From an uncultured bacterium (GTDB lineage Bacteria; Patescibacteriota; Minisyncoccia; Phycocordibacterales; Phycocordibacteraceae): a stretch of 64,000 nt of DNA. Positions within the stretch are counted from its first letter, which is position 1. Each line of letters begins with the position of its first letter. Both the position numbers and the translations under genes were made by a program. Below the pieces are notes generated by a model. It was not told where the DNA came from, searched no databases, and was given only the letters and a program-made list of their open reading frames with translations. Where the stretch lies: positions 464,682 to 528,681 of the forward strand of contig CAVXAH010000001.1 of assembly GCA_963759775.1 (NCBI GenBank). The letters are read 5' to 3'. Of this stretch, positions 1-64,000 are shown piece after piece.

Positions 1-1
1 C

Positions 2-256
2 GTTATCGCTTTTCCAACCACCCCTTCGCCCGCATTTAAATTCGGAGAAAAAAACGACCCCGTTTCCATGTACCTGGAGGATATTTTTACGGTAACTGCA
101 AACCTGACCGGCATGCCCGCTCTTTCAGTACCAATGGGCACAGTAACGCGCGAAGACAAAGCATTGCCGATCGGAATCCATTTCACTGCGCCGCACCAAG
201 CAGAAGGCCTTTTGTTTGCAGCAGGTATGGAGGTGGAGAAATTACAGAAAGCCTAG
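2..256 (+). CDS. gatA: Glu/Asp-tRNA amidotransferase subunit A, C-terminal fragment (5' end lies outside the window)
   Basis: The frame is open from the window edge. The translation ...PTTPSPAFKFGEKNDPVSMYLEDIFTVTANLTGMPALSVPMG...IGIHFTAP matches the conserved GatA amidase C-terminus. Confidence 0.85.
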   Translation, partial: VIAFPTTPSPAFKFGEKNDPVSMYLEDIFTVTANLTGMPALSVPMGTVTREDKALPIGIHFTAPHQAEGLLFAAGMEVEKLQKA

Positions 257-290
257 TTCTCTGCGGTAGAATAAGGGTGCGTTATATCCC

Positions 291-908
291 ATGGAACAAC
301 AACCCTCGCAAGCGAACGTTGAGTTCTGGTTCCGCCAACTATATGAATTGTGGGGCAGACTCATGGGTCTCGATCCTTCCTCACTTGCCGCATATCTTTC
401 AGGACTATGGAACTGGATTATCGCTATCGGTTACGCCGTCTCCGTTTTTGCCCTTTTCGTCCTCGTGTATGTCATGGTCCGTCTCTTTGAGCTTCGCCGG
501 CGGGAACACGACGAGCTGACGACTCTGATTTCAACAGGCGAGAAAGCGGCAAATACGCGCTGGGCGCACATTGAAGAACTTCTTAAAAGTGGGACGCCAA
601 GCGACCGTCGGCAGGCAATTATTGAGGCGGATATCATGCTTGATGACACGCTCACCAAAGCCGGATATCAAGGCGATACGGTAGGTGATAAATTGAAAGC
701 AATACATCCATCAAATTTGAGTACCCTCCAGAATGCATGGGAAGCGCACAAGGTCCGAAATCAAATCGCGCACGACGGGTCTGCGTTTGACCTCTCTCAA
801 CGCTCGCCCAGCGCACGCTTGCGCGCTACGAGTCAGTCTTCCGAGAACTCAAGGCCATTTAGGCGAAGACCAAAAAATGCAGACCTGCTTTGTTGCGGGT
901 CCCTCTGA
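291..908 (+). CDS. Single-TM hypothetical protein with a C-terminal helical domain; apparent frameshift near 800. The natural C-terminus probably ends at 862 in another frame.
   Basis: TM helix IIAIGYAVSVFALFVLVYVMV. The conserved-looking AWEAHKVRNQIAHDGSAFDLSQR is followed by an Arg/Ser-rich junk tail in frame. The alternate frame from 803 reads LAQRTLARYESVFRELKAI* (stop 860-862). TAGAAT -10 box at 267-272. Confidence 0.6.
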   Translation: MEQQPSQANVEFWFRQLYELWGRLMGLDPSSLAAYLSGLWNWIIAIGYAVSVFALFVLVYVMVRLFELRRREHDELTTLISTGEKAANTRWAHIEELLKSGTPSDRRQAIIEADIMLDDTLTKAGYQGDTVGDKLKAIHPSNLSTLQNAWEAHKVRNQIAHDGSAFDLSQRSPSARLRATSQSSENSRPFRRRPKNADLLCCGSL

Positions 909-1067
909 TTTGCTTTCGTCGTACCACACAGTACGCCTACAGAAATCAGCTTCCCGCGCCTCGCATTTCGGGCATTTTTTGGTCTTCTTGAATACAAAGA
1001 GGTTGCAAAACTTTTTCAGGAAGCGTACCTTAAGAGGTGCGACATATAGCGGGGTAGAGTAATAGTA

Positions 1068-1277
1068 ATTCGCGAGGCTCATAACCTCGAGATGGCCGTG
1101 CAAGTCGGCCCCCCGCAACTAGAAGCAAAAGCCTGGCGTAAAGCGAGGCTTTTGCATTACATAGTTGCGGGGGAGGAAAGCGCCCCCCACAACGCGGTTG
1201 TGCCGCCAGGAACCTTATACACCCAAGTCCCTTGCGCAAATACTTCCTGGAGAGACAATTAAAGTGCCAGCTCTAGT
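1068..1277 (+). promoter_or_regulatory. Structured leader or candidate small RNA upstream of the receiver-only regulator
   Basis: GGGGTAGAGT -10-like box at about 1051-1060. Hairpins: cgagg/cctcg, ggcc/ggcc, and a long one ccccgcaacta...gcaaaagcct-loop-aggcttttgc...tagttgcgggg (about 1110-1172). The alternative pairing ggggg(1168-1172)/ccccc(1183-1188) competes with the long hairpin. Confidence 0.3.
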
Positions 1278-1679
1278 ATGGAAAACGGAAAGACAATTCT
1301 CGTAGTTGAAGACGAAAAAGCACTCCTCAACGTCATCTGTTCGAGGCTGAGTAAGTTTGGTTTCAACGTACTTACTGCTACTTCCGTTGAAGAAGGAATG
1401 AAAATTAACTCGGAGTGGAAAAATATTGATGCTATTTGGCTCGACCATTACTTACCAAATGGAAAGACCGGTCTCGACTTCGTGGCGTATCTTTTTAAGA
1501 GTGGAGGCGTGCGCATTCCCATTTTCATAGTGACCAACTCCGAAGACCCCGCACATCAAAAAGAGTACGCAGAAACGGGTATGGTGAAGGGATATTATTT
1601 AAAGCCAAACTATCGTTTGGATGAAATTATCCAGCAAATCATTAATCACCTTTCAGCTTCTCAAGCCAGCGAGAAATAA
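1278..1679 (+). CDS. Single-domain response regulator (CheY-like receiver only)
   Basis: ILVVEDE...DAIWLDHYLP...IFIVTNSED...YYLKP is a receiver-domain pattern. At 133 aa there is no output domain. Confidence 0.85.
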   Translation: MENGKTILVVEDEKALLNVICSRLSKFGFNVLTATSVEEGMKINSEWKNIDAIWLDHYLPNGKTGLDFVAYLFKSGGVRIPIFIVTNSEDPAHQKEYAETGMVKGYYLKPNYRLDEIIQQIINHLSASQASEK

Positions 1680-1685
1680 ATGATT

Positions 1686-2837
1686 TTAGTCTTCGTCAGA
1701 GATTTGTACCTCGATAGGTAATCGGTTTATGAGGGTGGGGGATTCATGGTCGCGCTCACCATTAGTATCTGCATCGTCATCGCGTTCGGAACCATGCGTG
1801 GAGTTTGTTTCAGTGGTAGTACCAAAAACGTTCACTTTGAGTTTCGCCGACGAGCGAGTAAAAACCTCAAGGCGGGATGTGGTTTTGAGTGAGCGTGTGA
1901 AAGCCTCCTCGGCTCTCACCGGGTCGTTTTGTCCAAGAAATTTTCGACCCTCTGCGGCAAATGCCTCAGCTTCCTTAAGTTCTCTGCGCGCCTCTCTCCG
2001 GCTCGAAGCATCAAGCCCCTTTTCGTTTGAGCCAATCAAATCGGCAGACATACGAAGAGCCTTATCAGTCTCGGTTTTGAGTCGTCCGGCTGAAGAGGTC
2101 GGTTTTTTCTCGACGGATGAAGTGTCCGTCGCCTCAAAGCGAAGCGCCATGACTGCCGGCTCGGCTTTCTTCTTCTCAAGCGCAAGAGAATGGACGTTTT
2201 CTATACGGCCGCGAATAGCGGCACGAAGCACCTTCGTTGACGAGGTATCTGAGTCGCCCTTGACCTGCGCAAGCACATTTTCATATGCTCCAAGTCGCTC
2301 GGCGAACTGGTCTGAGGAGAAATCGGCGTTCTCTCGGTTCTCGTCACGGTCTTCCTCCGCCGCCTCTGCCGCGAGGTTTGCGTTACGGGAAAAACGAATC
2401 GCAAGCGTTTCTTCAGTCGTTTCATCAAGTCTTCCTTCTTTTGCGAGAAGTGACGCTTCATCAAGTCGTCGCTCGGCGAGCGCCATATGGCGCTTCGCTT
2501 TCTCTTTGGTTGAAGTGAAAAGCGTTCGCGCTGGTTCTACAACGGCGACTTTAATGGGATAGAGCACATCGCCAGGAAGTGATCCCTCCGAAGCAAATGC
2601 AACACTACTTCCCGTGAGCGCGAGTATGAGTGTCGCCGCTACACTCGCGAGAGCGGGGCGTCGAAGATAGGTAAAAAAGAGAGTGATACGTCCACTGACG
2701 TAGGAGGTGTCGGCAGCGCGAGGCTTGAATGCCATGTATTCACTAAGCACAAAGCGCATCTTCGCGCGCTCGGCATCCGAAAGCCAGACATCGTGTCCGG
2801 CGCGGTGTATGAGTTTTTCGAAATGAGTCTTTTTCAT
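1686..2837 (-). CDS. Membrane-anchored anti-sigma-like protein (DUF5667-type, coiled-coil rich)
   Basis: I place the start at MKKTHFEKL (ATG 2837), 4 nt after the sigma-factor stop. One TM segment (ALASVAATLILALTG), then the LPGDVLYPIKV motif and a long charged helical region. It lies directly downstream of an ECF sigma gene. Confidence 0.65.
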   Translation of the reverse strand: MKKTHFEKLIHRAGHDVWLSDAERAKMRFVLSEYMAFKPRAADTSYVSGRITLFFTYLRRPALASVAATLILALTGSSVAFASEGSLPGDVLYPIKVAVVEPARTLFTSTKEKAKRHMALAERRLDEASLLAKEGRLDETTEETLAIRFSRNANLAAEAAEEDRDENRENADFSSDQFAERLGAYENVLAQVKGDSDTSSTKVLRAAIRGRIENVHSLALEKKKAEPAVMALRFEATDTSSVEKKPTSSAGRLKTETDKALRMSADLIGSNEKGLDASSRREARRELKEAEAFAAEGRKFLGQNDPVRAEEAFTRSLKTTSRLEVFTRSSAKLKVNVFGTTTETNSTHGSERDDDADTNGERDHESPTLINRLPIEVQISDED

Positions 2838-2841
2838 GGCG

Positions 2842-3438
2842 TTATATAAGTGGACTGCACAGTTCTCGAAGTCGCGCGATGCCGCGATGAATACGTACCG
2901 ACGCCACATTTTCTGATACTTGAAGGACCGCGGCGATTTCCTTCGGGGATAAATCGTCAATATAGCGGAGGGTTACGGCTTCGCGAAGTGTTTCGGGAAG
3001 TTGTGGAATCAAGCTACGAATCTTCTCAACAAGAAGAGCATCACTCAATTGCCCCTCCTTCTCATTTCGACTACCCACTAAAAGAAGTTCGCTCGCTGCT
3101 ACCGGATTGTTTTCAGTGAGGGTATCAAGTGACTCCTCTTTCGCTTTTCGGTACTCATCAATAATGAGATTGTTGAGAATTCGGTAGAGAAAGCTTTTAT
3201 GGCTTCGGATTTCTCCTCCGGTCCGCGCGTATTCCCACGCCTTAAGGAATGTTTCTTGAGTGAGGTCCGCGGCACGTTCTCGGCCCGAAAGACGAAAGGA
3301 CGCATGTCGGAATAAAGCGTCGGCATGCGCATCAAACGCTTCAAGAAACGCTTGCTCAAAGGAAGTTGACATGCGAGATATATCCCCTAAACGGGTTGCC
3401 TCTATCATACTCCTTGCATACATAGGTAGTGCTTGCAT
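2842..3438 (-). CDS. ECF-type RNA polymerase sigma-70 family factor
   Basis: Region 2 (DLTQETFLKAWEY...FLYRILNNLIIDEYRK) and region 4 (LPETLREAVTLRYIDDLSPKEIAAVLQVSENVASVRIHRGIARLRE). The likely true start is ATG 3372 (MSTSFEQ), which has an AGGGGA Shine-Dalgarno upstream. Confidence 0.85.
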   Translation of the reverse strand: MQALPMYARSMIEATRLGDISRMSTSFEQAFLEAFDAHADALFRHASFRLSGRERAADLTQETFLKAWEYARTGGEIRSHKSFLYRILNNLIIDEYRKAKEESLDTLTENNPVAASELLLVGSRNEKEGQLSDALLVEKIRSLIPQLPETLREAVTLRYIDDLSPKEIAAVLQVSENVASVRIHRGIARLRELCSPLI

Positions 3439-3443
3439 GAAGA

Positions 3444-4001
3444 TTAATCAGCTTCCGCCCCCGCTTGGCTTAGAAGTGTTGCGTGAAGCGCGTTCAGAAG
3501 GCGTATTTCTGCATCTGACGAGAACGCGGCCGAACTTTTGGTCGTGGTCCCGACATACTGGTCGGCAACAGCCTCCGTCCTCACTTTAAGTGCGGTTCCA
3601 TCGGTTGCCATGAGGAAGCTGTACCAAGGATATTTCACCGCCGTATTACCGGACGCATGAACGGATACGCGCACGGGCACGTGCACGGTAATAAATCCGA
3701 ACAACTTGGCTCTCTGGCGATAGGTAAGTGCTACCGCATCTTCAGACAAGACAACTGCGGAAATGTTTGAATCTTTCTTCATAATCGCGCGTACACGAGC
3801 CTCAAAGTCGGCTTGCGCCGAGGCGGTCCCCGTCGTTTGTGTTGAAGAGGTCGCACCAACCTCGCCTTGGGTGATGACGACAGGAGTAAACTCAACGTCG
3901 GCGTTCGCTGAAAGGGCAACACTCGACTCCGCGTAGGCCGCGGCTGGAGCAAGGAGGAGCGAGCCGAGAAGAAGCTGTGCAATAAGGGTATAGATACGCA
4001 T
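3444..4001 (-). CDS. Secreted hypothetical protein, first gene of the sigma/anti-sigma operon
   Basis: Signal peptide MRIYTLIAQLLLGSLLLAPAAAYA. Same strand as the sigma gene, with a 5-nt gap before it. Confidence 0.6.
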   Translation of the reverse strand: MRIYTLIAQLLLGSLLLAPAAAYAESSVALSANADVEFTPVVITQGEVGATSSTQTTGTASAQADFEARVRAIMKKDSNISAVVLSEDAVALTYRQRAKLFGFITVHVPVRVSVHASGNTAVKYPWYSFLMATDGTALKVRTEAVADQYVGTTTKSSAAFSSDAEIRLLNALHATLLSQAGAEAD

Positions 4002-4180
4002 AGGATGAAATAAGGTTTAGACCCCGTGGGGGGCTTACGGTATATGACGAATGAAAGAAAGCGTACTTACTACCAAGCGAGCCGAATTACGAGCGTGCGT
4101 CTGCGCACGTTGCGTGTGAGGCGAGCACAGGAAGAAGGCTCTGCTACTACCAATATTCAAGGCTTACCATGTGTGTATGT

Positions 4181-4231
4181 AAAACGCCGGAGGGGCCGTA
4201 TGCATGAAGTCATGCCTACGACCCCTCCGGC
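4181..4231 (-). terminator. Strong hairpin plus U-tract downstream of the histidine kinase operon
   Basis: On the minus strand: gccggagggg...(inner gcatg/catgc)...cccctccggc followed by GTTTTAC. It lies about 170 nt after the kinase stop. Confidence 0.5.
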
Positions 4232-4398
4232 TACGCGTTTATCCTCTCAAGAAGGAGAAAGTTCGCGGTTGGATTGGTGCTATGCATATGAGGCACACTC
4301 CTTAATCCAATAATGCGTCCCGTACGACAAGTAATGATAATAATCTCCCGCCCAAGAAGTGAGATTAGCGCAGGGGGAGTGAAGGGGGGATGAATGTT

Positions 4399-5574
4399 TT
4401 AATTCTTTCGTTTTTTCTCCCGGTTTAGAAAATTTGCAGATACTTCGTTCATGGAAGGCTCTTCTTTGACGTTGACGGAGACGTTTTCTCCGGGCGGTAC
4501 CGTCACGACAACGTGCGTTCCATGCCCCGGAGCGCTTTGAATGTTTACGCGCCCGTGGTGAAGCCGTACGAGCTCGCTGACAATGGCGAGTCCAAGTCCA
4601 GAACCCGATCCACCGGTTCTGGTGCGGGCACTGTTGCCACGATAGAAAGGTTCGAAAATGTGGAGCAAATCTTCACGTTTTATTCCATCGCCCGTATCGC
4701 GCGTAATGAATTCAATAAATCCATGCGAGTCTTGCGCGATCGTAATGACAATTTCTCCTGAAGCAGTATGTTGAACTGCGTTTTTAATAATGTTGACCGC
4801 AATTTGTTCAAGGGCGGTCACATTGCCCCACACCACACGTTCTTTTGCTACTTTTATTCGTATCCGAAGCCCTTTGCGATGTACGAGGTAGGAAAGCTTA
4901 TCAACGATGCGATACACCACTTTCCCAAGGTCCACGTTTGTGAACGAAATTTTTTCCGGACGCACAAGCGCGTTCAAGGTAAGAAGATTGTTGATGATAT
5001 CGGAGATTCGATCCAGTTCTTCAAGATTGCTTTTATGTATCTTACGTGCCACTTCTGGTACATCCGGATCAAGAAGCCGCACCTCGATATTGGTTTTAAT
5101 TATTGAAAGGGGAGTCCGGAGTTCATGGGCAATGTTCCCGACAAATTGCTTTTGAGTAGTGAGTGCACTTTTAGTGGGGGCGAGGGCATATTTTGCGACC
5201 AAGTAACCAAACAAAATGGTGCACAGAGTAATCAGGACAGATACCCCCATGATTTGCTGGGTTCGTGTCTCGCGTATGGTGTCCATAATGCCGCCCGGTC
5301 CAAACGGCGTTGAGCTTGAGGTAGCGGCAGTCGTGAGCGCGGTCGTGATGCCGTTTACGGTATTGTGATAGAGCACGATGAGCGAGCCGACCGTGAGAAA
5401 GAGGATTATGACGGCATAGATAACATGGAGACCAATGATGTTGACCTCCGTACGGACGAAAAAGTCTTCTCGATATTTACGCGCGAAGGCGGTAACCAAT
5501 GCCGCGAACCGTTTCCAGTACTCCTTCGCTATTGTTGGGATCAAGTTTTCGTCTGAGGTTTTTAACATGGACAT
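4399..5574 (-). CDS. Sensor histidine kinase (2 TM, HisKA + HATPase_c)
   Basis: H-box FVGNIAHELRTPLS, N-box IIKNAVQHT, G-boxes RDTGDGI and GGSGSGLGLAIV. The longest ORF overlaps the upstream regulator by 98 nt, so the true start may lie further downstream (for example TTG 5499). Confidence 0.85.
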   Translation of the reverse strand: MSMLKTSDENLIPTIAKEYWKRFAALVTAFARKYREDFFVRTEVNIIGLHVIYAVIILFLTVGSLIVLYHNTVNGITTALTTAATSSSTPFGPGGIMDTIRETRTQQIMGVSVLITLCTILFGYLVAKYALAPTKSALTTQKQFVGNIAHELRTPLSIIKTNIEVRLLDPDVPEVARKIHKSNLEELDRISDIINNLLTLNALVRPEKISFTNVDLGKVVYRIVDKLSYLVHRKGLRIRIKVAKERVVWGNVTALEQIAVNIIKNAVQHTASGEIVITIAQDSHGFIEFITRDTGDGIKREDLLHIFEPFYRGNSARTRTGGSGSGLGLAIVSELVRLHHGRVNIQSAPGHGTHVVVTVPPGENVSVNVKEEPSMNEVSANFLNREKKRKN

Positions 5575-6151
5575 CTATAACGTTGCTAAAGGACTCGTAG
5601 TTGAAGTCCCACAAGTGCGTTAAAAGATCTTCTCGGTTTACCACTTCGTTTGGGTGTCGAAGAAAATACTCAAGGAGTCCAAATTCTTTGAGCGTGAGCG
5701 AAATAGGTTCTCCGTCTTTATGAACCGTATGCTCTGCCGCACTAAGTTCAATGGTGCCGACCCGAATAGTTTCCGGAAGCGCATCGTGTGGGCGGCGCAT
5801 GAGCGCCTGGATGCGTGCAACCAATTCCTCAAACGCGAACGGCTTAACGAGGTAGTCGTCCGCACCGGAAAGAAGAAGTTGTACTTTGGTTTCCGTTTCA
5901 GCCCGCGCCGTGAGCACCAGGATAGGGGTAACGATGTTGCGGGCACGCATCTCGCGACAAATGGCGTAGCCATCAAGTGAAGGGAGCATAAGGTCAAGAA
6001 TCACCAAATCGTAGTCCTTGTGATGGAGCGAGATTCTGGTAAGTGCCTTTTCCCCATCATCAATCGTGTCAACCGCAAACCCCTTCGCCGCAAGGCCACG
6101 TGAAATGACGTCAGCAAGCTTCTTTTCGTCTTCTACGAGTAATATGCGCAT
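5477..6151 (-). CDS. OmpR-family response regulator
   Basis: MRILLVEDEKKLADVI...DLVILDLMLP...LVLTA...YLVKPF receiver, plus a winged-helix C-terminus (LTLKEFGLLEYFLRHPNEVVNRE...VRGIGYRLRA). The start is set at MRILLVEDE. Confidence 0.9.
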   Translation of the reverse strand: MRILLVEDEKKLADVISRGLAAKGFAVDTIDDGEKALTRISLHHKDYDLVILDLMLPSLDGYAICREMRARNIVTPILVLTARAETETKVQLLLSGADDYLVKPFAFEELVARIQALMRRPHDALPETIRVGTIELSAAEHTVHKDGEPISLTLKEFGLLEYFLRHPNEVVNREDLLTHLWDFNYESFSNVIDVHVKNLRRKLDPNNSEGVLETVRGIGYRLRA

Positions 6152-6294
6152 GGTGTCCTTAATTAGTATACCCCTCAAGTATAGAGGGAAGGGCAGTGAA
6201 GACTTCATGAAGAGCTTCATCTTTGAAGGCGTACATAAGGAGGATTTATTACCTAAACAGGCAATTTCCCATAAATGCCCGTGAAAACGTCTTG

Positions 6295-6368
6295 TGTCGA
6301 GGGTGGGAGTCGAACCCACGACCTTAGCGTTATGAATGCTACGCTCTTACCAACTGAGCTACCCCGAC
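6295..6368 (-). tRNA. tRNA with CAT anticodon (elongator Met or Ile2; not initiator-like)
   Basis: Reverse complement GTCGGGGTAGCTCAGTTGGTAAGAGCGTAGCATTCATAACGCTAAGGTCGTGGGTTCGACTCCCACCCTCGACA folds as a cloverleaf. Anticodon loop TTCATAA. G1-C72 is paired. Confidence 0.9.
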
Positions 6369-6414
6369 AAGTGAGGAAAGAGATGAACGTCCTCGTTTAT
6401 ATCTTCCGAACGCC

Positions 6415-6440
6415 GTTGGGGCAAGCCTACTTACCCCGAC
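6415..6440 (-). other. Acceptor-stem mimic hairpin in the tRNA(CAT) leader
   Basis: Minus-strand CTTGTCGGGGTAAGTAGGCTTGCCCCAAC. Its first 12 nt are identical to the -3..+9 region of the tRNA that starts 72 nt downstream. Confidence 0.5.
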
Positions 6441-6564
6441 AAGCGGACACTAAGAAAACTAGCATATTTTCTTGTACGAACGAACTAGAGTACAGTCCCA
6501 CCTATCAGCACACGACATTTTTGAGGGTTTTTGGTAGGATGGCCCATACCTGCAAAGGTAGGTT

Positions 6565-6595
6565 GCGGGAGTAAGTCCTACGGGCTTGCTCCCGC
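6565..6595 (+). other. Acceptor-stem mimic hairpin in the tRNA-Asp leader
   Basis: TTGCGGGAGTAAGTCCTACGGGCTTGCTCCCGC. 11 nt (TTGCGGGAGTA) are identical to the tRNA-Asp 5' end 84 nt downstream. The hairpin stem is 7 bp. Confidence 0.5.
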
Positions 6596-6648
6596 TGCAT
6601 TCGGTCGGACAAGAAAAGAGAACAGCCTTTTCTTGTCCTCCCTCATTT

Positions 6649-6722
6649 GCGGGAGTAGCTCAATTGGTTAGAGCGCGTCCCTGTCACGGACGAGGCTGCG
6701 GGTTCAAGTCCCGTCTCTCGCG
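6649..6722 (+). tRNA. tRNA-Asp (GTC)
   Basis: GCGGGAGTAGCTCAATTGGTTAGAGCGCGTCCCTGTCACGGACGAGGCTGCGGGTTCAAGTCCCGTCTCTCGCG. Anticodon loop CTGTCAC. Confidence 0.92.
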
Positions 6723-6726
6723 CAAG

Positions 6727-6758
6727 ACACAAAACCCCGTGAGGGGTTTTGTGCTTTA
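6727..6758 (+). terminator. Intrinsic terminator after tRNA-Asp
   Basis: acacaaaacccc-gtga-ggggttttgtg followed by cttt. Confidence 0.6.
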
Positions 6759-6924
6759 GCGAGAGAAGCAGGCGGAGCTTGCGTCGGGACTTGAACGGCT
6801 TGACGATGATTTCCGAGCACGGAAATCCGTCGAGCCATGGCCGAGCGGAGCGCCGAGTGACGACGAGGCGCGAGCGCTTGGCCAAGCCCGTCTCTCGCCC
6901 ATCTATCTGCTATCATGTTTCTTT

Positions 6925-7266
6925 ATGGACGGATTTCATCACTTACGAGGACGTGCCCGGCTTCCAAGTCGTCTCGGGGAACACCTCGAGCCATTTCCCG
7001 CGGAGAGTTTTTTCAAGAAGAATCTCGACTACCTTATGTACGGTGTCGGGATTCTGGCCCCGTTCGCACTTCTCCCTCAAATCATTCAGATTTATTCTAC
7101 GCAAAGCGCCTCGGGTCTCTCACTCGTTACATGGTCCTTGCTCGTCACGTTCAACCTATTATGGGCAACGTACGGGTTTGCTCACAAGGAAGCGCACATT
7201 CTTCTCGCAAACGCGTTCATGGCGCTTTTTAACCTCACTATCGTAATCGGAATTTTGATGTATTGA
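6925..7266 (+). CDS. SemiSWEET / PQ-loop small sugar-transporter family protein (3 TM)
   Basis: PQ motif LLPQIIQIYSTQSASGLSL plus two further TM helices. The true start may be ATG 7036 (MYGVGILAPF). Confidence 0.6.
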   Translation: MDGFHHLRGRARLPSRLGEHLEPFPAESFFKKNLDYLMYGVGILAPFALLPQIIQIYSTQSASGLSLVTWSLLVTFNLLWATYGFAHKEAHILLANAFMALFNLTIVIGILMY

Positions 7267-7271
7267 CCCGG

Positions 7272-7640
7272 TTAGGAGCGGCCGTATCTGTCCTCAAGCC
7301 GAGTAATATCTTTCTCGTCAAAATCGCCAAACGCAATTTCAAGAAATATAAGGCGATCGTCTTTGCATTCAACTCGATGTTGCATACCCGCTTTTATGAA
7401 AAATGAGTCCCCAACCTTGGCTTCCTTGGTAGTGTCTCCAGCCGTTACGAGACCGCTTCCCGTAAGCACATACCAAAACTCATCTCGGTGCGTATGAGTT
7501 TGTAAGCTGAACGCTTGACCGGCATTCACCGTGATCATTTTAACCGTCGTCTTTTCGTTCAAGGTAAAACGTTCAAAAGTACCCCACGGGCGTGTTTCTT
7601 TGTCGTGAGAACTGAGTCCTTCCATAGGGGAAGTATACAA
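7272..7640 (-). CDS. Cupin-domain protein, type II phosphomannose isomerase-like
   Basis: RPWGTFERF...VKMITVNAGQAFSLQTHTHRDEFWYVLTGSG...MQHRVEC...ITRLEDRYGR is the classic ManC C-terminal cupin signature. Confidence 0.8.
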   Translation of the reverse strand: MYTSPMEGLSSHDKETRPWGTFERFTLNEKTTVKMITVNAGQAFSLQTHTHRDEFWYVLTGSGLVTAGDTTKEAKVGDSFFIKAGMQHRVECKDDRLIFLEIAFGDFDEKDITRLEDRYGRS

Positions 7641-7798
7641 GATTTTTTAAACAGGATTGAAAAGCGTGGAGAAATAACGTACTCTCGGGGAGTCGAACGA
7701 AATCGCCGCTGTAAGCTTTTCCTCTCGGATTCGGAAAAGCTTTCCTCGGGCTCGTTCGGCGCTCAAGAATGTACCAACACATTCTTGATGCCTCACTC

Positions 7799-8051
7799 GC
7801 CGATGTAGCTCAGTTGGTAGAGCAACTCCATGGTGGGCCGCAAGCCCTGCCCACGAAATCTGCAAGGAATTCGTGAATCCTGAATTACGGTCAATAGCTC
7901 CACAAGCCAAGACCGTGGCGCAACGTGCGCCCGAACGACTGACAAAGGTACCCCTCGCGGGTAAAGATACAGTCTAGCCCTTCTCTTCGTGGTTAGAGAG
8001 AGAAGGTGTAAGCGAAGGAGTAGGTCCCCAGTTCAATTCTGGGCATCGGCT
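7799..8051 (+). tRNA. tRNA-Thr (GGT) interrupted by a group I intron between positions 36 and 37
   Basis: 5' exon 7799-7834 GCCGATGTAGCTCAGTTGGTAGAGCAACTCCATGGT. 3' exon 8015-8051 AAGGAGTAGGTCCCCAGTTCAATTCTGGGCATCGGCT. The spliced product is a perfect 73-nt cloverleaf with anticodon loop ATGGTAA. Confidence 0.8.
7835..8014 (+). ncRNA. Group I (IC3-like) self-splicing intron, 180 nt, no internal ORF
   Basis: The 5' exon ends in U and the intron ends in G (gtaagcG|AA). A P1-like pairing GGU|GGGC with GCCC(U)GCC is possible. The AAGATACAGTCTAG core resembles the AGAUAUAGUC of cyanobacterial tRNA-Leu introns. A GAAGGTGTA 3' segment resembles the Azoarcus tRNA-Ile intron. Confidence 0.7.
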
Positions 8052-8135
8052 CAAGTTTCAAACATACTATCGTTTATCAACAGCCGACCACTTTACGGAA
8101 CCGTGAACGGTCTCCATTTGCGGTAGCATTGTTGT

Positions 8136-8591
8136 ATGCCAATCCCAAAGAAACCACGCACACCATGTCTTGCGTGTGGGAAGGAGCCATATAGATCATT
8201 TTATAAATATTGCAGTAATGTGTGCCAGCAGGAATTTCAATATCTTGCATATCTCAACCGCTGGAAGGCCGGGAAAGAAAACGGATTAAACGCGATGGGA
8301 ATAGTATCTGATCCTGTCAAAAGGTATCTTCGCAAAAAGTACGATAATAAATGTTGTCTTTGTGGATGGTCAAAAGCCAATCTTAAAACAGGCGTAGTTC
8401 CATTGGTTGCCGATCATATTGATGGTAATTGGCGAAACAATGTTGAAGAAAATCTGCGCCTCCTCTGTCCAAACTGCGATGCATTGACTCCAACCTTTTC
8501 AGCCCTTAACAGGGGGAACGGAAGACCAAGTCGAGCAATAAGCAAAAGAACTCTCGAAGCTCGTGTTCTCGCGCAAAGCAAGCGGTCGTGA
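8136..8591 (+). CDS. HNH endonuclease with an N-terminal Cys-rich region
   Basis: HNH core DHIDGNWRNNVEENLRLLCPNCD, plus CLACGK...YCSNVCQ and CCLCGW Cys clusters. TAGCAT -10 box 6 nt upstream of the ATG. Confidence 0.85.
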   Translation: MPIPKKPRTPCLACGKEPYRSFYKYCSNVCQQEFQYLAYLNRWKAGKENGLNAMGIVSDPVKRYLRKKYDNKCCLCGWSKANLKTGVVPLVADHIDGNWRNNVEENLRLLCPNCDALTPTFSALNRGNGRPSRAISKRTLEARVLAQSKRS

Positions 8592-8613
8592 TAATTTATC
8601 TGCACAATTAGTG

Positions 8614-8686
8614 GCCGCCCTAGCTCAGTTGGTAGAGCACGTCATTCGTAATGACGGGGTCCCGAGTTCAATCCTCGGGGGCGGCT
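8614..8686 (+). tRNA. tRNA-Thr (CGT)
   Basis: GCCGCCCTAGCTCAGTTGGTAGAGCACGTCATTCGTAATGACGGGGTCCCGAGTTCAATCCTCGGGGGCGGCT. Anticodon loop TTCGTAA. Confidence 0.92.
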
Positions 8687-8693
8687 CAAAAAT

Positions 8694-9386
8694 ATGGAAA
8701 TTACAACAACAAACACTCTAGATGAAGTAGCGTCCCGGCGCGAAGGGCGCCGCGATGCATTCAAGAATCTTGCTTTTATTTTGATTGCCGTTGGGGCGGC
8801 ATATGTTGTCACGGTTTCAATCGGTGTTGAGGGGCTTCAGCATTTAGTGGAAAGGGCGGGCGTGTGGGGCTTGGTCGCCGTCATTCTCCTCAAGATGACG
8901 ACCATCATTGTGGTGCCGCTCTCGGGTGGTCCTATATACGCAATTGCAGGTGCGGCGTTTGGTTTTTGGCAGGGACTCGGTATCACATTTATCGGCGACG
9001 TGCTTGGTTTTTCTGTCGCATTCTACCTGAGCCGTTTCTTTGGAAGGCCAATTATTAATGTGTTTGTGCCACAGTCACAGTCTGCTTTTATAGAGAAAAT
9101 GCTCATTCAGGGCTCTGAGCTCAAATCATTCCTCAAGGCACGTCTCGCATTTACAGGCTTTCCTGAAGTCTTTGCATACGCGGCAGGCCTTACCAAGGTT
9201 TCATTTCCGGTTTTCATAGCTGCTCAAATGGCGCTCCACACACCAGTTACGGCTCTCGTAGTCTTGTTTGGAAATGCACTCCTCACCGGCAACCCATTGT
9301 TCTTTGCTACTGCGGCCGTTGCCGCTATTCTCCTTGCGGTAGTCGGCGGGTGGTGGTTTAAGCGCGACCTTACGCAGGAAGCCTAA
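8694..9386 (+). CDS. TVP38/TMEM64 (DedA/VTT-domain) family membrane protein
   Basis: VPLSGGPIYAIAGAAFGFWQGLGITFIGDVLGFSVAFYLSRFFGRP is the VTT-domain signature. Polytopic membrane protein. Confidence 0.8.
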   Translation: MEITTTNTLDEVASRREGRRDAFKNLAFILIAVGAAYVVTVSIGVEGLQHLVERAGVWGLVAVILLKMTTIIVVPLSGGPIYAIAGAAFGFWQGLGITFIGDVLGFSVAFYLSRFFGRPIINVFVPQSQSAFIEKMLIQGSELKSFLKARLAFTGFPEVFAYAAGLTKVSFPVFIAAQMALHTPVTALVVLFGNALLTGNPLFFATAAVAAILLAVVGGWWFKRDLTQEA

Positions 9387-9404
9387 ATTCCGTATACTCG
9401 TTCT

Positions 9405-10280
9405 ATGGAAGGGAACGAGAAACGACTCGCAGAGCTTGAAGCGCAAATGGGAGCGTCTGATTTTTGGGCAGACAAGGACGCCGCACAGAAGCTTGTGCGC
9501 GAATATCAAACTCTTAAAGAAGGGGGTGGCGAAGGGCACGACAGCGGCCACGCAACGCTCGCCATCCTCGCGGGTGCCGGCGGAGACGATGCCGAAGACT
9601 TCGCGCGCATGCTGCGCCGCATGTATGAGGGACATGCGGCGCAGAAGGGCTGGGGCGTGCGCGAACTTCATGCAAACGAAAACGACCACGGCGGCTACCG
9701 AAACCTCGTTCTTGAGTTTACGGGCGCAGGTGTGTACGGCCGCTTGAAGCACGAGTCAGGCGTGCATCGCCTGGTGCGCATCTCTCCATTTAACGCAAAC
9801 GCGAAGCGTCAAACTTCCTTTGCTCTGGTGGAAGTATTGCCGACTCTGATGCCAACCGACAAAGTGGAGCTCAGTCCGGACGATATTGAGATGACGTTTG
9901 CAAAAGCTGGAGGCGCCGGTGGGCAAAATGTGAACAAGCGCGAGACCGCCGTGCGTATTCTCCATAAACCGACCAATCTTTCAGTGCACGTCTCAAGCGA
10001 GCGTTCACAGCAGGCGAACCGTGAAAAGGCATTAGACCTTTTGAAAGCAAAGATTTTTGCGCAAAGAGAGGCGGAGCGGCAGGCGGTGGCCGAAGGCCGT
10101 TCAATTGCAAAAACCACGGCAAACGAGTGGGGAAGCCAAATCCGCTCGTACGTTCTCCATCCCTATAAAATGGTGAAAGACCACCGTACCGGCCACGAGT
10201 CCGGCAATCCAGACAAAGTGCTTGAAGGCGACCTCGATGGTTTCATAGACGCCACACATGCGGTGGGGCACGCCCCGTAG
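9405..10280 (+). CDS. prfB: Peptide chain release factor 2, short form (291 aa); no frameshift site seen
   Basis: SPF tripeptide ([16 protein letters not shown]), GGQ motif ([17 protein letters not shown]), [11 protein letters not shown]. The N-terminal domain is much shorter than in the 365-aa E. coli RF2. Confidence 0.9.
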
Positions 10281-10391
10281 CAACTTCTACCAACCTCTCG
10301 GTCCTAACTAGAAAGACATCAGTCGACAGGCTCAATATTTGAGAGGATGCACACTTTGAAAGAAGTTTGGTACGGGGTAGAATAGTGAGCG

Positions 10392-11069
10392 ATGATTTAT
10401 TTCGACAAGGTGACGAAGCGCTACGGAGGGACCTCCGCGCTTGAAGAAGTCACGCTCGCGATCGCGCCCAAAGAATTCGTCTCTATCGTCGGCCACTCGG
10501 GCGCCGGAAAAACGACCCTCCTGAAGCTTCTTCTTGCAGAAGAAAGACCGACCGAAGGCTCAGTTTCTTTTGAGTCTATAAATGTGCATGATTTGCCCAC
10601 CTCTGCGCTCCATTTCTATCGCCGCAAGATAGGTACCGTCTTTCAGGACTTTCGCCTCATCCCAAACAAGACCGCCTACGAGAACATTGCTTTTGCCATG
10701 GAAGCGGCAGGTCGGAAAGACAATGAAATTAGGAGCGACGTGCCGTACATTTTGGACCTCGTAAATTTGGGCGACAAAGCGCACAATTTTCCCGCACAGC
10801 TTTCAGGTGGTGAGAAACAGCGCGTTGCTATTGGTCGCGCCATCATCAACCAGCCGGACTTGATTGTCGCAGACGAGCCGACAGGAAACCTGGACCCCAT
10901 AAACACCTACGAGATTGTAGAGATTTTGAAAAAGATAAATGAGCTCGGAACCACCATTCTCATCACCACCCACAACAAGGGCGTGGTAGATGCCGTTGGG
11001 AAACGCGTTATCACGATGGATCGAGGGAAGATTGTGAGGGACGACGCATCAGGTAAATATTCGCTATGA
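10392..11069 (+). CDS. ftsE: Cell division ATP-binding protein FtsE
   Basis: Walker [10 protein letters not shown], signature [14 protein letters not shown], Walker [13 protein letters not shown]. Followed by ftsX. Confidence 0.9.
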
Positions 11070-11103
11070 AAACAGCGGGAAGAGCGCCTGGTAGAATGCC
11101 TAT

Positions 11104-12027
11104 ATGTGGATGACGATTAAGCGAATGTCGGGGGCAGGGTGGAAAAACTTCACCCGCGGCGGCGCAGTCTCGGTCGCGACGGTGCTTATTATGACTGTGA
11201 CACTCGCTATCCTCGGTGCTTTGATTTTCCTTTCCGCACTTCTCAACTTCACGTTGAATGCTATTCGCGACAAAGTAGATGTGTCGGTGTATTTCGTTAC
11301 CACCGCGACCGAACCAGAGATTTTTTCACTCAAGAGCACTCTTGAAGGCCTTCCGCAGGTTAAGGAAGTGGCCTACACCTCGCGTGAACAAGCACTTATT
11401 AATTTCCGTACGCGCCACGAGAGCGACCAGCTCACGCTCCAGGCACTTGAAGAGCTTGGTGAGAACCCACTTGCCGCTTCACTTGAGGTTCGAGCGAAGA
11501 ATCCGTCTGAGTACGAAAGCATTGTAAATTTTCTTGAAGCAACACCCGCACTTTCCTCTGACGGCGCATCTATCATTGACCGCGTTAACTACCAGCAAAA
11601 CAAAGACGCGATTGACCGACTCTCACTTGCGATTACGGCAACGAAAAATATTGGGATTGCGGTCGTGCTCTTGTTTGCAATAGCTTCTATTTTAATCGCC
11701 TTTGCCACGATACGTCTTGCGATTTACACCGCAAAGGACGAAATCGCGGTCATGCAGCTTGTGGGTGCGAGTGGTTCGTATGTACGCGGACCCTTTGTCG
11801 TCGCGGGCATCATCACCGGAGCACTCGCTTCGCTCGTGGTCATCGCATTCCTTTTCCCAACGCTTTGGTATGTTGGCACGAAGACTGTGGGATGGTTTGG
11901 AGGCTTTGAGCTCTTTGGGTACTACCGCGCCAACTTCGCATACATTTTCTTGATGCTTCTGGTGTCGGGAGTGGTGCTGGGAGCGCTTGCGTCGTTGCTC
12001 GCCATCAGGCGCTACCTTAAGGTGTAG
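11104..12027 (+). CDS. ftsX: Cell division permease-like protein FtsX
   Basis: N-terminal TM, an extracellular domain (VYFVTTATEPEIFSLKSTLEGLPQVKEVAYTSREQAL) and 3 C-terminal TM segments. Adjacent to ftsE. Confidence 0.85.
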   Translation: MWMTIKRMSGAGWKNFTRGGAVSVATVLIMTVTLAILGALIFLSALLNFTLNAIRDKVDVSVYFVTTATEPEIFSLKSTLEGLPQVKEVAYTSREQALINFRTRHESDQLTLQALEELGENPLAASLEVRAKNPSEYESIVNFLEATPALSSDGASIIDRVNYQQNKDAIDRLSLAITATKNIGIAVVLLFAIASILIAFATIRLAIYTAKDEIAVMQLVGASGSYVRGPFVVAGIITGALASLVVIAFLFPTLWYVGTKTVGWFGGFELFGYYRANFAYIFLMLLVSGVVLGALASLLAIRRYLKV

Positions 12028-12055
12028 GTATGGCCCGACACACTACAAAGGCGTT

Positions 12056-12084
12056 GACCACCACACTGCTGCAGTGTGGTGGTC
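12056..12084 (+). terminator. Hairpin after ftsX
   Basis: gaccaccacactg-ctg-cagtgtggtggtc (13-bp arms) followed by gttgtgt. Confidence 0.5.
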
Positions 12085-12178
12085 GTTGTGTCAAAGGTCG
12101 AGATGCGGCGCTATTGTTTGATGCGGTTGCAAGATTTAGAAATCTAAAAGGCGAACGACGCCTTTTAGTGTGACGGGT

Positions 12179-13831
12179 ATGGCGTCGAAAGGACACAAAT
12201 ACATATTCGTTCTCGGAGGTGTGATGAGCGGTGTCGGCAAGGGTGTAGCGGCTTCTTCTATAGGTCTCCTGCTTCAGGAGAAGGGATATCCGGTCAACTT
12301 GGTAAAGATTGACCCGTATTTAAATGTGGACGCGGGGACCATGAACCCGACCGAACACGGAGAGGTCTTCGTGCTCCAGTCTGGGCTTGAGACCGACCAA
12401 GACATGGGCAACTATGAGCGATTCCTCAATCGCGATCTCACAAATGAGGACTATATGACTTCCGGTATGGTGTACCAGTCGGTTATTGAAAGAGAGCGCG
12501 CGCTTCACTACAAAGGCAAGTGCGTGGAGGCTATCCCGCACGTGCGGGACGAAATCCTTCGCCGGATTGATGCCGCGGCTACCTACAACGGTAGCCGCGT
12601 TTCCGTTATTGAGGTCGGCGGCACAATAGGCGACTTCCAAAACGCACTTTTCATTGAGGCGGCACGCGTTCTCAAGATGAAGCATCCAGACGACGTACTC
12701 TTTATGATGGTGTCGTACCTTCCGGTGCCGGGCACCTTGGGTGAAATGAAGACGAAGCCCACCCAATCAGCGGTGCGCGCCTTGAACTCATACGGCGTCC
12801 AGCCGGACTTCATCATTGCGCGTTCAAAGCATCCTATGGACGAGAAGCGCAAAGAAAAGCTCGCTATTTGGTGCAATGTGCGCGCCGATCACATTATTTC
12901 CGCTCCCGACGTGGGGAGCATTTACGAAGTCCCTGTCAACTTTGAGAAAGACGGGCTCGCGGGCATTCTTCTCAAAGCACTCAATTTAACCTCTAAGAAA
13001 TCCGCAGGGCTTTCTGCGTGGAAGAAGTTTGTACGAGCTGTGCAAAATAAGAAAGCGCCAGAGATTTCCGTTGCCGTGGTTGGTAAATATTTTGATACGG
13101 GAGACTTCGTGCTTTCCGATGCATATCTTTCGGTCATTGAGGCGATTAAGTTTTCCGCCGCGGCAATCGGCAAGCAGGCAAAAATCACGTGGGTGAATGC
13201 TAAAGACTTTGAAAAAGGAAAACCAGTTTCAATGTTGGGAGAGTTTGATGGCATCCTTGTCCCGGGCGGTTTTGGTGAGACGGGTATTGAAGGGAAGATC
13301 AAAGCGATTGAGTACGCACGCACGCACCAGATTCCGTACTTCGGACTTTGCTACGGCATGCAGCTCATGGTCGTGGAATACGCGCGCCACGTTGCAAAGC
13401 TCAAAGGTGCTCATACCAGTGAGATTGCAAGTGGCTCGCCGCACCCAGTGGTGGCGGTGATGGAAGACCAGAAAGAGAAGATAGAGAAAGAGAAGTATGG
13501 CGGCACGATGCGCCTTGGGGTGTACCCGTGCCGCCTTAAAAAGGGAAGCATTGCGCGCGAAGCGTACAAGAAAGAGAGCGTCGAGGAACGCCATCGCCAT
13601 CGCTACGAGATAAATCCAAAATACATTCCTCAGCTTGAAAAAGCGGGTCTCGTTTTCTCCGGCACCTCCCCGAGCGGTGTGCTTATGGAAATAGCCGAGC
13701 TTCCAAAGTCCGCACATCCTTTTATGCTCGGTACGCAGTTCCACCCCGAGCTTCGAGCACGCCCCCTTGCCCCGCATCCGTTGTTTACTGAATTCCTCAA
13801 AGCCGCCGCCCTCCAAAAGAAAAAGAAATAG
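12179..13831 (+). CDS. pyrG: CTP synthase
   Basis: N-terminus KYIFVLGGVMSGVGKG, glutamine amidotransferase domain GILVPGGFG...PYFGLCYGMQ...QFHPE. ATG 12179 is preferred over the upstream GTG 12170. Confidence 0.92.
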   Translation: MASKGHKYIFVLGGVMSGVGKGVAASSIGLLLQEKGYPVNLVKIDPYLNVDAGTMNPTEHGEVFVLQSGLETDQDMGNYERFLNRDLTNEDYMTSGMVYQSVIERERALHYKGKCVEAIPHVRDEILRRIDAAATYNGSRVSVIEVGGTIGDFQNALFIEAARVLKMKHPDDVLFMMVSYLPVPGTLGEMKTKPTQSAVRALNSYGVQPDFIIARSKHPMDEKRKEKLAIWCNVRADHIISAPDVGSIYEVPVNFEKDGLAGILLKALNLTSKKSAGLSAWKKFVRAVQNKKAPEISVAVVGKYFDTGDFVLSDAYLSVIEAIKFSAAAIGKQAKITWVNAKDFEKGKPVSMLGEFDGILVPGGFGETGIEGKIKAIEYARTHQIPYFGLCYGMQLMVVEYARHVAKLKGAHTSEIASGSPHPVVAVMEDQKEKIEKEKYGGTMRLGVYPCRLKKGSIAREAYKKESVEERHRHRYEINPKYIPQLEKAGLVFSGTSPSGVLMEIAELPKSAHPFMLGTQFHPELRARPLAPHPLFTEFLKAAALQKKKK

Positions 13832-13877
13832 CAGTTGGTTGTTATCAATAGGTAACATATGTTACTATACGAAAATC

Positions 13878-14132
13878 ATGAGCAAAAACCTGTACTCTAC
13901 GGCAGAAGCAGCAAAAATACTCCGTTTAAGCCGAATTGAAGTGTTCAGGAAAATTCGAGCAGGAAAGATACAGGCCGAGAAGATTGGGCGTAATTACGTC
14001 ATTCCGCATGAGTCTCTCGTTGAGCTTCTTGGTCAAACGATCGGACCGCGCCGAAAAGAGAAGATAGAGAAGGCGGTTGACCAGGCACTCGCCGAATACG
14101 GAGAGACGTTCAGAAAGTTGAGTAAAGAATGA
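13878..14132 (+). CDS. Excisionase-family helix-turn-helix DNA-binding protein; putative antitoxin of the Doc pair
   Basis: MSKNLYSTAEAAKILRLSRIEVFRKIRAGKIQAEKIGRNYVIP is an HTH_17-type motif. ATGA overlap with the downstream Doc gene. TACTAT box 9 nt upstream of the ATG. Confidence 0.7.
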   Translation: MSKNLYSTAEAAKILRLSRIEVFRKIRAGKIQAEKIGRNYVIPHESLVELLGQTIGPRRKEKIEKAVDQALAEYGETFRKLSKE

Positions 14133-14557
14133 AAACGAGGAGTATCACCGTTGCCGAGATCGAATATGTGGCGTTCTCGCTCGCGCGGGAACTTCTCATT
14201 TGGGACGAACCGATTCCCGATTTTGGAAGCCGTTTTCCAAACATACTTGAAAGTTGTATTCAAACTCCATTTGGGCGATTCAATCGCAAGGATTTATATC
14301 GAGGAATGGTTGGCAAAGCAAGTATCTTGTTTTACCTCCTCATTAAAAACCACCCGTTTCAAAATGGAAATAAGCGTATTGCCGTCATGAGCCTGCTTTA
14401 CTTCCTTTCCAAAAATGACAAATGGATACGAATGAGCAACATCAATCTCTACAACCTCGCAAAAGAAATTGCGGCTAGCAAACCGACAGAAAGAGAGTCA
14501 GTCATTGTTCGCATACAAAAGGTCGTAAAGGAGCATCTCACGGACGCAAAGGTTTGA
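14129..14557 (+). CDS. Fic/Doc family toxin (death-on-curing type)
   Basis: Doc motif HPFQNGNKRIA. 142 aa. Confidence 0.8.
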   Translation: MKTRSITVAEIEYVAFSLARELLIWDEPIPDFGSRFPNILESCIQTPFGRFNRKDLYRGMVGKASILFYLLIKNHPFQNGNKRIAVMSLLYFLSKNDKWIRMSNINLYNLAKEIAASKPTERESVIVRIQKVVKEHLTDAKV

Positions 14558-14588
14558 ATTACTCGTCTTTTTCAAGTATTGTCTCTGT

Positions 14589-14612
14589 ACCACGCTACTC
14601 CTGTAGCGTGGT
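14589..14612 (+). terminator. Hairpin after the doc gene
   Basis: accacgcta-ctcctg-tagcgtggt (9 bp). Confidence 0.4.
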
Positions 14613-14614
14613 AT

Positions 14615-14685
14615 TGCCGGCTCGTCTAATGGTAGGACACATCCCTCTGGAGGATGGTATTGGGGTTCGAGTCCCTGGCTGGCAG
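14615..14685 (+). tRNA. tRNA-Gln (CTG)
   Basis: TGCCGGCTCGTCTAATGGTAGGACACATCCCTCTGGAGGATGGTATTGGGGTTCGAGTCCCTGGCTGGCAG. The U1-A72 pair is typical of tRNA-Gln. Anticodon loop CTCTGGA. Confidence 0.9.
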
Positions 14686-14770
14686 CAGTCTAGTTTAGTA
14701 TCGAAGGACCGGGTCTGCATCTTGTGATAAACGTATTGGTTACTGATGGCCAGTCAAGGGCGACCGAGAC

Positions 14771-14793
14771 GGTTCGAATCCCCAGCAGGCGGC
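14771..14793 (+). repeat. Degenerate copy of a tRNA T-arm/acceptor 3' segment (tRNA-Gln-like); not a foldable tRNA
   Basis: GGTTCGAATCCCCAGCAGGCGGC versus the tRNA-Gln GGTTCGAGTCCCTGGCTGGCAGC. No complementary 5' acceptor strand was found. Confidence 0.45.
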
Positions 14794-14808
14794 GGGTGCC
14801 AACTCGTG

Positions 14809-16812
14809 CTAGGTTCTCGCGCGCAAGGCGGGTCGAACGGAATCAGGATATGGGAAAGTGAGGGTGAAGGTGCTGCCCTTGCCAAGTATACTTTCGGCCG
14901 TAGCGCTCCCGCCATGCCGTTCCATGATTTGCTTGACGAGTGCGAGTCCGAGCCCGTTCCCCGAGGCGTCATACGGGACGTTTTTGCCGCGGTAGAAACG
15001 ATCAAAGATGTGGGGTAAATCGGTTTTTGAAATGCCGATACCTGAATCCTGTATACGGAGCACAATTCCTTTTGGTGAAGTGTCGACAAGAAACGCCACC
15101 TTTTTTTCTTTGTCATCCTTCATGTATTTAAGCGCATTACTTCCTATGTTCATGATCGCGTCGCTCACATGTTTCTCATTACCACATATGAAGAGGTCAG
15201 GTGGAATTTTAGTCCTGACAGAAATTCCCAGAGGGCTAGCGATGATCCGTATCTCTTCGCAGATATCTTTGAGAAGGGCAGAAAAATCAAGACGGGCGTG
15301 CGCCTTTGCTTTTGTGGTCTGCTCAAGGTGCGAAAGAGCAAGCAGGTCGTACATAAATCGTGAAATAGCATGAAGTGTCTCTTCAAGAGGATGTATTTCT
15401 GCATTATGAAGTACCGAGCGTTTCGCCCGTTCAATTTTTGTCTGGAGTATTGCAAGTGATGTCTGGAGGCCATGCGAGAGATCCACAATGGTTTGATGTT
15501 CGTGTTCTTGCGCGAGGCGAAGCTCTTTTGTACGTTCTTGAACCATACGTGTAAGCTCACGAGCATGACGTTTTGTTTCCTGGTAGAGCCGTGCACGCGA
15601 GAGAGCTGTTGCGGCCTGACAAGCGAAGGTAGTAAGGAGTCGTAAATCTTTCTCCTGATATTCGTCGCCGGAACGTTTCCTCCCCACCTCGATGACACCA
15701 ATGCGTTTTCCATCGAGCACAATTGGCACAGAGGGTGTTACTCGGCCCCCTTCTTGTATAAACGCATCGGGTTCTATGAGTTTGATGTGCACTGATTCCG
15801 CGCGGAAAATTGTCTTCAGATATATTTCTGCCGAAGCAACCAGGTTATCAAACTCTATGTTTGTGTAAACGATATGGCTTAACGACTCAAGGGCGGTGGA
15901 ATATTCATAGGCGCCCTTGAAAAAGAATCGATCCGTTTTTTGGCGAAAAAAACTTTCAAGTCGCGGAACGGTAAAAATACCAATAATCATAATAATCGCC
16001 GCGCTTACCGGTATGGCAACTGGAAGATGGGGGCCGAGGAACAATTCTGCAAGGAGGAGAACGCACATGTAGCAAACGACAATAGTTGCGATGAGAAGGG
16101 AATAGACGACACCAAGCTGGATAACGATACGAACATCAAGCAGGCGATGCCGCAAGATGGCGTACGCCGAGCACCCAAGCATGAAAACTGAGAATTGAGG
16201 CCCAACATTGTAGAGGTGTACAACGCCAAAAAGAGGAAGTATGACATCGAACATTAACCCGCCGAGAATAGTACCGATAAATCCGATTCCCATATAAATA
16301 CTCTGAAGTCTCCTTGTTAGATCAACAAAGTGGTATGCACGCCAGATTCTTAAAAAGCCATATGAAAGTGCCACAAGAATGAATAGCGACGCAAACAAAT
16401 ACAGGGGACCAGGCTCTATCTGAGCTGGTTGTCCCGGTGGAAAGGAGACACCCGCGACGCTATACGAAGAAAAAGCTCCAAGAAGAAAGAGTCCCGCTGG
16501 AGATAGATATATCAGACGCCAGAGCCGTGAAATCGTACCGGTCAAAAAGATTTCTATAAACCACAAACAAAAGCCGACCACAAGCAATCCGGAAACGGCG
16601 GCAAAACCGCTCGCAAAAACGAGCGTATCTACGTGCACGGCAAAATCGGCTAAGACATTGAATCCAAGCCAGGCGCTCGTGGCGAGCATCATGCTGGCAA
16701 GACTGGTAGCGAGCGGATCTCCCCATTTTTTATAAAAAAGAAAAACCGCAGCGCTCACTATGAAAAAAGTAAGCGTTGCGGCTGTGTAGCTAAAGAAAAA
16801 CATACTATGCAT
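14809..16812 (-). CDS. Polytopic sensor histidine kinase (about 8 TM + GAF + HisKA + HATPase_c)
   Basis: Long hydrophobic N-terminal half, a GAF-like segment (VPIVLDGKRIGVIEVGRKRSGDEYQEKDLRLLTTFACQAATALSRARLY), then DSGIGI and GNGLGLALVKQIMERHGG. Confidence 0.85.
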   Translation of the reverse strand: MHSMFFFSYTAATLTFFIVSAAVFLFYKKWGDPLATSLASMMLATSAWLGFNVLADFAVHVDTLVFASGFAAVSGLLVVGFCLWFIEIFLTGTISRLWRLIYLSPAGLFLLGAFSSYSVAGVSFPPGQPAQIEPGPLYLFASLFILVALSYGFLRIWRAYHFVDLTRRLQSIYMGIGFIGTILGGLMFDVILPLFGVVHLYNVGPQFSVFMLGCSAYAILRHRLLDVRIVIQLGVVYSLLIATIVVCYMCVLLLAELFLGPHLPVAIPVSAAIIMIIGIFTVPRLESFFRQKTDRFFFKGAYEYSTALESLSHIVYTNIEFDNLVASAEIYLKTIFRAESVHIKLIEPDAFIQEGGRVTPSVPIVLDGKRIGVIEVGRKRSGDEYQEKDLRLLTTFACQAATALSRARLYQETKRHARELTRMVQERTKELRLAQEHEHQTIVDLSHGLQTSLAILQTKIERAKRSVLHNAEIHPLEETLHAISRFMYDLLALSHLEQTTKAKAHARLDFSALLKDICEEIRIIASPLGISVRTKIPPDLFICGNEKHVSDAIMNIGSNALKYMKDDKEKKVAFLVDTSPKGIVLRIQDSGIGISKTDLPHIFDRFYRGKNVPYDASGNGLGLALVKQIMERHGGSATAESILGKGSTFTLTFPYPDSVRPALRART

Positions 16813-17512
16813 TCAATCGAACAAGCGAAAGACAGGCATGATTACCGCTCGGAGGATCTTCGATGAAGTTTGGTAGAAAACTATGCATCTCGAAATTGTT
16901 CGCGAGATAAAACCCAAGTATAGGATCTGGTCGTACGAGTGACGGATACGTTTTCGCAGAACGCGGAAAGAGCGACCCGATCATGCCCTGTGTTAATCGC
17001 ACACACTCTCGAGCGTACCATATAGCAACATCTTCGCCGAACGGATCCTCATGCAAACCCGCCACGAGGGCGAATGCATTTATATAATCTCGGAAACCGA
17101 TAATGCGTGAAGTTCCGAAAGCAAATCGTCTGCCACTACGCCTCATGTGCCCAAGTACGGCTTTGAGAAGGATTTTTCCGGCACCACGATCGATTGAATT
17201 CAGCGTCAGCGCAGAAAAACAGTTACCTGTAGGAACATGCGTTTTGGCGATATATCCGTTATCAGTGAGTTCATCGTACGTTTTTGCTATGAGGTGCCCG
17301 TCGGGGTTAAAGTTAATAATTTGGAATGCACAGAACCCCACCAAGGAACCCCGATGCTCAATGACCATCACTCCTTCCGGATAAATGTTTAGCCACGATT
17401 CAACATGCTTCGCTGAAAACATCACGGCTCCGGTTTCCTTGTATGCCACCTGCTCGATACTCACAATCGCGCTGATATCTGTATTTACCGCAAACCGAGT
17501 ACGATATTCCAT
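16805..17512 (-). CDS. GNAT-like acyltransferase (tentative)
   Basis: Acetyl-CoA-binding-like motif IDRGAGKILLKAVLGHMRR after beta strands (VMVIEHRGSLVGFCAFQI). AAAGGAGAAG Shine-Dalgarno upstream. 8-nt overlap with the kinase gene. Confidence 0.5.
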   Translation of the reverse strand: MEYRTRFAVNTDISAIVSIEQVAYKETGAVMFSAKHVESWLNIYPEGVMVIEHRGSLVGFCAFQIINFNPDGHLIAKTYDELTDNGYIAKTHVPTGNCFSALTLNSIDRGAGKILLKAVLGHMRRSGRRFAFGTSRIIGFRDYINAFALVAGLHEDPFGEDVAIWYARECVRLTQGMIGSLFPRSAKTYPSLVRPDPILGFYLANNFEMHSFLPNFIEDPPSGNHACLSLVRLNA

Positions 17513-17547
17513 CAGAACTTCTCCTTTTGCTCAGAAAGAATTTTTAT

Positions 17548-17970
17548 CTAGAGCCGCAAATGCGGCTGGTTCGCCAAAAAAGAGAAGGGGAGCGCACCAA
17601 ACCGCTTACCGCGCACAATCTCTGATACCTCGTGCGACGTTGTTTGAAAGGCGTCCGCAAGAAGTGCCACGACCTGTGTGCTATCAAACCATTTACAGGA
17701 ATAGATATCGACAGTAACAAACCCGCGTTCTTTGTAAGTATGAATGCTGATATGAGATTCCATGATGAAGGTGAACCCAGAGAGACCGGCAATACCCGGT
17801 TCTTCCACTGAAATTACCTGCGGGAGCCCAAGGGGACGCATGCCGATTTTGTGTGGCAAATTCACAAGCACGCTATAGAGGTATTCCGAATCCTCAAGTA
17901 CACCACCGGGCGCGCCGTAGCCGTCAAAGGAGAGAAGGAGCCCATACGCATTTGAAGGAAGAGCATTCAT
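17548..17970 (-). CDS. S-adenosylmethionine decarboxylase-fold (SpeH/SpeD class 1) pyruvoyl-dependent decarboxylase proenzyme; substrate unknown
   Basis: Self-cleavage and active-site block GLSGFTFIMESHISIHTYKERGFVTVDIYSCK, compared with B. subtilis SpeD [32 protein letters not shown]. Start ATG 17970 forms an ATGA overlap with the upstream stop. Confidence 0.75.
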   Translation of the reverse strand: MNALPSNAYGLLLSFDGYGAPGGVLEDSEYLYSVLVNLPHKIGMRPLGLPQVISVEEPGIAGLSGFTFIMESHISIHTYKERGFVTVDIYSCKWFDSTQVVALLADAFQTTSHEVSEIVRGKRFGALPFSFLANQPHLRL

Positions 17971-18659
17971 TTCGTGACGATTGGCGCGAGGATTGTTTTG
18001 CTCTTCCAATACGCACAGTCTGCAGGAGGAGATACCTCACATATTTTTTTATCAATTCGAACAAAACCAGCATCGCGGAGCATCTTTAGATGAAGGAATG
18101 AGAAATCGTCTATTTCATCCGAGTAATACGTGAGAACACCCCCTGGCCTAAGTAGGCGATAGGCCTCTTTAAAGAAAGGGAAATGATTGCAATGAATGTC
18201 CTTTTCTGAGAGCGGATAAGTGTCAAAGAGAATTCCTGAAATGCTCCCATCAGGAATTTTAGTCGTCACGTCTTCCCAGAAACCAAAAAACGCGGCCACG
18301 GGGATGCGGGCTTCCTTTGCAAAGTGTGTAAGACGCTCATACACATCCGCATTTGCCTCTATCACAAAATGTTGCTCTAACGATTCTTTTTGGATGTAGC
18401 GTGCGGAAATTCCCATACCAAACCCGATTTCAAGCACGGTGCCACCTCTCCTCGTTGCAATATGCGCAAGCTCACACATATAAGAGTCTTCCCAGTCTTC
18501 CATGACCGGGTGGTTTTGAATGGTGAGCGTATGTTGGTCAAAATAGGCGAGTGCCGTTTTCCATGAATCGCGTTCGTTAAAGCCCAAAGCAAGACGTGCG
18601 TCACGAGTTTCTTTTCGAGCGTCTTCAAAAGAGCGAGTCTCAGTAAGAGCGAAATCCAT
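17967..18659 (-). CDS. Guanidinoacetate N-methyltransferase (GAMT/Rmt2) family SAM-dependent methyltransferase
   Basis: HPVMEDWEDSYM...GGTVLEIGFGMGISA...FWEDV...PDGSISGILFDTYPLSE...LLRPGGVLTYY...PPADCAYW...APIVTK aligns along its whole length with the mammalian GAMT sequence as I recall it. Confidence 0.75.
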   Translation of the reverse strand: MDFALTETRSFEDARKETRDARLALGFNERDSWKTALAYFDQHTLTIQNHPVMEDWEDSYMCELAHIATRRGGTVLEIGFGMGISARYIQKESLEQHFVIEANADVYERLTHFAKEARIPVAAFFGFWEDVTTKIPDGSISGILFDTYPLSEKDIHCNHFPFFKEAYRLLRPGGVLTYYSDEIDDFSFLHLKMLRDAGFVRIDKKICEVSPPADCAYWKSKTILAPIVTK

Positions 18660-18756
18660 ACAGATACCGTACGGGACACGCGCTCCAAGAATACTAAAAT
18701 ATTCCTCAATCGATGCCTAAAGAAAGATGAATATTTGCTGAAGACCCAACAAAACG

Positions 18757-19425
18757 TTAATTCCCTATTTTATAGCCACGACCCGGGATGGTGCGGATAA
18801 GCGTATGCGTATCGTGATCACCCAATTTTTTTCGCAAGGAAAGAATGTGGGATTCTATGGTATTTGAAAAAATGTCTGCGTTCATATCCCATACGTGCTC
18901 CAGGATCATTCCGCGAGAGAGAACGGAACCTTCATTCCGCATGAGGTATTCCAAAAGCATAAACTCTTTGCGAGTTAAATAAACCTCCTTACCATCATGA
19001 CGTACGATGCACTCACGCGTCAGAAGTACAATATTGCCAATCTGGAAGTTTTCTTTCTCTACGGGAAGAGGTCGACGTAAGAGTGCGCGTACACGGGCAA
19101 GAAGTTCGGCCAATGCAAAGGGCTTCGCAAGATAATCATCCGCGCCTGCGTCTAGGAGGTCCACTTTGCTCACGGTGTCATTCTTTACTGATACGACCAA
19201 GATGGGGAAGGTTCGTCCTGCGGCACGCATTTCGCGGCACACTTCTATCCCCGTTTTCTTAGGAAGACGATTATCCAAAATCATAAGGTCGTAATCATTG
19301 ATGACGCCGTAATGCGCGCCAACCTCACCATCCGGAGCGACATCAACCGCAAAATTTTCCGCCTCGAGCGACTCGCGAAGAAAGGAAGAGATTTTCGGTT
19401 CGTCTTCTACAACAAGGATGCGCAT
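18757..19425 (-). CDS. OmpR-family response regulator
   Basis: MRILVVEDEPKI...DLMILDNRLP...YLAKPF, plus a winged helix (LTRKEFMLLEYLMRNEG...IPGRGYKI). Confidence 0.9.
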   Translation of the reverse strand: MRILVVEDEPKISSFLRESLEAENFAVDVAPDGEVGAHYGVINDYDLMILDNRLPKKTGIEVCREMRAAGRTFPILVVSVKNDTVSKVDLLDAGADDYLAKPFALAELLARVRALLRRPLPVEKENFQIGNIVLLTRECIVRHDGKEVYLTRKEFMLLEYLMRNEGSVLSRGMILEHVWDMNADIFSNTIESHILSLRKKLGDHDTHTLIRTIPGRGYKIGN

Positions 19426-19753
19426 AACTTTTGTTGATGATGCATTATTAAAAATTATATCAGCACTTTATTAAAAACCTGGTGGAGGGGGACATGGACG
19501 GAATAATCGAAGACACTCTTCAGGAATTCTTCATTTTTTATTGAACTTGTTTTCATTCTTTGTTATCGTACGGCCATACTGAGGACAATTTGGTGCTGGT
19601 GGTATATGTATGAGACCCTCGAGGTCCCTCATTACCGCCAGCACCAAGCGGCCCTCAACTTTTTCTGTGCGTCTCGAGAGACGAGAATGTTACTATACCC
19701 CATAAAGTCCTTTTGACTTGAAACCCATGAAGTTTTTGCAAACAAATTTCTAA

Positions 19754-19924
19754 ATGGACGTCTTTATTGAATATCGCTGTTCTTGCGGGAAACTTCTTGG
19801 CAAAGGCAATATTCGCATGGGCGAAGTGCAGATAAAATGCAAACGTTGTGAAAACGTCTCATCTTTCGGAAGTACATCTACGTCAGAACAACCCCGCAAC
19901 GAAGATTTCGAGACAACGCCTTAA
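19754..19924 (+). CDS. Small zinc-ribbon protein (56 aa, Com-like CxC...CxxC); below the ORF-track length cutoff
   Basis: ATG 19754. MDVFIEYRCSCGKLLGKGNIRMGEVQIKCKRCENVSSFGSTSTSEQPRNEDFETTP*. It lies upstream of the giant gene on the same strand. Confidence 0.45.
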   Translation: MDVFIEYRCSCGKLLGKGNIRMGEVQIKCKRCENVSSFGSTSTSEQPRNEDFETTP

Positions 19925-20119
19925 TCTGCGCGTGACACTGAGCTACTTATTTTTGGATTGGTGAGAGTGTGTTATCCACAAGCTGTGTGTGGTGGGTGTC
20001 GGAAAGGGATATATAATCTCTCACAACAAAGTAGCGAGGCTCTCGAAGCCCGAATTCCGCAAGGAGTTCGGGCTTTGTTATTAGAGAGAAGCTCTTGAAG
20101 CTCAGGCATTTCGTATGAC

Positions 20120-23100
20120 ATGAGCTCCAACCAAATTCTTTCACATTACATCGCCACAGTTACTCTGCTTGGCATTTTTGTCGGCACGTTCTTATTTGCG
20201 ACACCTGTTTTTGCGGTCGTTTATCAGCCTGGGGAGACGCTGAACCCCGCATGCGCTCCCACGGACTCAAATTGCTATGTGCTTCCTCCTCTTACCGCAA
20301 CGACGACCGGTGCTTATGTTATTGGCGATCCCGTTTCAGGTGCAGCGCTCGCCGTTTCAACGACCAGCTCTCAATATCTCCTGTGGGTTGGGACCTCAAG
20401 CCCAGTCTTCACAGTAATGGCGACGACATCAACCGCGCACACAGGGCTTTCGCTCTCTTCCTTTACTCCAAGTGCTATCGCTAACACTCTTTATAATATC
20501 GCCGGGACTCTCTATTGGAATGGCTCGGCGCTCGGACTTGCTGGCGGAGGGCTTGAGACATTGAACGGCATTTCCACCACCTCGCAAACGCTCGCCGTCG
20601 GGTCATCAGGTACTGATTTTGGCATTGTCTCTTCCGTCAGTACACATACGTTTAACATTCCAACATCGTCAGCGACCGCGCGAGGACTGTTGTCATCAGC
20701 AGATTGGGCCACGTTCAATACTAAAGTGAGTACCACTCGCCAAGTTCTCTCAGGCACCGGACTTGCGGGTGGGGGTGATTTGAGCGCTGACCGCACCCTG
20801 ACCCTTGATATCAACAGTCTGGCATCTGATGGCACCACGAATTCAGCCGATCAACTCGCACTCTACGATGCCGACACCGGTACTGTTCGCAAAATGGCAC
20901 GCTCAACATTTCTTGCTCCCGTAACCGGCGCGTTGACATATCAAGGTCAATGGAACGCAAACACGAACACTCCGACGCTTTCTGACGGCACAGGTGCGCA
21001 GGGTCGGTACTATGTTGTTTCTGTTGCGGGGACGCAAAATCTCGGTTCGGGGAATATTGTTTTCAATATCGGTGATTGGCTGGTACACAACGGAACGGTC
21101 TGGGAAAAACTTAATAACTCAGTCTCTGTTTCGTCCGTTTTCGGGCGCACTGGCGGCGTCATTGCCTCAAATGGCGATTACACGGCAACCCAAATTACCA
21201 ATACTGCGGCAGGTACAATTTCAGCGACGACGGTCCAAGCAGCGCTGAATGAACTTGATACTGAAAAGCTTGCCACCGCTCTTGCAAACGGATCACTCTG
21301 GATCGGCAATGGTTCTGGTGCTGCTGTTGCGGTAGCACTTTCTGGAGATGCCACCGTTACAAACGCTGGGGTACTTACGATTGGCGCAGGCGCCATCACT
21401 TCAGGCAAAATTTTTGATGGAGCTATTGTTGATGCAGACGTAAATACGTCTGCCGCCATTGCACTTTCTAAACTCGCTTCTGGTTCCAGTATCGTTACCT
21501 CACTCGCGACACCCTCGGGCTCAAATGCAAGCGGAGGAGCGATTGCTTCCAATGTCTTAACTCTCTCACTTGCAGACGGAACGAACCCCGGCCTGGTTTC
21601 AACAGGTACGCAAACTATTGCTGGAGCAAAGACATTCAGTTCCGCCCCGACGCTCTCTTCCATGACTGCCGGCTCTCTCTTGTTTGCCGGCACGGGCGGT
21701 CTGATTTCTCAAAATAATGCGAATCTCTTTTGGGACAATACAAATGCTCGTCTTGGCATAGGAACGACTACTCCCTCGGCTTCTGTTGATATTGTCGCGG
21801 CAGGTTCAGCAAACGCGCTCACCATTTCTGGTGCGATCGCGCTTAAAAGAGGTGCGAATTTTTCAACAATAGGAACAAGTAACGATATTGATTTCGGCAA
21901 TACCTCGCTCATTCGACTTACGGGCGGTGCGGCACAGACTGTTACTGGTATTGCAAATGGCTCTGATGGAAAACTCCTCACGATTATGAACGCCGGGGGG
22001 AACGCCGCGACTATCTCCAATGCGCATACGGGTTCAGTCGCGGCAAACAGAATACTTACCGGTACAGGAGCAGACCTCACCCTTAATGCCGACGCTTCTA
22101 TTTTGCTCGCGTACGACTCTGGTACATCAGTGTGGCGCGTCATCGGCGGTTCTGGTGGCGGTGGTTCTTCAAACACAATCCAGACACTAACAGCAACAGG
22201 CAGTGTCTCTGGCTGGACAAGCACCGTCAAAGTTGACGCAACGACTGCATCGTTTACCGCGACGCTTCCAACGGCATCAGGTAATAGTGGAAAATCAGTA
22301 GAAGTAGTTAAGACGGACAACACGACCAATGCAGTTCTCGTCGCTCCATTTGCCGGACAAACTATCGGCGCTTCATCAACCGGCATCTACCTTTATTCGC
22401 AAGGCGACTCGGTCGTACTTCGATCCGATGGTACGAATATCCAGCTTGTTGCCGACAATCGCTCTAGCGTTGGACAGAGCAAGAGTTATATGAAAGTTAC
22501 CCGAAGCACTTCAGCGCAGAGCGTTACTGTGGGGAATGACATTCTCTTCAATAACACCGAAGCGTCTTTTGGTAGCGACATTTCGTATAATTCAGGCACA
22601 GGTGTTTTCACTTTGAAAGCAGGGAAGACATATCGCATGGAAGGAGTGTTGCGTAAAGACGGCGCTAATGGTTCAGGATACATTAATTACGGTTGGAGAA
22701 ATCAGACAACTTCTACTGATATAGGCACCGCGGCTGAAGCGTCATCGCCAAGCTACGGTACTGATTATGGAGACCAAGAACAGGCATCTGTTGTTATAAC
22801 CCCATCAGTAGATACTAATATTTCTTTGAGAGTTTTTGGTGCCAATAACGGTCTTGTTCTGACCGGGGGTTCATACGCATATGTAGAGGTTATTTCCACT
22901 CCGCAGAATGTGATTAATACGGTGGATACCTATCAGCAGGCTCTTACTGCAAATGTAAATGCGAATTCTACCGCGTACGTCAATACCGGATTAAGTGTGA
23001 GTTTGATTGCCGGGAAAACATATGAAATCGCAGCGGTGCTGTCCGGATATGTGAACACGGGTAACAACGCCGACGATTACATGTATGCGCGACTCTTCAA

Positions 23101-26100
23101 TGTGACGTCTGGCGCGGAAATTCCACAAACCGAGACGATAGTTACCAGTGGTCGGTCTGAAACTGGCGGATTTAAACCTGGTTCTGGATCGGGGACGATT
23201 ATTAAGCAGTACACTCCGTCTGTGAACACGACCATTCGCGTGGAAGTGCGTATGACGGCGACGAGCGGTGTGTCAACCGCAGAACTTTATGGTGGTACGG
23301 CGGGCAGAAGTTATCTTACTGTAAAACAACTCGGCTCCACCGCCTCAACGGGACTTGCGCTCAACAACATTCTCGGCGCAATGGCAGCAGGAAGTTTGGA
23401 CAACGCAAACTATGTGCAAGTGTGGAACTGGAGTACAGCAACTACCACGGCAACCACGACCGGCCTCTTCTCGCTTTCCGGAAACTCTCTGGTGTCCGGC
23501 AATCTTCTGCACCTCAACACGGCATCCGCGTCTTCAACCGCGCTCGCACTCAAAGTGAACGGCGCAACCGCCTTTCAGTACGGCAGCGACTTCGCAACGA
23601 CGACTGCGTATGCGCACAACGTTGACTTCGGGAATACCTCAAGCGTGCGAGTTAATGCGGCATCAGCTGCGTTCCAAGGAATTACGGGCATCACGGGCGG
23701 CGACGACGGCAGAATCATCACTCTTGTGAACGCTTCCTCAACCGCCGCGTTCACGCTTTTTAACGCCACCACATCATCAGCCGTCGCCAACCGCATCATT
23801 ACGGGCACGGGCGCTGACCTCACGATTGCGGCAGACGCGTCCGTACTTCTTTCTTATGACCCAACTGCCGCGCGCTGGAGAGTCATCGGAGGTTCTGGTG
23901 GCGGCTCATCACAAACCACCTTTGCTACACAGAGTTCTTCGCAGACACTTCCGGCTTCGACGTTCGGCACGACGCAAAAACTCAATGCTGCAAGCGGCAA
24001 CCTCACGATCACTCTCCCAACGGCAGTGGGGCAAAGCGGCAAATTCATTGAGTTCGTCAAAACGGACAACTCCGCAAACTCCGCGCGCCTCGTGGGGACA
24101 GGAAGCGAGCAGATCGCATCCACCACCTCGCTCTTTCTCTATTCGCAAAATGATGCGGTTACCGTTCGAAGCGATGGTGCGAATTGGCAGGTTGTTTCGG
24201 ATAACCGGGGAAGTGTTGGACAGAGCAAGAGCTATCTGCGCGGTCGTCCTGGCGCATCTCCGCAAACCGTCTCAGCAGTTGGCGACCTTACCTTGACTCA
24301 GACGAACGCGTTTGGTTCCGATATCTCAGTATCGAGTAATCAAATTACACTAACAACCGGCAAGACCTATCGCTTGACTGCCAATATATTTGCAGACTTT
24401 GCAGCTTCTACCGACGGCATGACTGTTGAGTGGGTTGATAGCACTAACACTACTCTCCCAAACAGTACCGCTTCTTTGAATCGACCATTAACCAATGGAA
24501 ATAATCAAGGGCAGACTCAATTCGCAGAAAGTATTATCACACCCACATCTGACACAGTGGTCAAATTGCGAGCAGTCTCGGTGAACGGAACAGCTTCTAT
24601 ATATAACAATCTCTCTGATTTCTACGTCGAAGTCATCTCCACTCCGCAGAATGTGATCAATACGGTGGAGTATGTCTCTGCTCGAGGCGACAATGACACG
24701 TGGAGCAGTGGTGCAGCAATTTCTCTTGCGACCTTGACCGGAAACATTCCAAACACGAACGGTGTCTTCACGCTGACCGCTGGCAAAACGTATCACCTGC
24801 GCGGTTCCATTAGATTTGCTCATACGGCCCAAGCAATTCAATATCAATGGCGTGACATCGGCAGCAGCTCGCTTATTGGCACAGGGGCATATCAGTTTGC
24901 TGATGATCAAACGGATCATCAGTACAGTCCTCAGCCGATTGCAGAAGCTATCTTTACTCCAACCACCAATACGACAGTACGTCTGGAAAATAAAATGGGT
25001 CTCGGTTTGACGATTGTTAGCTCTGAATCATGGGCAACCATTACGCAGGTCGGGTCCACGGGAAGCACTGGAGTCACACTGAATTCACTACTTGGCGCCA
25101 TTGCTGCCGGAACATTAGATTCTGCCAATTTTGTACAAACATGGAATTGGTCAACGCTTACGACTGGCAATGGTATGACGATGGCGGCAAACGCGCTCAC
25201 AACCGGCTCAATCTTGTCGATCACCTCATCAAATGCGTCACTCAACTCCACAAACGGTCTACTCTACGTAGCTAATACTGATGGTAGTACAAACGGGACG
25301 GTTGCCAGAATTCAATCCAATAGCACTGCCGGTTCTGGGCTTACGGTTCTTGCAAACGGTAATGTAGGCATTGGCACAAGTAGCCCCGCGAGCGTTCTGC
25401 ATGTTCAGGGTACTGGAATTTTCGGCTACAGTGGCGCTGATGTATTTTCAGCTGCGCTGACGCTTAGGAAAGATAGAGCGGGAGCGATTGTACAAAATGG
25501 CGACGAGCTCGGCTATATGACATTTAACGGTTACGATGGAGCCGCTTATCAGCGCGCAGCCCTTATCTTAGCAATTGCGGACGGCACTCCGGGGGCAAAT
25601 GACATGCCAGGGCGCTTGAGTTTTTACACGACGCCGGATGGTTCCGCTACCTCTCTTGAACGCATGCGAATTAACAACGCGGGATATATTGGCATAGGCA
25701 CTACCAGTCCGCGAAGTCGTCTCGAAGTCTATGACTCTGTCGAAAGTAGTGGTTGGGCTGGGAGAGGAATTTTCGGAGGAATAACAGCTGCGGTTGTGGC
25801 TGGACAATCAAACAGTATCGCGACTATTGGCGGACATAACGCAGCGCTTTCGTCGTGGGGCAGTTTGGCTATTAACCCAGGAGGGGGAAACGTGAGTATT
25901 CGTACGACGACCATGAGTCATGCTCTTCGTGTCGCTGGTATTGTGTGTCTTGATATAGATGCCGATGGTGTCTGCAACGACAATACGTCTGCGCTATCAG
26001 ACGCACGACTCAAAGAGAATGTTTCACCTATAGGCGGCATCGCGGGTCTTGATTTGATCAACAAATTAAACCCAGTCACCTTTACGTGGACGGGAGAAAA

Positions 26101-26878
26101 TTACACCGGCACATCATCGTCACTTGGGTTTATCGCTCAGGAGGTAGAGCAGTTATTTCCGGGACTCGATCTTGTGGTAACCGACCAAGATGGGTATAGG
26201 CACTTGGATTACGGAAAACTCGTTGCTGTTACGGTTGCAGGTATTCAAGAGCTCGGAGCCATAACCCTTGGAAGCTCGACACATGCGCTTTCTCTCGCGA
26301 CCTCAACTTTCCCCGACGGTCTTGTTCCTGCGCTCGCATCGCTTGCTGACGCGGAAGCGGCAAGGACGGATCATGCGGGCAACAAAACATTTTTCGGACG
26401 GTTTCTTGATCGTCTCACACAGTGGTTTGCGGACGCTACAAATGGCATAGCGAAGTTCTTTGCAGAAGAAGTGCGTACGAAAAAACTCTGCATCGGAGAG
26501 ACGTGTCTTACGGAAGAAGAGCTCAAAGCGTTGATGGTTGGGCGTGCCACCTCCGCTCCAAACGAAACGGGAAGTCAAAACAGCCAATCGTCCACACAAG
26601 AAGAAGTGTCTGAAATAGGAGAAGAAGAGGAGGAGACAAATCCTTCTCAAGAGGGCAATACGCCTCACGAAGTGGACGTGGAAGGCAACTCGGTTCCTCC
26701 AGTTGAGTCAGAAACGGGAGAGACGGACGCTACGGTTTCGGAGGAATTACCAACAGAGTCAGCTCCGCTCCACAGTGAGGAAACAGCTCCTGCTGATGAG
26801 TCCTCAGTCGAGGTTCCAGACGAGCCGTCTACTGAGACATCGGAGCCTCCTGGGGAATTCGAAGCGCCACAACTATAA
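20120..26878 (+). CDS. Giant (2252 aa) secreted or membrane-anchored tail-fibre-like protein with a C-terminal endosialidase-type intramolecular chaperone (peptidase S74) domain and an acidic tail
   Basis: N-terminal anchor HYIATVTLLGIFVGTFLFATPVFA. Fibre-like segments (LTIGAGAITSGKIFDGAIVDADVN; GIGTTTPSASVDIV; NVGIGTSSPASVLHVQG). S74 block SDARLKENVSPI...LNPVTFTW...LGFIAQEVEQLFPGL...LDYGKLVAVTVAGIQEL (about 25997-26260). The last ~110 aa are Glu/Ser/Pro-rich. Confidence 0.85.
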   Translation: MSSNQILSHYIATVTLLGIFVGTFLFATPVFAVVYQPGETLNPACAPTDSNCYVLPPLTATTTGAYVIGDPVSGAALAVSTTSSQYLLWVGTSSPVFTVMATTSTAHTGLSLSSFTPSAIANTLYNIAGTLYWNGSALGLAGGGLETLNGISTTSQTLAVGSSGTDFGIVSSVSTHTFNIPTSSATARGLLSSADWATFNTKVSTTRQVLSGTGLAGGGDLSADRTLTLDINSLASDGTTNSADQLALYDADTGTVRKMARSTFLAPVTGALTYQGQWNANTNTPTLSDGTGAQGRYYVVSVAGTQNLGSGNIVFNIGDWLVHNGTVWEKLNNSVSVSSVFGRTGGVIASNGDYTATQITNTAAGTISATTVQAALNELDTEKLATALANGSLWIGNGSGAAVAVALSGDATVTNAGVLTIGAGAITSGKIFDGAIVDADVNTSAAIALSKLASGSSIVTSLATPSGSNASGGAIASNVLTLSLADGTNPGLVSTGTQTIAGAKTFSSAPTLSSMTAGSLLFAGTGGLISQNNANLFWDNTNARLGIGTTTPSASVDIVAAGSANALTISGAIALKRGANFSTIGTSNDIDFGNTSLIRLTGGAAQTVTGIANGSDGKLLTIMNAGGNAATISNAHTGSVAANRILTGTGADLTLNADASILLAYDSGTSVWRVIGGSGGGGSSNTIQTLTATGSVSGWTSTVKVDATTASFTATLPTASGNSGKSVEVVKTDNTTNAVLVAPFAGQTIGASSTGIYLYSQGDSVVLRSDGTNIQLVADNRSSVGQSKSYMKVTRSTSAQSVTVGNDILFNNTEASFGSDISYNSGTGVFTLKAGKTYRMEGVLRKDGANGSGYINYGWRNQTTSTDIGTAAEASSPSYGTDYGDQEQASVVITPSVDTNISLRVFGANNGLVLTGGSYAYVEVISTPQNVINTVDTYQQALTANVNANSTAYVNTGLSVSLIAGKTYEIAAVLSGYVNTGNNADDYMYARLFNVTSGAEIPQTETIVTSGRSETGGFKPGSGSGTIIKQYTPSVNTTIRVEVRMTATSGVSTAELYGGTAGRSYLTVKQLGSTASTGLALNNILGAMAAGSLDNANYVQVWNWSTATTTATTTGLFSLSGNSLVSGNLLHLNTASASSTALALKVNGATAFQYGSDFATTTAYAHNVDFGNTSSVRVNAASAAFQGITGITGGDDGRIITLVNASSTAAFTLFNATTSSAVANRIITGTGADLTIAADASVLLSYDPTAARWRVIGGSGGGSSQTTFATQSSSQTLPASTFGTTQKLNAASGNLTITLPTAVGQSGKFIEFVKTDNSANSARLVGTGSEQIASTTSLFLYSQNDAVTVRSDGANWQVVSDNRGSVGQSKSYLRGRPGASPQTVSAVGDLTLTQTNAFGSDISVSSNQITLTTGKTYRLTANIFADFAASTDGMTVEWVDSTNTTLPNSTASLNRPLTNGNNQGQTQFAESIITPTSDTVVKLRAVSVNGTASIYNNLSDFYVEVISTPQNVINTVEYVSARGDNDTWSSGAAISLATLTGNIPNTNGVFTLTAGKTYHLRGSIRFAHTAQAIQYQWRDIGSSSLIGTGAYQFADDQTDHQYSPQPIAEAIFTPTTNTTVRLENKMGLGLTIVSSESWATITQVGSTGSTGVTLNSLLGAIAAGTLDSANFVQTWNWSTLTTGNGMTMAANALTTGSILSITSSNASLNSTNGLLYVANTDGSTNGTVARIQSNSTAGSGLTVLANGNVGIGTSSPASVLHVQGTGIFGYSGADVFSAALTLRKDRAGAIVQNGDELGYMTFNGYDGAAYQRAALILAIADGTPGANDMPGRLSFYTTPDGSATSLERMRINNAGYIGIGTTSPRSRLEVYDSVESSGWAGRGIFGGITAAVVAGQSNSIATIGGHNAALSSWGSLAINPGGGNVSIRTTTMSHALRVAGIVCLDIDADGVCNDNTSALSDARLKENVSPIGGIAGLDLINKLNPVTFTWTGENYTGTSSSLGFIAQEVEQLFPGLDLVVTDQDGYRHLDYGKLVAVTVAGIQELGAITLGSSTHALSLATSTFPDGLVPALASLADAEAARTDHAGNKTFFGRFLDRLTQWFADATNGIAKFFAEEVRTKKLCIGETCLTEEELKALMVGRATSAPNETGSQNSQSSTQEEVSEIGEEEEETNPSQEGNTPHEVDVEGNSVPPVESETGETDATVSEELPTESAPLHSEETAPADESSVEVPDEPSTETSEPPGEFEAPQL
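21820..25290 (+). repeat. Two tandem ~1.74-kb repeat units inside the giant gene (approximate bounds)
   Basis: Paired landmarks are offset by about 1735-1742 nt: DFGNTS (21890 / 23625), RVIGGSGGG (22140 / 23881), YVEVISTPQNVINTV (22883 / 24625) and LGA(M/I)AAG(S/T)LD(N/S)AN(Y/F)VQ(V/T)WNWST (about 23370 / 25090). There are nucleotide-level near-identical patches such as tccactccgcagaatgtgat(t/c)aatacggtgga. Confidence 0.85.
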
Positions 26879-26881
26879 ATC

Positions 26882-27568
26882 ATGACTACCTTGATCCGTC
26901 GACGGTTTTTCATCATTGTAGCAGTAGTGGTGGTAAGCGGAGCAGGACTTTCTGGCTACCGTCTCGTTCAGGGATTCTGGCCGTGGTCGTCTGCTGAAGT
27001 TCGGGCGGCAGCGGAGCTTTCTTCAGCTGTTCGTGCTGTTGGCAAACACTTGATCATGCCTCCAGGAACGCCGGTACTCGCGACCGTACAGGACGCCGAA
27101 GTTCTGAAGGGTGAGCAATCCTTTTTTGCTCATGCCGAAAACGGCGACCAGCTTCTCATCTTTTCCGAAAGTAGACAGGCGGTTTTGTATTCTCCTTCGC
27201 GCGACATCATTGTGAACATTGGGCCGATTGAGTATGGAGGGGAGCGTTCAGGCAAAGAGGCGGTATCAGGGTCTTTTGCTCCCGTGACGGTTGATTTGAG
27301 GAATGGGAGTGGTGTCTCTGGTCGCGCATCGTCCGTAGCACAAGTATTGAGCGCTACTTCTGAGTACTTGATTACGCAGGTGACGGACGCACAAGCATCC
27401 GACTACACCACGACGTTAGTTGTTGATAATGCACACCAAGAAAAAAGTCGCAAAGCGGCGCACTCACTCGCTGACAAGCTCAAAGCTTCAGTCGTTGCAT
27501 CGCTTCCTGATGGAGAACTCTCGTCAAACGAAGACATCATCATCATTCTGGGGGCGCAAGCACCATGA
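26882..27568 (+). CDS. Membrane-anchored LytR_C (cell-envelope-related) domain protein
   Basis: N-terminal TM FFIIVAVVVVSGAGL. C-terminal VTVDLRNGSGVSGRASSVAQVLS...TTTLVVDN...AAHSLADKL is the LytR_C pattern. It starts 3 nt after the giant-gene stop. Confidence 0.7.
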   Translation: MTTLIRRRFFIIVAVVVVSGAGLSGYRLVQGFWPWSSAEVRAAAELSSAVRAVGKHLIMPPGTPVLATVQDAEVLKGEQSFFAHAENGDQLLIFSESRQAVLYSPSRDIIVNIGPIEYGGERSGKEAVSGSFAPVTVDLRNGSGVSGRASSVAQVLSATSEYLITQVTDAQASDYTTTLVVDNAHQEKSRKAAHSLADKLKASVVASLPDGELSSNEDIIIILGAQAP

Positions 27569-27574
27569 GTTTAC

Positions 27575-28645
27575 ATGAAGCACGTCACTATCATTTTTTT
27601 CTTTGGAGTGATGCTCACAGCTCCACTTCAGGTCCTTGCCTCTGAGACAAACGGAACCATTAATGCCACCAATAAGTATGCGTGGAGCAATCAGGCGGGG
27701 TGGGTGAATTTTGGCGCGACGAATGGCGGGATTGCTATCACCGACTCCGGCATTACGGGCTATGCGTGGAACGCCAACTATGGCTGGATTAACATGGCGC
27801 CCACAAACGGCGGGGTTACCGTCGCCGCAAGTGGTACGCTTTCGGGCTACGCGTGGGGTGCGGGATTAGGGTGGGTCAACTTTTCCGGCGTCTCCATAAA
27901 CTCATCAGGAAGATTTATAGGGCAAGCGAGCGGAGTGATTATCGGTACCCTTACTTTCGACTGCATCAACTGCAATGTGACGACGGATTATCGTCCCATT
28001 GATTTTCGTTCAATCTCAAGCTCCGGTTCCGGCTCAAGTTCTAGCGGATCTGCAGGGAGTAGTTCAGGAGAGGGAGGCAGTAGCACAGTACCGGGCACAG
28101 GACGCTCCGATAATGTCGATGGCGATAGCGATCCTTCTTCACCACGAAGTGGCGCAGTAACAGATACTCAATTTGGATTTTTGCCCGCACAGCTTCTCGA
28201 TATCCGCCTTATTCTTGATGATGCAAAAGTCGCACGCGCGATAGACGTTGTTGCTCGTGTCATTTTTGAAAGCTTTGGTCGCGTACCTACAAAGGTTGAG
28301 CTCACGTTTGTTATTCAAAACGTAGATGGGGAAACGGTCTGGAGCGGGAAAGATGAGCTCGTTGTTGAAACGGAGGAGATATTCGTCAAACGTTTCTCCG
28401 ACATAGGATTTCTTCCGCCTGGGGAGTATCGGTTGACGCTTCGTACGCTTTATAACGAGACGGTTGAGGACGAATTTGGCGCGCCTTTTGTGATAGCGCC
28501 CATTGAAACACTCTCTTCACATTGGATTTGGTATGTCATTGGCGCACTCGCTCTCCTTCTTGCGCTCCTGCTTCTAATTGTGTGGATCCGGCGGAGGAAA
28601 GAAAAGGAGAATACGCTTCGCGGGCTCAAAACGCCCTATCCATGA
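27575..28645 (+). CDS. Secreted GW-repeat protein with an Ig-like region and a C-terminal TM anchor
   Basis: Signal peptide. Three ~27-aa repeats G(Y)AWxxxxGW(V/I)N(F/M)xxxNGG. Ser/Gly linker. C-terminal WIWYVIGALALLLALLLLIVWIRRRK. Confidence 0.65.
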   Translation: MKHVTIIFFFGVMLTAPLQVLASETNGTINATNKYAWSNQAGWVNFGATNGGIAITDSGITGYAWNANYGWINMAPTNGGVTVAASGTLSGYAWGAGLGWVNFSGVSINSSGRFIGQASGVIIGTLTFDCINCNVTTDYRPIDFRSISSSGSGSSSSGSAGSSSGEGGSSTVPGTGRSDNVDGDSDPSSPRSGAVTDTQFGFLPAQLLDIRLILDDAKVARAIDVVARVIFESFGRVPTKVELTFVIQNVDGETVWSGKDELVVETEEIFVKRFSDIGFLPPGEYRLTLRTLYNETVEDEFGAPFVIAPIETLSSHWIWYVIGALALLLALLLLIVWIRRRKEKENTLRGLKTPYP

Positions 28646-29700
28646 CGTACCATTTCCATATTCTCCTTATTGTGTGCGTCGTGATCCTCTGTTCGTGCGG
28701 ATTCATGGTCACTATTGTTTCGCTCCAGTATCATGAGCGTCAAGAGCTGCGGGCACTCATTGATTCCTCGGTAGTAGAAGATCGCTTAAGCGGGATTTTT
28801 TCCACGCTCAACGATTTCCCCGGAAGCGCAAGCAAAGACATGCTCTTTCTGCGCTCCCTTTCAAGTATTTCCGAACTTTTTGATACAAATGCATTTTCAA
28901 GAGGAGCCTGGCGTGCCGCACACGAGGACATTCAGCAGTTCATTGACCGAAATAGCGCGTATGCAGGCATCGCCGTATACCTTGATACGCTAGGGTGTGT
29001 CGTTCTTATAGGCAAAGTGCGAGACGATGCGGGAAATGTATCGTGCAATCCGCCAGAAGGTATTTTGAATGACATGTTTGATGTTCTCCCGACGCTCCCC
29101 GCAGGCACGGTACATGTTTTTCCACTTACGACATTCTCGCATTCAACCAAGCTTACGACTTCTCCGATTCCGGCACTTCTCTATGGAACAGCGCTCTCGG
29201 CTCCGGGAAGTGCGAAAGGGGGGGTGGTTGGTGTTGTTGACGCGAATTATTTTCTTGAAGAGATTCGTCGTCTGAAACGGGAAGGGGAGACGGTCTACCT
29301 CCTTAATGCGGACGGTTCTTACCTCGCGCATCCGGATAGTCATAAAGAGAAGCTGTCCGGAGGTACCGCGAATTTCTATCAAGATTACCCCAGTATTCCC
29401 TCGGGAGTTCTTATGGATACGGAGCATCGCCACCTTGAAACAGACGACGCCGCGTTCACCTTTCTTCGGATTACTCCGGCTATCAGTAATTTTGTTCTCT
29501 ACAACCCAGGGGACATAACTCAAGAAGGAAAGGGTAATCACTACTGGGTGCTCGCCGCCGTCTCAGAGAAGTATCTGGCGTCGAACTGGTTTGTCGAGAG
29601 TTCCTACGCAATTTCCATCATCGTGCTTTTGGTGGTGCATGCCACCTTGCTTGCATGCGCTTATCTCATTCTCGCGCCGACAAGAAAATTTGCGCCATGA
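28642..29700 (+). CDS. Bitopic membrane protein with a Cache-like extracytoplasmic domain and no output domain
   Basis: ATGA overlap at 28642. TM helices at both ends (ILLIVCVVILCSCGFMVTIV; ISIIVLLVVHATLLACAYLIL). The central region (VVGVVDANYFLEEI...VYLLNADGSYLAHPD...AFTFLRI) resembles sensor Cache folds. Confidence 0.5.
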   Translation: MTYHFHILLIVCVVILCSCGFMVTIVSLQYHERQELRALIDSSVVEDRLSGIFSTLNDFPGSASKDMLFLRSLSSISELFDTNAFSRGAWRAAHEDIQQFIDRNSAYAGIAVYLDTLGCVVLIGKVRDDAGNVSCNPPEGILNDMFDVLPTLPAGTVHVFPLTTFSHSTKLTTSPIPALLYGTALSAPGSAKGGVVGVVDANYFLEEIRRLKREGETVYLLNADGSYLAHPDSHKEKLSGGTANFYQDYPSIPSGVLMDTEHRHLETDDAAFTFLRITPAISNFVLYNPGDITQEGKGNHYWVLAAVSEKYLASNWFVESSYAISIIVLLVVHATLLACAYLILAPTRKFAP

Positions 29701-30116
29701 TCACGCAATCTTCTCAATCTGGCGACGGACCTTTTCTTTTCGCGAGTATTGTGTTTGTTTTCTCAACGCTCTGTGAACTCCTTGCGACGCTTCTCTTTAT
29801 GCGGGTGCTCTCTGAGGATTTCCTTGCGCTCGTCAGTTTCACCGAACTTGCAAACGCGTTTATTTCTGCGGTCTCAGCGACAGGGGCCGTCGTTGTTTTT
29901 CGGTGGGTGGCGGGGACGCCCGGGCGACGTGAGCTTCTGCTCGGCTTTCTTTTCGCTTTAGTCGCGACCGTGCTGGCATCAATAATCCACGCGTACCTGG
30001 CCGTTTTTCCAAGCACGAATGCTGTTCTTTTGTACGTCATCGTCGCGGTGCAAAGCATCGTGTTTACCATGTTTGTGACGACTGGTCTCATGCATCGCAT
30101 CACTACACCCATATGA
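29697..30116 (+). CDS. Small polytopic membrane protein (about 4 TM), unknown function
   Basis: ATGA overlap with the upstream gene. Four hydrophobic helices. Confidence 0.55.
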   Translation: MITQSSQSGDGPFLFASIVFVFSTLCELLATLLFMRVLSEDFLALVSFTELANAFISAVSATGAVVVFRWVAGTPGRRELLLGFLFALVATVLASIIHAYLAVFPSTNAVLLYVIVAVQSIVFTMFVTTGLMHRITTPI

Positions 30117-30376
30117 TATTCGTCGCTTTAGCAATTTTATTTTTCTTTGCAGCACTCATCAGTCTATGGTTTGTAAGCTTTGCGATTCGTCGTACTGGTC
30201 AGATGCGTCCTTTTTTGCCACTTGTAGCGCTTCAGGCCGGTATCGCAAGTGTCGCTGCACTTTTTTACTACGAACTACTCTTTACGGTCTGGCAGACGTA
30301 TCTTTCGTTTCTTGTCTTGATTGCGTACTGCTGGTTTCTCGTTGACCTCCTTCGCAAGCACCCAACCCCGCTATGA
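30113..30376 (+). CDS. Small membrane protein (3 TM), unknown function
   Basis: ATGA overlap. MIFVALAILFFFAALISLWFVSF... Confidence 0.55.
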   Translation: MIFVALAILFFFAALISLWFVSFAIRRTGQMRPFLPLVALQAGIASVAALFYYELLFTVWQTYLSFLVLIAYCWFLVDLLRKHPTPL

Positions 30377-30837
30377 GCAATCCCTACCCATTTATTCTTG
30401 CCAGTGAATTTATCGAGCACGCTTTCATAATTGTACTGGCGGGTATTGTGCTTGTTGAGTTTTTCACGCGACCGAAGACGCGCGGTACGCTCGCGATTCT
30501 CGTTCTTGTATTCCTCATGGCAGCGTGGCTTCTCAGTGAATTTTTTGCGCATCTAGATGAGACTCACTACCACTTCATGGTGCACTGGCCCGTACTCCTT
30601 TTTTCCCTAGGCATTCTGGTGTTTCTCTCCAATTTCTATGCGCACATTCTTCCGCGAACACTCTTTTTCAGTCTCATACTTATACTCATTACCCATCTTG
30701 CAATTGATATGCTCGCCCTCATCACCCATGTTGAGTGGCTTGATGTTGTGCGTGTGGTAACAAAGCTTACCGAAGCGTTTTTGCTGTATTTCTTCGTACT
30801 GTCACTCATCATTAGAATCGAACATGACGCTCGCTAA
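30373..30837 (+). CDS. Small polytopic membrane protein (about 5 TM), unknown function
   Basis: ATGA overlap. His-rich loops (FFAHLDETHYHFMVHW). Confidence 0.55.
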   Translation: MSNPYPFILASEFIEHAFIIVLAGIVLVEFFTRPKTRGTLAILVLVFLMAAWLLSEFFAHLDETHYHFMVHWPVLLFSLGILVFLSNFYAHILPRTLFFSLILILITHLAIDMLALITHVEWLDVVRVVTKLTEAFLLYFFVLSLIIRIEHDAR

Positions 30838-31333
30838 CACTTATCGCGCGATTTACTTTTTTCTCACTCTCGTATTCTTCTGCGCATACCCGGCGCCCGC
30901 GGCGGCGCTCAATGTGTCCGTGCGCATAGGTGACCAATATACTGAGGTCGCTGCGGGTGACCGACTCTATTTTCACGTTGAAATAAAGTACCCGGAAAAT
31001 TTTGGTCGCCGTGATTTGCGAATAGAGTACCAAATTCTTGAGGATGGAGATGTGATCGCGCGTCAGAAAGTGCTTCGTGCGGTAGAGACTCAGCTCTCTT
31101 TTCTTGACTATATTGTCATGCCGGAAGGAGCGAAAAGCGGTACTGACGAACTTAAGGTCATTATTGAAGACTACGAAGATCTTCACCAAGAGGCGTCTGC
31201 GACCTTCACGGTCCATAAGGGAATAAATGAAATCCAGATTTATTTTTTCATTTTGCTTGGAGCCATTGCGCTCGTGGGTCTTCTTGTCGCCGTACAAATC
31301 ATCGCCACGAACGGTCGTCGCTCCACTGCATAA
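30824..31333 (+). CDS. Secreted beta-sandwich-like protein with a C-terminal TM anchor
   Basis: Signal peptide ...AYPAPAAA, C-terminal IYFFILLGAIALVGLLVAVQII. Its architecture resembles the C-terminal half of the 27575-28645 product. 14-nt overlap with the upstream gene. Confidence 0.55.
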   Translation: MTLANTYRAIYFFLTLVFFCAYPAPAAALNVSVRIGDQYTEVAAGDRLYFHVEIKYPENFGRRDLRIEYQILEDGDVIARQKVLRAVETQLSFLDYIVMPEGAKSGTDELKVIIEDYEDLHQEASATFTVHKGINEIQIYFFILLGAIALVGLLVAVQIIATNGRRSTA

Positions 31334-31396
31334 CAATCTTACAGAGGATACAACGCATCAGACGGTTGGTTTCAGTGGTATCATTCGGGACACTCT

Positions 31397-31870
31397 ATGA
31401 ACAAACAACACTTGATTTTGCTCGTCATTGGACTCGCCCTCGGCGGATTTCTGATTTTTGTGGCGAGCAAGTCGGAGCCGAAAGAGCGCACCACGAGGGA
31501 AATTGCGCTTACGTGCGATCCTAAAATGGCTGAGGAGTTTCACATCCATCCGGTGCTTGAAATTATTGCAAATGGACAGAAAGTCGTAGTGCCCGCAGAC
31601 ATAGGCGTTACGTCCACCTGTATGACCGCACTTCATACGCACACTGCAGACGGCATTATTCACGTTGAGTCGCCGGAGAAACGCGACTTCACCCTCGCTG
31701 ACTTTTTTGCGGTTTGGAACCAGCCATTAAATAAAAATGAGGTATTAAGCTATAAAGCAGATGCGACGCATCGAATCCGTATCACGGTTGATGGCAAGGA
31801 AGTTGATACGTACGAGAATACGATTCTGAAGGATGGAGAGCATATTGTTATAAGCTACGAGACTCTTTAA
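31397..31870 (+). CDS. Membrane-anchored hypothetical protein (conserved His/Cys motif)
   Basis: N-terminal TM LILLVIGLALGGFLIFV. FHIHPVLEII...CMTALHTHTADGIIHVES...FTLADFFAVWNQ. Confidence 0.55.
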   Translation: MNKQHLILLVIGLALGGFLIFVASKSEPKERTTREIALTCDPKMAEEFHIHPVLEIIANGQKVVVPADIGVTSTCMTALHTHTADGIIHVESPEKRDFTLADFFAVWNQPLNKNEVLSYKADATHRIRITVDGKEVDTYENTILKDGEHIVISYETL

Positions 31871-31922
31871 GCCAAGGGGCACGTAAGAAAACCCCCACCC
31901 ACCCCCACGCGGCCAACTGCTT

Positions 31923-32261
31923 ATGGCAACACAAAGAGAAACCATAGAATTTATTTTAGAAAAACTGCGTGACGGGAAGCGTTTTTCGGCGCGAGCAATG
32001 TTTGGTGAATACGCGCTCTATGCTGACGGCAAAGTAGTGGCTCTCGTGTGTGACAACCAGTTGTATGTGAAAATACTGCCCGCAAGTGAGGAACTGGAGA
32101 AGCTGTGCGAGAAAGATGCTCCATACCCCGGTGCGAAGCCGCACTACATTGTGGACGAAGAACAAATTTCAAACATGGAACGTCTTAGGGATATACTTTT
32201 CGCCATCGCAGAATCCTTGCCTGTAAAGAAAAAGAAGCCCAAGCGTCATACAGGGAGGTGA
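31923..32261 (+). CDS. TfoX N-terminal domain protein
   Basis: RAMFGEYALYADGKVVALVCDNQLYVK is the TfoX_N signature. Confidence 0.7.
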   Translation: MATQRETIEFILEKLRDGKRFSARAMFGEYALYADGKVVALVCDNQLYVKILPASEELEKLCEKDAPYPGAKPHYIVDEEQISNMERLRDILFAIAESLPVKKKKPKRHTGR

Positions 32262-32286
32262 AACAATTTGCTATACTAATCTCCCT

Positions 32287-32628
32287 ATGATCATACTTTT
32301 CATTCTTGGGCTATTGCTCGGAGCTGTTGCGGTTATTTTTGCTCTCCAGAACGTCGCTATAGTGACGGTGACTTTTTTCTATTGGGAACTCACGGGTCCC
32401 TTGGCCGCCATCGTGATGGCGAACATTTTAGCGGGCATCTTCATCACGCTCCTCATCCTCCTTCCGAAAACGGTCAGTAGTTATTTTGCATTCAAAAAGC
32501 TTGAAAAAGAGAATGCTAGACTTGAGGAAGAGCTTCGGAAACAGAAAACACTTACCGTGTTTGCAAAAAATACTCCCCCAACCCCTGAAATTATTGAGGG
32601 AATAGAAAAGGGAGCGAGCTTAGCATAA
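32287..32628 (+). CDS. LapA-domain (DUF1049) small membrane protein
   Basis: Two TM helices (ILGLLLGAVAVIFALQN...LAAIVMANILAGIFITLLIL) and a C-terminal coiled coil. TATACT box 9 nt upstream of the ATG. Confidence 0.65.
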   Translation: MIILFILGLLLGAVAVIFALQNVAIVTVTFFYWELTGPLAAIVMANILAGIFITLLILLPKTVSSYFAFKKLEKENARLEEELRKQKTLTVFAKNTPPTPEIIEGIEKGASLA

Positions 32629-32645
32629 AATTAACATTATCGTTT

Positions 32646-33560
32646 ATGAACAAATCTTACGTCGTTTTGGCGTCGTTGGTCTGGTAGTTCTCGTAGGAGC
32701 AGGTGCGTATTTCCTTATACAGAAGCCTTCCGTGAAGGAGGATGGGACTCCGAATTTGCCAGTCGCGGCAGGCACGAGTCAAACAGGGAACCAGACCGCT
32801 ACAACGACAGAAGACACGAGCAAGACAGTTATTGGTACTTCCCTTGAAGGACGCTCCATAAACGCCTACCACTACGGCACGGGCGACACCGAGCTCTTGT
32901 TTGTCGGAGGTATACACGGCGGATATGAGTGGAACACCGTGCTCGTTGCATATGAGCTGATGGATTATTTGGAAGAACAGAAGAATGTTATTCCAGGAAA
33001 CATAAAAGTGACGGTCATTCCGGTACTCAACCCAGACGGTCTCTACAACGTGGTTGGCACTGACGGACGTTTCGCTACTGCGGATGTGCCAACCTCCCAA
33101 GCGGCGACCGTACCCGGACAGATTTAACGCAAACGAGGTAGACCTCAACCGCAACTTTGACTGCGATTGGAAGTCTACCGGCGTATGGCAAAACAAACAG
33201 GTGAGCGGCGGAAAGGCGGTGTTTTCTGAGCCAGAAAGCCAGGCAGTCAGAAAGTATGTAGAGGACCGTGATATAAGCGCGGTTGTCGTGTGGTATAGCG
33301 CCGCAGGCGGAGTCTTCTCCTCAAGCTGCCACAACGGCGTTCTTCCTGAGACACGCGCAATCACAAAAGCGTACGCGGATGCTTCAGGATATCCCGGACA
33401 CGAATCCTTTGATTTCTACAGCACCACGGGTGACATGGTGAATTGGCTCGCCAAGAAAGAAATTCCTGCTATTAGCGTTCTCCTCACCACGCACGAAAGC
33501 ATTGAGTGGAATAAAAATAAGGCCGGCGTAGACGCACTCCTCAACTACTACAAGAAGTAA
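32646..33560 (+). pseudogene. M14-family zinc carboxypeptidase paralog disrupted by two frameshifts
   Basis: ATG 32646 gives only MNKSYVVLASLVW*. The TM anchor ILRRFGVVGLVVLVGAGAYFLIQKP continues in another frame with no start codon. The second shift is at 33110-33125: ...TVPGQI* in one frame, RFNANEVDLNRNFDCDWK in the next (an extra C in GGA-C-AGA). The product is collinear with the intact downstream paralog. Confidence 0.75.
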
Positions 33561-34450
33561 TGCGATTCCTCGGAACGAAATGGTTTCTCGCGAGTGTCGT
33601 CGTTGTCGTGCTCGTGCTCGGCACGCTTGTATTTGCGTTTGTACAAAAAGAATCACCAAAGCCGCTCCCAGCAAAACCAGCTGAGTCCGCGAAGCTGGTA
33701 CCAAAGACAGAAATCATTGGCGCATCGGTTGGCGCGCGTGCTATCAAGGCGTATACGTACGGGACAGGGAAGACGCGCCTCCTGTTTGTCGGCGGCATAC
33801 ACGGCGGATACGAGTGGAACAGTGTTCTACTCGCATACCAATTTATGGATTATCTGGAGGCGCACCCGACCGCGTTACCCGCTAACCTCACTGTTTCCGT
33901 AGTTCCCTCGGCGAACCCGGACGGCGTGTTCAAGGTTGTGGGAAAGGAAGGACGCTTTACGGCTCTTGATGCATCAACGGACAAAACTATCCTTGCGAGC
34001 GGGCGGTTCAATGCACACACAGTTGACTTGAATCGGAACTTTGACTGCAAATGGAAACCAGAGAGCACCTGGCAAAGCCGCCCGGTGAGTGCCGGGACGG
34101 CGGCGTTTTCCGAGCCGGAGGCACAAGCGATTCGTAGTTTTGTGTTGAAAAATAAACCAGACGTAGTCGTGTTTTGGCACAGTCAGGCAAATGCCGTGTA
34201 TGCCTCAGAGTGCACGGAAGGAATGCTTCCCGTCACGCTTGATGCTATGAACGCCTATGCAAAAGCGGCGGGGTATACGCCCGTGAAGTCATTTGATGCC
34301 TACCCGATTACAGGCGACGCCGAAGGATGGCTCGCCTCCATTCATATCCCTGCTATCACCGTAGAGCTTAAAACGCACGAGACTGTTGAGTGGGAGCAGA
34401 ATTGGGCAGGTATCAAAGCACTCTTTACGTACTTTAGTGCTCGCCCATGA
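33560..34450 (+). CDS. M14-family zinc carboxypeptidase-like protein (membrane-anchored, intact)
   Basis: FVGGIHGGYEWNS (metal-binding His/Glu), VDLNRNFDC, FSEPEAQA, ITVELKTHE. N-terminal TM. Confidence 0.75.
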   Translation: MRFLGTKWFLASVVVVVLVLGTLVFAFVQKESPKPLPAKPAESAKLVPKTEIIGASVGARAIKAYTYGTGKTRLLFVGGIHGGYEWNSVLLAYQFMDYLEAHPTALPANLTVSVVPSANPDGVFKVVGKEGRFTALDASTDKTILASGRFNAHTVDLNRNFDCKWKPESTWQSRPVSAGTAAFSEPEAQAIRSFVLKNKPDVVVFWHSQANAVYASECTEGMLPVTLDAMNAYAKAAGYTPVKSFDAYPITGDAEGWLASIHIPAITVELKTHETVEWEQNWAGIKALFTYFSARP

Positions 34451-34498
34451 AAAAATCTTCATCAAAAACCAAATAACCACCTGGTATAATTCTTTCCT

Positions 34499-35005
34499 AT
34501 GCAAAAAATCACCCCGTTCTTGTGGTTCGATAAAGACGCCGAAGAAGCCATGAATCTGTACGTTTCCGTTTTCAACGGAAACCCGGCTAAGAAAAGCGAG
34601 TCCAAGATAGTGACTATCAAACGCTACCCCGGAGGCTTCACGGAGGGCCCGATGGCCGGTATGGAAGGAAAAGTCTTGACCGGAGTGTTTGAGCTTGAAG
34701 GGCAGAAATTTATGGCACTTGATGGCGGACCGATATTCAAGCCGAATGAGTCAATGTCCTTTCTTGTGGACTGCAAAACGCAGGAGGAAATAGATTATTT
34801 TTGGAATATCTTAACGGCTAATGGCGGACAAGAAAGCAAATGCGGCTGGCTTAAAGATAAATTCGGATTCTCGTGGCAAATAGTACCGGACATGGAACAA
34901 TATTTAAATGGCACGGACCAAGCGGGGAACCAGAGAGCCCTTCAGGCAATGCTCAAGATGGTCAAGATTGATCTAAAGACCTTGGAAAATGCCTACAAAG
35001 GCTAA
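34499..35005 (+). CDS. VOC-superfamily protein (PhnB / 3-demethylubiquinone-9 3-methyltransferase-like domain)
   Basis: ITPFLWFDKDAEEAMNLYVSVF...CGWLKDKFGFSWQIVP is the family signature. TATAAT box 8 nt upstream of the ATG. Confidence 0.75.
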   Translation: MQKITPFLWFDKDAEEAMNLYVSVFNGNPAKKSESKIVTIKRYPGGFTEGPMAGMEGKVLTGVFELEGQKFMALDGGPIFKPNESMSFLVDCKTQEEIDYFWNILTANGGQESKCGWLKDKFGFSWQIVPDMEQYLNGTDQAGNQRALQAMLKMVKIDLKTLENAYKG

Positions 35006-35255
35006 GACCCCACACGTGAGGTACTTCGTGTACCTACTAGAGTGCAAGGACAATTCAATTTATACGGGAATCACGACTGAGGTGAAGCGAAGGTTTGAAG
35101 AGCATAAAAATGGCACGGGAGGGCACTTTACGCGGGCAAAGAAAGCAAAACGCATTTTGTACACAGAAAAACAAAAAGATAGAAGCTCGGCACTGAAGCG
35201 GGAGGCAGAAATAAAGAAGTGGCCTCGCGAGAAGAAACTTGCACTCATCAAATAA
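34989..35255 (+). CDS. GIY-YIG nuclease superfamily protein (UPF0213-like)
   Basis: YFVYLLECKDNSIYTGITTEVKRRFEEHKNG...SSALKREAEIKKW. Confidence 0.8.
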   Translation: MPTKAKTPHVRYFVYLLECKDNSIYTGITTEVKRRFEEHKNGTGGHFTRAKKAKRILYTEKQKDRSSALKREAEIKKWPREKKLALIK

Positions 35256-35286
35256 TTATGTTATTCTATTTACCAATAACAACTCC

Positions 35287-35682
35287 ATGAGAGATTTCAA
35301 AAAATCAGGTAGTTTTGGAAAAAGAAGCTTTGGCGACCGCCCAAGTTTCGGCGCAAAGCGTTCTCCACGTCCGTTTGGCGCGCGCAATTTTGATAGACCA
35401 CTTGAAATGCACCAGGCTGAATGCAATGAGTGCCACAAGATGTGCGAAGTACCTTTCCGCCCTAACGGTAAAAAGCCGGTCTATTGCCGCGACTGCTTTA
35501 AAGGAAAAGAAGAGTCACCGCCGTCTTTTAGTAAGTCCTATGACAAAAGAGATGATTCTCCTCGCGAAGACAGTGGTGGAGCTGATTTGAAGAAGCAATT
35601 CAGCGTGCTTAACACCAAACTTGACCGCCTCACGGCCGCTATTGAAGCCCAAACACGCGTACTCTCCGGTTCAAAAGAATAG
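35287..35682 (+). CDS. Arg/Gly-rich protein with a CxxC...CxxC zinc ribbon
   Basis: MRDFKKSGSFGKRSFGDRPSFG...AECNECHKMCEVPFRPNGKKPVYCRDCF. The start is set at MRDFKK. Confidence 0.6.
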   Translation: MRDFKKSGSFGKRSFGDRPSFGAKRSPRPFGARNFDRPLEMHQAECNECHKMCEVPFRPNGKKPVYCRDCFKGKEESPPSFSKSYDKRDDSPREDSGGADLKKQFSVLNTKLDRLTAAIEAQTRVLSGSKE

Positions 35683-35861
35683 CCTGCTAGAATGTAAAGA
35701 ACCCCTCCTAGGAAGTCGGGGACCAGGGTTCTTGGCTGGTTAGGGATGCGGCCTCCGCCGCCCATAATTAGATGTTGCGTCCATTCAAACCCTTCGCAAA
35801 GCCTCGGGTCGTCTGGACGCCTCCAGTAAGAATAATACGCTGAAAACGTCACTATCTTCAC

Positions 35862-36770
35862 ATGCGCTACATACCTATAAGCATCGTTGCATTTTTGTTA
35901 CTCGCCGTAGGCGGTTTTTTTGTACTTAACGCGTATATTTATGAGGAAAAGCAGGCTGACGCGGCTACAAACTACAAAGACGCGACGTATCTGATAGACG
36001 GCGAACGCATAACGCTTAAAGACGGCGTGGCGGAAATGGAGGCGGCACCCGGATCTGCTTCCAAGGTAAGCGTTCGTTATTTTGGGAACGAAGTGAGACA
36101 TGACTTTGATGCAGATGGAAGAGAAGACGTAGCCTTCCTCATCACCATGGAAACAGGTGGCACAGGGCTTTTCTACTATGTGGTCGCGGCACTAAACACC
36201 GAAAGAGGGTACATAGGTTCGCAAGCACTCTATGTTGGTGACCGCATTGCTCCACAGCCAACAACAATGGGTACCGGAAATATCATTATCGTAAATTATG
36301 CAGACCGTGCGCCAGGTGAGAGTTTTGCCGTTCAGCCCTCAGTTGGTAAAAGCATCTGGCTCTTGCTTGATGTGGAGGCGATGCAGTTTGGAGAAGTGGC
36401 ACAAAATTTTGAGGGTGAGGCTGACCCGTCAAAAATGACGCTCGGTATGAAAGACTGGGCGTGGGTTTCCGCGACCTATAGTGACGGCACGCGCATTGTG
36501 CCACGCGCCAAAGATACATTCACGCTTACTTTCGCGAAGGACGGACGATTTTCAGCAACGACCGATTGCAATAGTATCGCGGGAAAGTACGTAGCAACGG
36601 GCACCAGCATCGTGTTTGGCGATATCATTTCAACCCTGATGTATTGCGAGGGCTCACAAGAGGGCGTATTTACCAAACTTCTCGGAGAGGCGGGGAACTA
36701 TCACTTCACTTCGCGTGGCGAGCTTATCTTAGACCTCAAGTTTGATAGCGGTTCGGCGGTGTTTCGATAG
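35862..36770 (+). CDS. Membrane-anchored protein with a C-terminal META (HslJ-like) domain
   Basis: N-terminal TM. The C-terminal FTLTFAKDGRFSATTDCNSIAGKYVATGTSIVFGDIISTLMYCEGSQEGVFTKLL...LILDL matches the META-domain pattern. Confidence 0.65.
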   Translation: MRYIPISIVAFLLLAVGGFFVLNAYIYEEKQADAATNYKDATYLIDGERITLKDGVAEMEAAPGSASKVSVRYFGNEVRHDFDADGREDVAFLITMETGGTGLFYYVVAALNTERGYIGSQALYVGDRIAPQPTTMGTGNIIIVNYADRAPGESFAVQPSVGKSIWLLLDVEAMQFGEVAQNFEGEADPSKMTLGMKDWAWVSATYSDGTRIVPRAKDTFTLTFAKDGRFSATTDCNSIAGKYVATGTSIVFGDIISTLMYCEGSQEGVFTKLLGEAGNYHFTSRGELILDLKFDSGSAVFR

Positions 36771-36858
36771 AGTGTGTTTTTCGCGGAAAGTCTGACCGCG
36801 GTCATACGTCATATACCGTAGCTGCCTCATGGCGGCTCTTTAACTTTAAATCTTCCCT

Positions 36859-37563
36859 ATGAAACACACATTCACTCGTATCTCAGGCACACTCGTTGGT
36901 GCACTTATTCTTCTCTCGCCTCTCGCGGCAAGCGCGAACACGCTTTCCGCAGAGGGAAATGCAAGCCTTCATCTCGGTTCTAAAATCGGGCTCTTCCATG
37001 GCGACAAAGAGAAATCAGAAAAGTCTAAAGATAAGAAAAAGGACCACTCTGACAAACGCTTCGGTGTGTATGGCGTCGTAGCTACAGAGAGCGGTTCTAC
37101 TCTTACGCTTCAAAGCGGAAAAGGTACGACCTATACCGTGAATACGGCCAGTGCGGACTTCAAGGGCGGAAGCGCAGCGGACATTTCGATGTCTGACGTA
37201 CTTCTTGTCTCGGGAAAAGTTGACGGGTCAACCATTATCGCATCACGCATCGTAAACATCACAGAAATTAAAAATGAGTGGCGTGAGAAAGCTGCACACG
37301 CGAAAGCAGGTGTGGTTACCGCTATAAGCGGTTCGGGCTTTACTATCGAACCGTTTAGTCTTGATAGCGCTCTCAGCATCACGACCGATTCGGCGACACT
37401 CTTCAAGCAAAACGGTGAGGCCACAACCTCAAGTGCTCTTGCTGTCGGCTCGCGCGTCATGCTCTCGGGAACTTCAACAGGATCAACCAGTTTCTCGGCA
37501 TCCATTGTTGAAATCTTCACGAAAGGGTTCGGACACATGAAGCATTGGTTCAAGACGCATTAA
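36859..37563 (+). CDS. Secreted hypothetical protein (repeated beta-rich modules)
   Basis: Signal peptide ...LSPLAASA. Lys-rich linker. Repeated 'T..T.F...G......l..G..V.vsG' modules. Confidence 0.55.
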   Translation: MKHTFTRISGTLVGALILLSPLAASANTLSAEGNASLHLGSKIGLFHGDKEKSEKSKDKKKDHSDKRFGVYGVVATESGSTLTLQSGKGTTYTVNTASADFKGGSAADISMSDVLLVSGKVDGSTIIASRIVNITEIKNEWREKAAHAKAGVVTAISGSGFTIEPFSLDSALSITTDSATLFKQNGEATTSSALAVGSRVMLSGTSTGSTSFSASIVEIFTKGFGHMKHWFKTH

Positions 37564-37581
37564 CGCTTAGATAGAAACTGA

Positions 37582-37618
37582 AAACACACAGCCCCGACTA
37601 TGTCGGGGCTGTGTGTTT
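37582..37618. terminator. Bidirectional terminator between convergent genes
   Basis: aaacacacagccccgac-tat-gtcggggctgtgtgttt, a perfect ~17-bp stem flanked by A and T runs. Confidence 0.75.
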
Positions 37619-37620
37619 AA

Positions 37621-38319
37621 TTACATTCCTAAACTCTTGAGAAATATACTGAGTTCCTCTCCTTCTATTTTGCGAAACGCGCCGGGAGGCATTCTGCCGA
37701 GAGTTATGTTCATAACACGTATACGCTTCAAGTCTTCCACCTCGTTATGCATGGCGGAAACCATGCGACGAATCTGATGTTTCTTTCCTTCGGTGAGGGT
37801 GATGGCGAACGAATGTTCGCTCAAGATTCGTACTTTGCATTCCTTGGTTTGGTACCCCTCAATATCAACACCCATCTCAAGACGCTTCGCAAAACCCTCG
37901 CGGAGTCGCTCTTTGGTTTTCACCGTGTACTCTTTTTCGTGCACGCGGTCGGGGTTTAGAAGGCGATCGGTTACTCGGCCGTCGTTCGTGAGGATGATAA
38001 GGCCGTGTGAGTCTTTATCAAGCCTTCCGACAGGGAAGGTGCCGGCTAGTTCCTTGTGTTTGGAGAGCTCTATACCGATGTCCGTATCGTCCTCTTCGGC
38101 GCTGTGCGTGACAACTCCTCGCGGTTTGTTGTATGCAAAATACACTCTATCCTTTTTTGCTCCTCCGGCATTCTTAACAACCACTTCGTCCGTTGCCTCT
38201 ACTTTATCGCCGAGGACTGCCACACGGCCGTTTATAAAGACCTTCTTTTGCACGATAAGCTCATCGGCCTCGCGGCGCGTGCCGTAGTTTTTGTGTGCAA
38301 GGTATTTATTAATCCGCAT
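37621..38319 (-). CDS. RsuA/RluB-family pseudouridine synthase with an S4 domain
   Basis: MRINKYLAHKNYGTRREADELI (S4), catalytic FPVGRLDKDSHGLIILTNDG, and KEYTVKT. The start is set at MRINKYL. Confidence 0.85.
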   Translation of the reverse strand: MRINKYLAHKNYGTRREADELIVQKKVFINGRVAVLGDKVEATDEVVVKNAGGAKKDRVYFAYNKPRGVVTHSAEEDDTDIGIELSKHKELAGTFPVGRLDKDSHGLIILTNDGRVTDRLLNPDRVHEKEYTVKTKERLREGFAKRLEMGVDIEGYQTKECKVRILSEHSFAITLTEGKKHQIRRMVSAMHNEVEDLKRIRVMNITLGRMPPGAFRKIEGEELSIFLKSLGM

Positions 38320-38373
38320 CGGGAAGAGGGGAGTTGTTGGTTCGTACCCGGCTTTCATCGACGCACAGTATCA

Positions 38374-38477
38374 CAAAACACATTTCAAAGCCCCGCTCGG
38401 CAAGTGCCTCCTCGGGCACGCGTCGCCGCCCCTGCGAGGCGGCGCGCTCGCGGGGCTGTCGTTTTGAAATGTGTTTG
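38374..38477. other. About 100-nt multi-branched palindromic element in the divergent intergenic region upstream of the ABC-F gene
   Basis: Outer stem aaacacatttcaaa/tttgaaatgtgttt (14 bp), second tier gccccgc/gcggggc. Two inner hairpins: gtgcc-tcctcg-ggcac and cgccgcc-cctgcga-ggcggcg. Confidence 0.45.
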
Positions 38478-38517
38478 AGAGATTTTCATTTCTCCCAAAC
38501 TAGGGTAGGTTGCATGG

Positions 38518-39978
38518 ATGGCAAGAGAAGAAGCGGTAATCAGGTTTGAAGATGTCTCGTTTTCACACGGGCACAACCACCCCATTTTGGAGGAGGTCAA
38601 TTTTGCGCTCCGGAAAGGGATGAAAGTAACCCTGATGGGTCAAAATGGCGCAGGCAAATCAACACTCTTTGCTCTCATGACCGGCGCACTTAGTCCGGAG
38701 TCAGGCGAAATACACTCCTCCCACGGCATGACCATCGCGACCGCCGCACAAGTAGTGCCACGCGAAAGCCTCACACTCTCGGTGCGGGAGTTTTTTCAGA
38801 AATGTTTTTCTAAGCCCGTATACGACATAGACCCAAAGATTGAGGCGGTACTTGAAGTGGTCAATCTGCACGTCAAAGACTTTTCCAAGATCATCCAGAC
38901 ATTCTCCGGCGGACAGCAGGCGCGCCTTCTTTTGGCCTCGGCGCTTATACAGGACCCCGACCTTCTTCTTCTTGACGAGCCTACGAACAACCTTGACCCG
39001 GCGGGTATAGAACACCTCACTACCTTTCTCAAAGAGTACGAGAAAACGTGCATGGTCATTTCGCACGATGCGGAGTTCCTCAACTCTTTTAGCGATGGCG
39101 TGCTCTATCTTGATGTGCACACAAGGAAGCTTGAGCAATACGCCGGGAATTACAAAGACCTCCTCGCGGAAATATCTCTGCGTATTGAACGAGAAAACCG
39201 CAAGAACGCTCAGCTTGCGAAGAAAATCCAGGACAACAAAGACAAGGCGAACTTCTTTGCGCAAAAAGGAGGCAAGATGCGTCTCGTTGCGAAGAAAATG
39301 CGGACTGAGATAGAAGAAATGGAGGAAGAAAAAGTAGATGTCAGGCGTGAAGACAAAACCATTCGGCCGTTCACCATTCCGGCCCAACCGGAATTGATTG
39401 GAGAAATAGTTTCCATCACCTCTTTTACGACGATGGATCCGAAAAAGCATAAGCCCAAAGCGCATACGGCCAATATTTCTCTCAAGAAAAGACACCACCT
39501 TCTTCTCAAGGGTCCAAACGGTATTGGAAAAAGCACACTGCTTGAAACGCTCGCCGGAGGAACGGCAGAGGGTGTGAAAATTGGGGATCGAGTGCGTGTC
39601 GGCTACTACCGCCAAGATTTTTCAACACTCAACTTCGACCACACGATTTTTGAATCCTTGATGGAGGCGATGGAAAAACAAGATGAGCACAAAATGCGTG
39701 CGACTGCAGCAGGATTTCTGCTCACGAGCGACGTGATGGGGAAGAAGATTGCTGTTATTTCAGAAGGTCAGAAAGGATTGGTCGCCTTCGCGCGGCTCGT
39801 TCTTCAACGGCCTGGGCTTTTGATACTTGATGAACCCACCAACCACATAAACTTCCGGCACCTACCGGTGATAGCCAAAGCACTTGATGCGTACGAAGGA
39901 GCAATGATTCTTGTCTCTCACGTGCCGGAGTTCGTCTCGCAAATTCGCATAGACCAGGTGCTCGATCTCGAGAAATAG
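38518..39978 (+). CDS. ABC-F family ATPase (two ABC cassettes, no TM domain)
   Basis: Walker A GQNGAGKST and GPNGIGKST. Signatures FSGGQQARLLLA and ISEGQKGLVAFA. Charged inter-domain linker. Confidence 0.9.
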   Translation: MAREEAVIRFEDVSFSHGHNHPILEEVNFALRKGMKVTLMGQNGAGKSTLFALMTGALSPESGEIHSSHGMTIATAAQVVPRESLTLSVREFFQKCFSKPVYDIDPKIEAVLEVVNLHVKDFSKIIQTFSGGQQARLLLASALIQDPDLLLLDEPTNNLDPAGIEHLTTFLKEYEKTCMVISHDAEFLNSFSDGVLYLDVHTRKLEQYAGNYKDLLAEISLRIERENRKNAQLAKKIQDNKDKANFFAQKGGKMRLVAKKMRTEIEEMEEEKVDVRREDKTIRPFTIPAQPELIGEIVSITSFTTMDPKKHKPKAHTANISLKKRHHLLLKGPNGIGKSTLLETLAGGTAEGVKIGDRVRVGYYRQDFSTLNFDHTIFESLMEAMEKQDEHKMRATAAGFLLTSDVMGKKIAVISEGQKGLVAFARLVLQRPGLLILDEPTNHINFRHLPVIAKALDAYEGAMILVSHVPEFVSQIRIDQVLDLEK

Positions 39979-39991
39979 AGAAAGACTTTGG

Positions 39992-40621
39992 TTAGCGCCC
40001 TGCGCGCAGGGCGCGCACTTCTTTGGGAAGCGTGCGGAACGTTATGGAATAACGAAGCGTTTTTGTTTTTGCAACACTATGCTGCCACACGGAGCGCACG
40101 GCGCCTCGCATCACATATACCGAGCGCGGCTCCACCTCAAGCGAGAGTACTTTCTTCGGGTCGCCAATACCTTCATATGGCCGGAAGCGCATGCGTGCCC
40201 AGCCAAGCAATGAAATGCCAACAACGTGCTCAAACGTTTCGGTATCTTTGTGCCACCCAAGCGACGTGCCGGGCGTGTATTCGTTCACCAGCGCTTCTAC
40301 AATACGACCTTTTGGAAGGTCAAGCCATTTTTCAATTCGGCGTGCGAATCTTTGCAGAAAACGGGGCAAGGCGGGCCCCGACACGAGCTTTTTGTTTTTA
40401 AAATCGTAGCTCCATCCGAAGTTTTTCATCCGGCGCCTCGCTTCGTATGCGTTTTCTGGTCCTCCGGTGGGATGTGTAAGCCCGGCGGACTCAATAAATG
40501 AAAGCAGAAGTTCCTCTTCGTCAGGAGTTATGAAGTTTGGTCGATACATAAGGCCGTTTGGGAACGTAACTGCCTCGTCGAAAAGTTTGTATTGGTCGCC
40601 GCTTCGGGTGCGCATAGGCAC
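39992..40621 (-). CDS. alkB: AlkB-like Fe(II)/2-oxoglutarate-dependent dioxygenase
   Basis: LVNEYTPGTSLGWHKDTE (HxD), ...WQHSV..., RYSITFRTL. Confidence 0.8.
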   Translation of the reverse strand: MPMRTRSGDQYKLFDEAVTFPNGLMYRPNFITPDEEELLLSFIESAGLTHPTGGPENAYEARRRMKNFGWSYDFKNKKLVSGPALPRFLQRFARRIEKWLDLPKGRIVEALVNEYTPGTSLGWHKDTETFEHVVGISLLGWARMRFRPYEGIGDPKKVLSLEVEPRSVYVMRGAVRSVWQHSVAKTKTLRYSITFRTLPKEVRALRAGR

Positions 40622-40657
40622 TTCAGTTTATCAAAAAGCGTACGCTATAATTGGAGA

Positions 40658-41080
40658 ATGTGGATGGTCTATGCGGCGGGTTCAGCAGTGGCGGCGTCTC
40701 TCGTCGCTATCTTTGGAAAAATAGGTCTTAAAGAAGTTGACCCAACCCTTGCGACCATTATCCGCGGTGTTCTCATGGCCGCCATCCTCGTTCTTGCCGG
40801 CTTAGTGTTCAAGAAATTTGAGGGCTTTTCGCTCACGCTCCTTGGAAGCAAAGCGTGGACATTTATTATCCTCTCGGCGCTCGCAGGAGCGGCATCGTGG
40901 GTGCTGTATTTCATTGCGCTACGCACCGGACCGGCAAGTAGTGTCGCGGTGATAGACAAGTTGAGCGTCATCTTCGTCATCTTTCTCGCGGCGTTGTTTC
41001 TTGGCGAGTCATTTACCATAAAAACGGTTCTGGGCGTTGTGTTTACGCTCGCGGGCTCGCTCCTCATCCTCTTTCCATGA
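40658..41080 (+). CDS. EamA-like small transporter family protein (about 140 aa, 4-5 TM)
   Basis: AAGSAVAASLVAIFGKIGLKEVDP...SWVLYFIALRTGPASSVAVIDKLSVIF. TATAAT box 6 nt upstream of the ATG. Confidence 0.7.
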   Translation: MWMVYAAGSAVAASLVAIFGKIGLKEVDPTLATIIRGVLMAAILVLAGLVFKKFEGFSLTLLGSKAWTFIILSALAGAASWVLYFIALRTGPASSVAVIDKLSVIFVIFLAALFLGESFTIKTVLGVVFTLAGSLLILFP

Positions 41081-41484
41081 AAGGATTCGTAACCAACATT
41101 GAGGAGTCATCGCTTCAAAACGAGTACTTCAGGAAGGTGCTCTACACCGATACACGTCTCCAGCTGGTCGTGATGAGTCTCGCGCCGATGGAAGAAATAG
41201 GCATGGAAGTGCACCAGCTTGACCAGTTTATTCGTGTTGAAAAGGGGAGTGGAAAAGCAATACTTGATGGAACTGAACACACGATTACTGACGGTTCAGT
41301 CGTAATTGTCCCTCAAGGTACAAACCACAACATCATAAACACATCTGCCACGGAGCCCATGAAGCTTTATACACTCTACGCGCCGCCAAACCACAAAGAC
41401 GGAACGGTACACAAAACAAAAGCGGATGCAGAAGAGGACGAAGCAGAACATTTTGACGGTACGACAACAGAGGCCTCGTCGTAA
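41077..41484 (+). CDS. Cupin_2 domain protein
   Basis: MEVHQLDQFIRVEKGSGKAILDG...VIVPQGTNHNIINT. ATGA overlap with the upstream gene. Confidence 0.75.
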   Translation: MKGFVTNIEESSLQNEYFRKVLYTDTRLQLVVMSLAPMEEIGMEVHQLDQFIRVEKGSGKAILDGTEHTITDGSVVIVPQGTNHNIINTSATEPMKLYTLYAPPNHKDGTVHKTKADAEEDEAEHFDGTTTEASS

Positions 41485-41502
41485 TAATGGAGCACTTCTC
41501 GC

Positions 41503-44163
41503 ATGCACGATCATATTTTTATAAAACCTCTCATACAGCTGTTTGAAGAGTTAGGAACCACGGAAGAGGGACTTTCGACAGGGGAAGCCGCACAGCGGCT
41601 TACCAATGAAGGACCAAACAAACTTCCCGGGACGCCTCCGGACGGGTTCGCGCGTGTTTTTATACGACAATTTCAAAGCCCGCTCATTTATCTTCTCGCA
41701 CTTGCCAGCGTCATTTTGTATGAACTCGGCAGTACGGTAGACGCTCTCATCATTCTTTCTGTGCTCATTCTCAATGCAATCATCGGAGCGATACAAGAAG
41801 GAAAGGCCGAGAACACGCTCCGTGCACTCAGAGATTTTGCCGAGACGAGTGCGACGGTGCGTCGTGGCGGCAACGTTATTGTTATTCCAGATACGGAAGT
41901 GGTGCGAGGAGATGTTCTCGAACTTCGCGAGGGAGAGAAAGTCCCGGCTGACGCGCGCGTTATCCTTGCCGAGGGCCTCACCGTGAATGAGGCGGCTTTA
42001 ACTGGCGAGTCGGAGCCTGTGCACAAAACAGCGGAAGCGGGAACAGAGGAGCAAAAGGAGGAAGAGAGGAATGCTCTGTTTAAGGGTACAAGCGTCACTT
42101 CGGGGCGAGGAATCGCGGTCGTGGTCGCGACTGGCCTTATGACCGCGATTGGCGAAGTGGCGAAGAAAGTGGAAGGTATACACGCCGAAACACCGCTTGC
42201 CGCAGGTATTCGGAAGTTCTCGACACTCATCATTATCGTTGTTGGGGTTGTGAGCGTATTCCTGTTTGCAATAGGGCTTCTTGCTGGCGAGACGTTCCAT
42301 CATATGTTTGCGACCGTAGTGTCGCTTGCGGTCTCAGTGATTCCCGAAGGGCTTCCCATTGTGGTAACACTCGTACTTGCTCTTGGAGTAGAGCGCATGT
42401 CACGCCGCCACGCTCTTGTGAAGAAACTTCAGGCGGTGGAAGCGCTCGGACAGGCAAGTGTCATCGCGGTCGACAAAACGGGCACGCTCACAAAGAACGA
42501 AATGACCGTAGAAAAAATCTACGTCGACAACCGGATTTTTTCAATCAGCGGCGTAGGATATGAGCCGGTAGGCGCGTGTAGTCTTCATGGGCACGTGGTT
42601 GACCCTTTTCACCATCCCGAGCTCATGTATCTCGGTAAGCTCGCGGCGCTCGGCTCCGAGGCGGACGTTCGTTTTTCGGAAGAGCGCAAAGAGTGGGTGG
42701 TGCGGGGCGATCCCACGGAAGCAGCATTAATCGTGTTTGCTCGAAAACTCGGATTTCACAGAGACGAGCTTGAGCGCGAGGCGCCGCGCCTCGAGGAACT
42801 TTTGTTTGACTACCGTCGCAAGTACCATGCAACGCTTCGAGAAGGTGGCGGAAAGAAACTCCTTACCTTTATCGGCGCGCCAGAAATCGTCCTTGCGTAT
42901 TCAAGAAAAATACAAAGAGACGGTGCCGAGCACCCGCTCTTTAAAAGTGAGAGGGACGCTCTTGAAAAGGTACTTACCGACCTTTCGCGCGAAGGACTTC
43001 GTGTCGTCGCCATTGCCGTTGCGCAGGATGTGCATACAATACGTCCCGAACATCTGCCAGAGCTTACCTTTGTGGGGCTTATTGCGATGAAGGATGCGCT
43101 GCGCGCGGAAGTAGCTCCTGCGATGGAAAAGGCGGAAGCCGCAGGTATTCGCGTCGTGATGATTACGGGCGATTACGCCATTACGGCGGAGACGATTGCC
43201 AAAGAAGCGGGCATTTTCAAAAAGGGAGATGAAGTACTGACTGGTGAAGAGATGGACCAGCTCACTGACCACGAACTCTCGGAGAAACTTGCTCAGGTAA
43301 GCGTCTTTGCGCGGGTGACACCGGAACACAAACTTCGCATCATCCAGACCTTTCGTGCGCGAGGGGTCGTGATTGCGATGACGGGGGATGGGGTGAATGA
43401 TGCCCCCTCACTCGTTGCGGCAGACCTCGGGGTTGCGATGGGGAAGATTGGTACCGAAGTCGCAAAAGAGGCGGCAGACATTGTGCTTCTTGATGACGAC
43501 TTTGGAAGCATTGTCTCCGCGGTTGAAGAGGGTAGAAGTATTTATAAAACAATCAAGAAAGTGATTCTCTACATGCTCTCGACGAGCGTCGCCGAAGTGT
43601 TGGCGATAACGGGCTCAATCGCTCTTGGTCTTCCGCTCATCCTGCTTCCTGCCCAAATCATTTGGCTCAATCTCGTTACCGACAGCTTCCTTACTCTCGC
43701 ACTTGCGCTAGAACCAAAAGAGAAAGGACTTCTTTCACGCTCGTTTGCGCGTGGGGGAGCGTCGCTTGTTGATACTCTTATGAAATGGCGCATCGTGGTT
43801 ATGGCGCTCCCCATGGCGCTTGGCGCTCTTTGGATATTTAATCTCTATCTTGATGACCTCACGAAGGCATGGACCATCGCCCTCTCAATGCTTGCAGCAA
43901 CACAGTGGTTCAATGCATGGAACTGTCGTTCAGAAGACCGCTCTATTTTCACCACAAACCCGTTCTCAAATCTTTATTTGGTGGGAGCTCTTGGGGTGGT
44001 AGTAACACTCCAGCTTCTTGCAGTGTATGCCCCTCCTTTTCAAACAGTTCTCCACACAACAGGACTTTCGGCGGGCGACTGGTTCCTCGTACTTCTTACG
44101 GCCACCCCCGTGCTCCTCGCCGAAGAACTCCGCAAGCTCGTGAACAATCTCCGGCGCGCGTAG
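41503..44163 (+). CDS. P-type cation-transporting ATPase (P2, Ca2+/Mg2+-type)
   Basis: TGES, DKTGTLTKNEM, MITGDYAITA, TGDGVNDAPSLVAADLGVAMG. About 10 TM segments. Confidence 0.9.
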   Translation: MHDHIFIKPLIQLFEELGTTEEGLSTGEAAQRLTNEGPNKLPGTPPDGFARVFIRQFQSPLIYLLALASVILYELGSTVDALIILSVLILNAIIGAIQEGKAENTLRALRDFAETSATVRRGGNVIVIPDTEVVRGDVLELREGEKVPADARVILAEGLTVNEAALTGESEPVHKTAEAGTEEQKEEERNALFKGTSVTSGRGIAVVVATGLMTAIGEVAKKVEGIHAETPLAAGIRKFSTLIIIVVGVVSVFLFAIGLLAGETFHHMFATVVSLAVSVIPEGLPIVVTLVLALGVERMSRRHALVKKLQAVEALGQASVIAVDKTGTLTKNEMTVEKIYVDNRIFSISGVGYEPVGACSLHGHVVDPFHHPELMYLGKLAALGSEADVRFSEERKEWVVRGDPTEAALIVFARKLGFHRDELEREAPRLEELLFDYRRKYHATLREGGGKKLLTFIGAPEIVLAYSRKIQRDGAEHPLFKSERDALEKVLTDLSREGLRVVAIAVAQDVHTIRPEHLPELTFVGLIAMKDALRAEVAPAMEKAEAAGIRVVMITGDYAITAETIAKEAGIFKKGDEVLTGEEMDQLTDHELSEKLAQVSVFARVTPEHKLRIIQTFRARGVVIAMTGDGVNDAPSLVAADLGVAMGKIGTEVAKEAADIVLLDDDFGSIVSAVEEGRSIYKTIKKVILYMLSTSVAEVLAITGSIALGLPLILLPAQIIWLNLVTDSFLTLALALEPKEKGLLSRSFARGGASLVDTLMKWRIVVMALPMALGALWIFNLYLDDLTKAWTIALSMLAATQWFNAWNCRSEDRSIFTTNPFSNLYLVGALGVVVTLQLLAVYAPPFQTVLHTTGLSAGDWFLVLLTATPVLLAEELRKLVNNLRRA

Positions 44164-44255
44164 GTACTTGCAATTTCCAATAAGGTGTAGTATAATATAG
44201 TTTGATGGCGGTGAGGATTTCCTCGTCCGCTCAACTGTTTTTTCCGGGGAGATTT

Positions 44256-44888
44256 ATGAAAAAAGTGCTTGCGGTTGTACTACTGCTCGCTGTTTCTTAC
44301 ACAGCAGCGGCAGCGGATCTGTATGGCTTCATTGAGCCCCGCACGACGACGAGTCGCATGGCGGGCGAAGGTAGCACGTACGCGAGAGAAGTCTACGGTT
44401 TTGCCTCGTATGGCGGAACCATCGGCGCATTCGTGTTCGGCCAAACAACGCTTGATACGGACGACGAAGCATTTTCCCAAGCGTACGTCGGACCCTACTG
44501 GCGTCCGACCGAGTGGCTTGAGGTCGGCATCGGCTACGGCAAGGAGTGGTTTGATGGCGAGGAGAGTCGTGCCTCATCCGGCCGTCTTGGGTCGTACATT
44601 GATGTCACGACCGACTATGGCTATGCAGAGCTTGTCTTTGAAAACGGCGACTCTGGGTTCTACTACGAAGCTCGCGTGTCCTACGAACCGACGGATTGGC
44701 TTGGTCTTGGGGGCATCTGGTTCCAGCATTTGGGGCTAGGTCCTCGCATCGAGTTCAAAATCCCAATCGTCGAGAACACGGTTCGGCTCAATGTGTGGGG
44801 TGCATACCTCACGGGCAGTTCCGATGAGCAACCCGATAACACGCTCATGTTCAGCGGCCAAATCGAGGTTGAGTTTCCAGACTTCTGA
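44256..44888 (+). CDS. Secreted protein with an outer-membrane beta-barrel-like sequence pattern
   Basis: GGGGAG Shine-Dalgarno. Signal peptide MKKVLAVVLLLAVSYTAAAA. Alternating amphipathic strands (LEVGIGYG, YAELVFENG, FYYEARVSYEP, VRLNVWGAYL, LMFSGQIEVEF). Terminal residue is Phe (...VEFPDF). Confidence 0.5.
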   Translation: MKKVLAVVLLLAVSYTAAAADLYGFIEPRTTTSRMAGEGSTYAREVYGFASYGGTIGAFVFGQTTLDTDDEAFSQAYVGPYWRPTEWLEVGIGYGKEWFDGEESRASSGRLGSYIDVTTDYGYAELVFENGDSGFYYEARVSYEPTDWLGLGGIWFQHLGLGPRIEFKIPIVENTVRLNVWGAYLTGSSDEQPDNTLMFSGQIEVEFPDF

Positions 44889-44901
44889 CCACAGTTCTTC
44901 A

Positions 44902-44932
44902 AGAGGCGACCAGCAATGGCCGCCTCTTTTTT
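44902..44932 (+). terminator. Intrinsic terminator
   Basis: agaggcgacc-agcaat-ggccgcctct followed by TTTTTTG. Confidence 0.7.
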
Positions 44933-44976
44933 GTAAACATGAAAACCGCTAGGCTATGCGCTAGTGCATATCTTTA

Positions 44977-46755
44977 TTATTTTAGAAATCCGCCCGCCTG
45001 AATTTCCCATAGTTTTTTGTAGAGATTGCTTTCTTGTGCAAGAAGCTCGTCATGAGAACCAGAAAGCACCACGTTTCCTTTTTCCATAACAATAATTTTG
45101 TCCATTTTCATGATTGTGGAGAGCCGGTGCGCAATTGCGATAATTGTTTTCCCCTGCATAAGGTTTGCAAGCGCATCCTGAATCAGAGCTTCAGACTCAG
45201 AATCAAGGCTCGATGTTGCTTCATCGAGTACGAGAATCGGCGCATTTTTCAGGATTGCACGAGCAATCGCAACGCGCTGGCGCTCACCACCCGAGAGTTT
45301 TACGCCGCGCTCGCCAACATATGTTTCAAAGCCACTCGGATACTGTTTGATAAACTCGAGACAGTGCGCCTGTTTTGCGGCTTCGATAACTTCTGCATCC
45401 GTCGCCTCTGGTCGCCCATAGCGAATATTTTCCATAAGCGTGCGGTGAAAAAGAAGCGGCTCCTGTGGGACAAACGCAATAGAGGCGCGTAGACTTTCTT
45501 GCGATACTTGAGCAATGTTCTGTTTGTCGATAAGAATTGCTCCCCCTGAGACATTGTAGAGGCGTAGAAGAAGTTTAGTAATCGTGCTCTTTCCTGCGCC
45601 AGACGATCCTACAAGGGCAACTTTTTCGCGTGGAGCCACAGACAGGTTGAATTTTTGAAGAACCGCCATACCTTCACCATAGCGAAACTCAACATTTTGG
45701 AAATGAATCGCACCCTGGCTCACCGAGAGCGGTACGGCACGCGGTACATTCATAATGTCATGAGGCGTTTCGAGAATATCAACCATTTCAGATGCGTCGG
45801 AGAATGCGTCGTAAAGCTGACGCATATTTCTTCCAATACCCCAGGTACGATCAAAGAGTCCGAGGACGTATATCTGAATGAGCACAAAGTCACCCACGGT
45901 AAGTATCCCTTTCTGCCAGAGAAAAACTGACCCTCCCAAAAGTCCGAACTCAATACCAATCGCCAAGATGCCCTGAACACCAAATATCCAAATGTCTGCG
46001 CTCCATGCACGTATCGTTGCCTGATACCAACGCGTAACGGTCTCACCAAAACGCAAACGTTCAAAGGGGGCCGCTGCAAAGATAGTGACGGTTGAGTGGT
46101 TTGCCACCACATCCGACAACAGACCCGTCACCCGACTATCCTCTGCGGTCCGTGCGGTCCGAAGTGTTTGCTTCCAACGCGCCATGAGTATCTGTATGAG
46201 TACAAAAAAGACTGTCCAGACGAAAATACCCACACCAAGCCAAATATTTTTCATCGAGAGCACACCGATGATTCCCACTACATACACAAGGGCAGGCGAG
46301 AAATTTAAGAGAACATTGTCGAGCACTTGCTCAAATGCATTTACATACCGTGTCACTCGGCGCGTAAGTGTTCCTGCAAAGTGTGAAATAAAAAAATCGT
46401 GCGAATGACCAATAAGATATGCAAAAGCTGTCGCATATAAATCTTTCATGGCGCGCGCCTCAAAATTTAAAACGGTATACATGCGCAGGCGCTGACCAAG
46501 CCAGCTAACAAAACTAATAGAGCTAAACATAAAAAGCGTTATGAAAAGCGCATGGACTACTTCTGAGGAAGGTCCATTTTTAGTGAGCAAATTGATGAAC
46601 TTGCTTAAGTAGATTGGCCCGACTACATTTGCTATTTCGATCAAAAAAATGCCGCAAAAAGCGCCAAAAAGGAAATATGGGTATTTCACCGCCGCCTTTC
46701 CATAAGCCACCATTACGGCACGTACCTTCATTTCTTTTCTTAGTTCCTCGGGCAT
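44977..46755 (-). CDS. ABC exporter, fused permease/ATPase (MsbA/type I exporter-like)
   Basis: Six N-terminal TM segments. GSSGAGKST, LSGGERQRVAIARAIL, ILVLDEATSSLD. Confidence 0.9.
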   Translation of the reverse strand: MPEELRKEMKVRAVMVAYGKAAVKYPYFLFGAFCGIFLIEIANVVGPIYLSKFINLLTKNGPSSEVVHALFITLFMFSSISFVSWLGQRLRMYTVLNFEARAMKDLYATAFAYLIGHSHDFFISHFAGTLTRRVTRYVNAFEQVLDNVLLNFSPALVYVVGIIGVLSMKNIWLGVGIFVWTVFFVLIQILMARWKQTLRTARTAEDSRVTGLLSDVVANHSTVTIFAAAPFERLRFGETVTRWYQATIRAWSADIWIFGVQGILAIGIEFGLLGGSVFLWQKGILTVGDFVLIQIYVLGLFDRTWGIGRNMRQLYDAFSDASEMVDILETPHDIMNVPRAVPLSVSQGAIHFQNVEFRYGEGMAVLQKFNLSVAPREKVALVGSSGAGKSTITKLLLRLYNVSGGAILIDKQNIAQVSQESLRASIAFVPQEPLLFHRTLMENIRYGRPEATDAEVIEAAKQAHCLEFIKQYPSGFETYVGERGVKLSGGERQRVAIARAILKNAPILVLDEATSSLDSESEALIQDALANLMQGKTIIAIAHRLSTIMKMDKIIVMEKGNVVLSGSHDELLAQESNLYKKLWEIQAGGFLK

Positions 46756-46820
46756 AAAGACTTCATTGTAATACGAATAAGAGGGTTGCGCGGCGTTTGG
46801 ACTTGGGTAAGTGATTGGCT

Positions 46821-47396
46821 ATGGTCGAGGGTGTATCTTTAAACCATATGGACCCCAAATGGAACGATTACATCAAGAAGACCAAAAATTCTAATCCACG
46901 CCCTTTGCTCGTGGAGGCTTTGCAATATGTGGAAAAGGGCAAAGCGCTTGATCTTGGATGTGGAGCGGGGAACGACACTCGGTTTCTCAAAGAAAAAGGA
47001 TTTGAGGTGGCGAGTGTGGATTCAAATGAAGGAGTCAAAGAGTTTGTGCCGGATGCCATCACTTCTTCTTTTGAAGACTTCAATTTTGGCCAAGGGTACG
47101 ATTTGGTCAGTGCGCAGTACGCACTTCCATTCAATCCACCGGATTCTTTCAATACAATGTTCAAACGTCTCACGAAATCATTGAAGTCAGCAGGTATTTT
47201 TACTGGACAGTTTTTCGGGAAAGAGGATTCGTGGTCAAGCAACAAAAACATGACCTTCCACTCCGAGAACGAGGGTAAAGATCTTCTTGCTCTCTACAAA
47301 ATCCACGTCTTTCGCGAAGAAAAGAAACATGGAAAGACAGTGTCGGGCGAGGATAAATTCTGGCACGTATTTCATGTGATTGCGGAAAAGAGGTAG
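46821..47396 (+). CDS. Class I SAM-dependent methyltransferase
   Basis: Motif I ALDLGCGAGNDTRFL, ...EVASVDSNE, ...YDLVSAQYALPF. Confidence 0.75.
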   Translation: MVEGVSLNHMDPKWNDYIKKTKNSNPRPLLVEALQYVEKGKALDLGCGAGNDTRFLKEKGFEVASVDSNEGVKEFVPDAITSSFEDFNFGQGYDLVSAQYALPFNPPDSFNTMFKRLTKSLKSAGIFTGQFFGKEDSWSSNKNMTFHSENEGKDLLALYKIHVFREEKKHGKTVSGEDKFWHVFHVIAEKR

Positions 47397-47408
47397 AATT
47401 GCAATTCC

Positions 47409-47759
47409 ATGCCGTCTTTGCGAACTCCAGAAGGGAAAAAGAAATACCAAGAATATCTGCAAAAACTAGAAATAGACGCCTCTTGCGTGCTATGTGAGAA
47501 GCAGGCGTTAAAAGAATTCAGATACTGGAAAGTCACCGATAATAGTTTTCCATACGACCTGATTGCAAAAGCTCACCACATGCTAGTACCAGTTCGCCAC
47601 GTCTCTGAAAGTGAACTAAGCGAAGATGAATTGAGTGAATTGAAAGAAATTAAATATACATACGCAAATACGGAATATGACTACCTTATTGAAGCGACCT
47701 CAAAAAATAAATCAATTCCCACCCACCACCATTTGCATTTAATTGTTGGTAAATCGTAA
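47409..47759 (+). CDS. HIT-family (histidine triad-like) protein
   Basis: C-terminal PTHHHLHLIVG triad and N-terminal CVLCEK. TAGAAT box 9 nt upstream of the ATG. Confidence 0.6.
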   Translation: MPSLRTPEGKKKYQEYLQKLEIDASCVLCEKQALKEFRYWKVTDNSFPYDLIAKAHHMLVPVRHVSESELSEDELSELKEIKYTYANTEYDYLIEATSKNKSIPTHHHLHLIVGKS

Positions 47760-47814
47760 TTAAGATTGGAAGTACGAGGAAATCGTGACTGTCCTCATTT
47801 CCATTTCTAAACAT

Positions 47815-47843
47815 AAGAAAAGGCGCCGACGTTCATCGGCGCC
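47815..47843 (-). terminator. Terminator of the MFS gene (also serves the convergent HIT gene)
   Basis: ggcgccga-cgttca-tcggcgcc. On the minus strand it is followed by TTTTCTT. Confidence 0.65.
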
Positions 47844-47867
47844 CAAATCAACTCGCACACCTTCTCC

Positions 47868-49046
47868 CTAGGCAATCTTTCTGACGTAGGTTCGGTAGCT
47901 CATGAATCCAAGGCTAAGAGCGGCAAAACCGAGTACGGCAAGCGAATACAAGAGCCCGGTCGTATCGGTAAGAAACCCGAAGATCGCAAGTCCAATGATC
48001 GCCATGAGATTTGCAATGGAAGATTGGATCGACAAGACGGTTGCCCGTATGCCACTTGTGATGTGTCGGTGCAGATAATCTCCGACAAATGGGCGCATAA
48101 AGCCTCTCACGATGTTTTGCACAACCACTAAGTAGGCAAAGGACATAATGGGAACAAGACTCATGAGTAGGATCGGAAGACCAAGACAAAGGATCATTCC
48201 AAGAACGCAAGCCCGTTCCCCAATCCACCCCTCAACCTTATGCGCATTGTGGCTCGAGATCCACGCCGTTGCATTCAAGCAGAAGAAGATAACGCCATAG
48301 TAAGGAAGTGGAAGCTGCACCAATTCAAAGTACGGGTTGTAAGTGAAGAACCATACTTTTGAAGTGGTTGCGAGTAAGGCCGCAAATCCTACCATCCAAC
48401 GTACCTCGACTGACTTTATGACGAACATGGCGCCCTGCCTCAGCGTTTGGAGTTGTTTCTCTACCGAGTAGTGCTCTGTCTGTACAGGCTCTTTGAAGAA
48501 GAACGCTGCGACGAGCGGAATGAGCATAAACGGCAGGCCAATCCATAGCGGTAGTCGCAAATCAACATCAGCAAGGAATCCGACAGTAAGCGAACAACAG
48601 GCAATCAGAATCAATCGTGCCCCAATTGCTTGCCCTTCGATACGTTTGTATTCCGACTCCCTTCCTTGTTCCTTAAGAGTGTCGTACAGAAGAGCCGTAT
48701 CAGCTCCTGACTGCATGCTGAAGCCGATTGCCCACAAGATATTTCCGATCCACGCTTCAAGTGGAGTGCGCATGATGGTGAAGAAGAAAGCACTCCCGAA
48801 CAGAAAGACTCTACCGATGACGATGCTTTTCTTTCTCCCGATCACATCGGCAAGTGCTCCCGAAGGAATGTCGAGCAGAACACAGATACAGAGCACAACG
48901 GACTCCATGTAGTAGATATCCGGTAAGTCCATGTGTGCCAGCTTGCCGAGCGAGGTGATCAGAATCGGACCCCAGAGAAGAGGTTCATTGAAGATGGCGT
49001 ACAACCGATACAGCAGAATATTGCGTCCAGCGTCAATTTCGTTCAC
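47868..49046 (-). CDS. MFS transporter (12 TM)
   Basis: GALADVIGRKKSIVIGR is the MFS loop 2-3 motif. GTG start preceded by GGAGA. Confidence 0.85.
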   Translation of the reverse strand: MNEIDAGRNILLYRLYAIFNEPLLWGPILITSLGKLAHMDLPDIYYMESVVLCICVLLDIPSGALADVIGRKKSIVIGRVFLFGSAFFFTIMRTPLEAWIGNILWAIGFSMQSGADTALLYDTLKEQGRESEYKRIEGQAIGARLILIACCSLTVGFLADVDLRLPLWIGLPFMLIPLVAAFFFKEPVQTEHYSVEKQLQTLRQGAMFVIKSVEVRWMVGFAALLATTSKVWFFTYNPYFELVQLPLPYYGVIFFCLNATAWISSHNAHKVEGWIGERACVLGMILCLGLPILLMSLVPIMSFAYLVVVQNIVRGFMRPFVGDYLHRHITSGIRATVLSIQSSIANLMAIIGLAIFGFLTDTTGLLYSLAVLGFAALSLGFMSYRTYVRKIA

Positions 49047-49289
49047 AAGATTCTCCTTGAGAGAAGGTATGGATTATTTACGTGTGCGAGTTGTCAAAGA
49101 ACACGCTCTGCTCAAGAAAACGAGAAAACCTCGGCTTCCGCAGAGCCGAGGTTTTTCTAAAGGAGGGGAGTGATGAGAAAAATCGCGGCTATGCGCAAGG
49201 GAAAACAGCAAGAAGTGAAATCTTTGCCGTTTCGCACATGACATATCCGCGATTCAAATTCATAGATACATAATAATTAATCTGAGAGA
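49047..49289 (-). promoter_or_regulatory. Promoter plus ~200-nt structured leader with an intrinsic terminator upstream of the MFS gene (candidate riboswitch or attenuator)
   Basis: On the minus strand: TTGACA (49289-49284), 16-nt spacer, TATTAT (49267-49262). A closing helix AATCGCGG (49254-49247) / CCGCGATT (49188-49181) encloses 58 nt. A 12-bp hairpin (49155-49125) is followed by TTTTCTCGTTTTC. Then GGAGA and the GTG start at 49046. Confidence 0.45.
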
Positions 49290-49342
49290 TTTGTCAAATC
49301 ACATTGACTTGCGTTAATTAGAATTAAGTGTACAATGTTTTC

Positions 49343-50335
49343 ATGAATAACGTAACTTCTATGTTGCCGCCAAGCATTAAGGATTGGCGGGACCTCATAG
49401 GAAATACTCCACTCGTCAAAATTGAGCGTCTTTTTGCTGATAGCGAGCTTAATGTGTTCGCGAAATTGGAATCCTTCAATCTCGGAGGTAGTACGAAGGA
49501 TCGTCCGGCACTACTCATGCTCGAAAGTGCTTTGAAAGAAGGTGGAGTGAGTAAGGGAGGGACGGTGATCGAGTCTAGTTCTGGCAATATGGGTATCGGG
49601 CTTGCGCAAACTTGCCTGCGACACGGACTTAAATTCGTCGTGGTCGTTGACCCTCGTACCACGACCGCAAACATAAACGTAATGAAAGCGTTGGGAGCGA
49701 CTATTGAAATGGTTAATTCACTCGGCAAGAATACTGGTAGCTACCTCGAGTCTCGTCTCGAGAGAGTGGATCAGCTTCTCAAGGAAATTCCCGGGAGTTA
49801 TTGGCCGAATCAATATGCGAACGAGAATAATCCAAGGGCGCATCATAAAACAATGCAGGAAATCGATGACGCTTTGGGAGGCAAGGTCGACTACCTCTTT
49901 TGCGCAACTGGAACGTGCGGGACAATTCGCGGATGTTCAGATTATTTGCGACAGAAAGGGAGAGCTACAAAAATAATTGCGGTTGATGCTGAGGGGAGCG
50001 TCATCTTTGGCGGAAAACCCGGGAAGCGGCTGGTGCCAGGGCACGGTTCGTCAGCTCGATCGAATTTATATCGAGATGATATGGCTGATAAGGTTGTGCA
50101 CGTGGGAGACGAAGCCTGCGTCATCGGGTGCAGGCTACTCCTTGAAAAGGAAGCTATTTTTGCTGGTGGATCTTCCGGTGCAGTAGTCAGTGCTTTTCTA
50201 AAAATGAAAAACGAGATTCCTGCTGGCTCAAACGTCGTCATGATTTTTCCCGATCGCGGAGAAAGATATTTGGATACCGTTTACGATCCAGCTTGGGTCA
50301 ATGAAAATCTTGGAGAGGTTTCTATGAATATATAG
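49343..50335 (+). CDS. sbnA: SbnA-like PLP-dependent enzyme (N-(2-amino-2-carboxyethyl)-L-glutamate synthase; cysteine synthase fold)
   Basis: GNTPLV...AKLESFNLGGSTKDRPA...SSGNMGIGLA...YWPNQYANENN...IIAVDAEGSVIFGG...FAGGSSGA...IFPDRGERYLDTVYDPAW tracks S. aureus SbnA block by block. TACAAT box 6 nt upstream of ATG 49343 (the ORF track starts at GTG 49328). Confidence 0.8.
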   Translation: MNNVTSMLPPSIKDWRDLIGNTPLVKIERLFADSELNVFAKLESFNLGGSTKDRPALLMLESALKEGGVSKGGTVIESSSGNMGIGLAQTCLRHGLKFVVVVDPRTTTANINVMKALGATIEMVNSLGKNTGSYLESRLERVDQLLKEIPGSYWPNQYANENNPRAHHKTMQEIDDALGGKVDYLFCATGTCGTIRGCSDYLRQKGRATKIIAVDAEGSVIFGGKPGKRLVPGHGSSARSNLYRDDMADKVVHVGDEACVIGCRLLLEKEAIFAGGSSGAVVSAFLKMKNEIPAGSNVVMIFPDRGERYLDTVYDPAWVNENLGEVSMNI

Positions 50336-50337
50336 AT

Positions 50338-51360
50338 ATGTCACACAAAAACGATAAGCTCTGCATTCTCACGGGCGATGATGTTGGGAAAATTATTTCT
50401 GGCAAAGAGAATCGCATCATTGAGATTATTCGGGATGCGTATATTTCACATCAAAAAGGTGACAGCACCTTACCTCATTCTACGTTTCTTCGTTTCCCAG
50501 ATAAGGCAAAAGATAGAATTATCGGTCTACCCGCATACATTCAGGGCGCAGCAGGCATTAAATGGATCGCCTCATTTCCAGAGAACGTTAAACACGGTAT
50601 TGATCGTGCTTCGGCAGCCATTATCTTAAATTCCCTTGAAACGGGTCGCCCGTACGGAATTCTTGAAGGATCGATCATAAGTGCAAAGAGAACCGCGGCA
50701 AGTGCCGCGCTTGCTGCAAAAGTGCTTGCGGGCAATAGAACGATTGAAGACGTGAGTCTCATTGGGTGCGGGTTGATTAATTTCGAGATTCTAAAATTTC
50801 TCGTCTCACAGTTCAAAAATATTAAAGCGGTAAACATATTTGACCTCGATACAGAAAAAGCGAAAAAGTTTCTTTCAAAAACGGTTGAAATCGTTGATGC
50901 CGACGTTCGCATATGTGATAGTGCCGCAGAAGCATACGGGTCATCAAAACTCGTATCTTTTGCCACAACGGCATCTGTACCACATGTGAATGACACGGAC
51001 CTCTTTAGGGGGGATGCGATCATCCTCCATCTCTCCCTACGTGACTTAGGTGTGGGTATCATTAAAAACAGCATTAACGTTGTTGATGATCTCGATCATG
51101 TGAACCGAGAGCATACGAGTATTCATCTTGCTTCTCAAGAAACAGGGGCAACGAACTTTGTCACCACTTCTCTCGGGGAACTTCTGCTTGGAGTCAAACA
51201 GGCCCCCGAGTCCGGCAAACCCGTTATTTTTTCTCCGTTTGGCCTTGGGGTTCTCGATATACAATTGGCACGATTTGTATACGAAGAAGCTGCCAAGGAA
51301 GGAATGGGGACTGTAGTTAAAGATTTCATTCCGTCGAGCTGGCTCGAGAGACCTTACTAA
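50338..51360 (+). CDS. sbnB: SbnB-like NAD-dependent dehydrogenase (ornithine cyclodeaminase/mu-crystallin family)
   Basis: GIKWIASFPEN...RASAAIILNSLETGRP...SAKRTAASAALAAK...LIGCGLIN... is collinear with SbnB (GIKWIGS, RASGVIILND, SSMRTAAVS, IIGCGLIG). It starts 3 nt after sbnA. Confidence 0.75.
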   Translation: MSHKNDKLCILTGDDVGKIISGKENRIIEIIRDAYISHQKGDSTLPHSTFLRFPDKAKDRIIGLPAYIQGAAGIKWIASFPENVKHGIDRASAAIILNSLETGRPYGILEGSIISAKRTAASAALAAKVLAGNRTIEDVSLIGCGLINFEILKFLVSQFKNIKAVNIFDLDTEKAKKFLSKTVEIVDADVRICDSAAEAYGSSKLVSFATTASVPHVNDTDLFRGDAIILHLSLRDLGVGIIKNSINVVDDLDHVNREHTSIHLASQETGATNFVTTSLGELLLGVKQAPESGKPVIFSPFGLGVLDIQLARFVYEEAAKEGMGTVVKDFIPSSWLERPY

Positions 51361-51367
51361 AAATCTT

Positions 51368-52744
51368 ATGTTCGAAAAACTCCATTCAAGTGATCGGGCA
51401 AAAATTGTGACGGCATCTGTACCGGGAGCAAAATCGAGCGCTTTGCTTAAGAAGCAAGACGAACTCGAAAGTAATAATCGCTCGTATCCAAGAGGAACTC
51501 CGATTGCGTTTGCAAACGGGAAAGGTGCGATCATCGAGGACGTCGATGGCAATGCATACATCGACTTTCTCTCCGGATGCGGCGTTTTTAATCTTGGGCA
51601 TAACAATCCCTACATACTCGACGCAGTAAATGGTCGAGGGGACGCTCTCACTCAAGCAGTCGATTTTCCCACATCGGCAAAGATCTCTTTTATGGAGCGT
51701 TTGAATCAAGCTCTTCCACCAACACTACGCGATAAGGTAAAAATAAACTTCGGTGGGCCTACGGGCTCAGACGCCGTTGAGTCGGCGCTTAAGCTCGCTC
51801 GCATTGTCACAGGTCGACATACGATCATTGCGTTTCAGGGTGGATACCACGGAATGACCATGGGTGCGCTTAGTGTGACCAGTAAACTCTCTCATCGCAA
51901 ATCAGTCACGCCCCTTATTCCTGGAATACACTTCATGCCATTTTGTAGTCCGTACCGTTGTCCTTTCGCACGAGTCGATGGACCATGTACGGGAGAGTGC
52001 ATACGGTATTTCGAGTATTGTTTAACGAATCCACACTCGGGCATTGATAAGCCAGCGGCAATAATTATTGAACCCGTACAGGGTGAAGGAGGGACCTACA
52101 TACCAAGCACGGGGTGGCTTGAACAGGTGACCGATATCGCCAGAAAGAACGGCGTACTCGTTATCTTTGACGAAATTCAGTCCGGATTCTATCGAACGGG
52201 AAAACTATTTTCCTTCGAACATACACGTGCTGTTCCAGATATAGTCACCATGTCGAAAGGAATTGGAGGAAATGGATATCCTCTCTCGCTCATTTTATAT
52301 CGTAAAGAGTTTGATGTATGGGAACCAGGCACCCACATCGGAACGTTTAGAGGCAACCAGCTTGCAATGGTGGCTGGTTCGGCTGCGCTCGAATTTATCG
52401 ATAAATACGACGTTGCTTCGCATACCGCGAAGCTTGGTGAAGAGATGATTACAAATCTAAAAGAGGTTCAGAGAACTTCACGCTACATTGGTGATGTGCG
52501 CGGGATAGGAATGATGTTTGGTATTGAATTTGTTCAGGATAAGTCCAAGAAAGATGCGTATCCAGAAGCAGCAAAGCTGGTGAAAAAACTCTGCTACGAA
52601 AATGGTCTTATCGTTGAACTGGGTGGTTACTACAGCAACGTGGTGCGCTTTTTACCACCGCTCATTTTGACAGAAGCAATCGCGAAAAACGGCATTAAAA
52701 TATTTGCCGATGCGGTTCAGGAAATGGAGAATACTATTTCGTAG
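51368..52744 (+). CDS. Class-III PLP aminotransferase, diaminobutyrate-2-oxoglutarate transaminase (EctB/Dat)-like
   Basis: DVDGNAYIDFLSGCGVFNLGHNNP, FQGGYHGMT, IIEPVQGEGG, VIFDEIQSGFYRTGKLFSFEH, TMSKGIGGNGYPLS (catalytic Lys). Confidence 0.75.
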   Translation: MFEKLHSSDRAKIVTASVPGAKSSALLKKQDELESNNRSYPRGTPIAFANGKGAIIEDVDGNAYIDFLSGCGVFNLGHNNPYILDAVNGRGDALTQAVDFPTSAKISFMERLNQALPPTLRDKVKINFGGPTGSDAVESALKLARIVTGRHTIIAFQGGYHGMTMGALSVTSKLSHRKSVTPLIPGIHFMPFCSPYRCPFARVDGPCTGECIRYFEYCLTNPHSGIDKPAAIIIEPVQGEGGTYIPSTGWLEQVTDIARKNGVLVIFDEIQSGFYRTGKLFSFEHTRAVPDIVTMSKGIGGNGYPLSLILYRKEFDVWEPGTHIGTFRGNQLAMVAGSAALEFIDKYDVASHTAKLGEEMITNLKEVQRTSRYIGDVRGIGMMFGIEFVQDKSKKDAYPEAAKLVKKLCYENGLIVELGGYYSNVVRFLPPLILTEAIAKNGIKIFADAVQEMENTIS

Positions 52745-53264
52745 CAGGTTGTATCGCAATCAGTTGGCGGATAATCATATCTTCCCATTTCGTGATATGC
52801 GCGGGCTTAAAGTCAAACCAGACACGCATGAAGTCCTCACGCGAAAGTATGCGCAGTGTGCCAATTTCCGGGTCCTGTAGATAGATGTTCGAAGCGTCAA
52901 GCCCTACCACGACCGAATAGTGTCCATCAGGTACTTCACTGTCGCCATAATCCGTTCGCCCACGAGTAAACCAATTAACGATGACTGGTACGCCACGATC
53001 GAGCCATTGCTGCATGGAGTCGAACGAGGAATTGTTTTCAATCTCAACAGTAAAACCATATGACTCGGCCGCTTCTTTTAGAGAAGCATCGTCGGTGCCA
53101 AGCTCAAGATTGCGTTTGCATTTCTGCGCGATCTCCTCCTCATTTTTCTCAAGATTCCAAAACCCGAGAACCATCTTGAGGCTTGCGGGGCCACAGTAGC
53201 CACCGCCAAGTGTTTCTTGGAAGGGTTTTACTTGCAACAATTTCACTTTCTCCATACGGGTCAT
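52734..53264 (-). CDS. Stand-alone C39-like (papain-fold) cysteine peptidase domain protein
   Basis: Catalytic Cys context GGGYCGPASLKMVL and His context PDGHYSVVVGLD. 176 aa with no ABC fusion. Its 3' end overlaps the convergent aminotransferase gene by 11 nt. Confidence 0.65.
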   Translation of the reverse strand: MTRMEKVKLLQVKPFQETLGGGYCGPASLKMVLGFWNLEKNEEEIAQKCKRNLELGTDDASLKEAAESYGFTVEIENNSSFDSMQQWLDRGVPVIVNWFTRGRTDYGDSEVPDGHYSVVVGLDASNIYLQDPEIGTLRILSREDFMRVWFDFKPAHITKWEDMIIRQLIAIQPATK

Positions 53265-53268
53265 TTTA

Positions 53269-54639
53269 TCATTTTACGCATTTCAAAACCACGCTCCTCA
53301 TTTGATTCATCAAAGAATCGACGTCCTGACGATCATCCCCAATTACAACAACGCCCATGACCGGACGATTCGAACTTAAAAAAGAGACTAGGATACCGCG
53401 CTGTTCTTGATCTATAGGATAGAGTAAATCAGAAAGCGTTTGTAAGATTTCTGTCGGACTCAACGTAACGTCTCCGTATCGGAATGAATCTTTTGAAAAT
53501 ACATATCGATTCTTGAGGTTGTTCAGCTTGAGATGGGAAATTGCATCATACACGTGGGTACCTCCGGTCATTCGAGCATTGCATTCGAGAATATATAAAT
53601 TTCCGTCCGTGCCAGCTGCAAAATCAACATCGAATACACCCCTATACCCGAGCGTAAAAAGCTTGTTACCGATGCAATCGAGAGCTATTTTGATACGTTC
53701 ACTGATCTCGGCAAGAGACGTGTCGATTGATATACCTTCAAATTCGCCTTCTCGCGTTACTTCTTGTCCGCAGATGTAACTAAATGCAAATCCAGTTTCT
53801 GATATGCATCCTTCCCCAGAAGGAAAGCCGCCAGCGAGACTTGCGTCCGTTGGAATAAATTCTTCGACGACATAGGGTGCAAATTCCCAGATGTCTTCCG
53901 ATTGAAGTAGGTTGTCCAACCATGTGGCCAGTTGTGACGTATCAAAGCGTTTAGCTTCTTCCTCATCAACAATCTTAATCCCCCAACCGGATTCACCTTT
54001 GTGGATCTTTATAACGAATCCCTTATTGGCATTCAGGAATCCTAATATGGCTACAAGAACCTCCATTTTGTCTTTGCATATCGAGCCATTCGGTATTTTC
54101 ACTCCATCTTTCGGAAAAAGGCCGATGATTATGGTACGAAATCCATTTTTTGAATCGATAGTTTCCGCTAGTTCAGCAGGCTTTTCTATCTTAGATAAGT
54201 TAACCACACTGAGGTTGCCAATCTCATCTCGCAGCAGTTTTACGAGTGCAACATATTCTTTCGTTACTGCGTATGAGCAAATACGCGTAGCGGGATTCCC
54301 GCGAAGAAGGTCATAAAGCTTATCCATCAATTCCGCATCTCTTGTGATCGCCGTACAAAGACGAAGCCCCGGCTCCTTAGGCCACAAGTTTACTACGTTG
54401 CCGTACCCGAGGTGCCCCTTGTTACATTTGAGCAATGCGGCTGGAATTGGCTCAGGCGTAATGATGATTTTGTTATCTCCTCCCCAAAACTGCGCACGCT
54501 GGGACAAGTCCATCTCATGTGAGATTCGTTCTTTTCTAGCATCGTTGGAGGTGGAGTTTTCCAAAAGATCGGCAAACGCCTCAGCAGTATTTGCAATAAA
54601 AATGTCTTGTATCCGCGACATATAAAAAGTAAGGGGCAC
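53269..54639 (-). CDS. ATP-grasp family ligase with a long N-terminal pre-ATP-grasp region
   Basis: C-terminal ATP-grasp core GYRGVFDVDFAAGTDGNLYILECNARMTGGTHVY. Central KGFVIKIHKGESGWGIKIV. 456 aa. Confidence 0.65.
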   Translation of the reverse strand: MPLTFYMSRIQDIFIANTAEAFADLLENSTSNDARKERISHEMDLSQRAQFWGGDNKIIITPEPIPAALLKCNKGHLGYGNVVNLWPKEPGLRLCTAITRDAELMDKLYDLLRGNPATRICSYAVTKEYVALVKLLRDEIGNLSVVNLSKIEKPAELAETIDSKNGFRTIIIGLFPKDGVKIPNGSICKDKMEVLVAILGFLNANKGFVIKIHKGESGWGIKIVDEEEAKRFDTSQLATWLDNLLQSEDIWEFAPYVVEEFIPTDASLAGGFPSGEGCISETGFAFSYICGQEVTREGEFEGISIDTSLAEISERIKIALDCIGNKLFTLGYRGVFDVDFAAGTDGNLYILECNARMTGGTHVYDAISHLKLNNLKNRYVFSKDSFRYGDVTLSPTEILQTLSDLLYPIDQEQRGILVSFLSSNRPVMGVVVIGDDRQDVDSLMNQMRSVVLKCVK

Positions 54640-54658
54640 CCAGTTAGGTGCCCCAATT

Positions 54659-55663
54659 CTACATCAATCGTTCGCGTCGTATGGCTGTCACGAGAATCCG
54701 TTCAATCAGGTCCTCGAACCCGCAACCCTCAAAGGACGCCATTTTGGTGAGAGTGTTATTGAGACCATGCGTATTTGGACCAATCCCGGGGTTGTAGTTA
54801 ACCTCGAGCAGGAATACCTCTTCGTCCTCACGAACTCGGAAGTCCATGCGAGCATAGTCCCGGCACTCCGTTGCCACAAACATACGTTTTGTGTATTCAC
54901 TGAGGAGATTCAATACGTCGGTCGGAAGTACGGCTTGCACCATCTGTTCCTGCCTACCGCCCCACTTGTATTCGTAGGATCGGATTTGCTCAAAGGGGTT
55001 TGCGGCTCCCTCGAACAAGAACTCGAGCGCAGGAAGTGTGTGCAGGTCATCGCCGTTGCCAATTACTCCAACTGAAATCTCACGACCAAGCACGAATGCT
55101 TCGACAATCGCCGGTTGCCGATAGAGTCGCAACGCGTCGCCTATTTTCCGTTCCAATGATTCCAGCTTGTGCACGACGCTATCGAAACGGATCCCAATAC
55201 TTGCCTCCTCTCGTACTGGCTTAACAATGAGAGGAAACGGAAGCCCATTCTGTAGCATCTCGTTCTCCCTCCGAAATATTTGATACAGCGGCGTTGGAAC
55301 TCCGTTTGCGAGCGCGACCAACTTTGTTTGCGCTTTATCGAGCGTGAGGCTCATGTTATGGGCCGACGCCCCGGTAAACGGGATTTCAAGCGCCTCAAGC
55401 ATCATCGGCACCAACACCTCATTAGTGTTGGTGCCTCCGAATGCCTCGGCCATGTTGAGGACAATATCGAAGGATCCTTTCCGCGCCTTGAGTTCTTCCC
55501 AGAGCACCATTGAAGCCTCGAGTGTCTCGACGTCGTATCCCTTTGACCGCAGAAGGGAGACGACGAGCGGGACAATGATCCGGATTTCCTGTTCACAGAT
55601 CAGATCCCGCTCGTCGCCCTTTTTGAGTGCGGTAGCGACGTTGTAAAGAATCAATATTTTCAT
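54659..55663 (-). CDS. D-alanine--D-alanine ligase-family ATP-grasp enzyme
   Basis: FPLIVKPVREEASIGI..., EAFVLGREISVGVIGN, YARMDFRVREDEEVFLLEVNYNPG. Strong GGAAGGAGGAAG Shine-Dalgarno before ATG 55663. Confidence 0.75.
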   Translation of the reverse strand: MKILILYNVATALKKGDERDLICEQEIRIIVPLVVSLLRSKGYDVETLEASMVLWEELKARKGSFDIVLNMAEAFGGTNTNEVLVPMMLEALEIPFTGASAHNMSLTLDKAQTKLVALANGVPTPLYQIFRRENEMLQNGLPFPLIVKPVREEASIGIRFDSVVHKLESLERKIGDALRLYRQPAIVEAFVLGREISVGVIGNGDDLHTLPALEFLFEGAANPFEQIRSYEYKWGGRQEQMVQAVLPTDVLNLLSEYTKRMFVATECRDYARMDFRVREDEEVFLLEVNYNPGIGPNTHGLNNTLTKMASFEGCGFEDLIERILVTAIRRERLM

Positions 55664-55676
55664 CGCTTCCTCCTTC

Positions 55677-56642
55677 CTACAGTTGGATGACTTTGTCGGT
55701 GTAGTCCCGGCAACGCGTGATATCGGGAACGTCCCAGAAACCAAGCGGAACCGGTATTTTACCGATGCCTTCGACATCGACGATATATTGCGGCAATGCA
55801 ATTCCAGACATGCGTTTGTGAAGCGCCGTCATGATTTCGCGTTCCCGCGCCATATCGCAGACAAAATGCTCAAGACCTTTTACGTAGTCGCACCGATACA
55901 GGTAATACGGAATGACGCCAGCGTAGTAGAGCTTCTTGAAAAGCTCTTCCAGAACTTCTTCTGCGTCGTTTACGGCCTTGAGAAATACCGTTTGCGAGAG
56001 CATTGGAAATCCGTATGCACGTATGGTGCGCAGCACATCCAGGACCTCGTAGTCGAGTTCATTCGGATGATTTGCGTGCACCAACACGTACGTCTGGAAG
56101 CTTGCTCCGCTTGCCTGAAGCTCACGAAGCGCTTTTACCACTTGTGGCGAAGCCATACTTTTCGGCGAGTGGATCGGTAGACGAGTTCCAATGCGAACCA
56201 CACGCACCGATGGAATCTCTCGCAATCCCGCAATAACCCGTAGCAACGTCTTGGGAACGACAAACGGATCGCCGCCGCTCAAGATTACATCATCGACTTC
56301 CGGGTGAGAGCCGATGTACTGAAGCGCTGACTCAATGTCAGCTTCCAGCAAATCTCCCTCCGGTGAACCGATCTGTCGGATTCTTGTACAGAAGCGACAG
56401 TGAGCTGCGCAGCGGCATGTCGTTTTCCAAAGCACCCGGTTTGGATACTTGTGAACGATTCCTTTGACGGGTGAGTACGCTACCTCTTCTCCGAGAGGAT
56501 CGTTTGGTACGACAACTCCCTCGAAAGCTGGTTGGATTTGGAATTGCTTCGCAATGGCCGTACTGCCGTCACGAATTTTTCTCTGCAAATGCGCAGTAAT
56601 TCTCTCTTTCATGATGGACCTCACTTGGTTAACGAAGGACAA
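55677..56642 (-). CDS. KamA-family radical SAM aminomutase (lysine 2,3-aminomutase / EpmB-like)
   Basis: CAAHCRFCTR (CxxxCxxC), DVILSGGDPFVVP, VRIGTRLPI, HANHPNEL. Confidence 0.8.
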   Translation of the reverse strand: MSFVNQVRSIMKERITAHLQRKIRDGSTAIAKQFQIQPAFEGVVVPNDPLGEEVAYSPVKGIVHKYPNRVLWKTTCRCAAHCRFCTRIRQIGSPEGDLLEADIESALQYIGSHPEVDDVILSGGDPFVVPKTLLRVIAGLREIPSVRVVRIGTRLPIHSPKSMASPQVVKALRELQASGASFQTYVLVHANHPNELDYEVLDVLRTIRAYGFPMLSQTVFLKAVNDAEEVLEELFKKLYYAGVIPYYLYRCDYVKGLEHFVCDMAREREIMTALHKRMSGIALPQYIVDVEGIGKIPVPLGFWDVPDITRCRDYTDKVIQL

Positions 56643-56765
56643 ACTTCTGCTATTTACAATAGCATAATTAATTGTGTAGTCAACTTAGTAGGTTTTTAGG
56701 TGACTGCGGAAAAGGAGTAGGAAATACGGGCTGGATTGGCGGGAGGGTGGGGAGGGGCGGAGGGC

Positions 56766-56794
56766 TTGCAATTCTGGACAAGGTATGGTATAGT
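56766..56794 (+). promoter_or_regulatory. Sigma-70-type promoter
   Basis: TTGCAA, 17-nt spacer, TATAGT. An AAAGGAG Shine-Dalgarno and GTG 56865 lie downstream. Confidence 0.5.
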
Positions 56795-56864
56795 ATAAAG
56801 AGGAGGGTAGCTAGGGTTTTCCTGGTTATCTTGATCCTTGAATTCAGTCAAAAGGAGTAGGCAC

Positions 56865-57461
56865 GTGTTCGAACTGCTACTGACTCACGAGTCAAAGTGG
56901 TGGATCGGCCTGCTCGCAGGATTGATCCATGTCACTGCTTTCTGGCCGTATTTCCGGGCCATCTTCCGCAAGGAAGTGCAGCCGAGTTATACGAGTTGGT
57001 GGGTGTGGACCGTTGTCGCCCTCATCGCCGCGCTGTTTTACGAAGAGGCGGCGGAAAGTCTGTTCGCTTCCATTATCGCTTGGACCATGGTCGCAGGAAC
57101 GAGTTCGACAGCGATTGTCATCTCGTTCCGCGGTGGTAGTGGGAGCTGGGAGAAGAGCGATATGTACAGTCTCGCTGGTGCCGTCTTTACCTTGATGGTT
57201 TGGTGGTTCTATCGGTCGGCTGAACTCGGCCTTTTTCTCATCATCGTAGTTGATGCGATCGGTTCCTATCCAACTCTAAAAAAGAGCTATTTGGATCCGA
57301 GCAGTGAGAATTTGCTTAGCTGGCAACTCGCCGCGATCGCAAGTCTGGTCAATCTACTTGCGGTTCATTGGACGATTGTGGATGCGTCCTACCCCCTGTA
57401 TATCGCCCTCATGATGTGTTCAATCACGGGTGTACTTCAGTGGGCAAAGAGGTTTAAGTAA
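56865..57461 (+). CDS. Polytopic membrane protein (about 6 TM), unknown function
   Basis: GTG 56865 is 7 nt after AAAGGAG. Trp-rich TM helices (WWIGLLAGLIHVTAFWPYF; SWWVWTVVALIAALFY). Confidence 0.55.
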   Translation: MFELLLTHESKWWIGLLAGLIHVTAFWPYFRAIFRKEVQPSYTSWWVWTVVALIAALFYEEAAESLFASIIAWTMVAGTSSTAIVISFRGGSGSWEKSDMYSLAGAVFTLMVWWFYRSAELGLFLIIVVDAIGSYPTLKKSYLDPSSENLLSWQLAAIASLVNLLAVHWTIVDASYPLYIALMMCSITGVLQWAKRFK

Positions 57462-57549
57462 AAATTGGGCGCTCGAGCTTAGTCTCGGGCGCCTTTTGTT
57501 TTGCACACCACCAGGAATCAGGCCGCAAATAAACCGTATACTGGACCGT

Positions 57550-57933
57550 ATGACCGTAGTTACCCCACGAGAAGGCCGCTCAGCGGATACTGCCCTCTTT
57601 TTTATTTTTTTTCTCGCAGTAGTTGCGGTCATATCCTTGAGTCTCTACAAGTATTGGTACAAGAAGGATTTTGTTATGTTAGTCGAGACTTCCTGTGACT
57701 CTTCGCTTATGTCCTGTTATGTACGCGACTGCAGCATAGAAGGCGCGTGTCCCCCTAATCAGTTTAATGAATACCGCGTCTTTAGAATCAAAGGATATGA
57801 GTTTGCAGGTTGTGCAAACGACAATTGCGAAACAGCCTGCTCAGAAGGCTCATCTTCTTGTGAGGAGATAACGTGTGATGAATCCAACGGAGATTCGTGT
57901 TCAGTCGATCTCGGTACCTATGAAGGAGAGTGA
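57550..57933 (+). CDS. Membrane-anchored Cys-rich small protein
   Basis: TATACT box 7 nt upstream of ATG 57550. TM helix ALFFIFFLAVVAVISLSLY. Twelve Cys residues in the ectodomain. Confidence 0.55.
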   Translation: MTVVTPREGRSADTALFFIFFLAVVAVISLSLYKYWYKKDFVMLVETSCDSSLMSCYVRDCSIEGACPPNQFNEYRVFRIKGYEFAGCANDNCETACSEGSSSCEEITCDESNGDSCSVDLGTYEGE

Positions 57934-58780
57934 ACAAAATAAAATACTAGCCTCTCGACAGGCTTTCAGCGATTACGTATATACGCCAATTACAGAAGCA
58001 GTTAAGCTTTTGAAAGAAAGAAGGGAAGACAAGAAACTTTGTAAAAAAATAGAAGAACACGTTAGAAGTGTCTATGGAGAAATGCCAAATACGTTTCAGG
58101 GCGAAGGCGTTGCGGTTCTTTGTCGGCAAGCCACTCCAAACTATGAGCAGCTACGCTTCTTGAGTTTTGCCGACCTAATGGATCTTCAGCCGGTATTTTG
58201 GGAGTATCAAGATGATAAATTTGTATCAGGTAATCTTGGCAAGCATCGGCTAGGGCATCTTGGGTTTCATTATGGTTTTGGAAAAAGTGGAGAATCAAAA
58301 ACGGAGTATATGAAAGTCATCGATTTTTCAAAGGAAGATGGTAAGAAAATATCTCAAGTGAAAACATTGTGGGGCCAGGATTTGATGAATTTTCATCACG
58401 AACTTTTTTCGATTCAAAGTCCTTCACTTAACCAACAAGATGTTTTTATCGATGGCTCGACTTGGTTTAAGAGAAATGGAGTAAATGTAAATGATTCTTA
58501 CGCTGCAATGCTTACTATGTTTTTGACTCACGGTATTCTCTTTGAAAATTTTCTTCTTGATGGTCGCGAACTCGAGTTTTCTCGAAATGTTTTTCTCCCC
58601 GCGTTTGTTGCGGTGGAAGAAATATTTGGTTGTAAGCCACTGATTGTTCCACTTGATCCAATTGATGTTGAAGGTGAAGAGTTCTGGTTCTGCTACCCAC
58701 CATCTCTTAAGAAGAGTGTTAGTGAAAAAATGGAAAATAAGCTCATAATAAATACAAAAAACGTATGGCAGACTCACTAA
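57875..58780 (+). CDS. Hypothetical protein (no recognised domain); start uncertain (57875 or ATG 57920)
   Basis: Long ORF with coding-like composition. It overlaps the neighbouring genes at both ends by a few codons. Confidence 0.5.
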   Translation: MMNPTEIRVQSISVPMKESEQNKILASRQAFSDYVYTPITEAVKLLKERREDKKLCKKIEEHVRSVYGEMPNTFQGEGVAVLCRQATPNYEQLRFLSFADLMDLQPVFWEYQDDKFVSGNLGKHRLGHLGFHYGFGKSGESKTEYMKVIDFSKEDGKKISQVKTLWGQDLMNFHHELFSIQSPSLNQQDVFIDGSTWFKRNGVNVNDSYAAMLTMFLTHGILFENFLLDGRELEFSRNVFLPAFVAVEEIFGCKPLIVPLDPIDVEGEEFWFCYPPSLKKSVSEKMENKLIINTKNVWQTH

Positions 58781-60387
58781 TAAACAGCTGTTCTTTGTTG
58801 CAGCTTGAGACGGGGACCACTCCGATTGCGTTGTATTCTCACCTTGTACCTATTGCGGTCTTCTTGATAGTAGGAGGCTTTGTCTTCTTCCGCTCAAGAG
58901 AAAACAAATTAAAGGGGATTTTCTCATTATTCGTTGGTACATTTGCACTTTGGCTTGTTGGAGATCTTATTACGTGGGTGTCGGCAAACTACTACACAAT
59001 ATACGCATTTTGGGCAACACTTGATTTTCTTGAGGTAGCTTTCTTTGTGCTCGGTACCTATTTTGCCGCACTGCTTGTGTATGGTCAGAAACTACCGATT
59101 GCACTAAGAGTCTTTTTCCCTGTAGTTCTACTGGCGCCTCTAGTTATCACCCTCACAGGGCAGTCCACACACGAGTTTAACTATGCGGTGTGTGAATCGT
59201 TTGAGAATGAGTCGCTTACGCACTACAAGCTTTATTCCGAGGTAGCCCTACTCCTACTCCTTGTTTTTCTCGGTTCGCGCATACCTAAACTATCTCTCCC
59301 GCACAAAGGTCCTCTATACGCAATCGTTGCGTCCCTCTTCCTCTTTTTGGGCACGTTCTCATTAAGTTCGTATCTCGCGTCAGTTACTTACTACTACGAA
59401 TTCTTGTTCTATGGTCTTCTTGCACTGCCAGCCTTCTTCATCGTTCTCGTGTACTCCATCACAAACTTCGAACTTTTCCGAGTGCAGGCTTTTGGAGTTC
59501 AGGTTTTGATCTATCTCATCCTCATCCTTGTTTCGGCCCAATACCTATTTGTCACCTCAACGACAAATAAAGTCCTCGTGGGAATAACACTTCTCCTGAC
59601 GGGAGTGTTTGGATACCTTTTTCAGCAAAGTGCGATTCGCGAGATAAAACTTCGCGAGCAGACTGAAAGACTTGCTGCAGACTTGGAAGAGACCAATAAA
59701 CGGCAGGAGACACTTATGCACTTCGTGGGACATGAGGTTAAAGGGTTTCTCACGAAGGCGCAGGGAGCATTTGCTTCGCTTTCGGAAGGGGATTATGGGC
59801 AACTTTCAGACGGCATGAAGCCGCTCGTCACTCAGGCGCTTGCCGAAACACGTACGGGAGTTGAGTCTGTAACGGCGCTTCTCAAGGCTTCAAACCAAAA
59901 GAAGGGAACTATTTCATACCAAATGACTCTGCTTGATCTCTGTGCTCTTACTAAAGAACAAGTTGAAAAGGCGCGACCGGCGGCAGAGAAGAAAGGTCTC
60001 AAGCTCACCTTTAGCTATGAGAGCACACGCGCAACATGCACCATGACGGGCGACAAAGCGGAACTTGGCGACCACGTGCTTCGGAACCTGATAGACAACG
60101 CGGTTGCGTATACCCCCTCCGGCTCAATTGATGTATCCCTCAAGAGAACAAACGGTCACTACGTATTTGCGGTAAAAGACACCGGCGTTGGCATTACGGA
60201 CGAAGACAAGAAGCGACTCTTTACCGAAGGCGGTCACGGCAAGGACTCACAGAAAATAAACGTGCACTCAACCGGCTACGGTCTTTTCATCGCCAAGAAT
60301 ATTGTGGAAGCCCATCACGGTACTATCCGCGCCGAGTCTGAAGGACAAGGGAAGGGCACGACCTTCATCGTTGAGCTGCCTGCCTAA
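58765..60387 (+). CDS. Sensor histidine kinase with an N-terminal ~7-8 TM domain (paralog 1)
   Basis: FVGHEVKGFLTKAQGAF (H-box), [61 protein letters not shown]. Confidence 0.9.
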   Translation: MADSLINSCSLLQLETGTTPIALYSHLVPIAVFLIVGGFVFFRSRENKLKGIFSLFVGTFALWLVGDLITWVSANYYTIYAFWATLDFLEVAFFVLGTYFAALLVYGQKLPIALRVFFPVVLLAPLVITLTGQSTHEFNYAVCESFENESLTHYKLYSEVALLLLLVFLGSRIPKLSLPHKGPLYAIVASLFLFLGTFSLSSYLASVTYYYEFLFYGLLALPAFFIVLVYSITNFELFRVQAFGVQVLIYLILILVSAQYLFVTSTTNKVLVGITLLLTGVFGYLFQQSAIREIKLREQTERLAADLEETNKRQETLMHFVGHEVKGFLTKAQGAFASLSEGDYGQLSDGMKPLVTQALAETRTGVESVTALLKASNQKKGTISYQMTLLDLCALTKEQVEKARPAAEKKGLKLTFSYESTRATCTMTGDKAELGDHVLRNLIDNAVAYTPSGSIDVSLKRTNGHYVFAVKDTGVGITDEDKKRLFTEGGHGKDSQKINVHSTGYGLFIAKNIVEAHHGTIRAESEGQGKGTTFIVELPA

Positions 60388-60451
60388 AGAAAGTTCCACC
60401 TCGACCCCAGTCGGGGTGGTGGGCGCCGACCTGCACGTCAGTATCGGGGTA

Positions 60452-60494
60452 TTGACACCCACCCGAAGAGGAGTAATATTGATGCATATTACTC
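60452..60494 (+). promoter_or_regulatory. Toxin-antitoxin promoter with an overlapping inverted-repeat operator
   Basis: TTGACA (60452-60457), 16-nt spacer, TAATAT (60474-60479). The inverted repeat gagtaatat / atattactc (60471-60479 / 60486-60494) overlaps the -10 box. Confidence 0.6.
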
Positions 60495-60507
60495 AATATA
60501 CATTACC

Positions 60508-60744
60508 ATGACTAAGAAAATGCCTATTTCAAAAGCGAGAGTGAATCTCGGTGCAGTCGTGTCCGGTGTCCGTGACAAAGGAGACGTGGTCGTTTTGGAG
60601 AAAGACGGCATTCCCGTTGCCTCTTTGGTTGGCGTCGACATGGTGGAAGATTTGCGCGATGCCATCGATCTTGCTGCCGCTCGGCTCTCGGCGCACAAAG
60701 AAGCGCTCGTCGACTGGGCGGACGTACGAGCACGCTATGTATAG
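60508..60744 (+). CDS. Phd/YefM-family antitoxin
   Basis: MPISKARVNLGAVVSGVRDKGDVVVLEKDGIPVASLV is the Phd/YefM N-terminal fold. 8-nt overlap with the toxin gene. Confidence 0.8.
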   Translation: MTKKMPISKARVNLGAVVSGVRDKGDVVVLEKDGIPVASLVGVDMVEDLRDAIDLAAARLSAHKEALVDWADVRARYV

Positions 60745-60985
60745 GGTGTTCCTCAAGGTGTCGGCACGAAAAGCACTCGATTCCATACCCGCAAAAGCAA
60801 GAAAACACATCGCGCATGCCATTGATGAGCTTGGTGCTCTTGGCATTCACGCTCCGCACACCAAGAAGCTCCAGCCGCCGATTGGCGGATACCGCACGCG
60901 CGTAGGAGACTACCGTATTCTTTTTGACAGGGATGAAGATCTCATCGTGATTCATCGCATTGCCAAGCGCTCTGACGCATATTAG
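60737..60985 (+). CDS. RelE/ParE-family toxin
   Basis: MYRVFLKVSARKALDSIPAKARKHIAHAIDEL...GGYRTRVGDYRILFDRDEDLIVIHRIAKRSDAY is the classic RelE/ParE pattern. Confidence 0.8.
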   Translation: MYRVFLKVSARKALDSIPAKARKHIAHAIDELGALGIHAPHTKKLQPPIGGYRTRVGDYRILFDRDEDLIVIHRIAKRSDAY

Positions 60986-60989
60986 AAAG

Positions 60990-61223
60990 AGTTCACCAAA
61001 AATTCGCAAAAGATAAACGTACACTCCACCGGCTACGGGACGTGAGTGAGGTAACACCAACAACTGGTATGTTGTTGGTGTTCGCCGAACGAACGTGCCG
61101 TATCGTAATCGATACGGCCTCTTCATCGCCAAGAATATTGTGGAAGCTCACCATGGCACCATTCGCGCCGAGTCCGAAGGGCAAGGGAAGGGCACGGCCT
61201 TCATCGTTGAGCTTCCAGCATAA
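60990..61223 (+). pseudogene. Remnant of a histidine-kinase 3' end (HATPase G2 box to stop), interrupted by a ~78-nt hairpin-rich insert
   Basis: Encodes ..FT(KN)SQKINVHSTGYG | insert 61040-61117 | [34 protein letters not shown]. It is near-identical to 60210-60387 at the nucleotide level and has no upstream kinase body. Confidence 0.8.
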
Positions 61224-61254
61224 CCACTGCTTCGCGGTGGTAGACTAGAACCCA

Positions 61255-63015
61255 ATGCCAGGTGCATCCAAGTGGGCCCATTTCAAAGAGGTTTTTCTTT
61301 TTTGGTCTGATCGTTTGCTTGATATTTTCATTTTTGGCGTCTTTACGCTTGCCGTTTTCGCCGCGCCAGCCGTGAGCGTGTATCAGTATTTTCGTCAGGT
61401 GGTGCCACAAGGATGCACTCCGCTTCTTGGCGTCGGTGGGGAAGACCTACATGCCGTTGCGTACTACGTACACATAGTGCCCATCATGGTGCTTCTCTTG
61501 GTGGCAGGCTTCATCCTCGTTTCTTCACACGAAGGCAGAACAAAGAGAATATTTGCATTATTTGTAGGCGCCTTTTCGCTCTGGCTTGTTGGCGACCTCA
61601 TCACCTGGGTTTCGGGAAACGAGGCGGCACTCTACGCGGCGCAGACGACACTCAGTTTTCTTGAGATAGCCTTTTTTGTCCTCGGCGCATATTTTGCCGC
61701 ACTGCTTCTCTATGGCGGACGCGTACCCACATTCCTTCGACTTCTGTTTCCGCTCATCCTTCTTGCGCCTCTCCTGGTCATATTTAACGGCAATCTGACT
61801 TCCGGATTCTTCCATGGGCTCTGCAATCCCTTCGGGCACGGCATCCTCGCCGCGTATCCGCTTTATGCAGAGGTCATCATCTTGGGGCTTCTCGCGTATT
61901 TCTGGGCGCGCGTTCCGTACTCCACGTTTCCCTCAAAACCCCTCTACGCAATCATCGCCTCGCTCTTTATGTTTCTCGGTACCTTTGCGATAGGCTCGTT
62001 CGTCGTGTGGCTCACTTCCCATCACGAGTTCCTTTTTTACGGATTGCTTGCCCTCCCTGTGTTTCTCATTGTTCTTGTGTATTCAATAACGAACCTTGAG
62101 CTCTTCCGCGTACAGTCGTTTGGTATACAGGTTTTGATTTATCTTATTCTGCTTCTCATCTCGGCCCAGTTCCTTTTCGTGGACTCTCTTAAGGACCAGC
62201 TTTTGATAGGCATTACGCTTGTTTTCACCGCGATTTTCGGCTATCTCTTCCAGCAAAGTGCGCTTCGCGAGGTCGTACAGCGCCACAAAATAGAAGTGCT
62301 TGCCGGAGACTTAAAAGACACCAATCAGCGTCAGGAGTCACTCATTCACTTCGTGGGGCACGAAGTGAAAGGGTTCCTCACGAAGGACCAAGGAGCTTTC
62401 GCAGAGCTCGCCGAAGGCGACTTAGGCCCGCTCCCACAAGGAGCGAAGTCATTTGCGGAAACGGCGCTCTCGGGTACCCGCGATGCCGTACGCTCTATCA
62501 GCGACATTCTTGCCGCTTCCAACCTGAAAAAAGGCACAACGACGTTTCAAATGGTGGCGTTTGATCTGAAAAAAGTAATTGCCGAGGCGGTTGAAAAGGC
62601 CCAAGGGATGGCGAAACAGAAGGGACTTGCGCTTTCATTTGCCGTTCCAGACTTGGTTTCGCCCTACCTGCTTCAGGGCGACCCAGGACAGCTCGGCGAT
62701 CACGTATTTCGCAATATAATAGAAAACGCAATTAACTACACACCATCAGGCTTTGTGCAGACATCTCTCAAAAAAGAAGAAAGCAAATATGTCTTTACGG
62801 TGAAAGACACGGGCGTTGGAATCACGGACGAAGATAAAAAGCATCTCTTCACCGAAGGCGGCCACGGCAAGGACTCGCAGAAAATAAACGTGCACTCAAC
62901 CGGCTATGGTCTCTTTATTGCGAAGAACATTGTAGAAGCCCACCGAGGTACTATCCGCGTGGAATCAGAAGGGGAGGGCAAAGGCACCACCTTCATAGTT
63001 GAATTGCCGGTATAG
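61255..63015 (+). CDS. Sensor histidine kinase with an N-terminal ~8 TM domain (paralog 2)
   Basis: Collinear with the 58765-60387 product ([76 protein letters not shown]). Confidence 0.9.
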   Translation: MPGASKWAHFKEVFLFWSDRLLDIFIFGVFTLAVFAAPAVSVYQYFRQVVPQGCTPLLGVGGEDLHAVAYYVHIVPIMVLLLVAGFILVSSHEGRTKRIFALFVGAFSLWLVGDLITWVSGNEAALYAAQTTLSFLEIAFFVLGAYFAALLLYGGRVPTFLRLLFPLILLAPLLVIFNGNLTSGFFHGLCNPFGHGILAAYPLYAEVIILGLLAYFWARVPYSTFPSKPLYAIIASLFMFLGTFAIGSFVVWLTSHHEFLFYGLLALPVFLIVLVYSITNLELFRVQSFGIQVLIYLILLLISAQFLFVDSLKDQLLIGITLVFTAIFGYLFQQSALREVVQRHKIEVLAGDLKDTNQRQESLIHFVGHEVKGFLTKDQGAFAELAEGDLGPLPQGAKSFAETALSGTRDAVRSISDILAASNLKKGTTTFQMVAFDLKKVIAEAVEKAQGMAKQKGLALSFAVPDLVSPYLLQGDPGQLGDHVFRNIIENAINYTPSGFVQTSLKKEESKYVFTVKDTGVGITDEDKKHLFTEGGHGKDSQKINVHSTGYGLFIAKNIVEAHRGTIRVESEGEGKGTTFIVELPV

Positions 63016-63058
63016 CTCGTTCATCAGTTCTTACGGTACGTACTGATACCCTACGTTG

Positions 63059-63469
63059 ATGCTTAAAGTTATCGCAGGTATTGCGGTCGTGTTTCTCTTT
63101 TTCTACACAATCTTAATGATTGGAGAAAAACCACTTGAAACATCTGTCCGTCCCGAAGCAGTTTTCGTTGGTCCCACGTTCGCGCTCCCCGCAGTATCTG
63201 GCTCTTTTGATGCATCTGGAACTATTGAATACACACAAAACAGTACGGGACAGGAAATCCCGTATTTGGTATATCGTCTCGCCAATGGGGAAGTCATGAC
63301 CAAAGCAATCGTCTTTGGAAATGGGAGCGACTGCGAGACGAAAAGCGGCTGGTACCCGTGCCCTTTGATTGAAGATTCGCTACAACTGTACTTTGGCGTG
63401 GGGCCGGTTCGTATGGAAGGAACGATTGTCTCCGAACATGTAGTTGTGACGCGTATGACGCTTGTATAA
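63059..63469 (+). CDS. Membrane-anchored hypothetical protein
   Basis: N-terminal TM VIAGIAVVFLFFYTILMI. About 110-aa ectodomain. Confidence 0.5.
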   Translation: MLKVIAGIAVVFLFFYTILMIGEKPLETSVRPEAVFVGPTFALPAVSGSFDASGTIEYTQNSTGQEIPYLVYRLANGEVMTKAIVFGNGSDCETKSGWYPCPLIEDSLQLYFGVGPVRMEGTIVSEHVVVTRMTLV

Positions 63470-63495
63470 AGCGTGCGTGCTACAATCCCCCACAA

Positions 63496-64000
63496 ATGGA
63501 ATCCGCGCTCTCCATAAAAAATCTAGAAAAGACGTACGCAACCGGCACCCACGCCCTCAAAGAAGTATCGCTTGAAATACCGAAAGGCGATTTCTTCGCG
63601 CTTCTTGGCCCCAACGGTGCAGGGAAGACGACACTCATTGGTATTGTGACCGGGCTTGTCTCAAAGACAGGCGGAAAAGTTGAAGTTTTTGGTGTTGATA
63701 TGGACAAGGAGCCTGAAAACGCGCGCGTCCACGTGGGTGTGGTGCCACAGAACCTCAACATCGACTATTTCGGCAAAGTGCTCGATATCATTGTGAACCA
63801 GGCCGGCTATTACGGTATTCCGCGCTCCGTTGCGATTCCTCGCGCAGAAGAAATATTGAAAGGCCTTGCTCTCTACGAGAAACGATTTGATGCGGTGCGC
63901 ACGCTCTCGGGCGGGATGCAGAGACGTCTCATGGTTGCGCGCGCACTTATTCATGAGCCCGCGTTCCTTATTCTTGATGAGCCAACCGCCGGCGTTGATG
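63496..64000 (+). CDS. ABC transporter ATP-binding protein, 5' part (runs off the window end and is absent from the ORF track)
   Basis: My own translation from ATG 63496: MESALSIKNLEKTYATGTHALKEVSLEIPKGDFFALLGPNGAGKTTL...LSGGMQRRLMVARALIHEPAFLILDEPTAGVD (Walker A, signature, Walker B). TACAAT box 9 nt upstream. Confidence 0.85.
   Translation, partial: MESALSIKNLEKTYATGTHALKEVSLEIPKGDFFALLGPNGAGKTTLIGIVTGLVSKTGGKVEVFGVDMDKEPENARVHVGVVPQNLNIDYFGKVLDIIVNQAGYYGIPRSVAIPRAEEILKGLALYEKRFDAVRTLSGGMQRRLMVARALIHEPAFLILDEPTAGVD

Follow-up and report, generated by a model that had tools for sequence, protein, structure and literature searches.

Short, non-coding, hairpin-forming repeats are familiar in the form of MITEs, Rickettsia palindromic elements and the Correia/NEMIS, ERIC, BOX and REP/REPIN families, which occur within or beside genes that they do not destroy, are transcribed along with their neighbours and carry fixed terminal inverted repeats or a palindrome in near-identical copies per genome. 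The IS200/IS605 elements and their miniature, palindrome-associated derivatives carry an imperfect hairpin close to each end, integrate on the 3′ side of a short specific sequence and contain sequence that pairs with the left flank, as in the guide–target pairing of IS608. tRNA genes in particular are occupied by group I introns, in whose P1 helix the 5′ exon end pairs with an internal guide, and serve as safe havens for integrative elements (attL/attR), Ty3 and the Dictyostelium TRE, with the gene restored or spared. Here we describe a 65–95-nt cassette, widespread in Patescibacteria (CPR bacteria) and apparently undescribed, that shares features with each of these systems.

The stretch analysed, hereafter the window, is 64 kb of one genome, and three of its six tRNAs carry a cassette. 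In all three leaders the order is the same: a first hairpin (hp1) made of tRNA nucleotides 1–9, a short tip and the complement of nucleotides 1–7; the linker N-GC-R-UUC; another hairpin (hp2), whose sequence varies; CC-UCAYU-N; and, directly after it, the tRNA. A first-pass annotation of the window had reported copies of the acceptor stem before tRNA(CAT), tRNA-Asp and tRNA-Thr(GGU), and all three lie where it placed them. The common layout it described is borne out by alignment of the three leaders and by motif counts, GTAAG..GCTT..TTCGG occurring three times in the window against 0.12 expected from shuffles and TTCGG..CCTCAYT six times against 0.61, except that what it took for an (A/G)TTCGG box followed by a hairpin is one extended hairpin with the base UUC GG...CC UCA. 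The hairpin before tRNA-Thr(GGU), moreover, is degenerate, its 3′ arm pairing poorly.

The tRNA(CAT) cassette occupies 6369–6440 on the minus strand, as delimited by sequence, fold and a match to covariance model R1 (6360–6440, E=4e-18), and lies immediately 5′ of an intact tRNA(CAT) (6294–6368, minus strand; ARAGORN, and 68 bits to the Rfam tRNA model) with the acceptor GTCGGGG/CCTCGAC, which includes a G5·U pair. The GTCGGGG copy at 6434–6440, 72 nt upstream of +1, belongs to the 5′ arm of hp1 (6416–6440; 5′ arm GTCGGGG-TA, tip AGTAGGCTT, 3′ arm G-CCCCAAC with a C3·A mismatch), which is followed by the linker GGCGTTC (6409–6415), hp2 (6375–6408) and TCACTT (6369–6374). On the plus strand, the tRNA-Asp cassette (6565–6648; fold −50.5 kcal/mol, z=−6.6; R1 match at E=3e-16) begins with its GCGGGAG copy at 6565–6571, 84 nt upstream of tRNA-Asp(GTC) (6649–6722, plus strand; acceptor GCGGGAG/CTCTCGC; ARAGORN, Rfam). 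Its hp1 (6565–6595, GCGGGAG-TA...TG-CTCCCGC) has 14 contiguous pairs, with a G-C pair where the tRNA has G4·U69, and is followed by the linker TGCATTC (6596–6602), hp2 (6603–6642) with the perfect 12-bp stem GGACAAGAAAAG/CTTTTCTTGTCC, and TCATTT (6643–6648). A promoter-like box, TTTTTGGTAGGATGG at 6528–6543 on the plus strand (extended −10, TAGGAT at 6535–6540), lies about 24 nt before this hp1. The third cassette (7705–7798, plus strand; sequence, fold and an R1 match at E=2e-10) opens with GCCGCTG at 7705–7711, 94 nt upstream of tRNA-Thr(GGU) and one mismatch away from its GCCGATG; hp1 (7705–7751) runs GCCGCTG-TAAGC, a long tip and the degenerate 3′ arm CCTCGGGC, and then come the linker TCGTTC (7752–7757), hp2 (7758–7792) and TCACTC (7793–7798). 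The orthologous tRNA-Thr(GGU) cassette in L092 has a compensatory change in hp2.

The arms of hp1 are derived from the target. Among 97 cassette tRNAs with 48 distinct acceptor 7-mers, the tRNA's own 7-mer lies upstream exactly in 69 and with at most one mismatch in 96; when the same 97 were permuted, another tRNA's 7-mer was found exactly in a mean of 0.59 and with at most one mismatch in 13.9. The claim that the leader 7-mer tracks tRNA identity thus holds far above chance, and shuffles and permutations together rule out a chance origin of the pattern. Some tips, TAAGCAAAGCTTG among them, are found again at other tRNAs and in other genomes. Inverted and direct copies of the tRNA 3′ strand downstream of CPR tRNAs are not significantly enriched (7 against 5.1 permuted).

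Beyond the window, a pattern scan and the covariance model yield more than 100 cassettes in Paceibacteria and Saccharibacteria. The genome pattern scan gave at least 120 loci, of which about 85 among the matches listed are Patescibacteria with the full architecture; roughly 30 pattern matches outside Patescibacteria have neither an acceptor copy nor the hairpins and are attributable to chance, as is a single match on viral contigs, which lies inside coding sequence. The 121 matches to R1 fall in 99 loci, and 103 of these matches are immediately followed by a tRNA. The cassette gives a simple taxon-specific marker, and R1 separates Patescibacteria cleanly from other matches. Each of three linker types is present in both Saccharibacteria and Paceibacteria. 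The first-pass annotation knew of no such leader element, and we likewise found no description in the literature.

Comparison among relatives indicates how the cassette came to lie where it does. In the cassette-free tRNA-Asp orthologues L122 and L063, ATTTTGGTAGGATG is followed by about 25 nt, by GCGGGAGTA and then directly by GCTCAAC; in the window and in L121 and L123, the cassette comes after the first GCGGGAGTA and is followed by a second. The promoter-like box of the window precedes tRNA-Asp +1 at the same distance in the aligned L122 and L063, and more generally −10-like boxes end 9–14 nt before tRNA +1 in cassette-free genes and mostly 8–12 nt before hp1 in cassette genes. The tRNA-Thr(GGU) orthologue in L122 likewise lacks a cassette, and cassettes have been gained or lost between relatives whose cupin proteins are 77–87% identical. 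In this comparison, and in the features described below, the cassette acts like an insert placed between A9 and G10. The hp2 sequence differs completely between copies, even within one genome: those of three orthologous Asp cassettes are unrelated, and so are those of the four cassettes in the window. One subtype is shared by tRNA-Thr of the window and tRNA-Met of L094, its arms differing so as to match whichever tRNA it precedes, and tandem arrays are present, with identical units in L034 and four diverged units in L043.

The fourth window cassette is not at a tRNA. It lies on the minus strand at 61040–61118 (R1 match 61034–61121 at E=1e-7; fold z=−5.8), with hp1 at 61097–61118 reading GCCGTATCG ATTA CGATACGGC, then the linker ACGTTCGTTC, an hp2 with a perfect 12-bp stem, CCTCACTC at 61044–61051 and ACGT. 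Alignment with two intact kinase paralogues shows that it splits a histidine-kinase 3′-end fragment (~60995–61247, plus strand) at CCGTA|GCCGGTGGAG, a tRNA-like site (GTA|GCC), with (G/C)CCGTA repeated on both sides; its arms and its direct repeat, here 5–6 nt rather than 9 nt, are made from kinase sequence. A search of metagenomes with a 30-mer from its hp2, aimed at its source, gave no match. Further motif matches at 3259–3289 and 50429–50479, neither of them scored by R1, are coding sequence, as are R1 matches at 12509 and 21434, the latter within a repeat of a 2252-aa ORF. In L080 and L135 an antisense copy sits at a tRNA 3′ end, at the 65|66 junction; its arms copy the tRNA 3′ end and its direct repeat is 9 nt. 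At tRNA 5′ ends the direct repeat is ~9 nt (+1 to +9, perhaps −2 to +9), and in tRNA-Gln of L092 it reaches ~22 nt. Since neither the kinase-pseudogene copy nor the antisense 3′-end copies could function as leaders, we count them in favour of insertion. Sense-oriented 5′ copies nevertheless exceed all others by more than 50:1. In a sample chosen by a pattern requiring TTCGG, CCTCAYT and TAGCTCA, which biases frequencies and site preferences, 98 of 99 cassette tRNAs have a purine at position 7, as against 28 of 41 cassette-free TAGC tRNAs, only 1 of 64 tRNAs without TAGCTCA has a cassette, and occupancy by tRNA ranges from 1/11 for Thr(CGU) to 18/28 for Asp.

On this evidence we consider it probable, though well short of certain, that Patescibacteria tRNA genes are the target of a small non-coding insertion cassette, of which the leader hairpins form the upstream half. 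It separates nucleotide 9 from nucleotide 10 of the gene as it originally stood, immediately ahead of the D stem and mostly at R7-U8-A9|G10-C11. The original 5′ end, S (~−2 to +9), stays beside its promoter, and after it come a short tip, an inverted copy S′, the extended hairpin L with its conserved sequence (N-GC-R-UUC-GG...CC-UCA-Y-U-N) and S once more in direct orientation, by which the tRNA gene is made whole again; the overall structure is S-tip-S′-L-S-rest. Copying of S and S′ from the target as the cassette forms would then be the reason why the leader 7-mer follows the acceptor stem. Presence and absence among relatives, the arrays, the kinase-pseudogene copy and the antisense copies at tRNA 3′ ends all favour the common duplication mechanism that the first-pass annotation had offered beside a tRNA-specific function, which accounts for the covariation less well. 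The first-pass interpretation is partly supported, and the copying probably reflects cassette formation rather than a proven tRNA-specific function. The triple copy could arise from a ~9-nt staggered break with ordinary fill-in plus one snap-back or strand switch, which is our guess, made by a trans-acting enzyme or through an RNA/cDNA intermediate. The whole cassette would be co-transcribed from the original promoter as a 5′ leader, with transcription starts predicted 2–5 nt before hp1, and presumably removed by RNase P. In the 64 kb of the source genome and 8-kb pieces of other genomes that make up our material, we saw no near-identical cassettes at different tRNAs that might form a donor–recipient pair, and identified no enzyme or autonomous element for the cassette; the HNH nuclease at 8136–8591 would be one candidate.

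More tentatively, and as a possibility we would not yet favour, the cassette could represent a new class of site-specific element, or a derived host system, that inserts at helix junctions of tRNA genes, regenerates the displaced gene end and writes a target-complementary hairpin, perhaps via an RNA/cDNA step templated by the tRNA end, with the acceptor mimic kept for tuning pre-tRNA folding or processing in organisms with divergent RNase P. The base opposite U8 in hp1 is A in only 13 and G in 21 of 58 hairpins, as copying of the modified s4U8 might give.

Set against the known systems, this insertion cassette departs from each. Whereas MITEs and the other small repeats have fixed termini, its sole long inverted repeat is copied from the target, its hp2 differs per copy and it is aimed at one tRNA position; its ends are the tip or S′ and CCUCAYUN, with S′/S changing with the target, and no transposase is linked to it in the window, although a MITE would be expected to have a related autonomous IS. 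Like IS200/IS605 it has hairpins near both ends, inserts 3′ of a short specific sequence, pairs with its left flank and carries a similar motif after the right-end hairpin (TCAY, against TCAA in IS200/IS605). Those elements, however, use 4–5-nt targets, make no target duplication and have the same hairpins in all copies, whereas here a 9-nt target segment is present three times; an IS200/IS605 miniature with fixed-site insertion would account for the R-T-A|G-C preference but not for a target that is duplicated and inverted. It shares tRNA specificity and mobility with group I introns, and hp1, with U8 opposite G in 21/58, resembles their P1 helix; at 65–95 nt, however, it has no catalytic core and no Rfam match, it lies outside the anticodon loop, and the tRNA downstream is complete, so that splicing is not needed. 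Integrative elements measure kilobases, carry an integrase gene and as a rule duplicate the 3′ part of the tRNA, whereas the cassette repeats lie 72–94 nt apart with no ORF between them, which argues against att-site duplication; Ty3 and TRE insert outside the gene, and neither they nor integrative elements write an inverted target copy. An integron attC origin does not fit, the R″/R′ cores (RYYYAAC...GTTRRRY) being absent from most hp1 and L and cassette ORFs lacking, and the motifs of a Xer/dif-like site, a T-loop mimic (GUUCGG) or boxA-type antitermination do not fit the alignment. CCTCAYT could be read as A/GTGAGG of an antisense micro-ORF, yet its spacing to TTCGG varies out of frame (29–36 nt in the window). 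Among Rfam families, including self-cleaving ribozymes, T-box and tRNA-like RNAs, only tRNAs reach the gathering threshold in the window, and at E≤1 nothing relevant appears over 6000–9000.

The strongest competitor to insertion, which we regard as unlikely but not lightly dismissed, is a functional cis-acting pre-tRNA leader in which hp1 would imitate the acceptor stem as a minihelix and the hairpin L would be recognised by a protein or by RNase P, the selected benefit being processing, control of folding, protection of the 5′ end or action as a decoy; selection would then maintain the covariation, and copies elsewhere would be by-products. Several signs of constraint point this way. The UUCGG...CCUCA base of L is invariant across two bacterial classes, between which the linker motifs are also conserved, and its R:Y pair covaries (GC 32, AU 22, 95% paired). 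Before the tRNA there is A at −4 and U at −1/−2, which fits the known leader preferences of bacterial RNase P. Double changes are frequent in hp1 and hp2 and leave their pairing intact (310 cells, as opposed to 109 in shuffles). In 64 of 82 cases the leader and tRNA 7-mers are the same, whereas the complement of the leader 7-mer is exact in only 29 of 82, and non-Watson–Crick positions in hp1 are under-dispersed, with 17, 53, 9 and 2 hairpins having none, one, two and three; the single mismatch is no mark of age, as it is uncorrelated with hp2 imperfection (rho=0.01). The greater conservation of the leader 7-mer than of its complement and the excess of exactly one mismatch lend some support to a functional or harm-avoiding role for hp1; specific forms of such a role, as suggested in the first-pass annotation, would be a decoy or processing minihelix or an alternative pairing. 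These mismatch counts, together with the sense-strand 5′ bias, the conserved linker and the kept pairing, indicate selection on the transcribed cassette. The geometry of hp1, an acceptor-like stem of 7 bp that is lengthened to ~12 bp and closed by a small loop, with U-rich −1/−2, is that of the acceptor/T-arm minihelices used as substrates of RNase P, RNase Z and the CCA-adding enzyme; those, however, are laboratory substrates, and hp1 lacks a T loop, NCCA and identity pairs such as Ala G3·U70 and usually contains a mismatch. Further against a primary leader function stand the patchy distribution, both in the window and across tRNAs such as Thr(CGU) and Asp, the gain and loss between close relatives, the pseudogene and antisense copies, and the lack of a G·U over A·C excess (19:25 in hp1, 15:29 in hp2), which a helix selected as sense-strand RNA should show. 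Insertion and function can be combined: the leader may be domesticated or even primarily functional, with selection after insertion appearing to preserve pairing between the displaced 7-mer and its complement yet to allow, or to prefer, a single mismatch, plausibly to prevent either extra strand from competing with the real acceptor stem.

Less probable by some distance is that there is no element, and that fork stalling at a D-stem or T-stem hairpin followed by two template switches recurrently produces a micro-scale duplication with inverted triplication of local sequence. Formally, S-S′-L-S contains S three times, the middle one inverted, and a duplicated L, the same structure, a tripled segment flanking a duplicated or inserted piece, that is produced by FoSTeS/MMBIR, snap-back synthesis and L1 'twin priming'. 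Insertion at 9|10 and 65|66 is where a polymerase entering the gene first meets a stem, a degenerate CTCRYTT resembling the end of L often precedes hp1, and the tandem units of L034 are identical. Yet such template-switch rearrangements are sporadic, non-recurrent and eukaryotic, whereas a conserved L module recurs here at hundreds of tRNA genes; L is almost never without hp1 (1/97) and is not the native leader of any cassette-free gene examined; it is conserved at unrelated loci, including the kinase pseudogene, where there is no local L to duplicate; and tips are shared by different tRNAs and genomes. Decayed tandem tRNA copies of which only the acceptor stem is left, or the scars of integration into tRNA genes by an integrase, are barely credible: in L092 the intact tRNA-Gln gene stands between longer 5′ and 3′ pieces of an older one, L056 has a longer 5′ fragment and a direct copy of the tRNA-Asp 3′ end lies at 6878–6897, but the hp1 3′ arm is the Watson–Crick complement of the 5′ arm, not the tRNA 3′ strand, in 29 of 30 informative positions where the tRNA has G·U (neither Ala G3·U70 nor Asp G4·U69 is kept), remnants of D, anticodon and T arms are absent, which disposes of the decayed copies that the first-pass annotation had named as its refutation, the break is uniformly after nucleotide 9, and neither an integrase nor a kb-scale insert lies between the repeats.

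Should the insertion reading hold, then in a major radiation of bacteria, to which the human-associated Saccharibacteria belong, a large proportion of tRNA genes would be transcribed with a 70–300-nt structured leader that originated as an insertion into the tRNA gene itself, perhaps an obligatory extra processing load, or a control point, for the divergent RNase P of CPR bacteria. As a mobile element it would copy its target both directly and inverted, so that an essential gene is never inactivated, for which we found no close precedent. In the annotation of CPR genomes, 'extra' tRNA-like fragments and long tRNA spacers would be accounted for by hp1 and the arrays.

A second insert is visible in one of the window tRNAs. 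tRNA-Thr(GGU) (7799–8051, plus strand), as read from the sequence, comprises exon 1 (7799–7834) and exon 2 (8015–8051) separated by a 180-nt intron in the anticodon loop (7835–8014), and Rfam called neither the tRNA nor the intron. Default ARAGORN misses the gene and, with introns allowed, reports it at 7799–8052 under a wrong name; group I introns are common in CPR tRNA genes, and this tRNA-Thr(GGU) carries one.

Three tRNA genes of the window, tRNA(CAT) (6294-6368, minus strand) and tRNA-Asp (6649-6722), both found by ARAGORN and Rfam, and tRNA-Thr(GGU) (exons 7799-7834 and 8015-8051, read from the sequence), are preceded by copies of their own acceptor sequence 72, 84 and 94 nt upstream, as the first-pass annotation had claimed, exact for Met and Asp and with one mismatch for Thr. 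The layout it described as common to the three leaders holds on alignment and folding as a single architecture, in which tRNA nucleotides 1-9, a short self-paired tip and the complement of nucleotides 1-7 (together the first hairpin, hp1) are followed by N-(G/T)C-R-UUC, a second hairpin (hp2, whose stem starts with GG and ends with CC), UCA-Y-U-N and tRNA +1. Signature patterns of this cassette occur 3 and 6 times in the window, against 0.12 and 0.61 expected from shuffles. The base of L, the conserved extended hairpin that includes hp2, is invariant (UUCGG/CCUCA) and probably forms a 2x2 UC/UC internal loop closed by a U-A and a covarying R:Y pair; hp2 is rich in purines on its 5' arm and in pyrimidines on its 3' arm. 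In the window, linkers of three types (GCA..CATTT, GCG..CACTT and TCG..CACTC) lie side by side, each type being present in both Saccharibacteria and Paceibacteria. The loop G-AGGA-C is repeated in hp2 loops and some hp1 tips of unrelated cassettes (loci L015, L020, L053, L062, L063, L069, L091, L098 and L120 of other genomes, and window 6385-6392), the remaining hp2 loops being mostly G-CAAG-C, G-CTAG-C or A-TAAA-T.

Scanning one genome per species for the exact pattern TTCGG N15-45 CCTCAYT N8 TAGCTCA gave at least 120 loci. About 85 of the 120 matches listed are Patescibacteria, nearly all with a full cassette, and they span Paceibacterota/Parcubacteria, Kaiser-, Nomura-, Adler-, Zambryski-, Colwell- and Lloydbacteria, and Saccharibacteria including Nanosyncoccus; the listed matches outside Patescibacteria show neither hairpins nor copy and serve as an internal negative control. 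Typical cassettes also precede tRNAs on three contigs labelled 'uncultured Gammaproteobacteria' (L065, L067 and L077), which are probably Patescibacteria placed in wrong bins. That the leader 7-mer changes with the identity of the tRNA is borne out: among the matches listed, 97 cassette tRNAs with 48 different acceptor 7-mers carry their own 7-mer exactly in 69 cases and with at most one mismatch in 96, against means of 0.59 and 13.9 in permuted-7-mer controls. R1, a covariance model built from 58 leaders (alignment A3), recovers all four window cassettes and, among the loci listed, yields 121 hits over 99 loci; 103 hits lie directly before an ARAGORN tRNA and the rest mostly at array-internal units, contig ends or intron-containing tRNAs. 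Pairing holds in 85.7% of A3 cells versus 64% in shuffles, with 310 versus 109 cells altered on both sides, and falls to 43-57% when registers are slid. Two loci depart from the usual setting: in L113 (2344-2500) the place of the tRNA after the cassette is taken by a mini-hairpin, CCTTTG-TAGCTCAGGTG-CAAAGG, and a terminator, and in L044 (6409-6520) a degenerate cassette, its arms like the downstream GTTGCTATAAT, lies just upstream of the TATAAT box of a protein-coding gene.

The best-supported reading is that of a tRNA-gene-specific cassette that copies its target and has been inserted at A9|G10 of the gene. Relatives were obtained through a neighbouring cupin protein (87, 78 and 77% identity for L121, L123 and L122, respectively). 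All tRNA-Asp genes have a promoter box, ATTTTGGTAGGATG, and about 25 nt later GCGGGAGTA; in L122 and the more distant L063 this stretch runs directly into GCTCAACTGG with no cassette, whereas in the window, L121 and L123 a first GCGGGAGTA is followed by the cassette and then by a second GCGGGAGTA (alignment A4). The tRNA-Thr(GGU) cassette is absent in L122 and present in the window, L092, L053 and L024. Across the data set, cassette-free genes have the end of strong -10-like boxes 9-14 nt upstream of tRNA +1; in cassette genes the boxes mostly end 8-12 nt upstream of hp1, a spacing that puts the 5' arm of hp1 at the original tRNA start; the cassette is thus very probably transcribed from the original promoter. 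The hp2 sequences of the three orthologous Asp cassettes are unrelated. Arrays contain 2-4 units, identical to each other in L034 and divergent in L043, L093, L047, L029 and L089, with degenerate remnants farther upstream, which suggests that new units arise beside the intact tRNA while older ones are displaced outward and decay. One subtype (tip TAAG-NTTTTC..GGATTCG..GAAAAN-CTTK, linker CTCGTTCGGCGC and a similar hp2) stands at tRNA-Thr in the window and at tRNA-Met in L094 with its arms swapped to match each tRNA, and the tip TAAGCAAAGCTTG is common to different tRNAs within L116 and within L086.

Cassettes precede 96 of 139 tRNAs with U8-A9-G10-C11-U-C-A and 1 of 64 others, a figure biased by the search pattern; unselected neighbouring tRNAs follow the same trend. 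A purine occupies position 7 in 98 of 99 tRNAs with a cassette and in 28 of 41 TAGC tRNAs without one. Two antisense copies lie at tRNA 3' ends, in each case at the junction of T stem and acceptor strand (65|66); R1 scores the one in L080 (tRNA-Phe) at E=6e-4, and the one in L135 has exact linker motifs. Their arms copy 9 nt, which comprise the complement of the 3' acceptor strand, the discriminator and a further base. Such copies are rare, since only 1 of 22 metagenome hits to this arrangement was genuine. At both insertion points, 9|10 and 65|66, a single acceptor strand meets the first cloverleaf stem.

The fourth window cassette, a match to the second signature pattern (61045-61089, minus strand; R1 61034-61121, E=1e-7), has no tRNA and sits in a remnant of the 3' end of a histidine-kinase gene. 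In alignment with two intact paralogues, the kinase frame ..HSTGYG|LFIAKN.. is broken at CCGTA|GCCGG with (G/C)CCGTA on either side, and hp1 reads GCCGTATCG ATTA CGATACGGC, kinase sequence and its complement; the unit can therefore enter new DNA and build its first hairpin from the local site. The target as read in cassette orientation, CCCGTA|GCCGGTGGAG, is tRNA-like (compare ..GTA|GCTCAGTTGGTAGAG of the 5' acceptor/D-arm region). The region 58765-63015 is bounded by paralogous membrane histidine kinases at 58765-60387 and 61255-63015; two small ORFs between them (60508-60744 and about 60741-60985) resemble a toxin-antitoxin pair, and the cassette-bearing fragment lies there too.

Among the other readings, the functional link proposed in the first-pass annotation is only partly supported; on the best-supported reading, the cassette has come to be a part of the pre-tRNA leader that is, at a minimum, tolerated and under constraint. 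It places A at -4 and U at -1/-2 before the tRNA, as in a good RNase P leader. The leader 7-mer (X) equals that of the tRNA in 64 of 82 cases, its complement (X') is exact in only 29 of 82, and where leader and tRNA differ the complement usually still fits the tRNA. Non-Watson-Crick pairs in the 7-bp hp1 stem number 0, 1, 2 and 3 in 17, 53, 9 and 2 hairpins, a spread much narrower than a Poisson of the same mean, the counts being uncorrelated with the condition of hp2 (rho=0.01); opposite U8 stands G in 21, A in 13 and no partner in 24 of 58. Neither hairpin shows a preference for G.U over A.C, which counts against simple RNA-helix selection. Since X' is complementary to the 5' acceptor strand of its own tRNA and the extra X to the 3' strand, each would be potentially harmful, and keeping the two paired to each other, imperfectly, may neutralise both.

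For the target-copying cassette, the product has the structure S-tip-S'-L-S (S, target-derived end; S', its inverted copy), with three copies of equal extent within an event. S measures about 9 nt at the ends of tRNAs; in the kinase copy its length is 5-6 nt, with 10 nt for S'/S, and at tRNA-Gln of L092 it reaches about 22 nt. We hypothesize a staggered break whose single-stranded overhangs would be filled once normally and once after snap-back or strand switch; templated insertions and inverted triplications of other systems are comparable outcomes. Candidates for the agent are a nuclease or transposase dedicated to the process, a reverse transcriptase that uses the tRNA or its precursor, and accidents of replication at D/T-stem hairpins. 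The conservation of L and its arrival at the kinase pseudogene argue for a real mobile module rather than pure replication error. A decayed tandem tRNA is out: at acceptor G.U positions (e.g. Asp G4.U69, Ala G3.U70) the 3' arm of hp1 is the Watson-Crick complement of the 5' arm in 29 of 30 cases, not tRNA 3'-strand bases, so that it was copied from that arm or selected to pair with it, and the cassettes hold no remnants of D, anticodon or T arms.

Full-text literature searches returned no description of such tRNA leaders or elements. The RNase P RNAs of CPR bacteria are divergent, about two thirds lacking the CCA-binding UGG, and their tRNAs often contain group I introns (PMC8172020); these findings are context for the cassettes, not an explanation. 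The 180-nt intron of tRNA-Thr(GGU) (7835-8014), in the anticodon loop after nucleotide 36, contains a group-I-like AAAGATACAGTCTAG motif and gave no Rfam Intron_gpI match even at E<=10; the gene was missed by ARAGORN at default settings. L094 has a similarly interrupted tRNA-Thr(GGU), and ARAGORN introns of about 200 nt occur in tRNA-Asp (L004) and tRNA-Met (L014). Between tRNA-Thr(GGU) and tRNA-Thr(CGU) lies a 151-aa ORF with CxxC pairs (8136-8591, plus strand), a position at which L122 and L123 have an ORF as well. The window ORF matches HNH_3 weakly (E=7e-4, short of the Pfam cutoff) and is possibly a homing or nicking endonuclease.

Other sequences beside window tRNAs (ARAGORN and Rfam also give fMet at 1048, Thr-CGU at 8614 and Gln at 14615) carry copies of tRNA ends. 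Downstream of tRNA-Asp and its terminator (6730-6753) lies a very stable 140-nt cloverleaf-like structure (6757-6897, plus strand; -84 kcal/mol, z=-6.7), in whose outer 8-bp stem, GCGAGAGA/TCTCTCGC, the tRNA-Asp 3' end is copied once inverted and once directly, A-U taking the place of the tRNA's G.U; homologues with arms matching the local tRNA follow tRNA-Leu(UAA) in L030 and tRNA-Asp in L049, and none follows tRNA-Asp in L121-L123. After the initiator tRNA (1048-1119), the stretch 1125-1193 (plus strand) holds a terminator hairpin and then GTTGCGGGGG aggaaagcg CCCCCCACAAC (1165-1193), an inverted then direct copy of the tRNA 3' end CCCCCGCAAC that mirrors the 5' cassette layout without TTCGG/CCTCAYT motifs; across 203 CPR tRNAs this pattern is not enriched (7 versus 5.1 in controls). 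Relative to L024, an insertion of about 110 nt in the window (14687-14795) separates the tRNA-Gln 3' end from CCAACTCGTGCTAGG and ends in the tRNA 3'-half-like GGTTCGAATCCCC... In L092 (about 120-580), the 5' fragment (nucleotides 1-24 plus a 31-nt hairpin insert) and 3' fragment (nucleotides 32-72) of an older tRNA-Gln copy flank an intact tRNA-Gln, an arrangement that looks like a newer gene copy lodged inside the older.

Follow-up and report, generated by a model that had tools for sequence, protein, structure and literature searches.

The locus at 7799-8051 raises the question of what interrupts a tRNA gene on a bacterial chromosome, which tRNA that gene encodes, and how its halves could be rejoined. 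The sequence analysed, hereafter the window, is a 64-kb stretch of this chromosome. Direct reading of 7600-8300 located the two halves, GCCGATGTAGCTCAGTTGGTAGAGCAACTCCATGGT at 7799-7834 and AAGGAGTAGGTCCCCAGTTCAATTCTGGGCATCGGCT at 8015-8051; their lengths (36 and 37 nt), their separation by 180 nt and their coordinates are exactly those given in the initial annotation. The predicted fold of the 253 nt (−97.3 kcal/mol, z = −3.9; 0 of 200 shuffles was as good) showed the acceptor, D, anticodon and T stems forming across the insert, with a series of hairpins inside it. The cloverleaf and the AUGGUAA anticodon loop of the joined exons, also described previously, were seen both in the sequence and in this fold. 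We consider it confirmed that the insert in tRNA-Thr(GGU) is real, and it is predicted to be a self-splicing group I intron located after U36. The gene is organised as follows (covariance model R1 and alignment A1 are described below):

7799-7834, plus strand: 5′ exon of tRNA-Thr(GGU), 36 nt, with the acceptor 5′ strand, the D arm, the anticodon-stem 5′ strand, A32 U33 and G34 G35 U36 (sequence, ARAGORN, fold)
7835-8014, plus strand: group I intron, 180 nt (R1, 172 bits, E = 1e-51; helices supported in A1)
8015-8051, plus strand: 3′ exon, 37 nt, with A37 A38, the anticodon-stem 3′ strand, the variable loop, the T arm and the acceptor 3′ strand (sequence, ARAGORN)

The discriminator in the 3′ exon is U, and CCA is not encoded. 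Each of the eight in-register excisions of 180 nt yields a tRNA that ARAGORN accepts, with a loop of 7 nt, named Arg(GCG) in four cases, Pro(GGG) in one and Thr(GGU) in three, so the earlier argument that a single junction restores a 7-nt loop does not hold. The choice of 36/37 itself was upheld, since it alone among the eight has both a U at −1 and a G at the end of the intron. The accompanying comparison with Azoarcus tRNA-Ile, where the insertion also follows position 36, is correct. Default ARAGORN and the Rfam tRNA model called no gene at 7799-8051; elsewhere in the window they detected five tRNAs, tRNA-Thr(CGU) among them.

Genes near the tRNA encode two-component regulators, RF2, FtsE, FtsX and CTP synthase, and a DUF5667 protein is also encoded in the window. 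Many of the loci listed show the order tRNA-Thr(GGU), RF2, FtsE, FtsX, CTP synthase; the closest of them is a Paceibacterota MAG (L083) that shares this gene order and has 69-85% identity over RF2, FtsE and FtsX (RF2 82%, FtsE 85%). Protein identity and gene order shared with this MAG place the host in the Patescibacteria. At the same neighbourhood, two contigs (L133 and L135) carry uninterrupted tRNA-Thr(GGU) genes. The joined exons are identical at 62 of 73 positions (85%) to the one at L133:1470-1545, on another Patescibacteria contig, and the differences that fall in stems are compensated. The description of the exons as very close to E. coli tRNA-Thr(GGU) was overstated: the best E. coli matches, annotated as tRNA-Thr, have about 80.6% identity over 72 nt, and the one that was opened has the anticodon UGU.

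Direct reading of the insert gave a helix order from P1 to P9 that is canonical for group I introns, the P3/P7 pseudoknot and the P4-P6 domain included. The following elements were assigned:

7832-7851, plus strand: P1, with G7832-C7851, G7833-C7850 and U7834.G7849, the last being the U.G at the 5′ splice site (GC in 105/105, GC in 105/105 and UG in 104/105 sequences of A1)
7835-7838 with 7844-7847, plus strand: P1 extension, whose pairs covary (GC, AU and UA types)
7852-7875, plus strand: P2 hairpin, compensatory changes in 10/10 pairs
7862-7865, plus strand: L2 tetraloop GCAA (GNAA-type), G-N-A-A in at least 90% of sequences
7879-7881, plus strand: P3 5′ strand CCU, pairing with 7946-7948 in a 3-bp pseudoknot, 99% paired
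7887-7892 with 7911-7916, plus strand: P4, 100% paired and nearly invariant, enclosing J4/5, P5 and J5/4
7897-7899 with 7905-7907, plus strand: P5, covariation in 4/4 pairs
7917-7922 with 7926-7931, plus strand: P6 hairpin, compensatory change in 4/5 tested pairs
7932-7945, plus strand: R core element, with J6/7 (7932-7936), the P7 5′ strand GACUG (7937-7941) and J7/3 (7942-7945) (sequence)
7946-7948, plus strand: P3 3′ strand AGG, pairing with 7879-7881 (A1)
7949-7953 with 7959-7963, plus strand: P8 hairpin, 5/5 pairs covary
7964-7974, plus strand: S core element, with J8/7 AAGAUA (7964-7969) and the P7 3′ strand CAGUC (7970-7974) (sequence)
G7977 C7978 with G8012 C8013, plus strand: P9.0 (pair types GC 62 / AU 37 and CG 59 / UA 35)
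7979-7986 with 7999-8006, plus strand: P9, inside P9.0, 5/5 tested pairs covary
8014, plus strand: terminal guanosine (omega G) and 3′ splice site, giving the sole in-register junction with U(−1) and a terminal G, likewise in at least 106 split genes

The core elements P, Q, R and S read AAUUACGGUC, AAGACCGUGG, ACGACUGACA and AAGAUACAGUC, respectively, and were recognised against what we take to be the Michel-Westhof (1990) consensus; the classical P and Q elements lie in the region 7887-7916 formed by P4, J4/5, P5 and J5/4. In alignments made with R1, the P4/P5, R and S elements line up with those of introns detected by the Rfam group I model RF00028, the R region (7932-7945) with the R element of one such intron and the S element (7964-7974) with its AAGAUAUAGUCC. 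Of the two core motifs proposed initially, AAGATACAGTCTAG (7964-7977) was borne out as J8/7 plus the 3′ strand of P7, that is, the S element, and GAAGGTGTA (8002-8010) turned out to be the P9 3′ strand plus the tail, so its likeness to an Azoarcus motif is not positional. The GAAGGUGUA similarity lies, in the window intron, in P9 and the 3′ tail and not in J6/7-P7, where the Azoarcus counterpart is presumably found.

The guanosine site in P7 of group I introns consists of a G-C pair, next to which a nucleotide is usually bulged. Here this pair is presumably G7937-C7974, at the J6/7 end of a 5-bp P7 without an evident bulged nucleotide. The lack of an evident bulge and the 3-bp P3 are both unusual among group I introns.

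Relatives were gathered by a core-motif scan (R...S) of one reference genome per species with the pattern GACTGACAN{12,42}AAGATACAGTC, which gave at least 120 loci; seven viral contigs carry the core pattern. Since the relatives were picked by a P7/J8-7 pattern, conservation of P7 and J8/7 carries no information. ARAGORN in intron mode placed a split tRNA around most of the core-pattern matches, which yielded at least 106 split genes (the window and 105 loci) with at least 105 distinct intron sequences, that of the window included, and at least 95 distinct mature tRNAs. The remaining genome loci were mostly cut by the end of the locus or missed by ARAGORN, and eight were recovered with R1. In every one of these split genes (at least 106), joining the exons so that U stands at −1 and the intron ends in G restores the loop [A/U]UGGUAA and hence a tRNA-Thr(GGU) interrupted at 36/37. 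Nearly all the records are Patescibacteria MAGs (Saccharibacteria, Paceibacterota, Yanofsky-, Kaiser-, Wolfe- and Nomurabacteria, and others); a few relatives have other labels, and one isolate assembly, from Niastella populi CCTCC AB 208238 (L057), is included.

The intron sequences were aligned with plain MAFFT, not fitted to the structure (alignment A1, 105 sequences, 362 columns). Under the proposed structure, 94.2% of the cells are paired, compared with 76.8% after shuffling and 30-45% when the partners are slid by 1-3 columns. Compensatory change was found in 37 of 51 pairs, P3 and P9.0 included, and the covariation score was 0.488 against 0.164; on no measure did any of 500 shuffles reach the observed value. 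The three P3 pairs change from CG to UA in 5, 5 and 8 sequences, and the window carries a U-A variant. In the outer three pairs of P8, both sides have changed in 58-60 sequences each. The pairs between the guide sequence and the anticodon are essentially invariant (GC, GC, UG). These conserved and covarying positions bear out the earlier proposal that the anticodon GGU and a GCC further along pair as P1, with a U.G wobble, and that the intron ends in G. Recognition of the anticodon GGU by the guide GCC restricts the intron to one isoacceptor and accounts for the location of every member in tRNA-Thr(GGU).

A covariance model built from A1 (R1; 205 positions, 48 pairs) gave a single match on the 64-kb window, at 7829-8020 (172 bits over all 205 positions, E = 1e-51), within the range of the relatives (140-185 bits). 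R1 also gave full-length matches to several elements on the viral loci L121 and L122. Two elements of L121, at 2738-2921 (R1, 36 bits) and 2951-3136 (R1, 19.6 bits), pass the gathering score of RF00028, with 58.4 and 50.1 bits, respectively. A suggestion that the family includes the smallest natural group I introns was dropped, given RF00028-positive introns of 148-174 nt in these two viral loci. A blastn search against phage records gave no match.

A negative scan with the Rfam group I model had been named beforehand as a result that would speak against the intron. RF00028 gave no match on the window at its gathering score (cut-off 50), nor on 7700-8150 at E ≤ 10, and the relatives L057 and L009 likewise went undetected at the gathering score; at E ≤ 10, full-length sub-threshold matches exactly on the intron were obtained in 2 of 11 relatives (L073, 22.8 bits; L008, 15.4 bits). 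This null is unsound as a refutation because the RF00028 seed contains no bacterial sequences (Williams 2020, bioRxiv 10.1101/2020.01.27.920355) and the model is reported to miss exactly these introns (PMC13011429). The gathering score marks a limit of detection and does not define a group I intron. The helix anatomy, the covariation, the reciprocal covariance-model matches and the literature support the presence of a group I intron after U36 of tRNA-Thr(GGU).

The initial annotation regarded tRNA-Thr(GGU) as an undescribed host; however, Nakagawa et al. (mSystems 2026; PMC13011429) had already described tRNA-Thr(GGU) interrupted at 36/37 in three complete Patescibacteria genomes, two of the class Paceibacteria and one of Saccharimonadia. 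The term used there, "divergent group I introns," was taken from Castelle et al. 2018. Since the same family at the exact site is already published, the window intron is a further member of it and not a discovery. Judged from the published description, the host tRNA, the insertion site and the phylum are the same, and so is the behaviour of the tools: RF00028 misses the introns, and ARAGORN reports Arg(GCG) at 34/35 both for the window and for two of the three published introns, all of which tFind (Williams 2020, bioRxiv 10.1101/2020.01.27.920355) maps correctly (PMC13011429). There is no substantive difference between them other than numbers, at least 105 distinct members here against three. 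One member of the present family, in the complete Wolfebacteria genome CP011209.1 (L054), may be one of the three. The lineage appears far commoner than the published cases, with members in at least about 110 species-level genomes. The anatomy of the intron, its conservation and covariation, its site and its place in this family are what the present analysis shows.

The affinity with subgroup IC3 suggested at the outset finds no support. In the published tree, the Thr introns group on a long branch with the subgroup IA introns of Patescibacteria, and no Patescibacteria tRNA intron is assigned to IC (PMC13011429). The IC3 introns of Azoarcus tRNA-Ile(CAU) and Agrobacterium tRNA-Arg(CCU) resemble the window intron in being small, without an ORF and inserted after position 36, and in having a P1 that involves anticodon nucleotides, a GNRA-type P2 loop and a ten-helix plan; they differ from it in that the window intron has a P3 of only 3 bp, is undetected by RF00028, and belongs with introns that the published analysis groups with IA and not IC (PMC13011429). 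[quoted passage not shown] In contrast to the Thr intron, they occupy another tRNA and site, are detected by RF00028 and self-splice in vitro (the splicing assays in the 2026 paper covered only the Asn and Asp introns; PMC13011429), and some carry internal homing endonuclease genes, while the Thr intron has no internal ORF.

From these results, we consider it highly probable that the gene is a Paceibacterota (Patescibacteria/CPR) tRNA-Thr(GGU) with a 180-nt group I intron of the published "divergent" lineage between U36 and A37, presumably removed by standard two-step splicing. The guanosine-initiated two-step pathway is the standard group I chemistry. In the precursor, the anticodon G34 G35 U36 would pair with the guide G7849 C7850 C7851 to form P1, with the U.G at the 5′ splice site, and the P4-P6 and P3-P8 domains, linked by the P3/P7 pseudoknot, would fold around it. 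Free guanosine bound at P7, putatively at G7937-C7974, would attack the bond after U36. The terminal G8014, placed by the 2-bp P9.0, would then take the guanosine site, and the 3′-OH of U36 would attack after G8014, joining U36 to A37. The exons would probably be held together by the anticodon stem (ACUCC/GGAGU). Catalysis by the RNA, independent of protein cofactors, is what we infer from this architecture.

Among the alternatives, the one that survives best is that the intron derives from a group I intron but is unable to splice alone, needing a protein cofactor or being excised only in vivo. The P3 of only 3 bp is compatible with it, as are the small size of the relatives (158-243 nt among those listed), one of which (L039) lacks P9 altogether, and the blindness of RF00028 to a lineage published as "divergent." Nevertheless, the helices and junctions of the catalytic core are all present and strongly constrained, and no maturase-like gene is consistently linked to the intron, the HNH gene discussed below occurring in only 11 of the 106 split genes listed, the window included. 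We therefore regard dependence on a cofactor as rather unlikely, and autonomous splicing as the better reading.

Decay of the intron in a dead tRNA gene, with tRNA-Thr(GGU) supplied by another gene, has in its favour that the sequence examined is 64 kb of a genome. Against this, the window copy matches the family consensus with a score typical of the relatives and has no core helix broken; its one difference in P3 is a compensated U-A pair, and the exons form an intact cloverleaf. In addition, the published carriers of the intron, which are complete genomes, have by tRNAscan-SE one Thr tRNA fewer than most of the others tabulated (PMC13011429). A dead gene is accordingly very improbable, and the interrupted copy is presumably the only tRNA-Thr(GGU) gene of the cell.

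The output of ARAGORN with introns allowed, a split gene at 7799-8052 with a 180-nt intron set at 34/35 and named tRNA-Arg(GCG), would make the locus an arginine tRNA gene, and the 34/35 junction does leave a 7-nt loop and an intron ending in G. However, the base at −1 would then be G, with no U.G wobble, and the register of both P1 and P9.0, fixed by conservation or covariation, would be broken. A20 is an arginine identity element in tRNA; position 20 here is U, and the exons have, as noted, 85% identity to an uninterrupted tRNA-Thr(GGU). The relatives receive a mixture of names from ARAGORN (Thr, Arg, His, Pro and Leu), but their U/G junctions yield GGU without exception. With the same miscall already published (PMC13011429), we give the arginine assignment hardly any credence and retain tRNA-Thr(GGU).

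Finally, an intervening sequence of another kind, for example an insertion element or a bulge-helix-bulge intron spliced by proteins, would agree with the lack of an Rfam match but is practically dismissed by the bacterial genome context, the canonical group I helix order with a pseudoknot backed by covariation, the cross-recognition with RF00028-positive introns, the absence of an ORF and of terminal repeats from the 180-nt insert, and a predicted fold in which P1 contains the 5′ junction, and the 3′ junction stays single-stranded next to the anticodon stem. Bulge-helix-bulge tRNA introns have that motif at both junctions and are usually located at 37/38.

What is new here is the much larger membership of the family, a structure tested by covariation, and the observation on an endonuclease slot presented below. 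The gene decodes the threonine codons ACC and ACU, and annotation either overlooks it (default ARAGORN, Rfam tRNA model) or mislabels it as Arg(GCG) when introns are allowed. Carrier genomes then appear one tRNA short, which affects completeness estimates of Patescibacteria. A secondary structure backed by covariation and a working covariance model are now available for the lineage, and the relative in the cultured isolate assembly of Niastella populi could ease testing of catalysis.

Downstream of the intron-bearing gene, two further features were identified:

8136-8591, plus strand: free-standing HNH endonuclease gene, 151 aa, outside the intron and given as context (PHROG HNH families, best E = 9e-17)
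8614-8687, plus strand: tRNA-Thr(CGU), uninterrupted (ARAGORN, Rfam tRNA model)

The intron-bearing gene and the HNH gene lie on one strand, the latter starting 85 nt downstream. The HNH product matches Pfam HNH_3 below threshold; its family comprises at least 1,751 clusters at 90% identity, the named ones being from Patescibacteria. The HNH gene fills the gap between tRNA-Thr(GGU) and tRNA-Thr(CGU), which is 562 nt in the window and 0 nt in L083, where the HNH gene is absent. Besides the window, 10 sampled loci have the gene. Of the GGU-CGU spacers with the gene, six span 498-566 nt and three 1,054-1,602 nt; of those without it, nine span 0-105 nt and another nine 249-1,719 nt.

In a second sample of nine loci, chosen through the HNH protein and not the intron, the HNH gene always lies just upstream of tRNA-Thr(CGU), at a distance of about 20-50 nt, with an overlap in one. 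What precedes it differs among the loci: an intron-bearing GGU gene in 4/9, an uninterrupted GGU gene in 2/9 and no GGU gene in 3/9. The HNH gene therefore goes with the Thr-Thr spacer, its association with the intron being less than strict, and this variation weakens the candidate explanation of a strict intron-HNH linkage by collaborative homing. Bonocora and Shub are said to have described in 2009, under the name "collaborative homing," free-standing homing endonuclease genes beside ORF-less introns in T7-like phages. The window locus resembles that system in having a free-standing endonuclease gene beside an ORF-less intron, one that is patchily distributed and missing from the closest relative; it differs in that, among loci chosen through the HNH protein, the gene also stands beside uninterrupted or no GGU genes. 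A speculative reading, to which we attach limited confidence, is that the spacer is a cargo slot for free-standing homing endonuclease genes, with the HNH protein acting on conserved tRNA-Thr DNA and possibly taking the ORF-less intron along by co-conversion. If so, an intron lineage regarded as "immobile" would gain a route for horizontal spread, one unseen by the published survey, which covered only endonuclease genes inside introns.

In five loci, tRNA-Thr(GGU) is followed by a gene for a helix-turn-helix protein of about 225 aa that is unrelated to the HNH gene. Its identification as a LAGLIDADG endonuclease, considered from the motif LYWGEGxK...NSDP, was not confirmed: Pfam, PDB and PHROG recognise the N-terminal helix-turn-helix, and PHROG otherwise gave only single-member HNH matches. 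In three loci, an integrase gene follows tRNA-Thr(GGU).

The spacer between the two threonine tRNA genes of the window, tRNA-Thr(GGU) (7799-8051) and tRNA-Thr(CGU) (8614-8687), is 562 nt long and is occupied by a protein-coding gene:

8136-8591, plus strand, free-standing HNH endonuclease gene, 151 aa

In the closest relative, a Paceibacterota MAG (L083), the same spacer measures 0 nt. The encoded protein carries a CxxC zinc ribbon at its N-terminus in addition to the HNH motif, and belongs to a family of at least 1,751 clusters. In all sampled loci, tRNA-Thr(CGU) lies directly downstream of the HNH gene, whether or not the intron-bearing neighbour is present.

A gene for a protein of about 225 aa, unrelated to HNH, was observed 30-430 nt beyond the split tRNA-Thr gene in five loci (L013, L026, L030, L052 and L116), where it takes the position held by the HNH gene in other loci. 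At the N-terminus its product has a helix-turn-helix domain, and the motif LYWGEGxK...NSDP is conserved; a LAGLIDADG-type endonuclease was suspected, and sequence searches did not confirm this identity. Another arrangement was seen in locus L131, which contains the following feature:

2501-2971, HNH gene of L131

Upstream of this gene, a fragment at 2408-2440 looks like the 5' half of a tRNA (GCCTGGATAGCTCAATGGTAGAGCAATC...), and neither an intron nor a complete GGU gene is present there. The fragment may be the leftover of a rearrangement at the HNH slot.

In three other loci (L057, L047 and L118), the intron-bearing tRNA-Thr is followed after 21-38 nt by the start of a tyrosine integrase gene. 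Since TrwB/HerA-like and resolvase genes come after the integrase in L057, this gene order suggests that an integrative element was inserted at the tRNA. L057 is contig NZ_LWBP01000002.1 from an isolate assembly labelled Niastella populi CCTCC AB 208238, and the intron may therefore have a culturable carrier, if the contig truly belongs to Niastella.

The intron of viral contig L124 (5920-6125) is a clear relative of the tRNA-Thr introns, scoring 93 bits with R1, the covariance model built from 105 of them, and its host is not a tRNA. It carries the same GCC guide sequence, and its upstream exon likewise ends in GGT. The tRNA-Thr intron lineage therefore occurs outside tRNA-Thr as well. Two more viral contigs contain clusters of elements:

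L121 2524-5992, minus strand, group I-like elements
L122 4110-7578, minus strand, group I-like elements

A stretch of about 3.5 kb includes at least seven elements, of which five (148-437 nt long) reach or exceed the gathering score of the Rfam group I intron model RF00028 and four match R1; no tRNA was found around them by ARAGORN. Weak full-length R1 matches (20-29 bits) adjoining int-alpA RNA (RF02996) were obtained in L070 (5415-6591) and L123 (5409-6585), and may represent additional small group I-like elements associated with prophages or phages.

Within the tRNA-Thr family itself, the shortest intron (L039, 5919-6088) has 158 nt and is devoid of any P9, its terminal G following almost directly after P9.0.

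The window also contains a short RF2-like ORF:

9405-10280, plus strand, RF2-like ORF with a PCRF-domain match, just 291 aa

The domain match begins at profile position 97, and the usual N-terminal part of RF2 would not fit, given that the preceding VTT-domain ORF extends to 9386. The RF2-like genes of relatives are of similar length (291-303 aa).

Follow-up and report, generated by a model that had tools for sequence, protein, structure and literature searches.

A small-genome bacterium of the CPR/Patescibacteria carries a compact gene cluster that encodes, besides two ATP-driven ligases and a protease-like enzyme, the enzymes for three unusual basic amino acids. The cluster looks like a real small-peptide pathway, because the same kit of genes is found again in dozens of related genomes and, in a cultured bacterium, on a plasmid. 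On balance we lean towards the reading that it encodes an NRPS-independent ATP-grasp pathway, leading to a short polycationic (pseudo)peptide made from L-2,3-diaminopropionate (Dap), probably L-2,4-diaminobutyrate (Dab), and beta-lysine, and that the C39-like enzyme processes or degrades this product. No published description of the cluster was found, as the earlier note on this DNA had supposed, and a search for a defence-system match to the cluster found none.

Gene arrangement and supply enzymes

All eight genes listed in that note are present in the window (the whole stretch of 64,000 nucleotides that was analysed), with the strands, coordinates and families it gave. They comprise sbnA, sbnB and a transaminase gene on the plus strand, and kamA, a ddl-like gene, the AG450 gene and a C39-like gene on the minus strand, together with an MFS gene that is indeed divergent from sbnA. 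Genes within each operon lie 2-37 nt apart, and the convergent ends of the two operons overlap by 11 nt (52734-52744), as described. The minus-strand operon is preceded by a promoter-like site (56656-56683, minus strand) of the form TTGACT-16-(TG)TATTGT, recognised by consensus match only. No NRPS, PKS or NIS synthetase domain was seen among the larger ORFs of the window scanned with Pfam, in line with the absence claimed before.

The first plus-strand gene encodes an SbnA-type PLP enzyme. Its ORF extends from 49328 to 50335, with alternative starts at 49343 and 49361, the gene call of the source contig being 324 residues (49361-50335). The protein scores 421.8 bits against the equivalog TIGR03945 (cut-off 349.95) and its top PDB match is S. 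aureus SbnA (251 bits), the O-acetylserine lyase/cysteine synthases reaching at most 205, and so it sides with SbnA and not with CysK. It keeps the equivalents of K47, R132 and Y152, and has Gly in place of S185. The sbnB gene (50338-51360, plus strand) starts 2 nt past sbnA. Its product is an NAD-dependent dehydrogenase of the OCD family, which scores 398 against the equivalog TIGR03944 (cut-off 326.9) and has S. aureus SbnB (4m54) as its top PDB match. Together, SbnA in a first step and SbnB in a second would convert O-phospho-L-serine and glutamate to Dap.

The third gene (51368-52744, plus strand) encodes a class-III aminotransferase. It passes the TIGR00709 'dat' model (440.9, cut-off 401.6) and falls below the EctB equivalog (381, cut-off 552). 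The top PDB match is EctB (6rl5, 269 bits), with GABA-AT (258) and class-III-fold racemases (199-234) not far below. The Dab-forming activity proposed earlier therefore stands as far as membership of the Dat family, but no assignment can be made beyond the family, since GABA transaminases and racemases score so near to EctB. The product is probably Dab, most likely formed from aspartate semialdehyde in a reaction that would also turn the 2-oxoglutarate that SbnB releases back into glutamate.

On the minus strand, a short KamA-family radical-SAM/PLP 2,3-aminomutase occupies the ORF 55677-56642, with the gene called as 311 residues (55677-56612). The CxxxCxxC motif is intact as CAAHCRFC. Alignment to 2A5H shows conserved equivalents of LAM Arg134, Asp293, Asp330 and Lys337, among them the lysine for PLP and the two aspartates that bind the substrate lysine. 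The protein falls under all equivalog cut-offs including that of EpmB (TIGR03821, 195 against a cut-off of 369), and is thus not the EpmB that the earlier note had considered as a refutation. It probably converts lysine to beta-lysine.

The two ligases and the C39-like enzyme

The Ddl-like protein (ORF 54659-55801, 380 residues; called gene 54659-55663, 334 residues; minus strand) has an ATP-grasp fold and a Dala_Dala_lig_C domain. The fold and the catalytic residues are those of Ddl/Van-type ligases: the residues for ATP, Mg and catalysis are retained, as is E15, the type of Glu that binds the amino group of the first substrate. By contrast, the residues that hold D-Ala are swapped in most members of the Ddl-like family (H63G, S150A, Y210R, Y216W and S281G). 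The protein reaches at most 140 bits against Ddl models (cut-off 243) and misses all Ddl and Van cut-offs. On both grounds a D-Ala-D-Ala ligase is rejected. The gene lies outside any dcw/mur context.

These replacements also weigh against a role in the cell wall, which we regard as quite improbable. There the ligases would put a diamino-acid side chain or bridge on a peptidoglycan precursor, or alter its terminus to D-Ala-D-X, and the C39-like enzyme would be the matching endopeptidase; the ATP-grasp D-aspartate ligase of enterococci is a comparable case. One of the ligases is after all related to Ddl, peptidoglycan cross-links need diamino acids, the C39-like model matches the pseudomurein endoisopeptidase PeiR, and AG450 has a faint ATPgrasp_ST match. 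However, the synteny survey described below found no mur, fem or pbp gene as a conserved neighbour. The AG450 family is also rare (a pattern scan gave a lower bound of at least 289 of about 185,000 species representatives, paralogues included), and the cluster forms a plasmid island in the Gram-negative gammaproteobacterium Thioflavicoccus mobilis, which presumably has its own chromosomal ddl. We know of no peptidoglycan that contains beta-lysine or Dap.

The second ligase, here called AG450, is encoded by the ORF 53269-54639 on the minus strand. The actual product is 450 residues long (53269-54621) and identical to P0001. It had been credited with a long N-terminal extension, which turns out to be the ordinary N-domain of PGM1-type ligases, as the structural alignment to PGM1, 8ynd and BesA runs over the full length. 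The family profile matches 8ynd (2.8e-17), BesA (3.9e-14) and PGM1 (8.9e-14). The AF2 model (pLDDT 93.6) gives Foldseek TM values of 0.68-0.82 to 8ynd/8ynq, PGM1 and BesA, and about 0.5 to other ATP-grasp enzymes. K205 and the motif E346-x-N348-x-R350 are invariant, and homologues on Streptomyces plasmids carry the RefSeq label 'peptide ligase PGM1-related protein'. AG450 shares its full-length fold with PGM1 (pheganomycin), BesA (gamma-Glu-propargylglycine), the Streptomyces peptide ligase 8ynd and the ketomemicin ligase family. It differs from them in sequence (identity just 16-18%; 25 bits against the BesA equivalog, cut-off 750), in its partner genes and in having no precursor peptide.

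The C39-like protein (ORF 52734-53264; gene called as 173 residues, 52734-53255; minus strand) is a stand-alone cysteine peptidase that matches Peptidase_C39_2 (62.3, cut-off 24) and Peptidase_C39 (46, cut-off 22). Q13, C21, H112 and D128 are invariant in a family with a mean column identity of 75%. Its fold is closest to that of the C39 domains in ComA, PCAT1 and LahT. There is also a weak BtrH_N match and a Foldseek match to CtaG, but TMt is about 0.8 against true C39 peptidase domains and about 0.3 against CtaG. The N-terminus has no obvious signal or hydrophobic segment when the sequence is read by eye. The sequences of the two ligases likewise showed no signal peptide on reading, and all three proteins appear to be cytoplasmic.

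C39 domains usually cut ribosomal peptides after Gly-Gly. A pathway resembling that of pheganomycin can be envisaged, in which the C39-like peptidase cuts a Gly-Gly leader off a ribosomal precursor encoded elsewhere, and the PGM1-type ligase attaches to the new N-terminus either a non-proteinogenic residue or a dipeptide made by the Ddl-like enzyme. PGM1, which joins an unusual acid to ribosomal peptides (PMC8939145), is among the closest solved relatives of AG450, and the C39-like model is nearest to leader-cleaving domains and keeps their Q/C/H/D catalytic set. Nevertheless, BesA, which acts on free amino acids, is equally close to AG450; no conserved intergenic ORF of 18-90 residues occurs within 2 kb of the cluster in 34 non-redundant loci (39 with near-duplicates); the T. 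mobilis island has ligases and supply genes and no C39 gene; and described CPR graspetide loci have other ligases and other neighbours. We consider this hybrid distinctly unlikely.

The high conservation of the C39-like and Ddl-like proteins, and a weak TTL match of the latter, would fit a reversible tagging of a protein with amino acids, as RimK does on ribosomal protein S6 and as tubulin ligases do together with their partner cysteine or M14 peptidases, or else an EF-P beta-lysine route without EpmA. An M14-like peptidase is indeed present in one variant locus. Neither a conserved small protein nor a target gene adjoins the cluster, however, the solved enzymes of PGM1/BesA and Ddl type use small substrates, and KamA is optional and below the EpmB model, so that such tagging is very improbable.

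Conserved triad, optional modules and mobility

The survey of neighbouring loci gave 34 non-redundant loci with an AG450 orthologue (39 including near-duplicates), nearly all in Patescibacteria. Synteny of the seven genes extends to relatives, and what the earlier note had taken for an oddity of one reduced genome is mainly a CPR feature that occurs sporadically elsewhere. Of the 34 loci, 30 have the Ddl-like gene and 28 the C39-like gene. Among the six that lack the C39-like gene, four lie on contigs that end there, and among the four that lack the Ddl-like gene, one is truncated on that side. A transaminase occurs in 16 of the loci (in one of them, L037, only as a class-III paralogue of 27% identity), KamA in 14 and SbnA/B in 12. 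The transaminase of the window is 61-84% identical to those next to the triad in the 15 other non-redundant loci that have a true homologue.

The conserved core is therefore a triad of Ddl-like ligase, AG450 and C39-like peptidase, to which KamA, the transaminase and SbnA/SbnB can be added as optional modules. The triad is co-inherited, and neighbour-joining trees of its three proteins are broadly congruent. Probable supply genes for the building blocks proposed earlier (Dap, Dab and a beta-amino acid) are present here, but the triad often occurs without any of them, and with so many triad-only loci they cannot be obligatory substrates. The substrate-site residues of the Ddl-like protein are constant regardless of the accessory genes in the locus, and its identity is 57-64% in cases where that of AG450 is just 31-38%. 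This suggests that the Ddl-like enzyme takes a constant, ordinary substrate, and that the variable residues are handled by AG450 alone. Loci differ in how many ligases they have, in the manner of an assembly line: two of them (L040, L043) each combine a single Ddl-like gene with three AG450-like genes in tandem, and another (L042) has two AG450-like genes together with KamA.

The supply modules sit directly against the triad in all cases, with no foreign gene in between, and gene order and orientation take at least 12 different forms. Chance is far from explaining this grouping, because the same genes are contiguous, in different orders, in many other genomes. It could be argued that sbnA-sbnB-transaminase and kamA-ddl-AG450-C39 are two unrelated operons, given that they lie on opposite strands in this genome and that each set is found without the other. 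This is contradicted by the survey, where both sets are contiguous in at least 12 architectures, some of them arrays on a single strand (L021, L030), and again in T. mobilis, and it is barely credible.

In the cultured T. mobilis, six of the seven genes (both ligases and all supply genes, without the C39 peptidase) form a 7-kb island on the conjugative plasmid pTHIMO01. The island has 51-55% GC against 62-70% for the plasmid and an IS66 element on one side, and its proteins are just 30-45% identical to those of the window. Other mobile settings are a transposase-flanked contig and an ICE context. Divergent AG450 relatives lie next to amide hydrolases or in loci that resemble small-molecule gene clusters: one has a Peptidase S58 and an M14/AstE-like enzyme as neighbours (L044), one in Sulfitobacter a GNAT and a C45 Ntn hydrolase, and one on an Agrobacterium plasmid a 2OG oxygenase, a DAP-decarboxylase-like and a creatininase-family enzyme, a MATE pump and LuxI/R nearby.

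Proposed pathway, known systems and export

For the product and its role, the substrates of the ligases, the order of ligation and the direction of the C39-like reaction, we infer the following. The pathway is compact and horizontally mobile, and would need neither an NRPS nor the ribosome. The supply modules would provide basic non-proteinogenic amino acids, and the ligases would make amide bonds by way of acyl-phosphate intermediates, with the Ddl-type enzyme joining two amino acids to a dipeptide and the PGM1/BesA-type enzyme adding a further residue onto a free amine. The product may be a tri(pseudo)peptide or short oligomer with many free amino groups, on which the C39-like enzyme, a cysteine enzyme, would act by trimming, hydrolysis or editing, for turnover, maturation or self-protection. 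Points against this reading are the independent presence or absence of the supply modules, the constant substrate site of the Ddl-like enzyme, the family-level assignment of the transaminase, the usual Gly-Gly specificity of C39 domains and the lack of a conserved adjoining exporter.

The dapdiamide pathway of Pantoea agglomerans (ddaA-I), reportedly described by Hollenhorst et al. in 2009 (cited in PMC6187163), is likewise NRPS-independent, with Dap from an SbnA/SbnB-type pair, amide bonds from ATP-dependent ligases and an adjoining exporter gene. It differs in its fumaramoyl-forming adenylating ligase and tailoring enzymes, absent from the present cluster, and has no KamA, Dat-type transaminase, Ddl-type or PGM1-type ligase or C39-like enzyme. 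The same two-enzyme route to Dap is used for staphyloferrin B (SbnA/SbnB) and the tuberactinomycins (CmnB/CmnK and VioB/VioK), the latter combining Dap with beta-lysine, but their assembly is by NIS synthetases or NRPS, neither of which appeared among the larger ORFs scanned.

A precedent for two ligases is phevamine A (hsv operon, Pseudomonas syringae), a small polycationic amide made by a building-block enzyme and two stand-alone ATP-grasp enzymes, one of which acts twice (PMC6187163). Its scaffold is however amidinospermidine with Val and Phe, its ligases belong to other ATP-grasp clades, and it has no peptidase and no supply genes for diamino or beta-amino acids. The homopoly(amino acid)s of actinomycetes and Acinetobacter (poly-Dap, poly-gamma-Dab, epsilon-poly-Lys, oligo-beta-Lys and delta-poly-Orn; PMC4668381, PMC9606270, PMC10522769) resemble the proposed product as polycationic isopeptides of Dap, Dab, beta-Lys and Lys/Orn, but their synthetases are NRPS-like single-module enzymes of the Pls type, bound to the membrane, and not ATP-grasp ligases. 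The papain-like ligases CtaG of closthioamide and BtrH of butirosin (PMC7183216, PMC12865890) belong to systems with ATP-grasp chemistry, a papain/C39-like enzyme and beta-amino-acid and diamine blocks; these are thiotemplated on carrier proteins, which the present cluster does not have.

The same chemistry could also serve an unexported, intracellular and reversible pool or polymer of basic amino acids (a nitrogen store, polyamine surrogate or solute), built by the two ligases and degraded or primed by the C39-like enzyme, much as in cyanophycin synthetase/cyanophycinase or glutathionylspermidine synthetase/amidase. The cytoplasmic look of the core proteins agrees with this, as do the recurrence of ligase-hydrolase pairs with different hydrolase families, the lack of any conserved adjoining transporter in the survey and the precedent of HsvB for iterative ATP-grasp action (PMC6187163). 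The distribution is however sporadic and mobile, a pattern that suits accessory or conflict functions better than core physiology; the T. mobilis island and two further loci (L015, L093) have no peptidase; and an MFS pump lies alongside in this genome. We think such a pool unlikely, and prefer the peptide pathway set out above.

The MFS protein (MFS_1 in Pfam, 392 residues, 47868-49046, minus strand) is weakly similar to Tet/Tap-type efflux pumps. The earlier note had made it the exporter of the cluster, but no MFS homologue adjoins the cluster in any other locus, and it is therefore peripheral, possibly exporting the product in this genome only. Its promoter-like site and structured 5' leader (49047-49297, minus strand) comprise a near-consensus TTGACA-16-TATTAT (49297-49270) and a 219-nt leader without a match in Rfam. 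The leader contains a terminator-like hairpin followed by a U-run (49155-49125), and its predicted folding energy is -70.7 kcal/mol (z = -5.66 against shuffles).

Gene content and conservation of the cluster

The cluster consists of two convergent operons. On the plus strand, the gene for an SbnA-type PLP enzyme (ORF 49328-50335; since a 324-aa gene is called on the source contig, the start is placed at 49361) is followed after 2 nt by that for an SbnB-type dehydrogenase of the OCD family (50338-51360), and after a further 7 nt by a class-III aminotransferase gene (51368-52744). The minus strand carries, in order of transcription, genes for a 311-aa KamA-like radical-SAM enzyme with the motif CAAHCRFC (55677-56612), a 334-aa Ddl-like ATP-grasp protein (54659-55663), a 450-aa ATP-grasp protein (53269-54621; this protein and its family are here called AG450) and a 173-aa C39-like peptidase (52734-53255), with spacings of 13, 37 and 13 nt. 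The convergent ends of the two operons overlap by 11 nt. An MFS transporter gene (47868-49046, minus strand) is divergent from sbnA. This is exactly the gene content listed in the earlier note, which had also stated that NRPS, PKS and NIS genes are absent nearby; a Pfam scan of the larger ORFs in the window found no such domain. A GC-rich 9-bp stem-loop (54633-54654, minus strand) in the 37 nt that separate the Ddl-like from the AG450 gene is a possible signal for attenuation or for processing within the operon.

Members of the AG450 family are unnamed proteins, mainly from Kaiserbacteria, Daviesbacteria and other Patescibacteria. A pattern scan of one genome per GTDB species gave 289 relatives, which is a lower bound, and an exhaustive profile search gave 338 representatives at E <= 1e-30. 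For the synteny survey, 80 loci fetched from the GTDB-species scan and six earlier loci were compared by tblastn and all-against-all ORF clustering. With an orthologue threshold for AG450 of at least 31% identity, 34 non-redundant loci qualify. A Ddl-like gene is present in 30 of them and a C39-like gene in 28, four of the remaining six being contigs that end there. The supply modules are less frequent: the transaminase occurs in 16 of the 34 (in locus L037 merely as a 27% paralogue), KamA in 14 and the SbnA/SbnB pair in 12.

The cluster genes are contiguous in all 34 loci, with no foreign gene interposed, and at least 12 gene orders occur. The window's own order is also seen in L009 and L010. 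In L021 and L030 all seven genes lie on one strand as Kam-SbnA-SbnB-Ddl-AG-C39-AT; in L034 SbnB/SbnA is divergent from Kam-Ddl-AG-C39, and L017 and L025 have AG-C39-Ddl. The synteny in relatives that the earlier note had looked to is therefore present, and because of it a chance juxtaposition of two operons is excluded. Neighbour-joining trees of the Ddl-like, AG450 and C39-like proteins, the triad that forms the conserved core, are broadly congruent, as for co-inherited genes. The Ddl-like protein, the C39-like protein and the transaminase are 53-68% identical where AG450 is only 31-38% identical. No further family, and no transporter, is found next to the cluster repeatedly, except among genomes that are near-duplicates or closely related. 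The earlier interpretation was thus right in outline, but the conserved unit is the triad, and the MFS gene is not part of the core.

The cluster is also mobile. The conjugative plasmid pTHIMO01 (NC_019941.1) of Thioflavicoccus mobilis 8321, a cultured gammaproteobacterium, carries a 7-kb island (5308-12172) of 51-55% GC within a plasmid of 62-70% GC, and the island is bordered on one side by an IS66 element. It contains AG450-like, KamA, Ddl-like, SbnB, SbnA and Dat-type transaminase genes, whose products are 30-45% identical to those of the window, so the six biosynthetic genes move together across phyla despite deep sequence divergence. The C39-like gene is absent from this island, and the PLSDB gene table lists no feature for the AG450-like ORF. 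Elsewhere, a contig of 4 kb binned as Nanoarchaeota has the triad next to a transposase. The ligase pair also occurs alongside a type-IV secretion and recombinase module. AG450 relatives are also found in Aminicenantes, Victivallales and Sulfitobacter. A tblastn search of phage records gave no match to AG450.

A second set of loci (L038-L086, for example L057, L059, L062 and L068) contains a paralogous AG450 clade of 25-30% identity. Gottesmanbacteria and Collierbacteria often have it, and the Ddl-like and C39-like partners are missing from most of the genomes concerned; neighbours read by eye include a VirB4-like ATPase, NUDIX and TsaD-like genes. Separately, ThiF-like and nitroreductase-like genes lie within a few kb of the cluster or of a lone C39-like gene in L001 (12384-16982) and L090 (10404-16504), the latter stretch also containing a YcaO gene. 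This suggests a separate azoline/TOMM-type peptide locus in those CPR genomes.

Enzymes predicted to supply the building blocks

The SbnA protein scores 421.8 bits against the NCBIfam equivalog TIGR03945 (cut-off 349.95), and falls far under the cut-offs of the cysK and cysM models. Its best PDB match is S. aureus SbnA (251 bits), as against 205 or less for O-acetylserine lyase and cysteine synthases. SbnB passes TIGR03944 (398 against 326.9) and has SbnB, 4m54, as best PDB match. Among solved relatives, S. aureus SbnA and SbnB rank above the CysK-type enzymes and above CmnB/CmnK. SbnA retains the equivalents of K47, R132 and Y152, and has Gly at position 185, as in CysK; we take these four to be the active-site residues targeted in the S. 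aureus mutant structures. The assignment made in the earlier note is thus upheld, since both equivalog cut-offs are passed and SbnA groups with SbnA rather than with CysK/CysM. SbnA and SbnB would accordingly be expected to supply L-2,3-diaminopropionate (Dap), formed from O-phosphoserine and glutamate. The DabABC route to 2,3-diaminobutyrate, which requires a threonine kinase and an argininosuccinate-lyase-like enzyme (PMC10906522), does not fit, because neither gene is present here.

The transaminase is less clear. It passes the family model TIGR00709 ('dat'; 440.9 against 401.6) and lies below the equivalogs TIGR02407 (EctB; 381 against 552) and PRK06938 (PvdH-type; 500 against 671). In the PDB ranking EctB (269 bits) is closely followed by GABA transaminase (258) and archaeal class-III-fold racemases (199-234). 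With a pass at family level only, and with GABA transaminase and racemase scores so close, L-2,4-diaminobutyrate (Dab) is the most likely product but not a secure one. The claim that Dab is made can therefore be kept as probable on the strength of the Dat family match, but not as an equivalog assignment. No ectA, ectC, other ect or ddc partner gene is found at the cluster, which rules out ectoine and 1,3-diaminopropane pathways.

In the KamA-like enzyme, alignment to 2A5H shows that the CxxxCxxC cysteines, the PLP lysine Lys337, Arg134, Asp293 and Asp330 (clostridial lysine 2,3-aminomutase, LAM, numbering) are all kept. In the clostridial enzyme Arg134 binds the carboxylate, and Asp293 and Asp330 bind the epsilon-ammonium of lysine; retention of the two aspartates points to lysine or a similar cationic compound as substrate. 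At 311 aa the protein is shorter than clostridial LAM (416 aa), the alignment stopping at LAM residue 341, and it is without the C-terminal domain of that enzyme. It lies below the cut-offs of TIGR00238 (187.5 against 199.2), AblA (211.6 against 525) and AblA_like_2 (233 against 396), and no equivalog cut-off is reached. EpmB, which acts in beta-lysylation of EF-P, is ruled out (TIGR03821, 195 bits against 369), and no EpmA-like partner occurs among the scanned ORFs of the window, which comprised those of the cluster and its flanks as well as the larger ones. The distinction from EpmB implied by the earlier note accordingly stands.

The ligases and the C39-like protein

The Ddl-like protein retains all the ATP-, Mg- and transition-state-binding residues of E. 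coli DdlB (equivalents of K97, K144, E180, E187, K215, R255, D257, E270 and N272), together with Glu15, which binds the amino group of the first substrate. Substitutions alter the D-Ala site here and in most family members (H63G, S150A, Y210R, Y216W, S281G), and there is an inserted loop. At 140 bits against a Ddl cut-off of 243, it is well under all Ddl and Van cut-offs. Taken together, the kept catalytic residues, the replaced D-Ala residues and the missed cut-offs indicate an active ligase with a specificity other than that of Ddl, and D-alanine--D-alanine ligase is ruled out. The only ddl copies in the window and the fetched loci are those of the cluster, these loci being too short to be informative on a housekeeping ddl. 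A role of the cluster in modifying peptidoglycan seems improbable, and its use for tagging proteins very improbable: nothing in the gene context speaks for either.

AG450 gives only faint Pfam hits. Its family profile matches the Streptomyces 'ATP-grasp peptide ligase' 8ynd, BesA and PGM1 (E 1e-14 to 1e-17), and K205, E346, N348 and R350 are invariant in the family. The AlphaFold model is confident (pLDDT 93.6). It superimposes over its full length on 8ynd, BesA and PGM1 (TM 0.68-0.82), compared with a TM of about 0.5 for other ATP-grasp clades (PurK, biotin carboxylase). The earlier note had described a long N-terminal extension in this protein; on the model's superposition the extension is the normal N-domain of the PGM1/BesA clade. 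With the BesA equivalog model AG450 scores 25 bits, far under the cut-off of 750.

The C39-like protein passes both Pfam models (Peptidase_C39_2, 62.3 against 24; C39, 46 against 22). In its family Gln13, Cys21, His112 and Asp128 are invariant and mean column identity is 75%. The predicted structure is papain-like in fold and resembles the domains of ComA, PCAT1 and LahT that cleave leader peptides. The protein stands alone, unfused to an ABC exporter, and the sequence read by eye has no apparent signal peptide or membrane segment. No ABC exporter gene paired with it is conserved across loci, and no Gly-Gly precursor that could be its substrate was found near the cluster.

The resemblance of AG450 to PGM1, and of the peptidase to C39, would suit a pheganomycin-like hybrid built on a ribosomal peptide. 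We regard this as distinctly unlikely. There is no conserved small ORF nearby that might serve as precursor for PGM1-type ligation: when intergenic ORFs of 18-90 aa within 2 kb of the cluster were clustered for 39 loci, none was conserved beyond near-identical genomes. The T. mobilis island, with no C39, weakens this proposal further.

Several described systems were also compared with the cluster and rejected. The CPR graspetide loci of Makarova et al. differ in ligase clades and neighbours, and their MdnB/C-type ligase, leader-motif precursor and cluster-23 protein are not encountered here. A LysW-type carrier-protein pathway is ruled out, there being no small carrier ORF and no LysZ/LysY, as is a staphyloferrin-type siderophore, NIS synthetase being absent. 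None of the eight proteins matched PADLOC models of known anti-phage defence systems.

Proposed product, export and significance

The number of ligases varies. In the CPR loci L040 (1788-7125) and L043 (6023-11359) a single Ddl-like gene precedes a tandem array of three AG450-type ligases with mutually divergent sequences; in L042, also from CPR, two such ligase genes come after a KamA-like gene. These loci resemble extended ATP-grasp 'assembly lines', as expected if one ligase forms each amide bond of a defined oligopeptide. The substrate site of the Ddl-like protein is identical in loci with and without supply genes, while AG450 evolves fast. This suggests that the Ddl-like ligase probably acts on a constant pair of ordinary substrates; AG450 probably accepts the variable residues made by the cluster, possibly more than once. 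An ATP-grasp ligase acting more than once is described for HsvB in phevamine synthesis (PMC6187163).

On the basis of these observations, we hypothesise that the cluster is an NRPS-independent system for ATP-grasp peptide assembly. SbnA/SbnB would provide Dap. The transaminase would provide Dab, with glutamate regenerated from the 2-oxoglutarate released by SbnB, and KamA would provide beta-lysine. The Ddl-type ligase would form a dipeptide, and the PGM1-type ligase would acylate a free amine, either on that dipeptide or on another residue. The result would be a short (pseudo)peptide rich in amines, which the C39-like enzyme might trim or hydrolyse in the cytoplasm and which, in this genome, the MFS pump would export. 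We consider this general route somewhat more probable than its alternatives combined. The specific version in which the product is a tripeptide, with one residue from each of the three modules and two bonds, is about half as probable.

A bolder version is a modular, Patescibacteria-centred assembly line that is exchanged horizontally, in which a Ddl-type starter and one to three PGM1-type extenders would make polycationic Dap/Dab/beta-Lys oligo(iso)peptides. By analogy with CtaG and BtrH, the C39-like protein could then be a transpeptidase or ligase rather than a hydrolase, one that moves the peptide to a cellular or host acceptor, or releases an effector directed at the hosts of these epibionts. 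This is speculative, and we give it little weight.

The cluster resembles the ATP-grasp pathways to small peptides, namely dapdiamide, phevamine, the bacilysin-type dipeptides, ketomemicin and BesA. Their signature enzymes are missing here, however, and the cluster belongs to none of them. Its Dap route is that of staphyloferrin B and the tuberactinomycins. Peculiar to it is the combination of a Ddl-type and a PGM1-type ligase with a cytoplasmic C39-like enzyme, into which Dap, Dab and beta-Lys modules are plugged. To our knowledge, NRPS and Pls-type synthetases have so far been the only enzymes known to link these three residues. Polycationic isopeptides with such monomers do exist, and their synthetases are NRPS-like and of the Pls type (PMC4668381, PMC9606270, PMC10522769). 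No published description of this gene combination was found in the literature searched, to which the amidoligase review of Iyer et al. (2009) did not belong, and papers on pseudomurein and Lipocone had no bearing on it. The cluster is real and conserved and, as far as found, undescribed; it is largely a CPR feature, and a chemically unusual one.

CPR bacteria are generally considered very poor in biosynthesis. That many lineages have a dedicated pathway of 7 kb implies that they invest in at least one specialised product derived from amino acids, which could bear on the dealings of these epibionts with hosts or competitors. If the chemistry is right, it would be an ATP-grasp route to Dap/Dab/beta-Lys peptides that needs neither NRPS nor ribosome. 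Each locus encodes one to four of these ligases, which are small and soluble and seem to be modular, and this makes them attractive for biocatalysis. Since the cluster is small and six of its genes lie on a plasmid of the cultured T. mobilis 8321, the hypothesis is directly testable.

The same chemistry might serve another purpose, as an intracellular store or a substitute for polyamines that comes with its own hydrolase. The lack of a conserved exporter speaks for this, the mobile and sporadic distribution against it, and we think it unlikely. Upstream of the MFS gene (49047-49297, minus strand), a near-consensus promoter-like sequence, TTGACA-16-TATTAT, precedes a 219-nt leader with a folding energy of -70.7 kcal/mol (z = -5.66 against shuffled sequence), a terminator-like hairpin with a U-tail at 49155-49125, and short ORFs, for example one of 24 aa at 49263-49189. 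The leader may be an attenuator or riboswitch governing the pump. It has no Rfam match, and no riboswitch or other known RNA was matched in the cluster even at E <= 1.

An ABC half-transporter (ABC_membrane and ABC_tran; 44977-46755, minus strand) is a weak hint of an alternative exporter. It lies within a few kb of the cluster only in the window, L001-L003 and L034, where the homologues are 62-63% identical.

Some divergent AG450 members are neighbours of other amide hydrolases. One in a CPR3 genome adjoins a Peptidase S58 and an M14/AstE-like enzyme; the S58 (DmpA) family includes beta-aminopeptidases. The Sulfitobacter relative adjoins a GNAT protein and a C45 Ntn hydrolase. On the Agrobacterium tumefaciens plasmid pAtA74a_b (5434-13243), an AG450-like 'hypothetical protein' is found in an apparent small-molecule cluster with a 2OG-Fe(II) oxygenase, diaminopimelate-decarboxylase-like and creatininase-family proteins, a nucleoside 2-deoxyribosyltransferase, a MATE pump and LuxI/LuxR.

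Two further features of the window may be mentioned. A 2252-aa ORF (20120-26878, plus strand), in which the sole recognisable domain is a Peptidase_S74 (endosialidase chaperone) near the C-terminus, is probably a giant surface or fibre-like protein. The same 64 kb contain four histidine-kinase genes (HATPase_c; 4399-5574, 14809-16812, 58765-60387 and 61255-63015) and one OmpR-type response regulator (18757-19425), seemingly a high number of signalling genes for a small genome (contig 594,792 bp).
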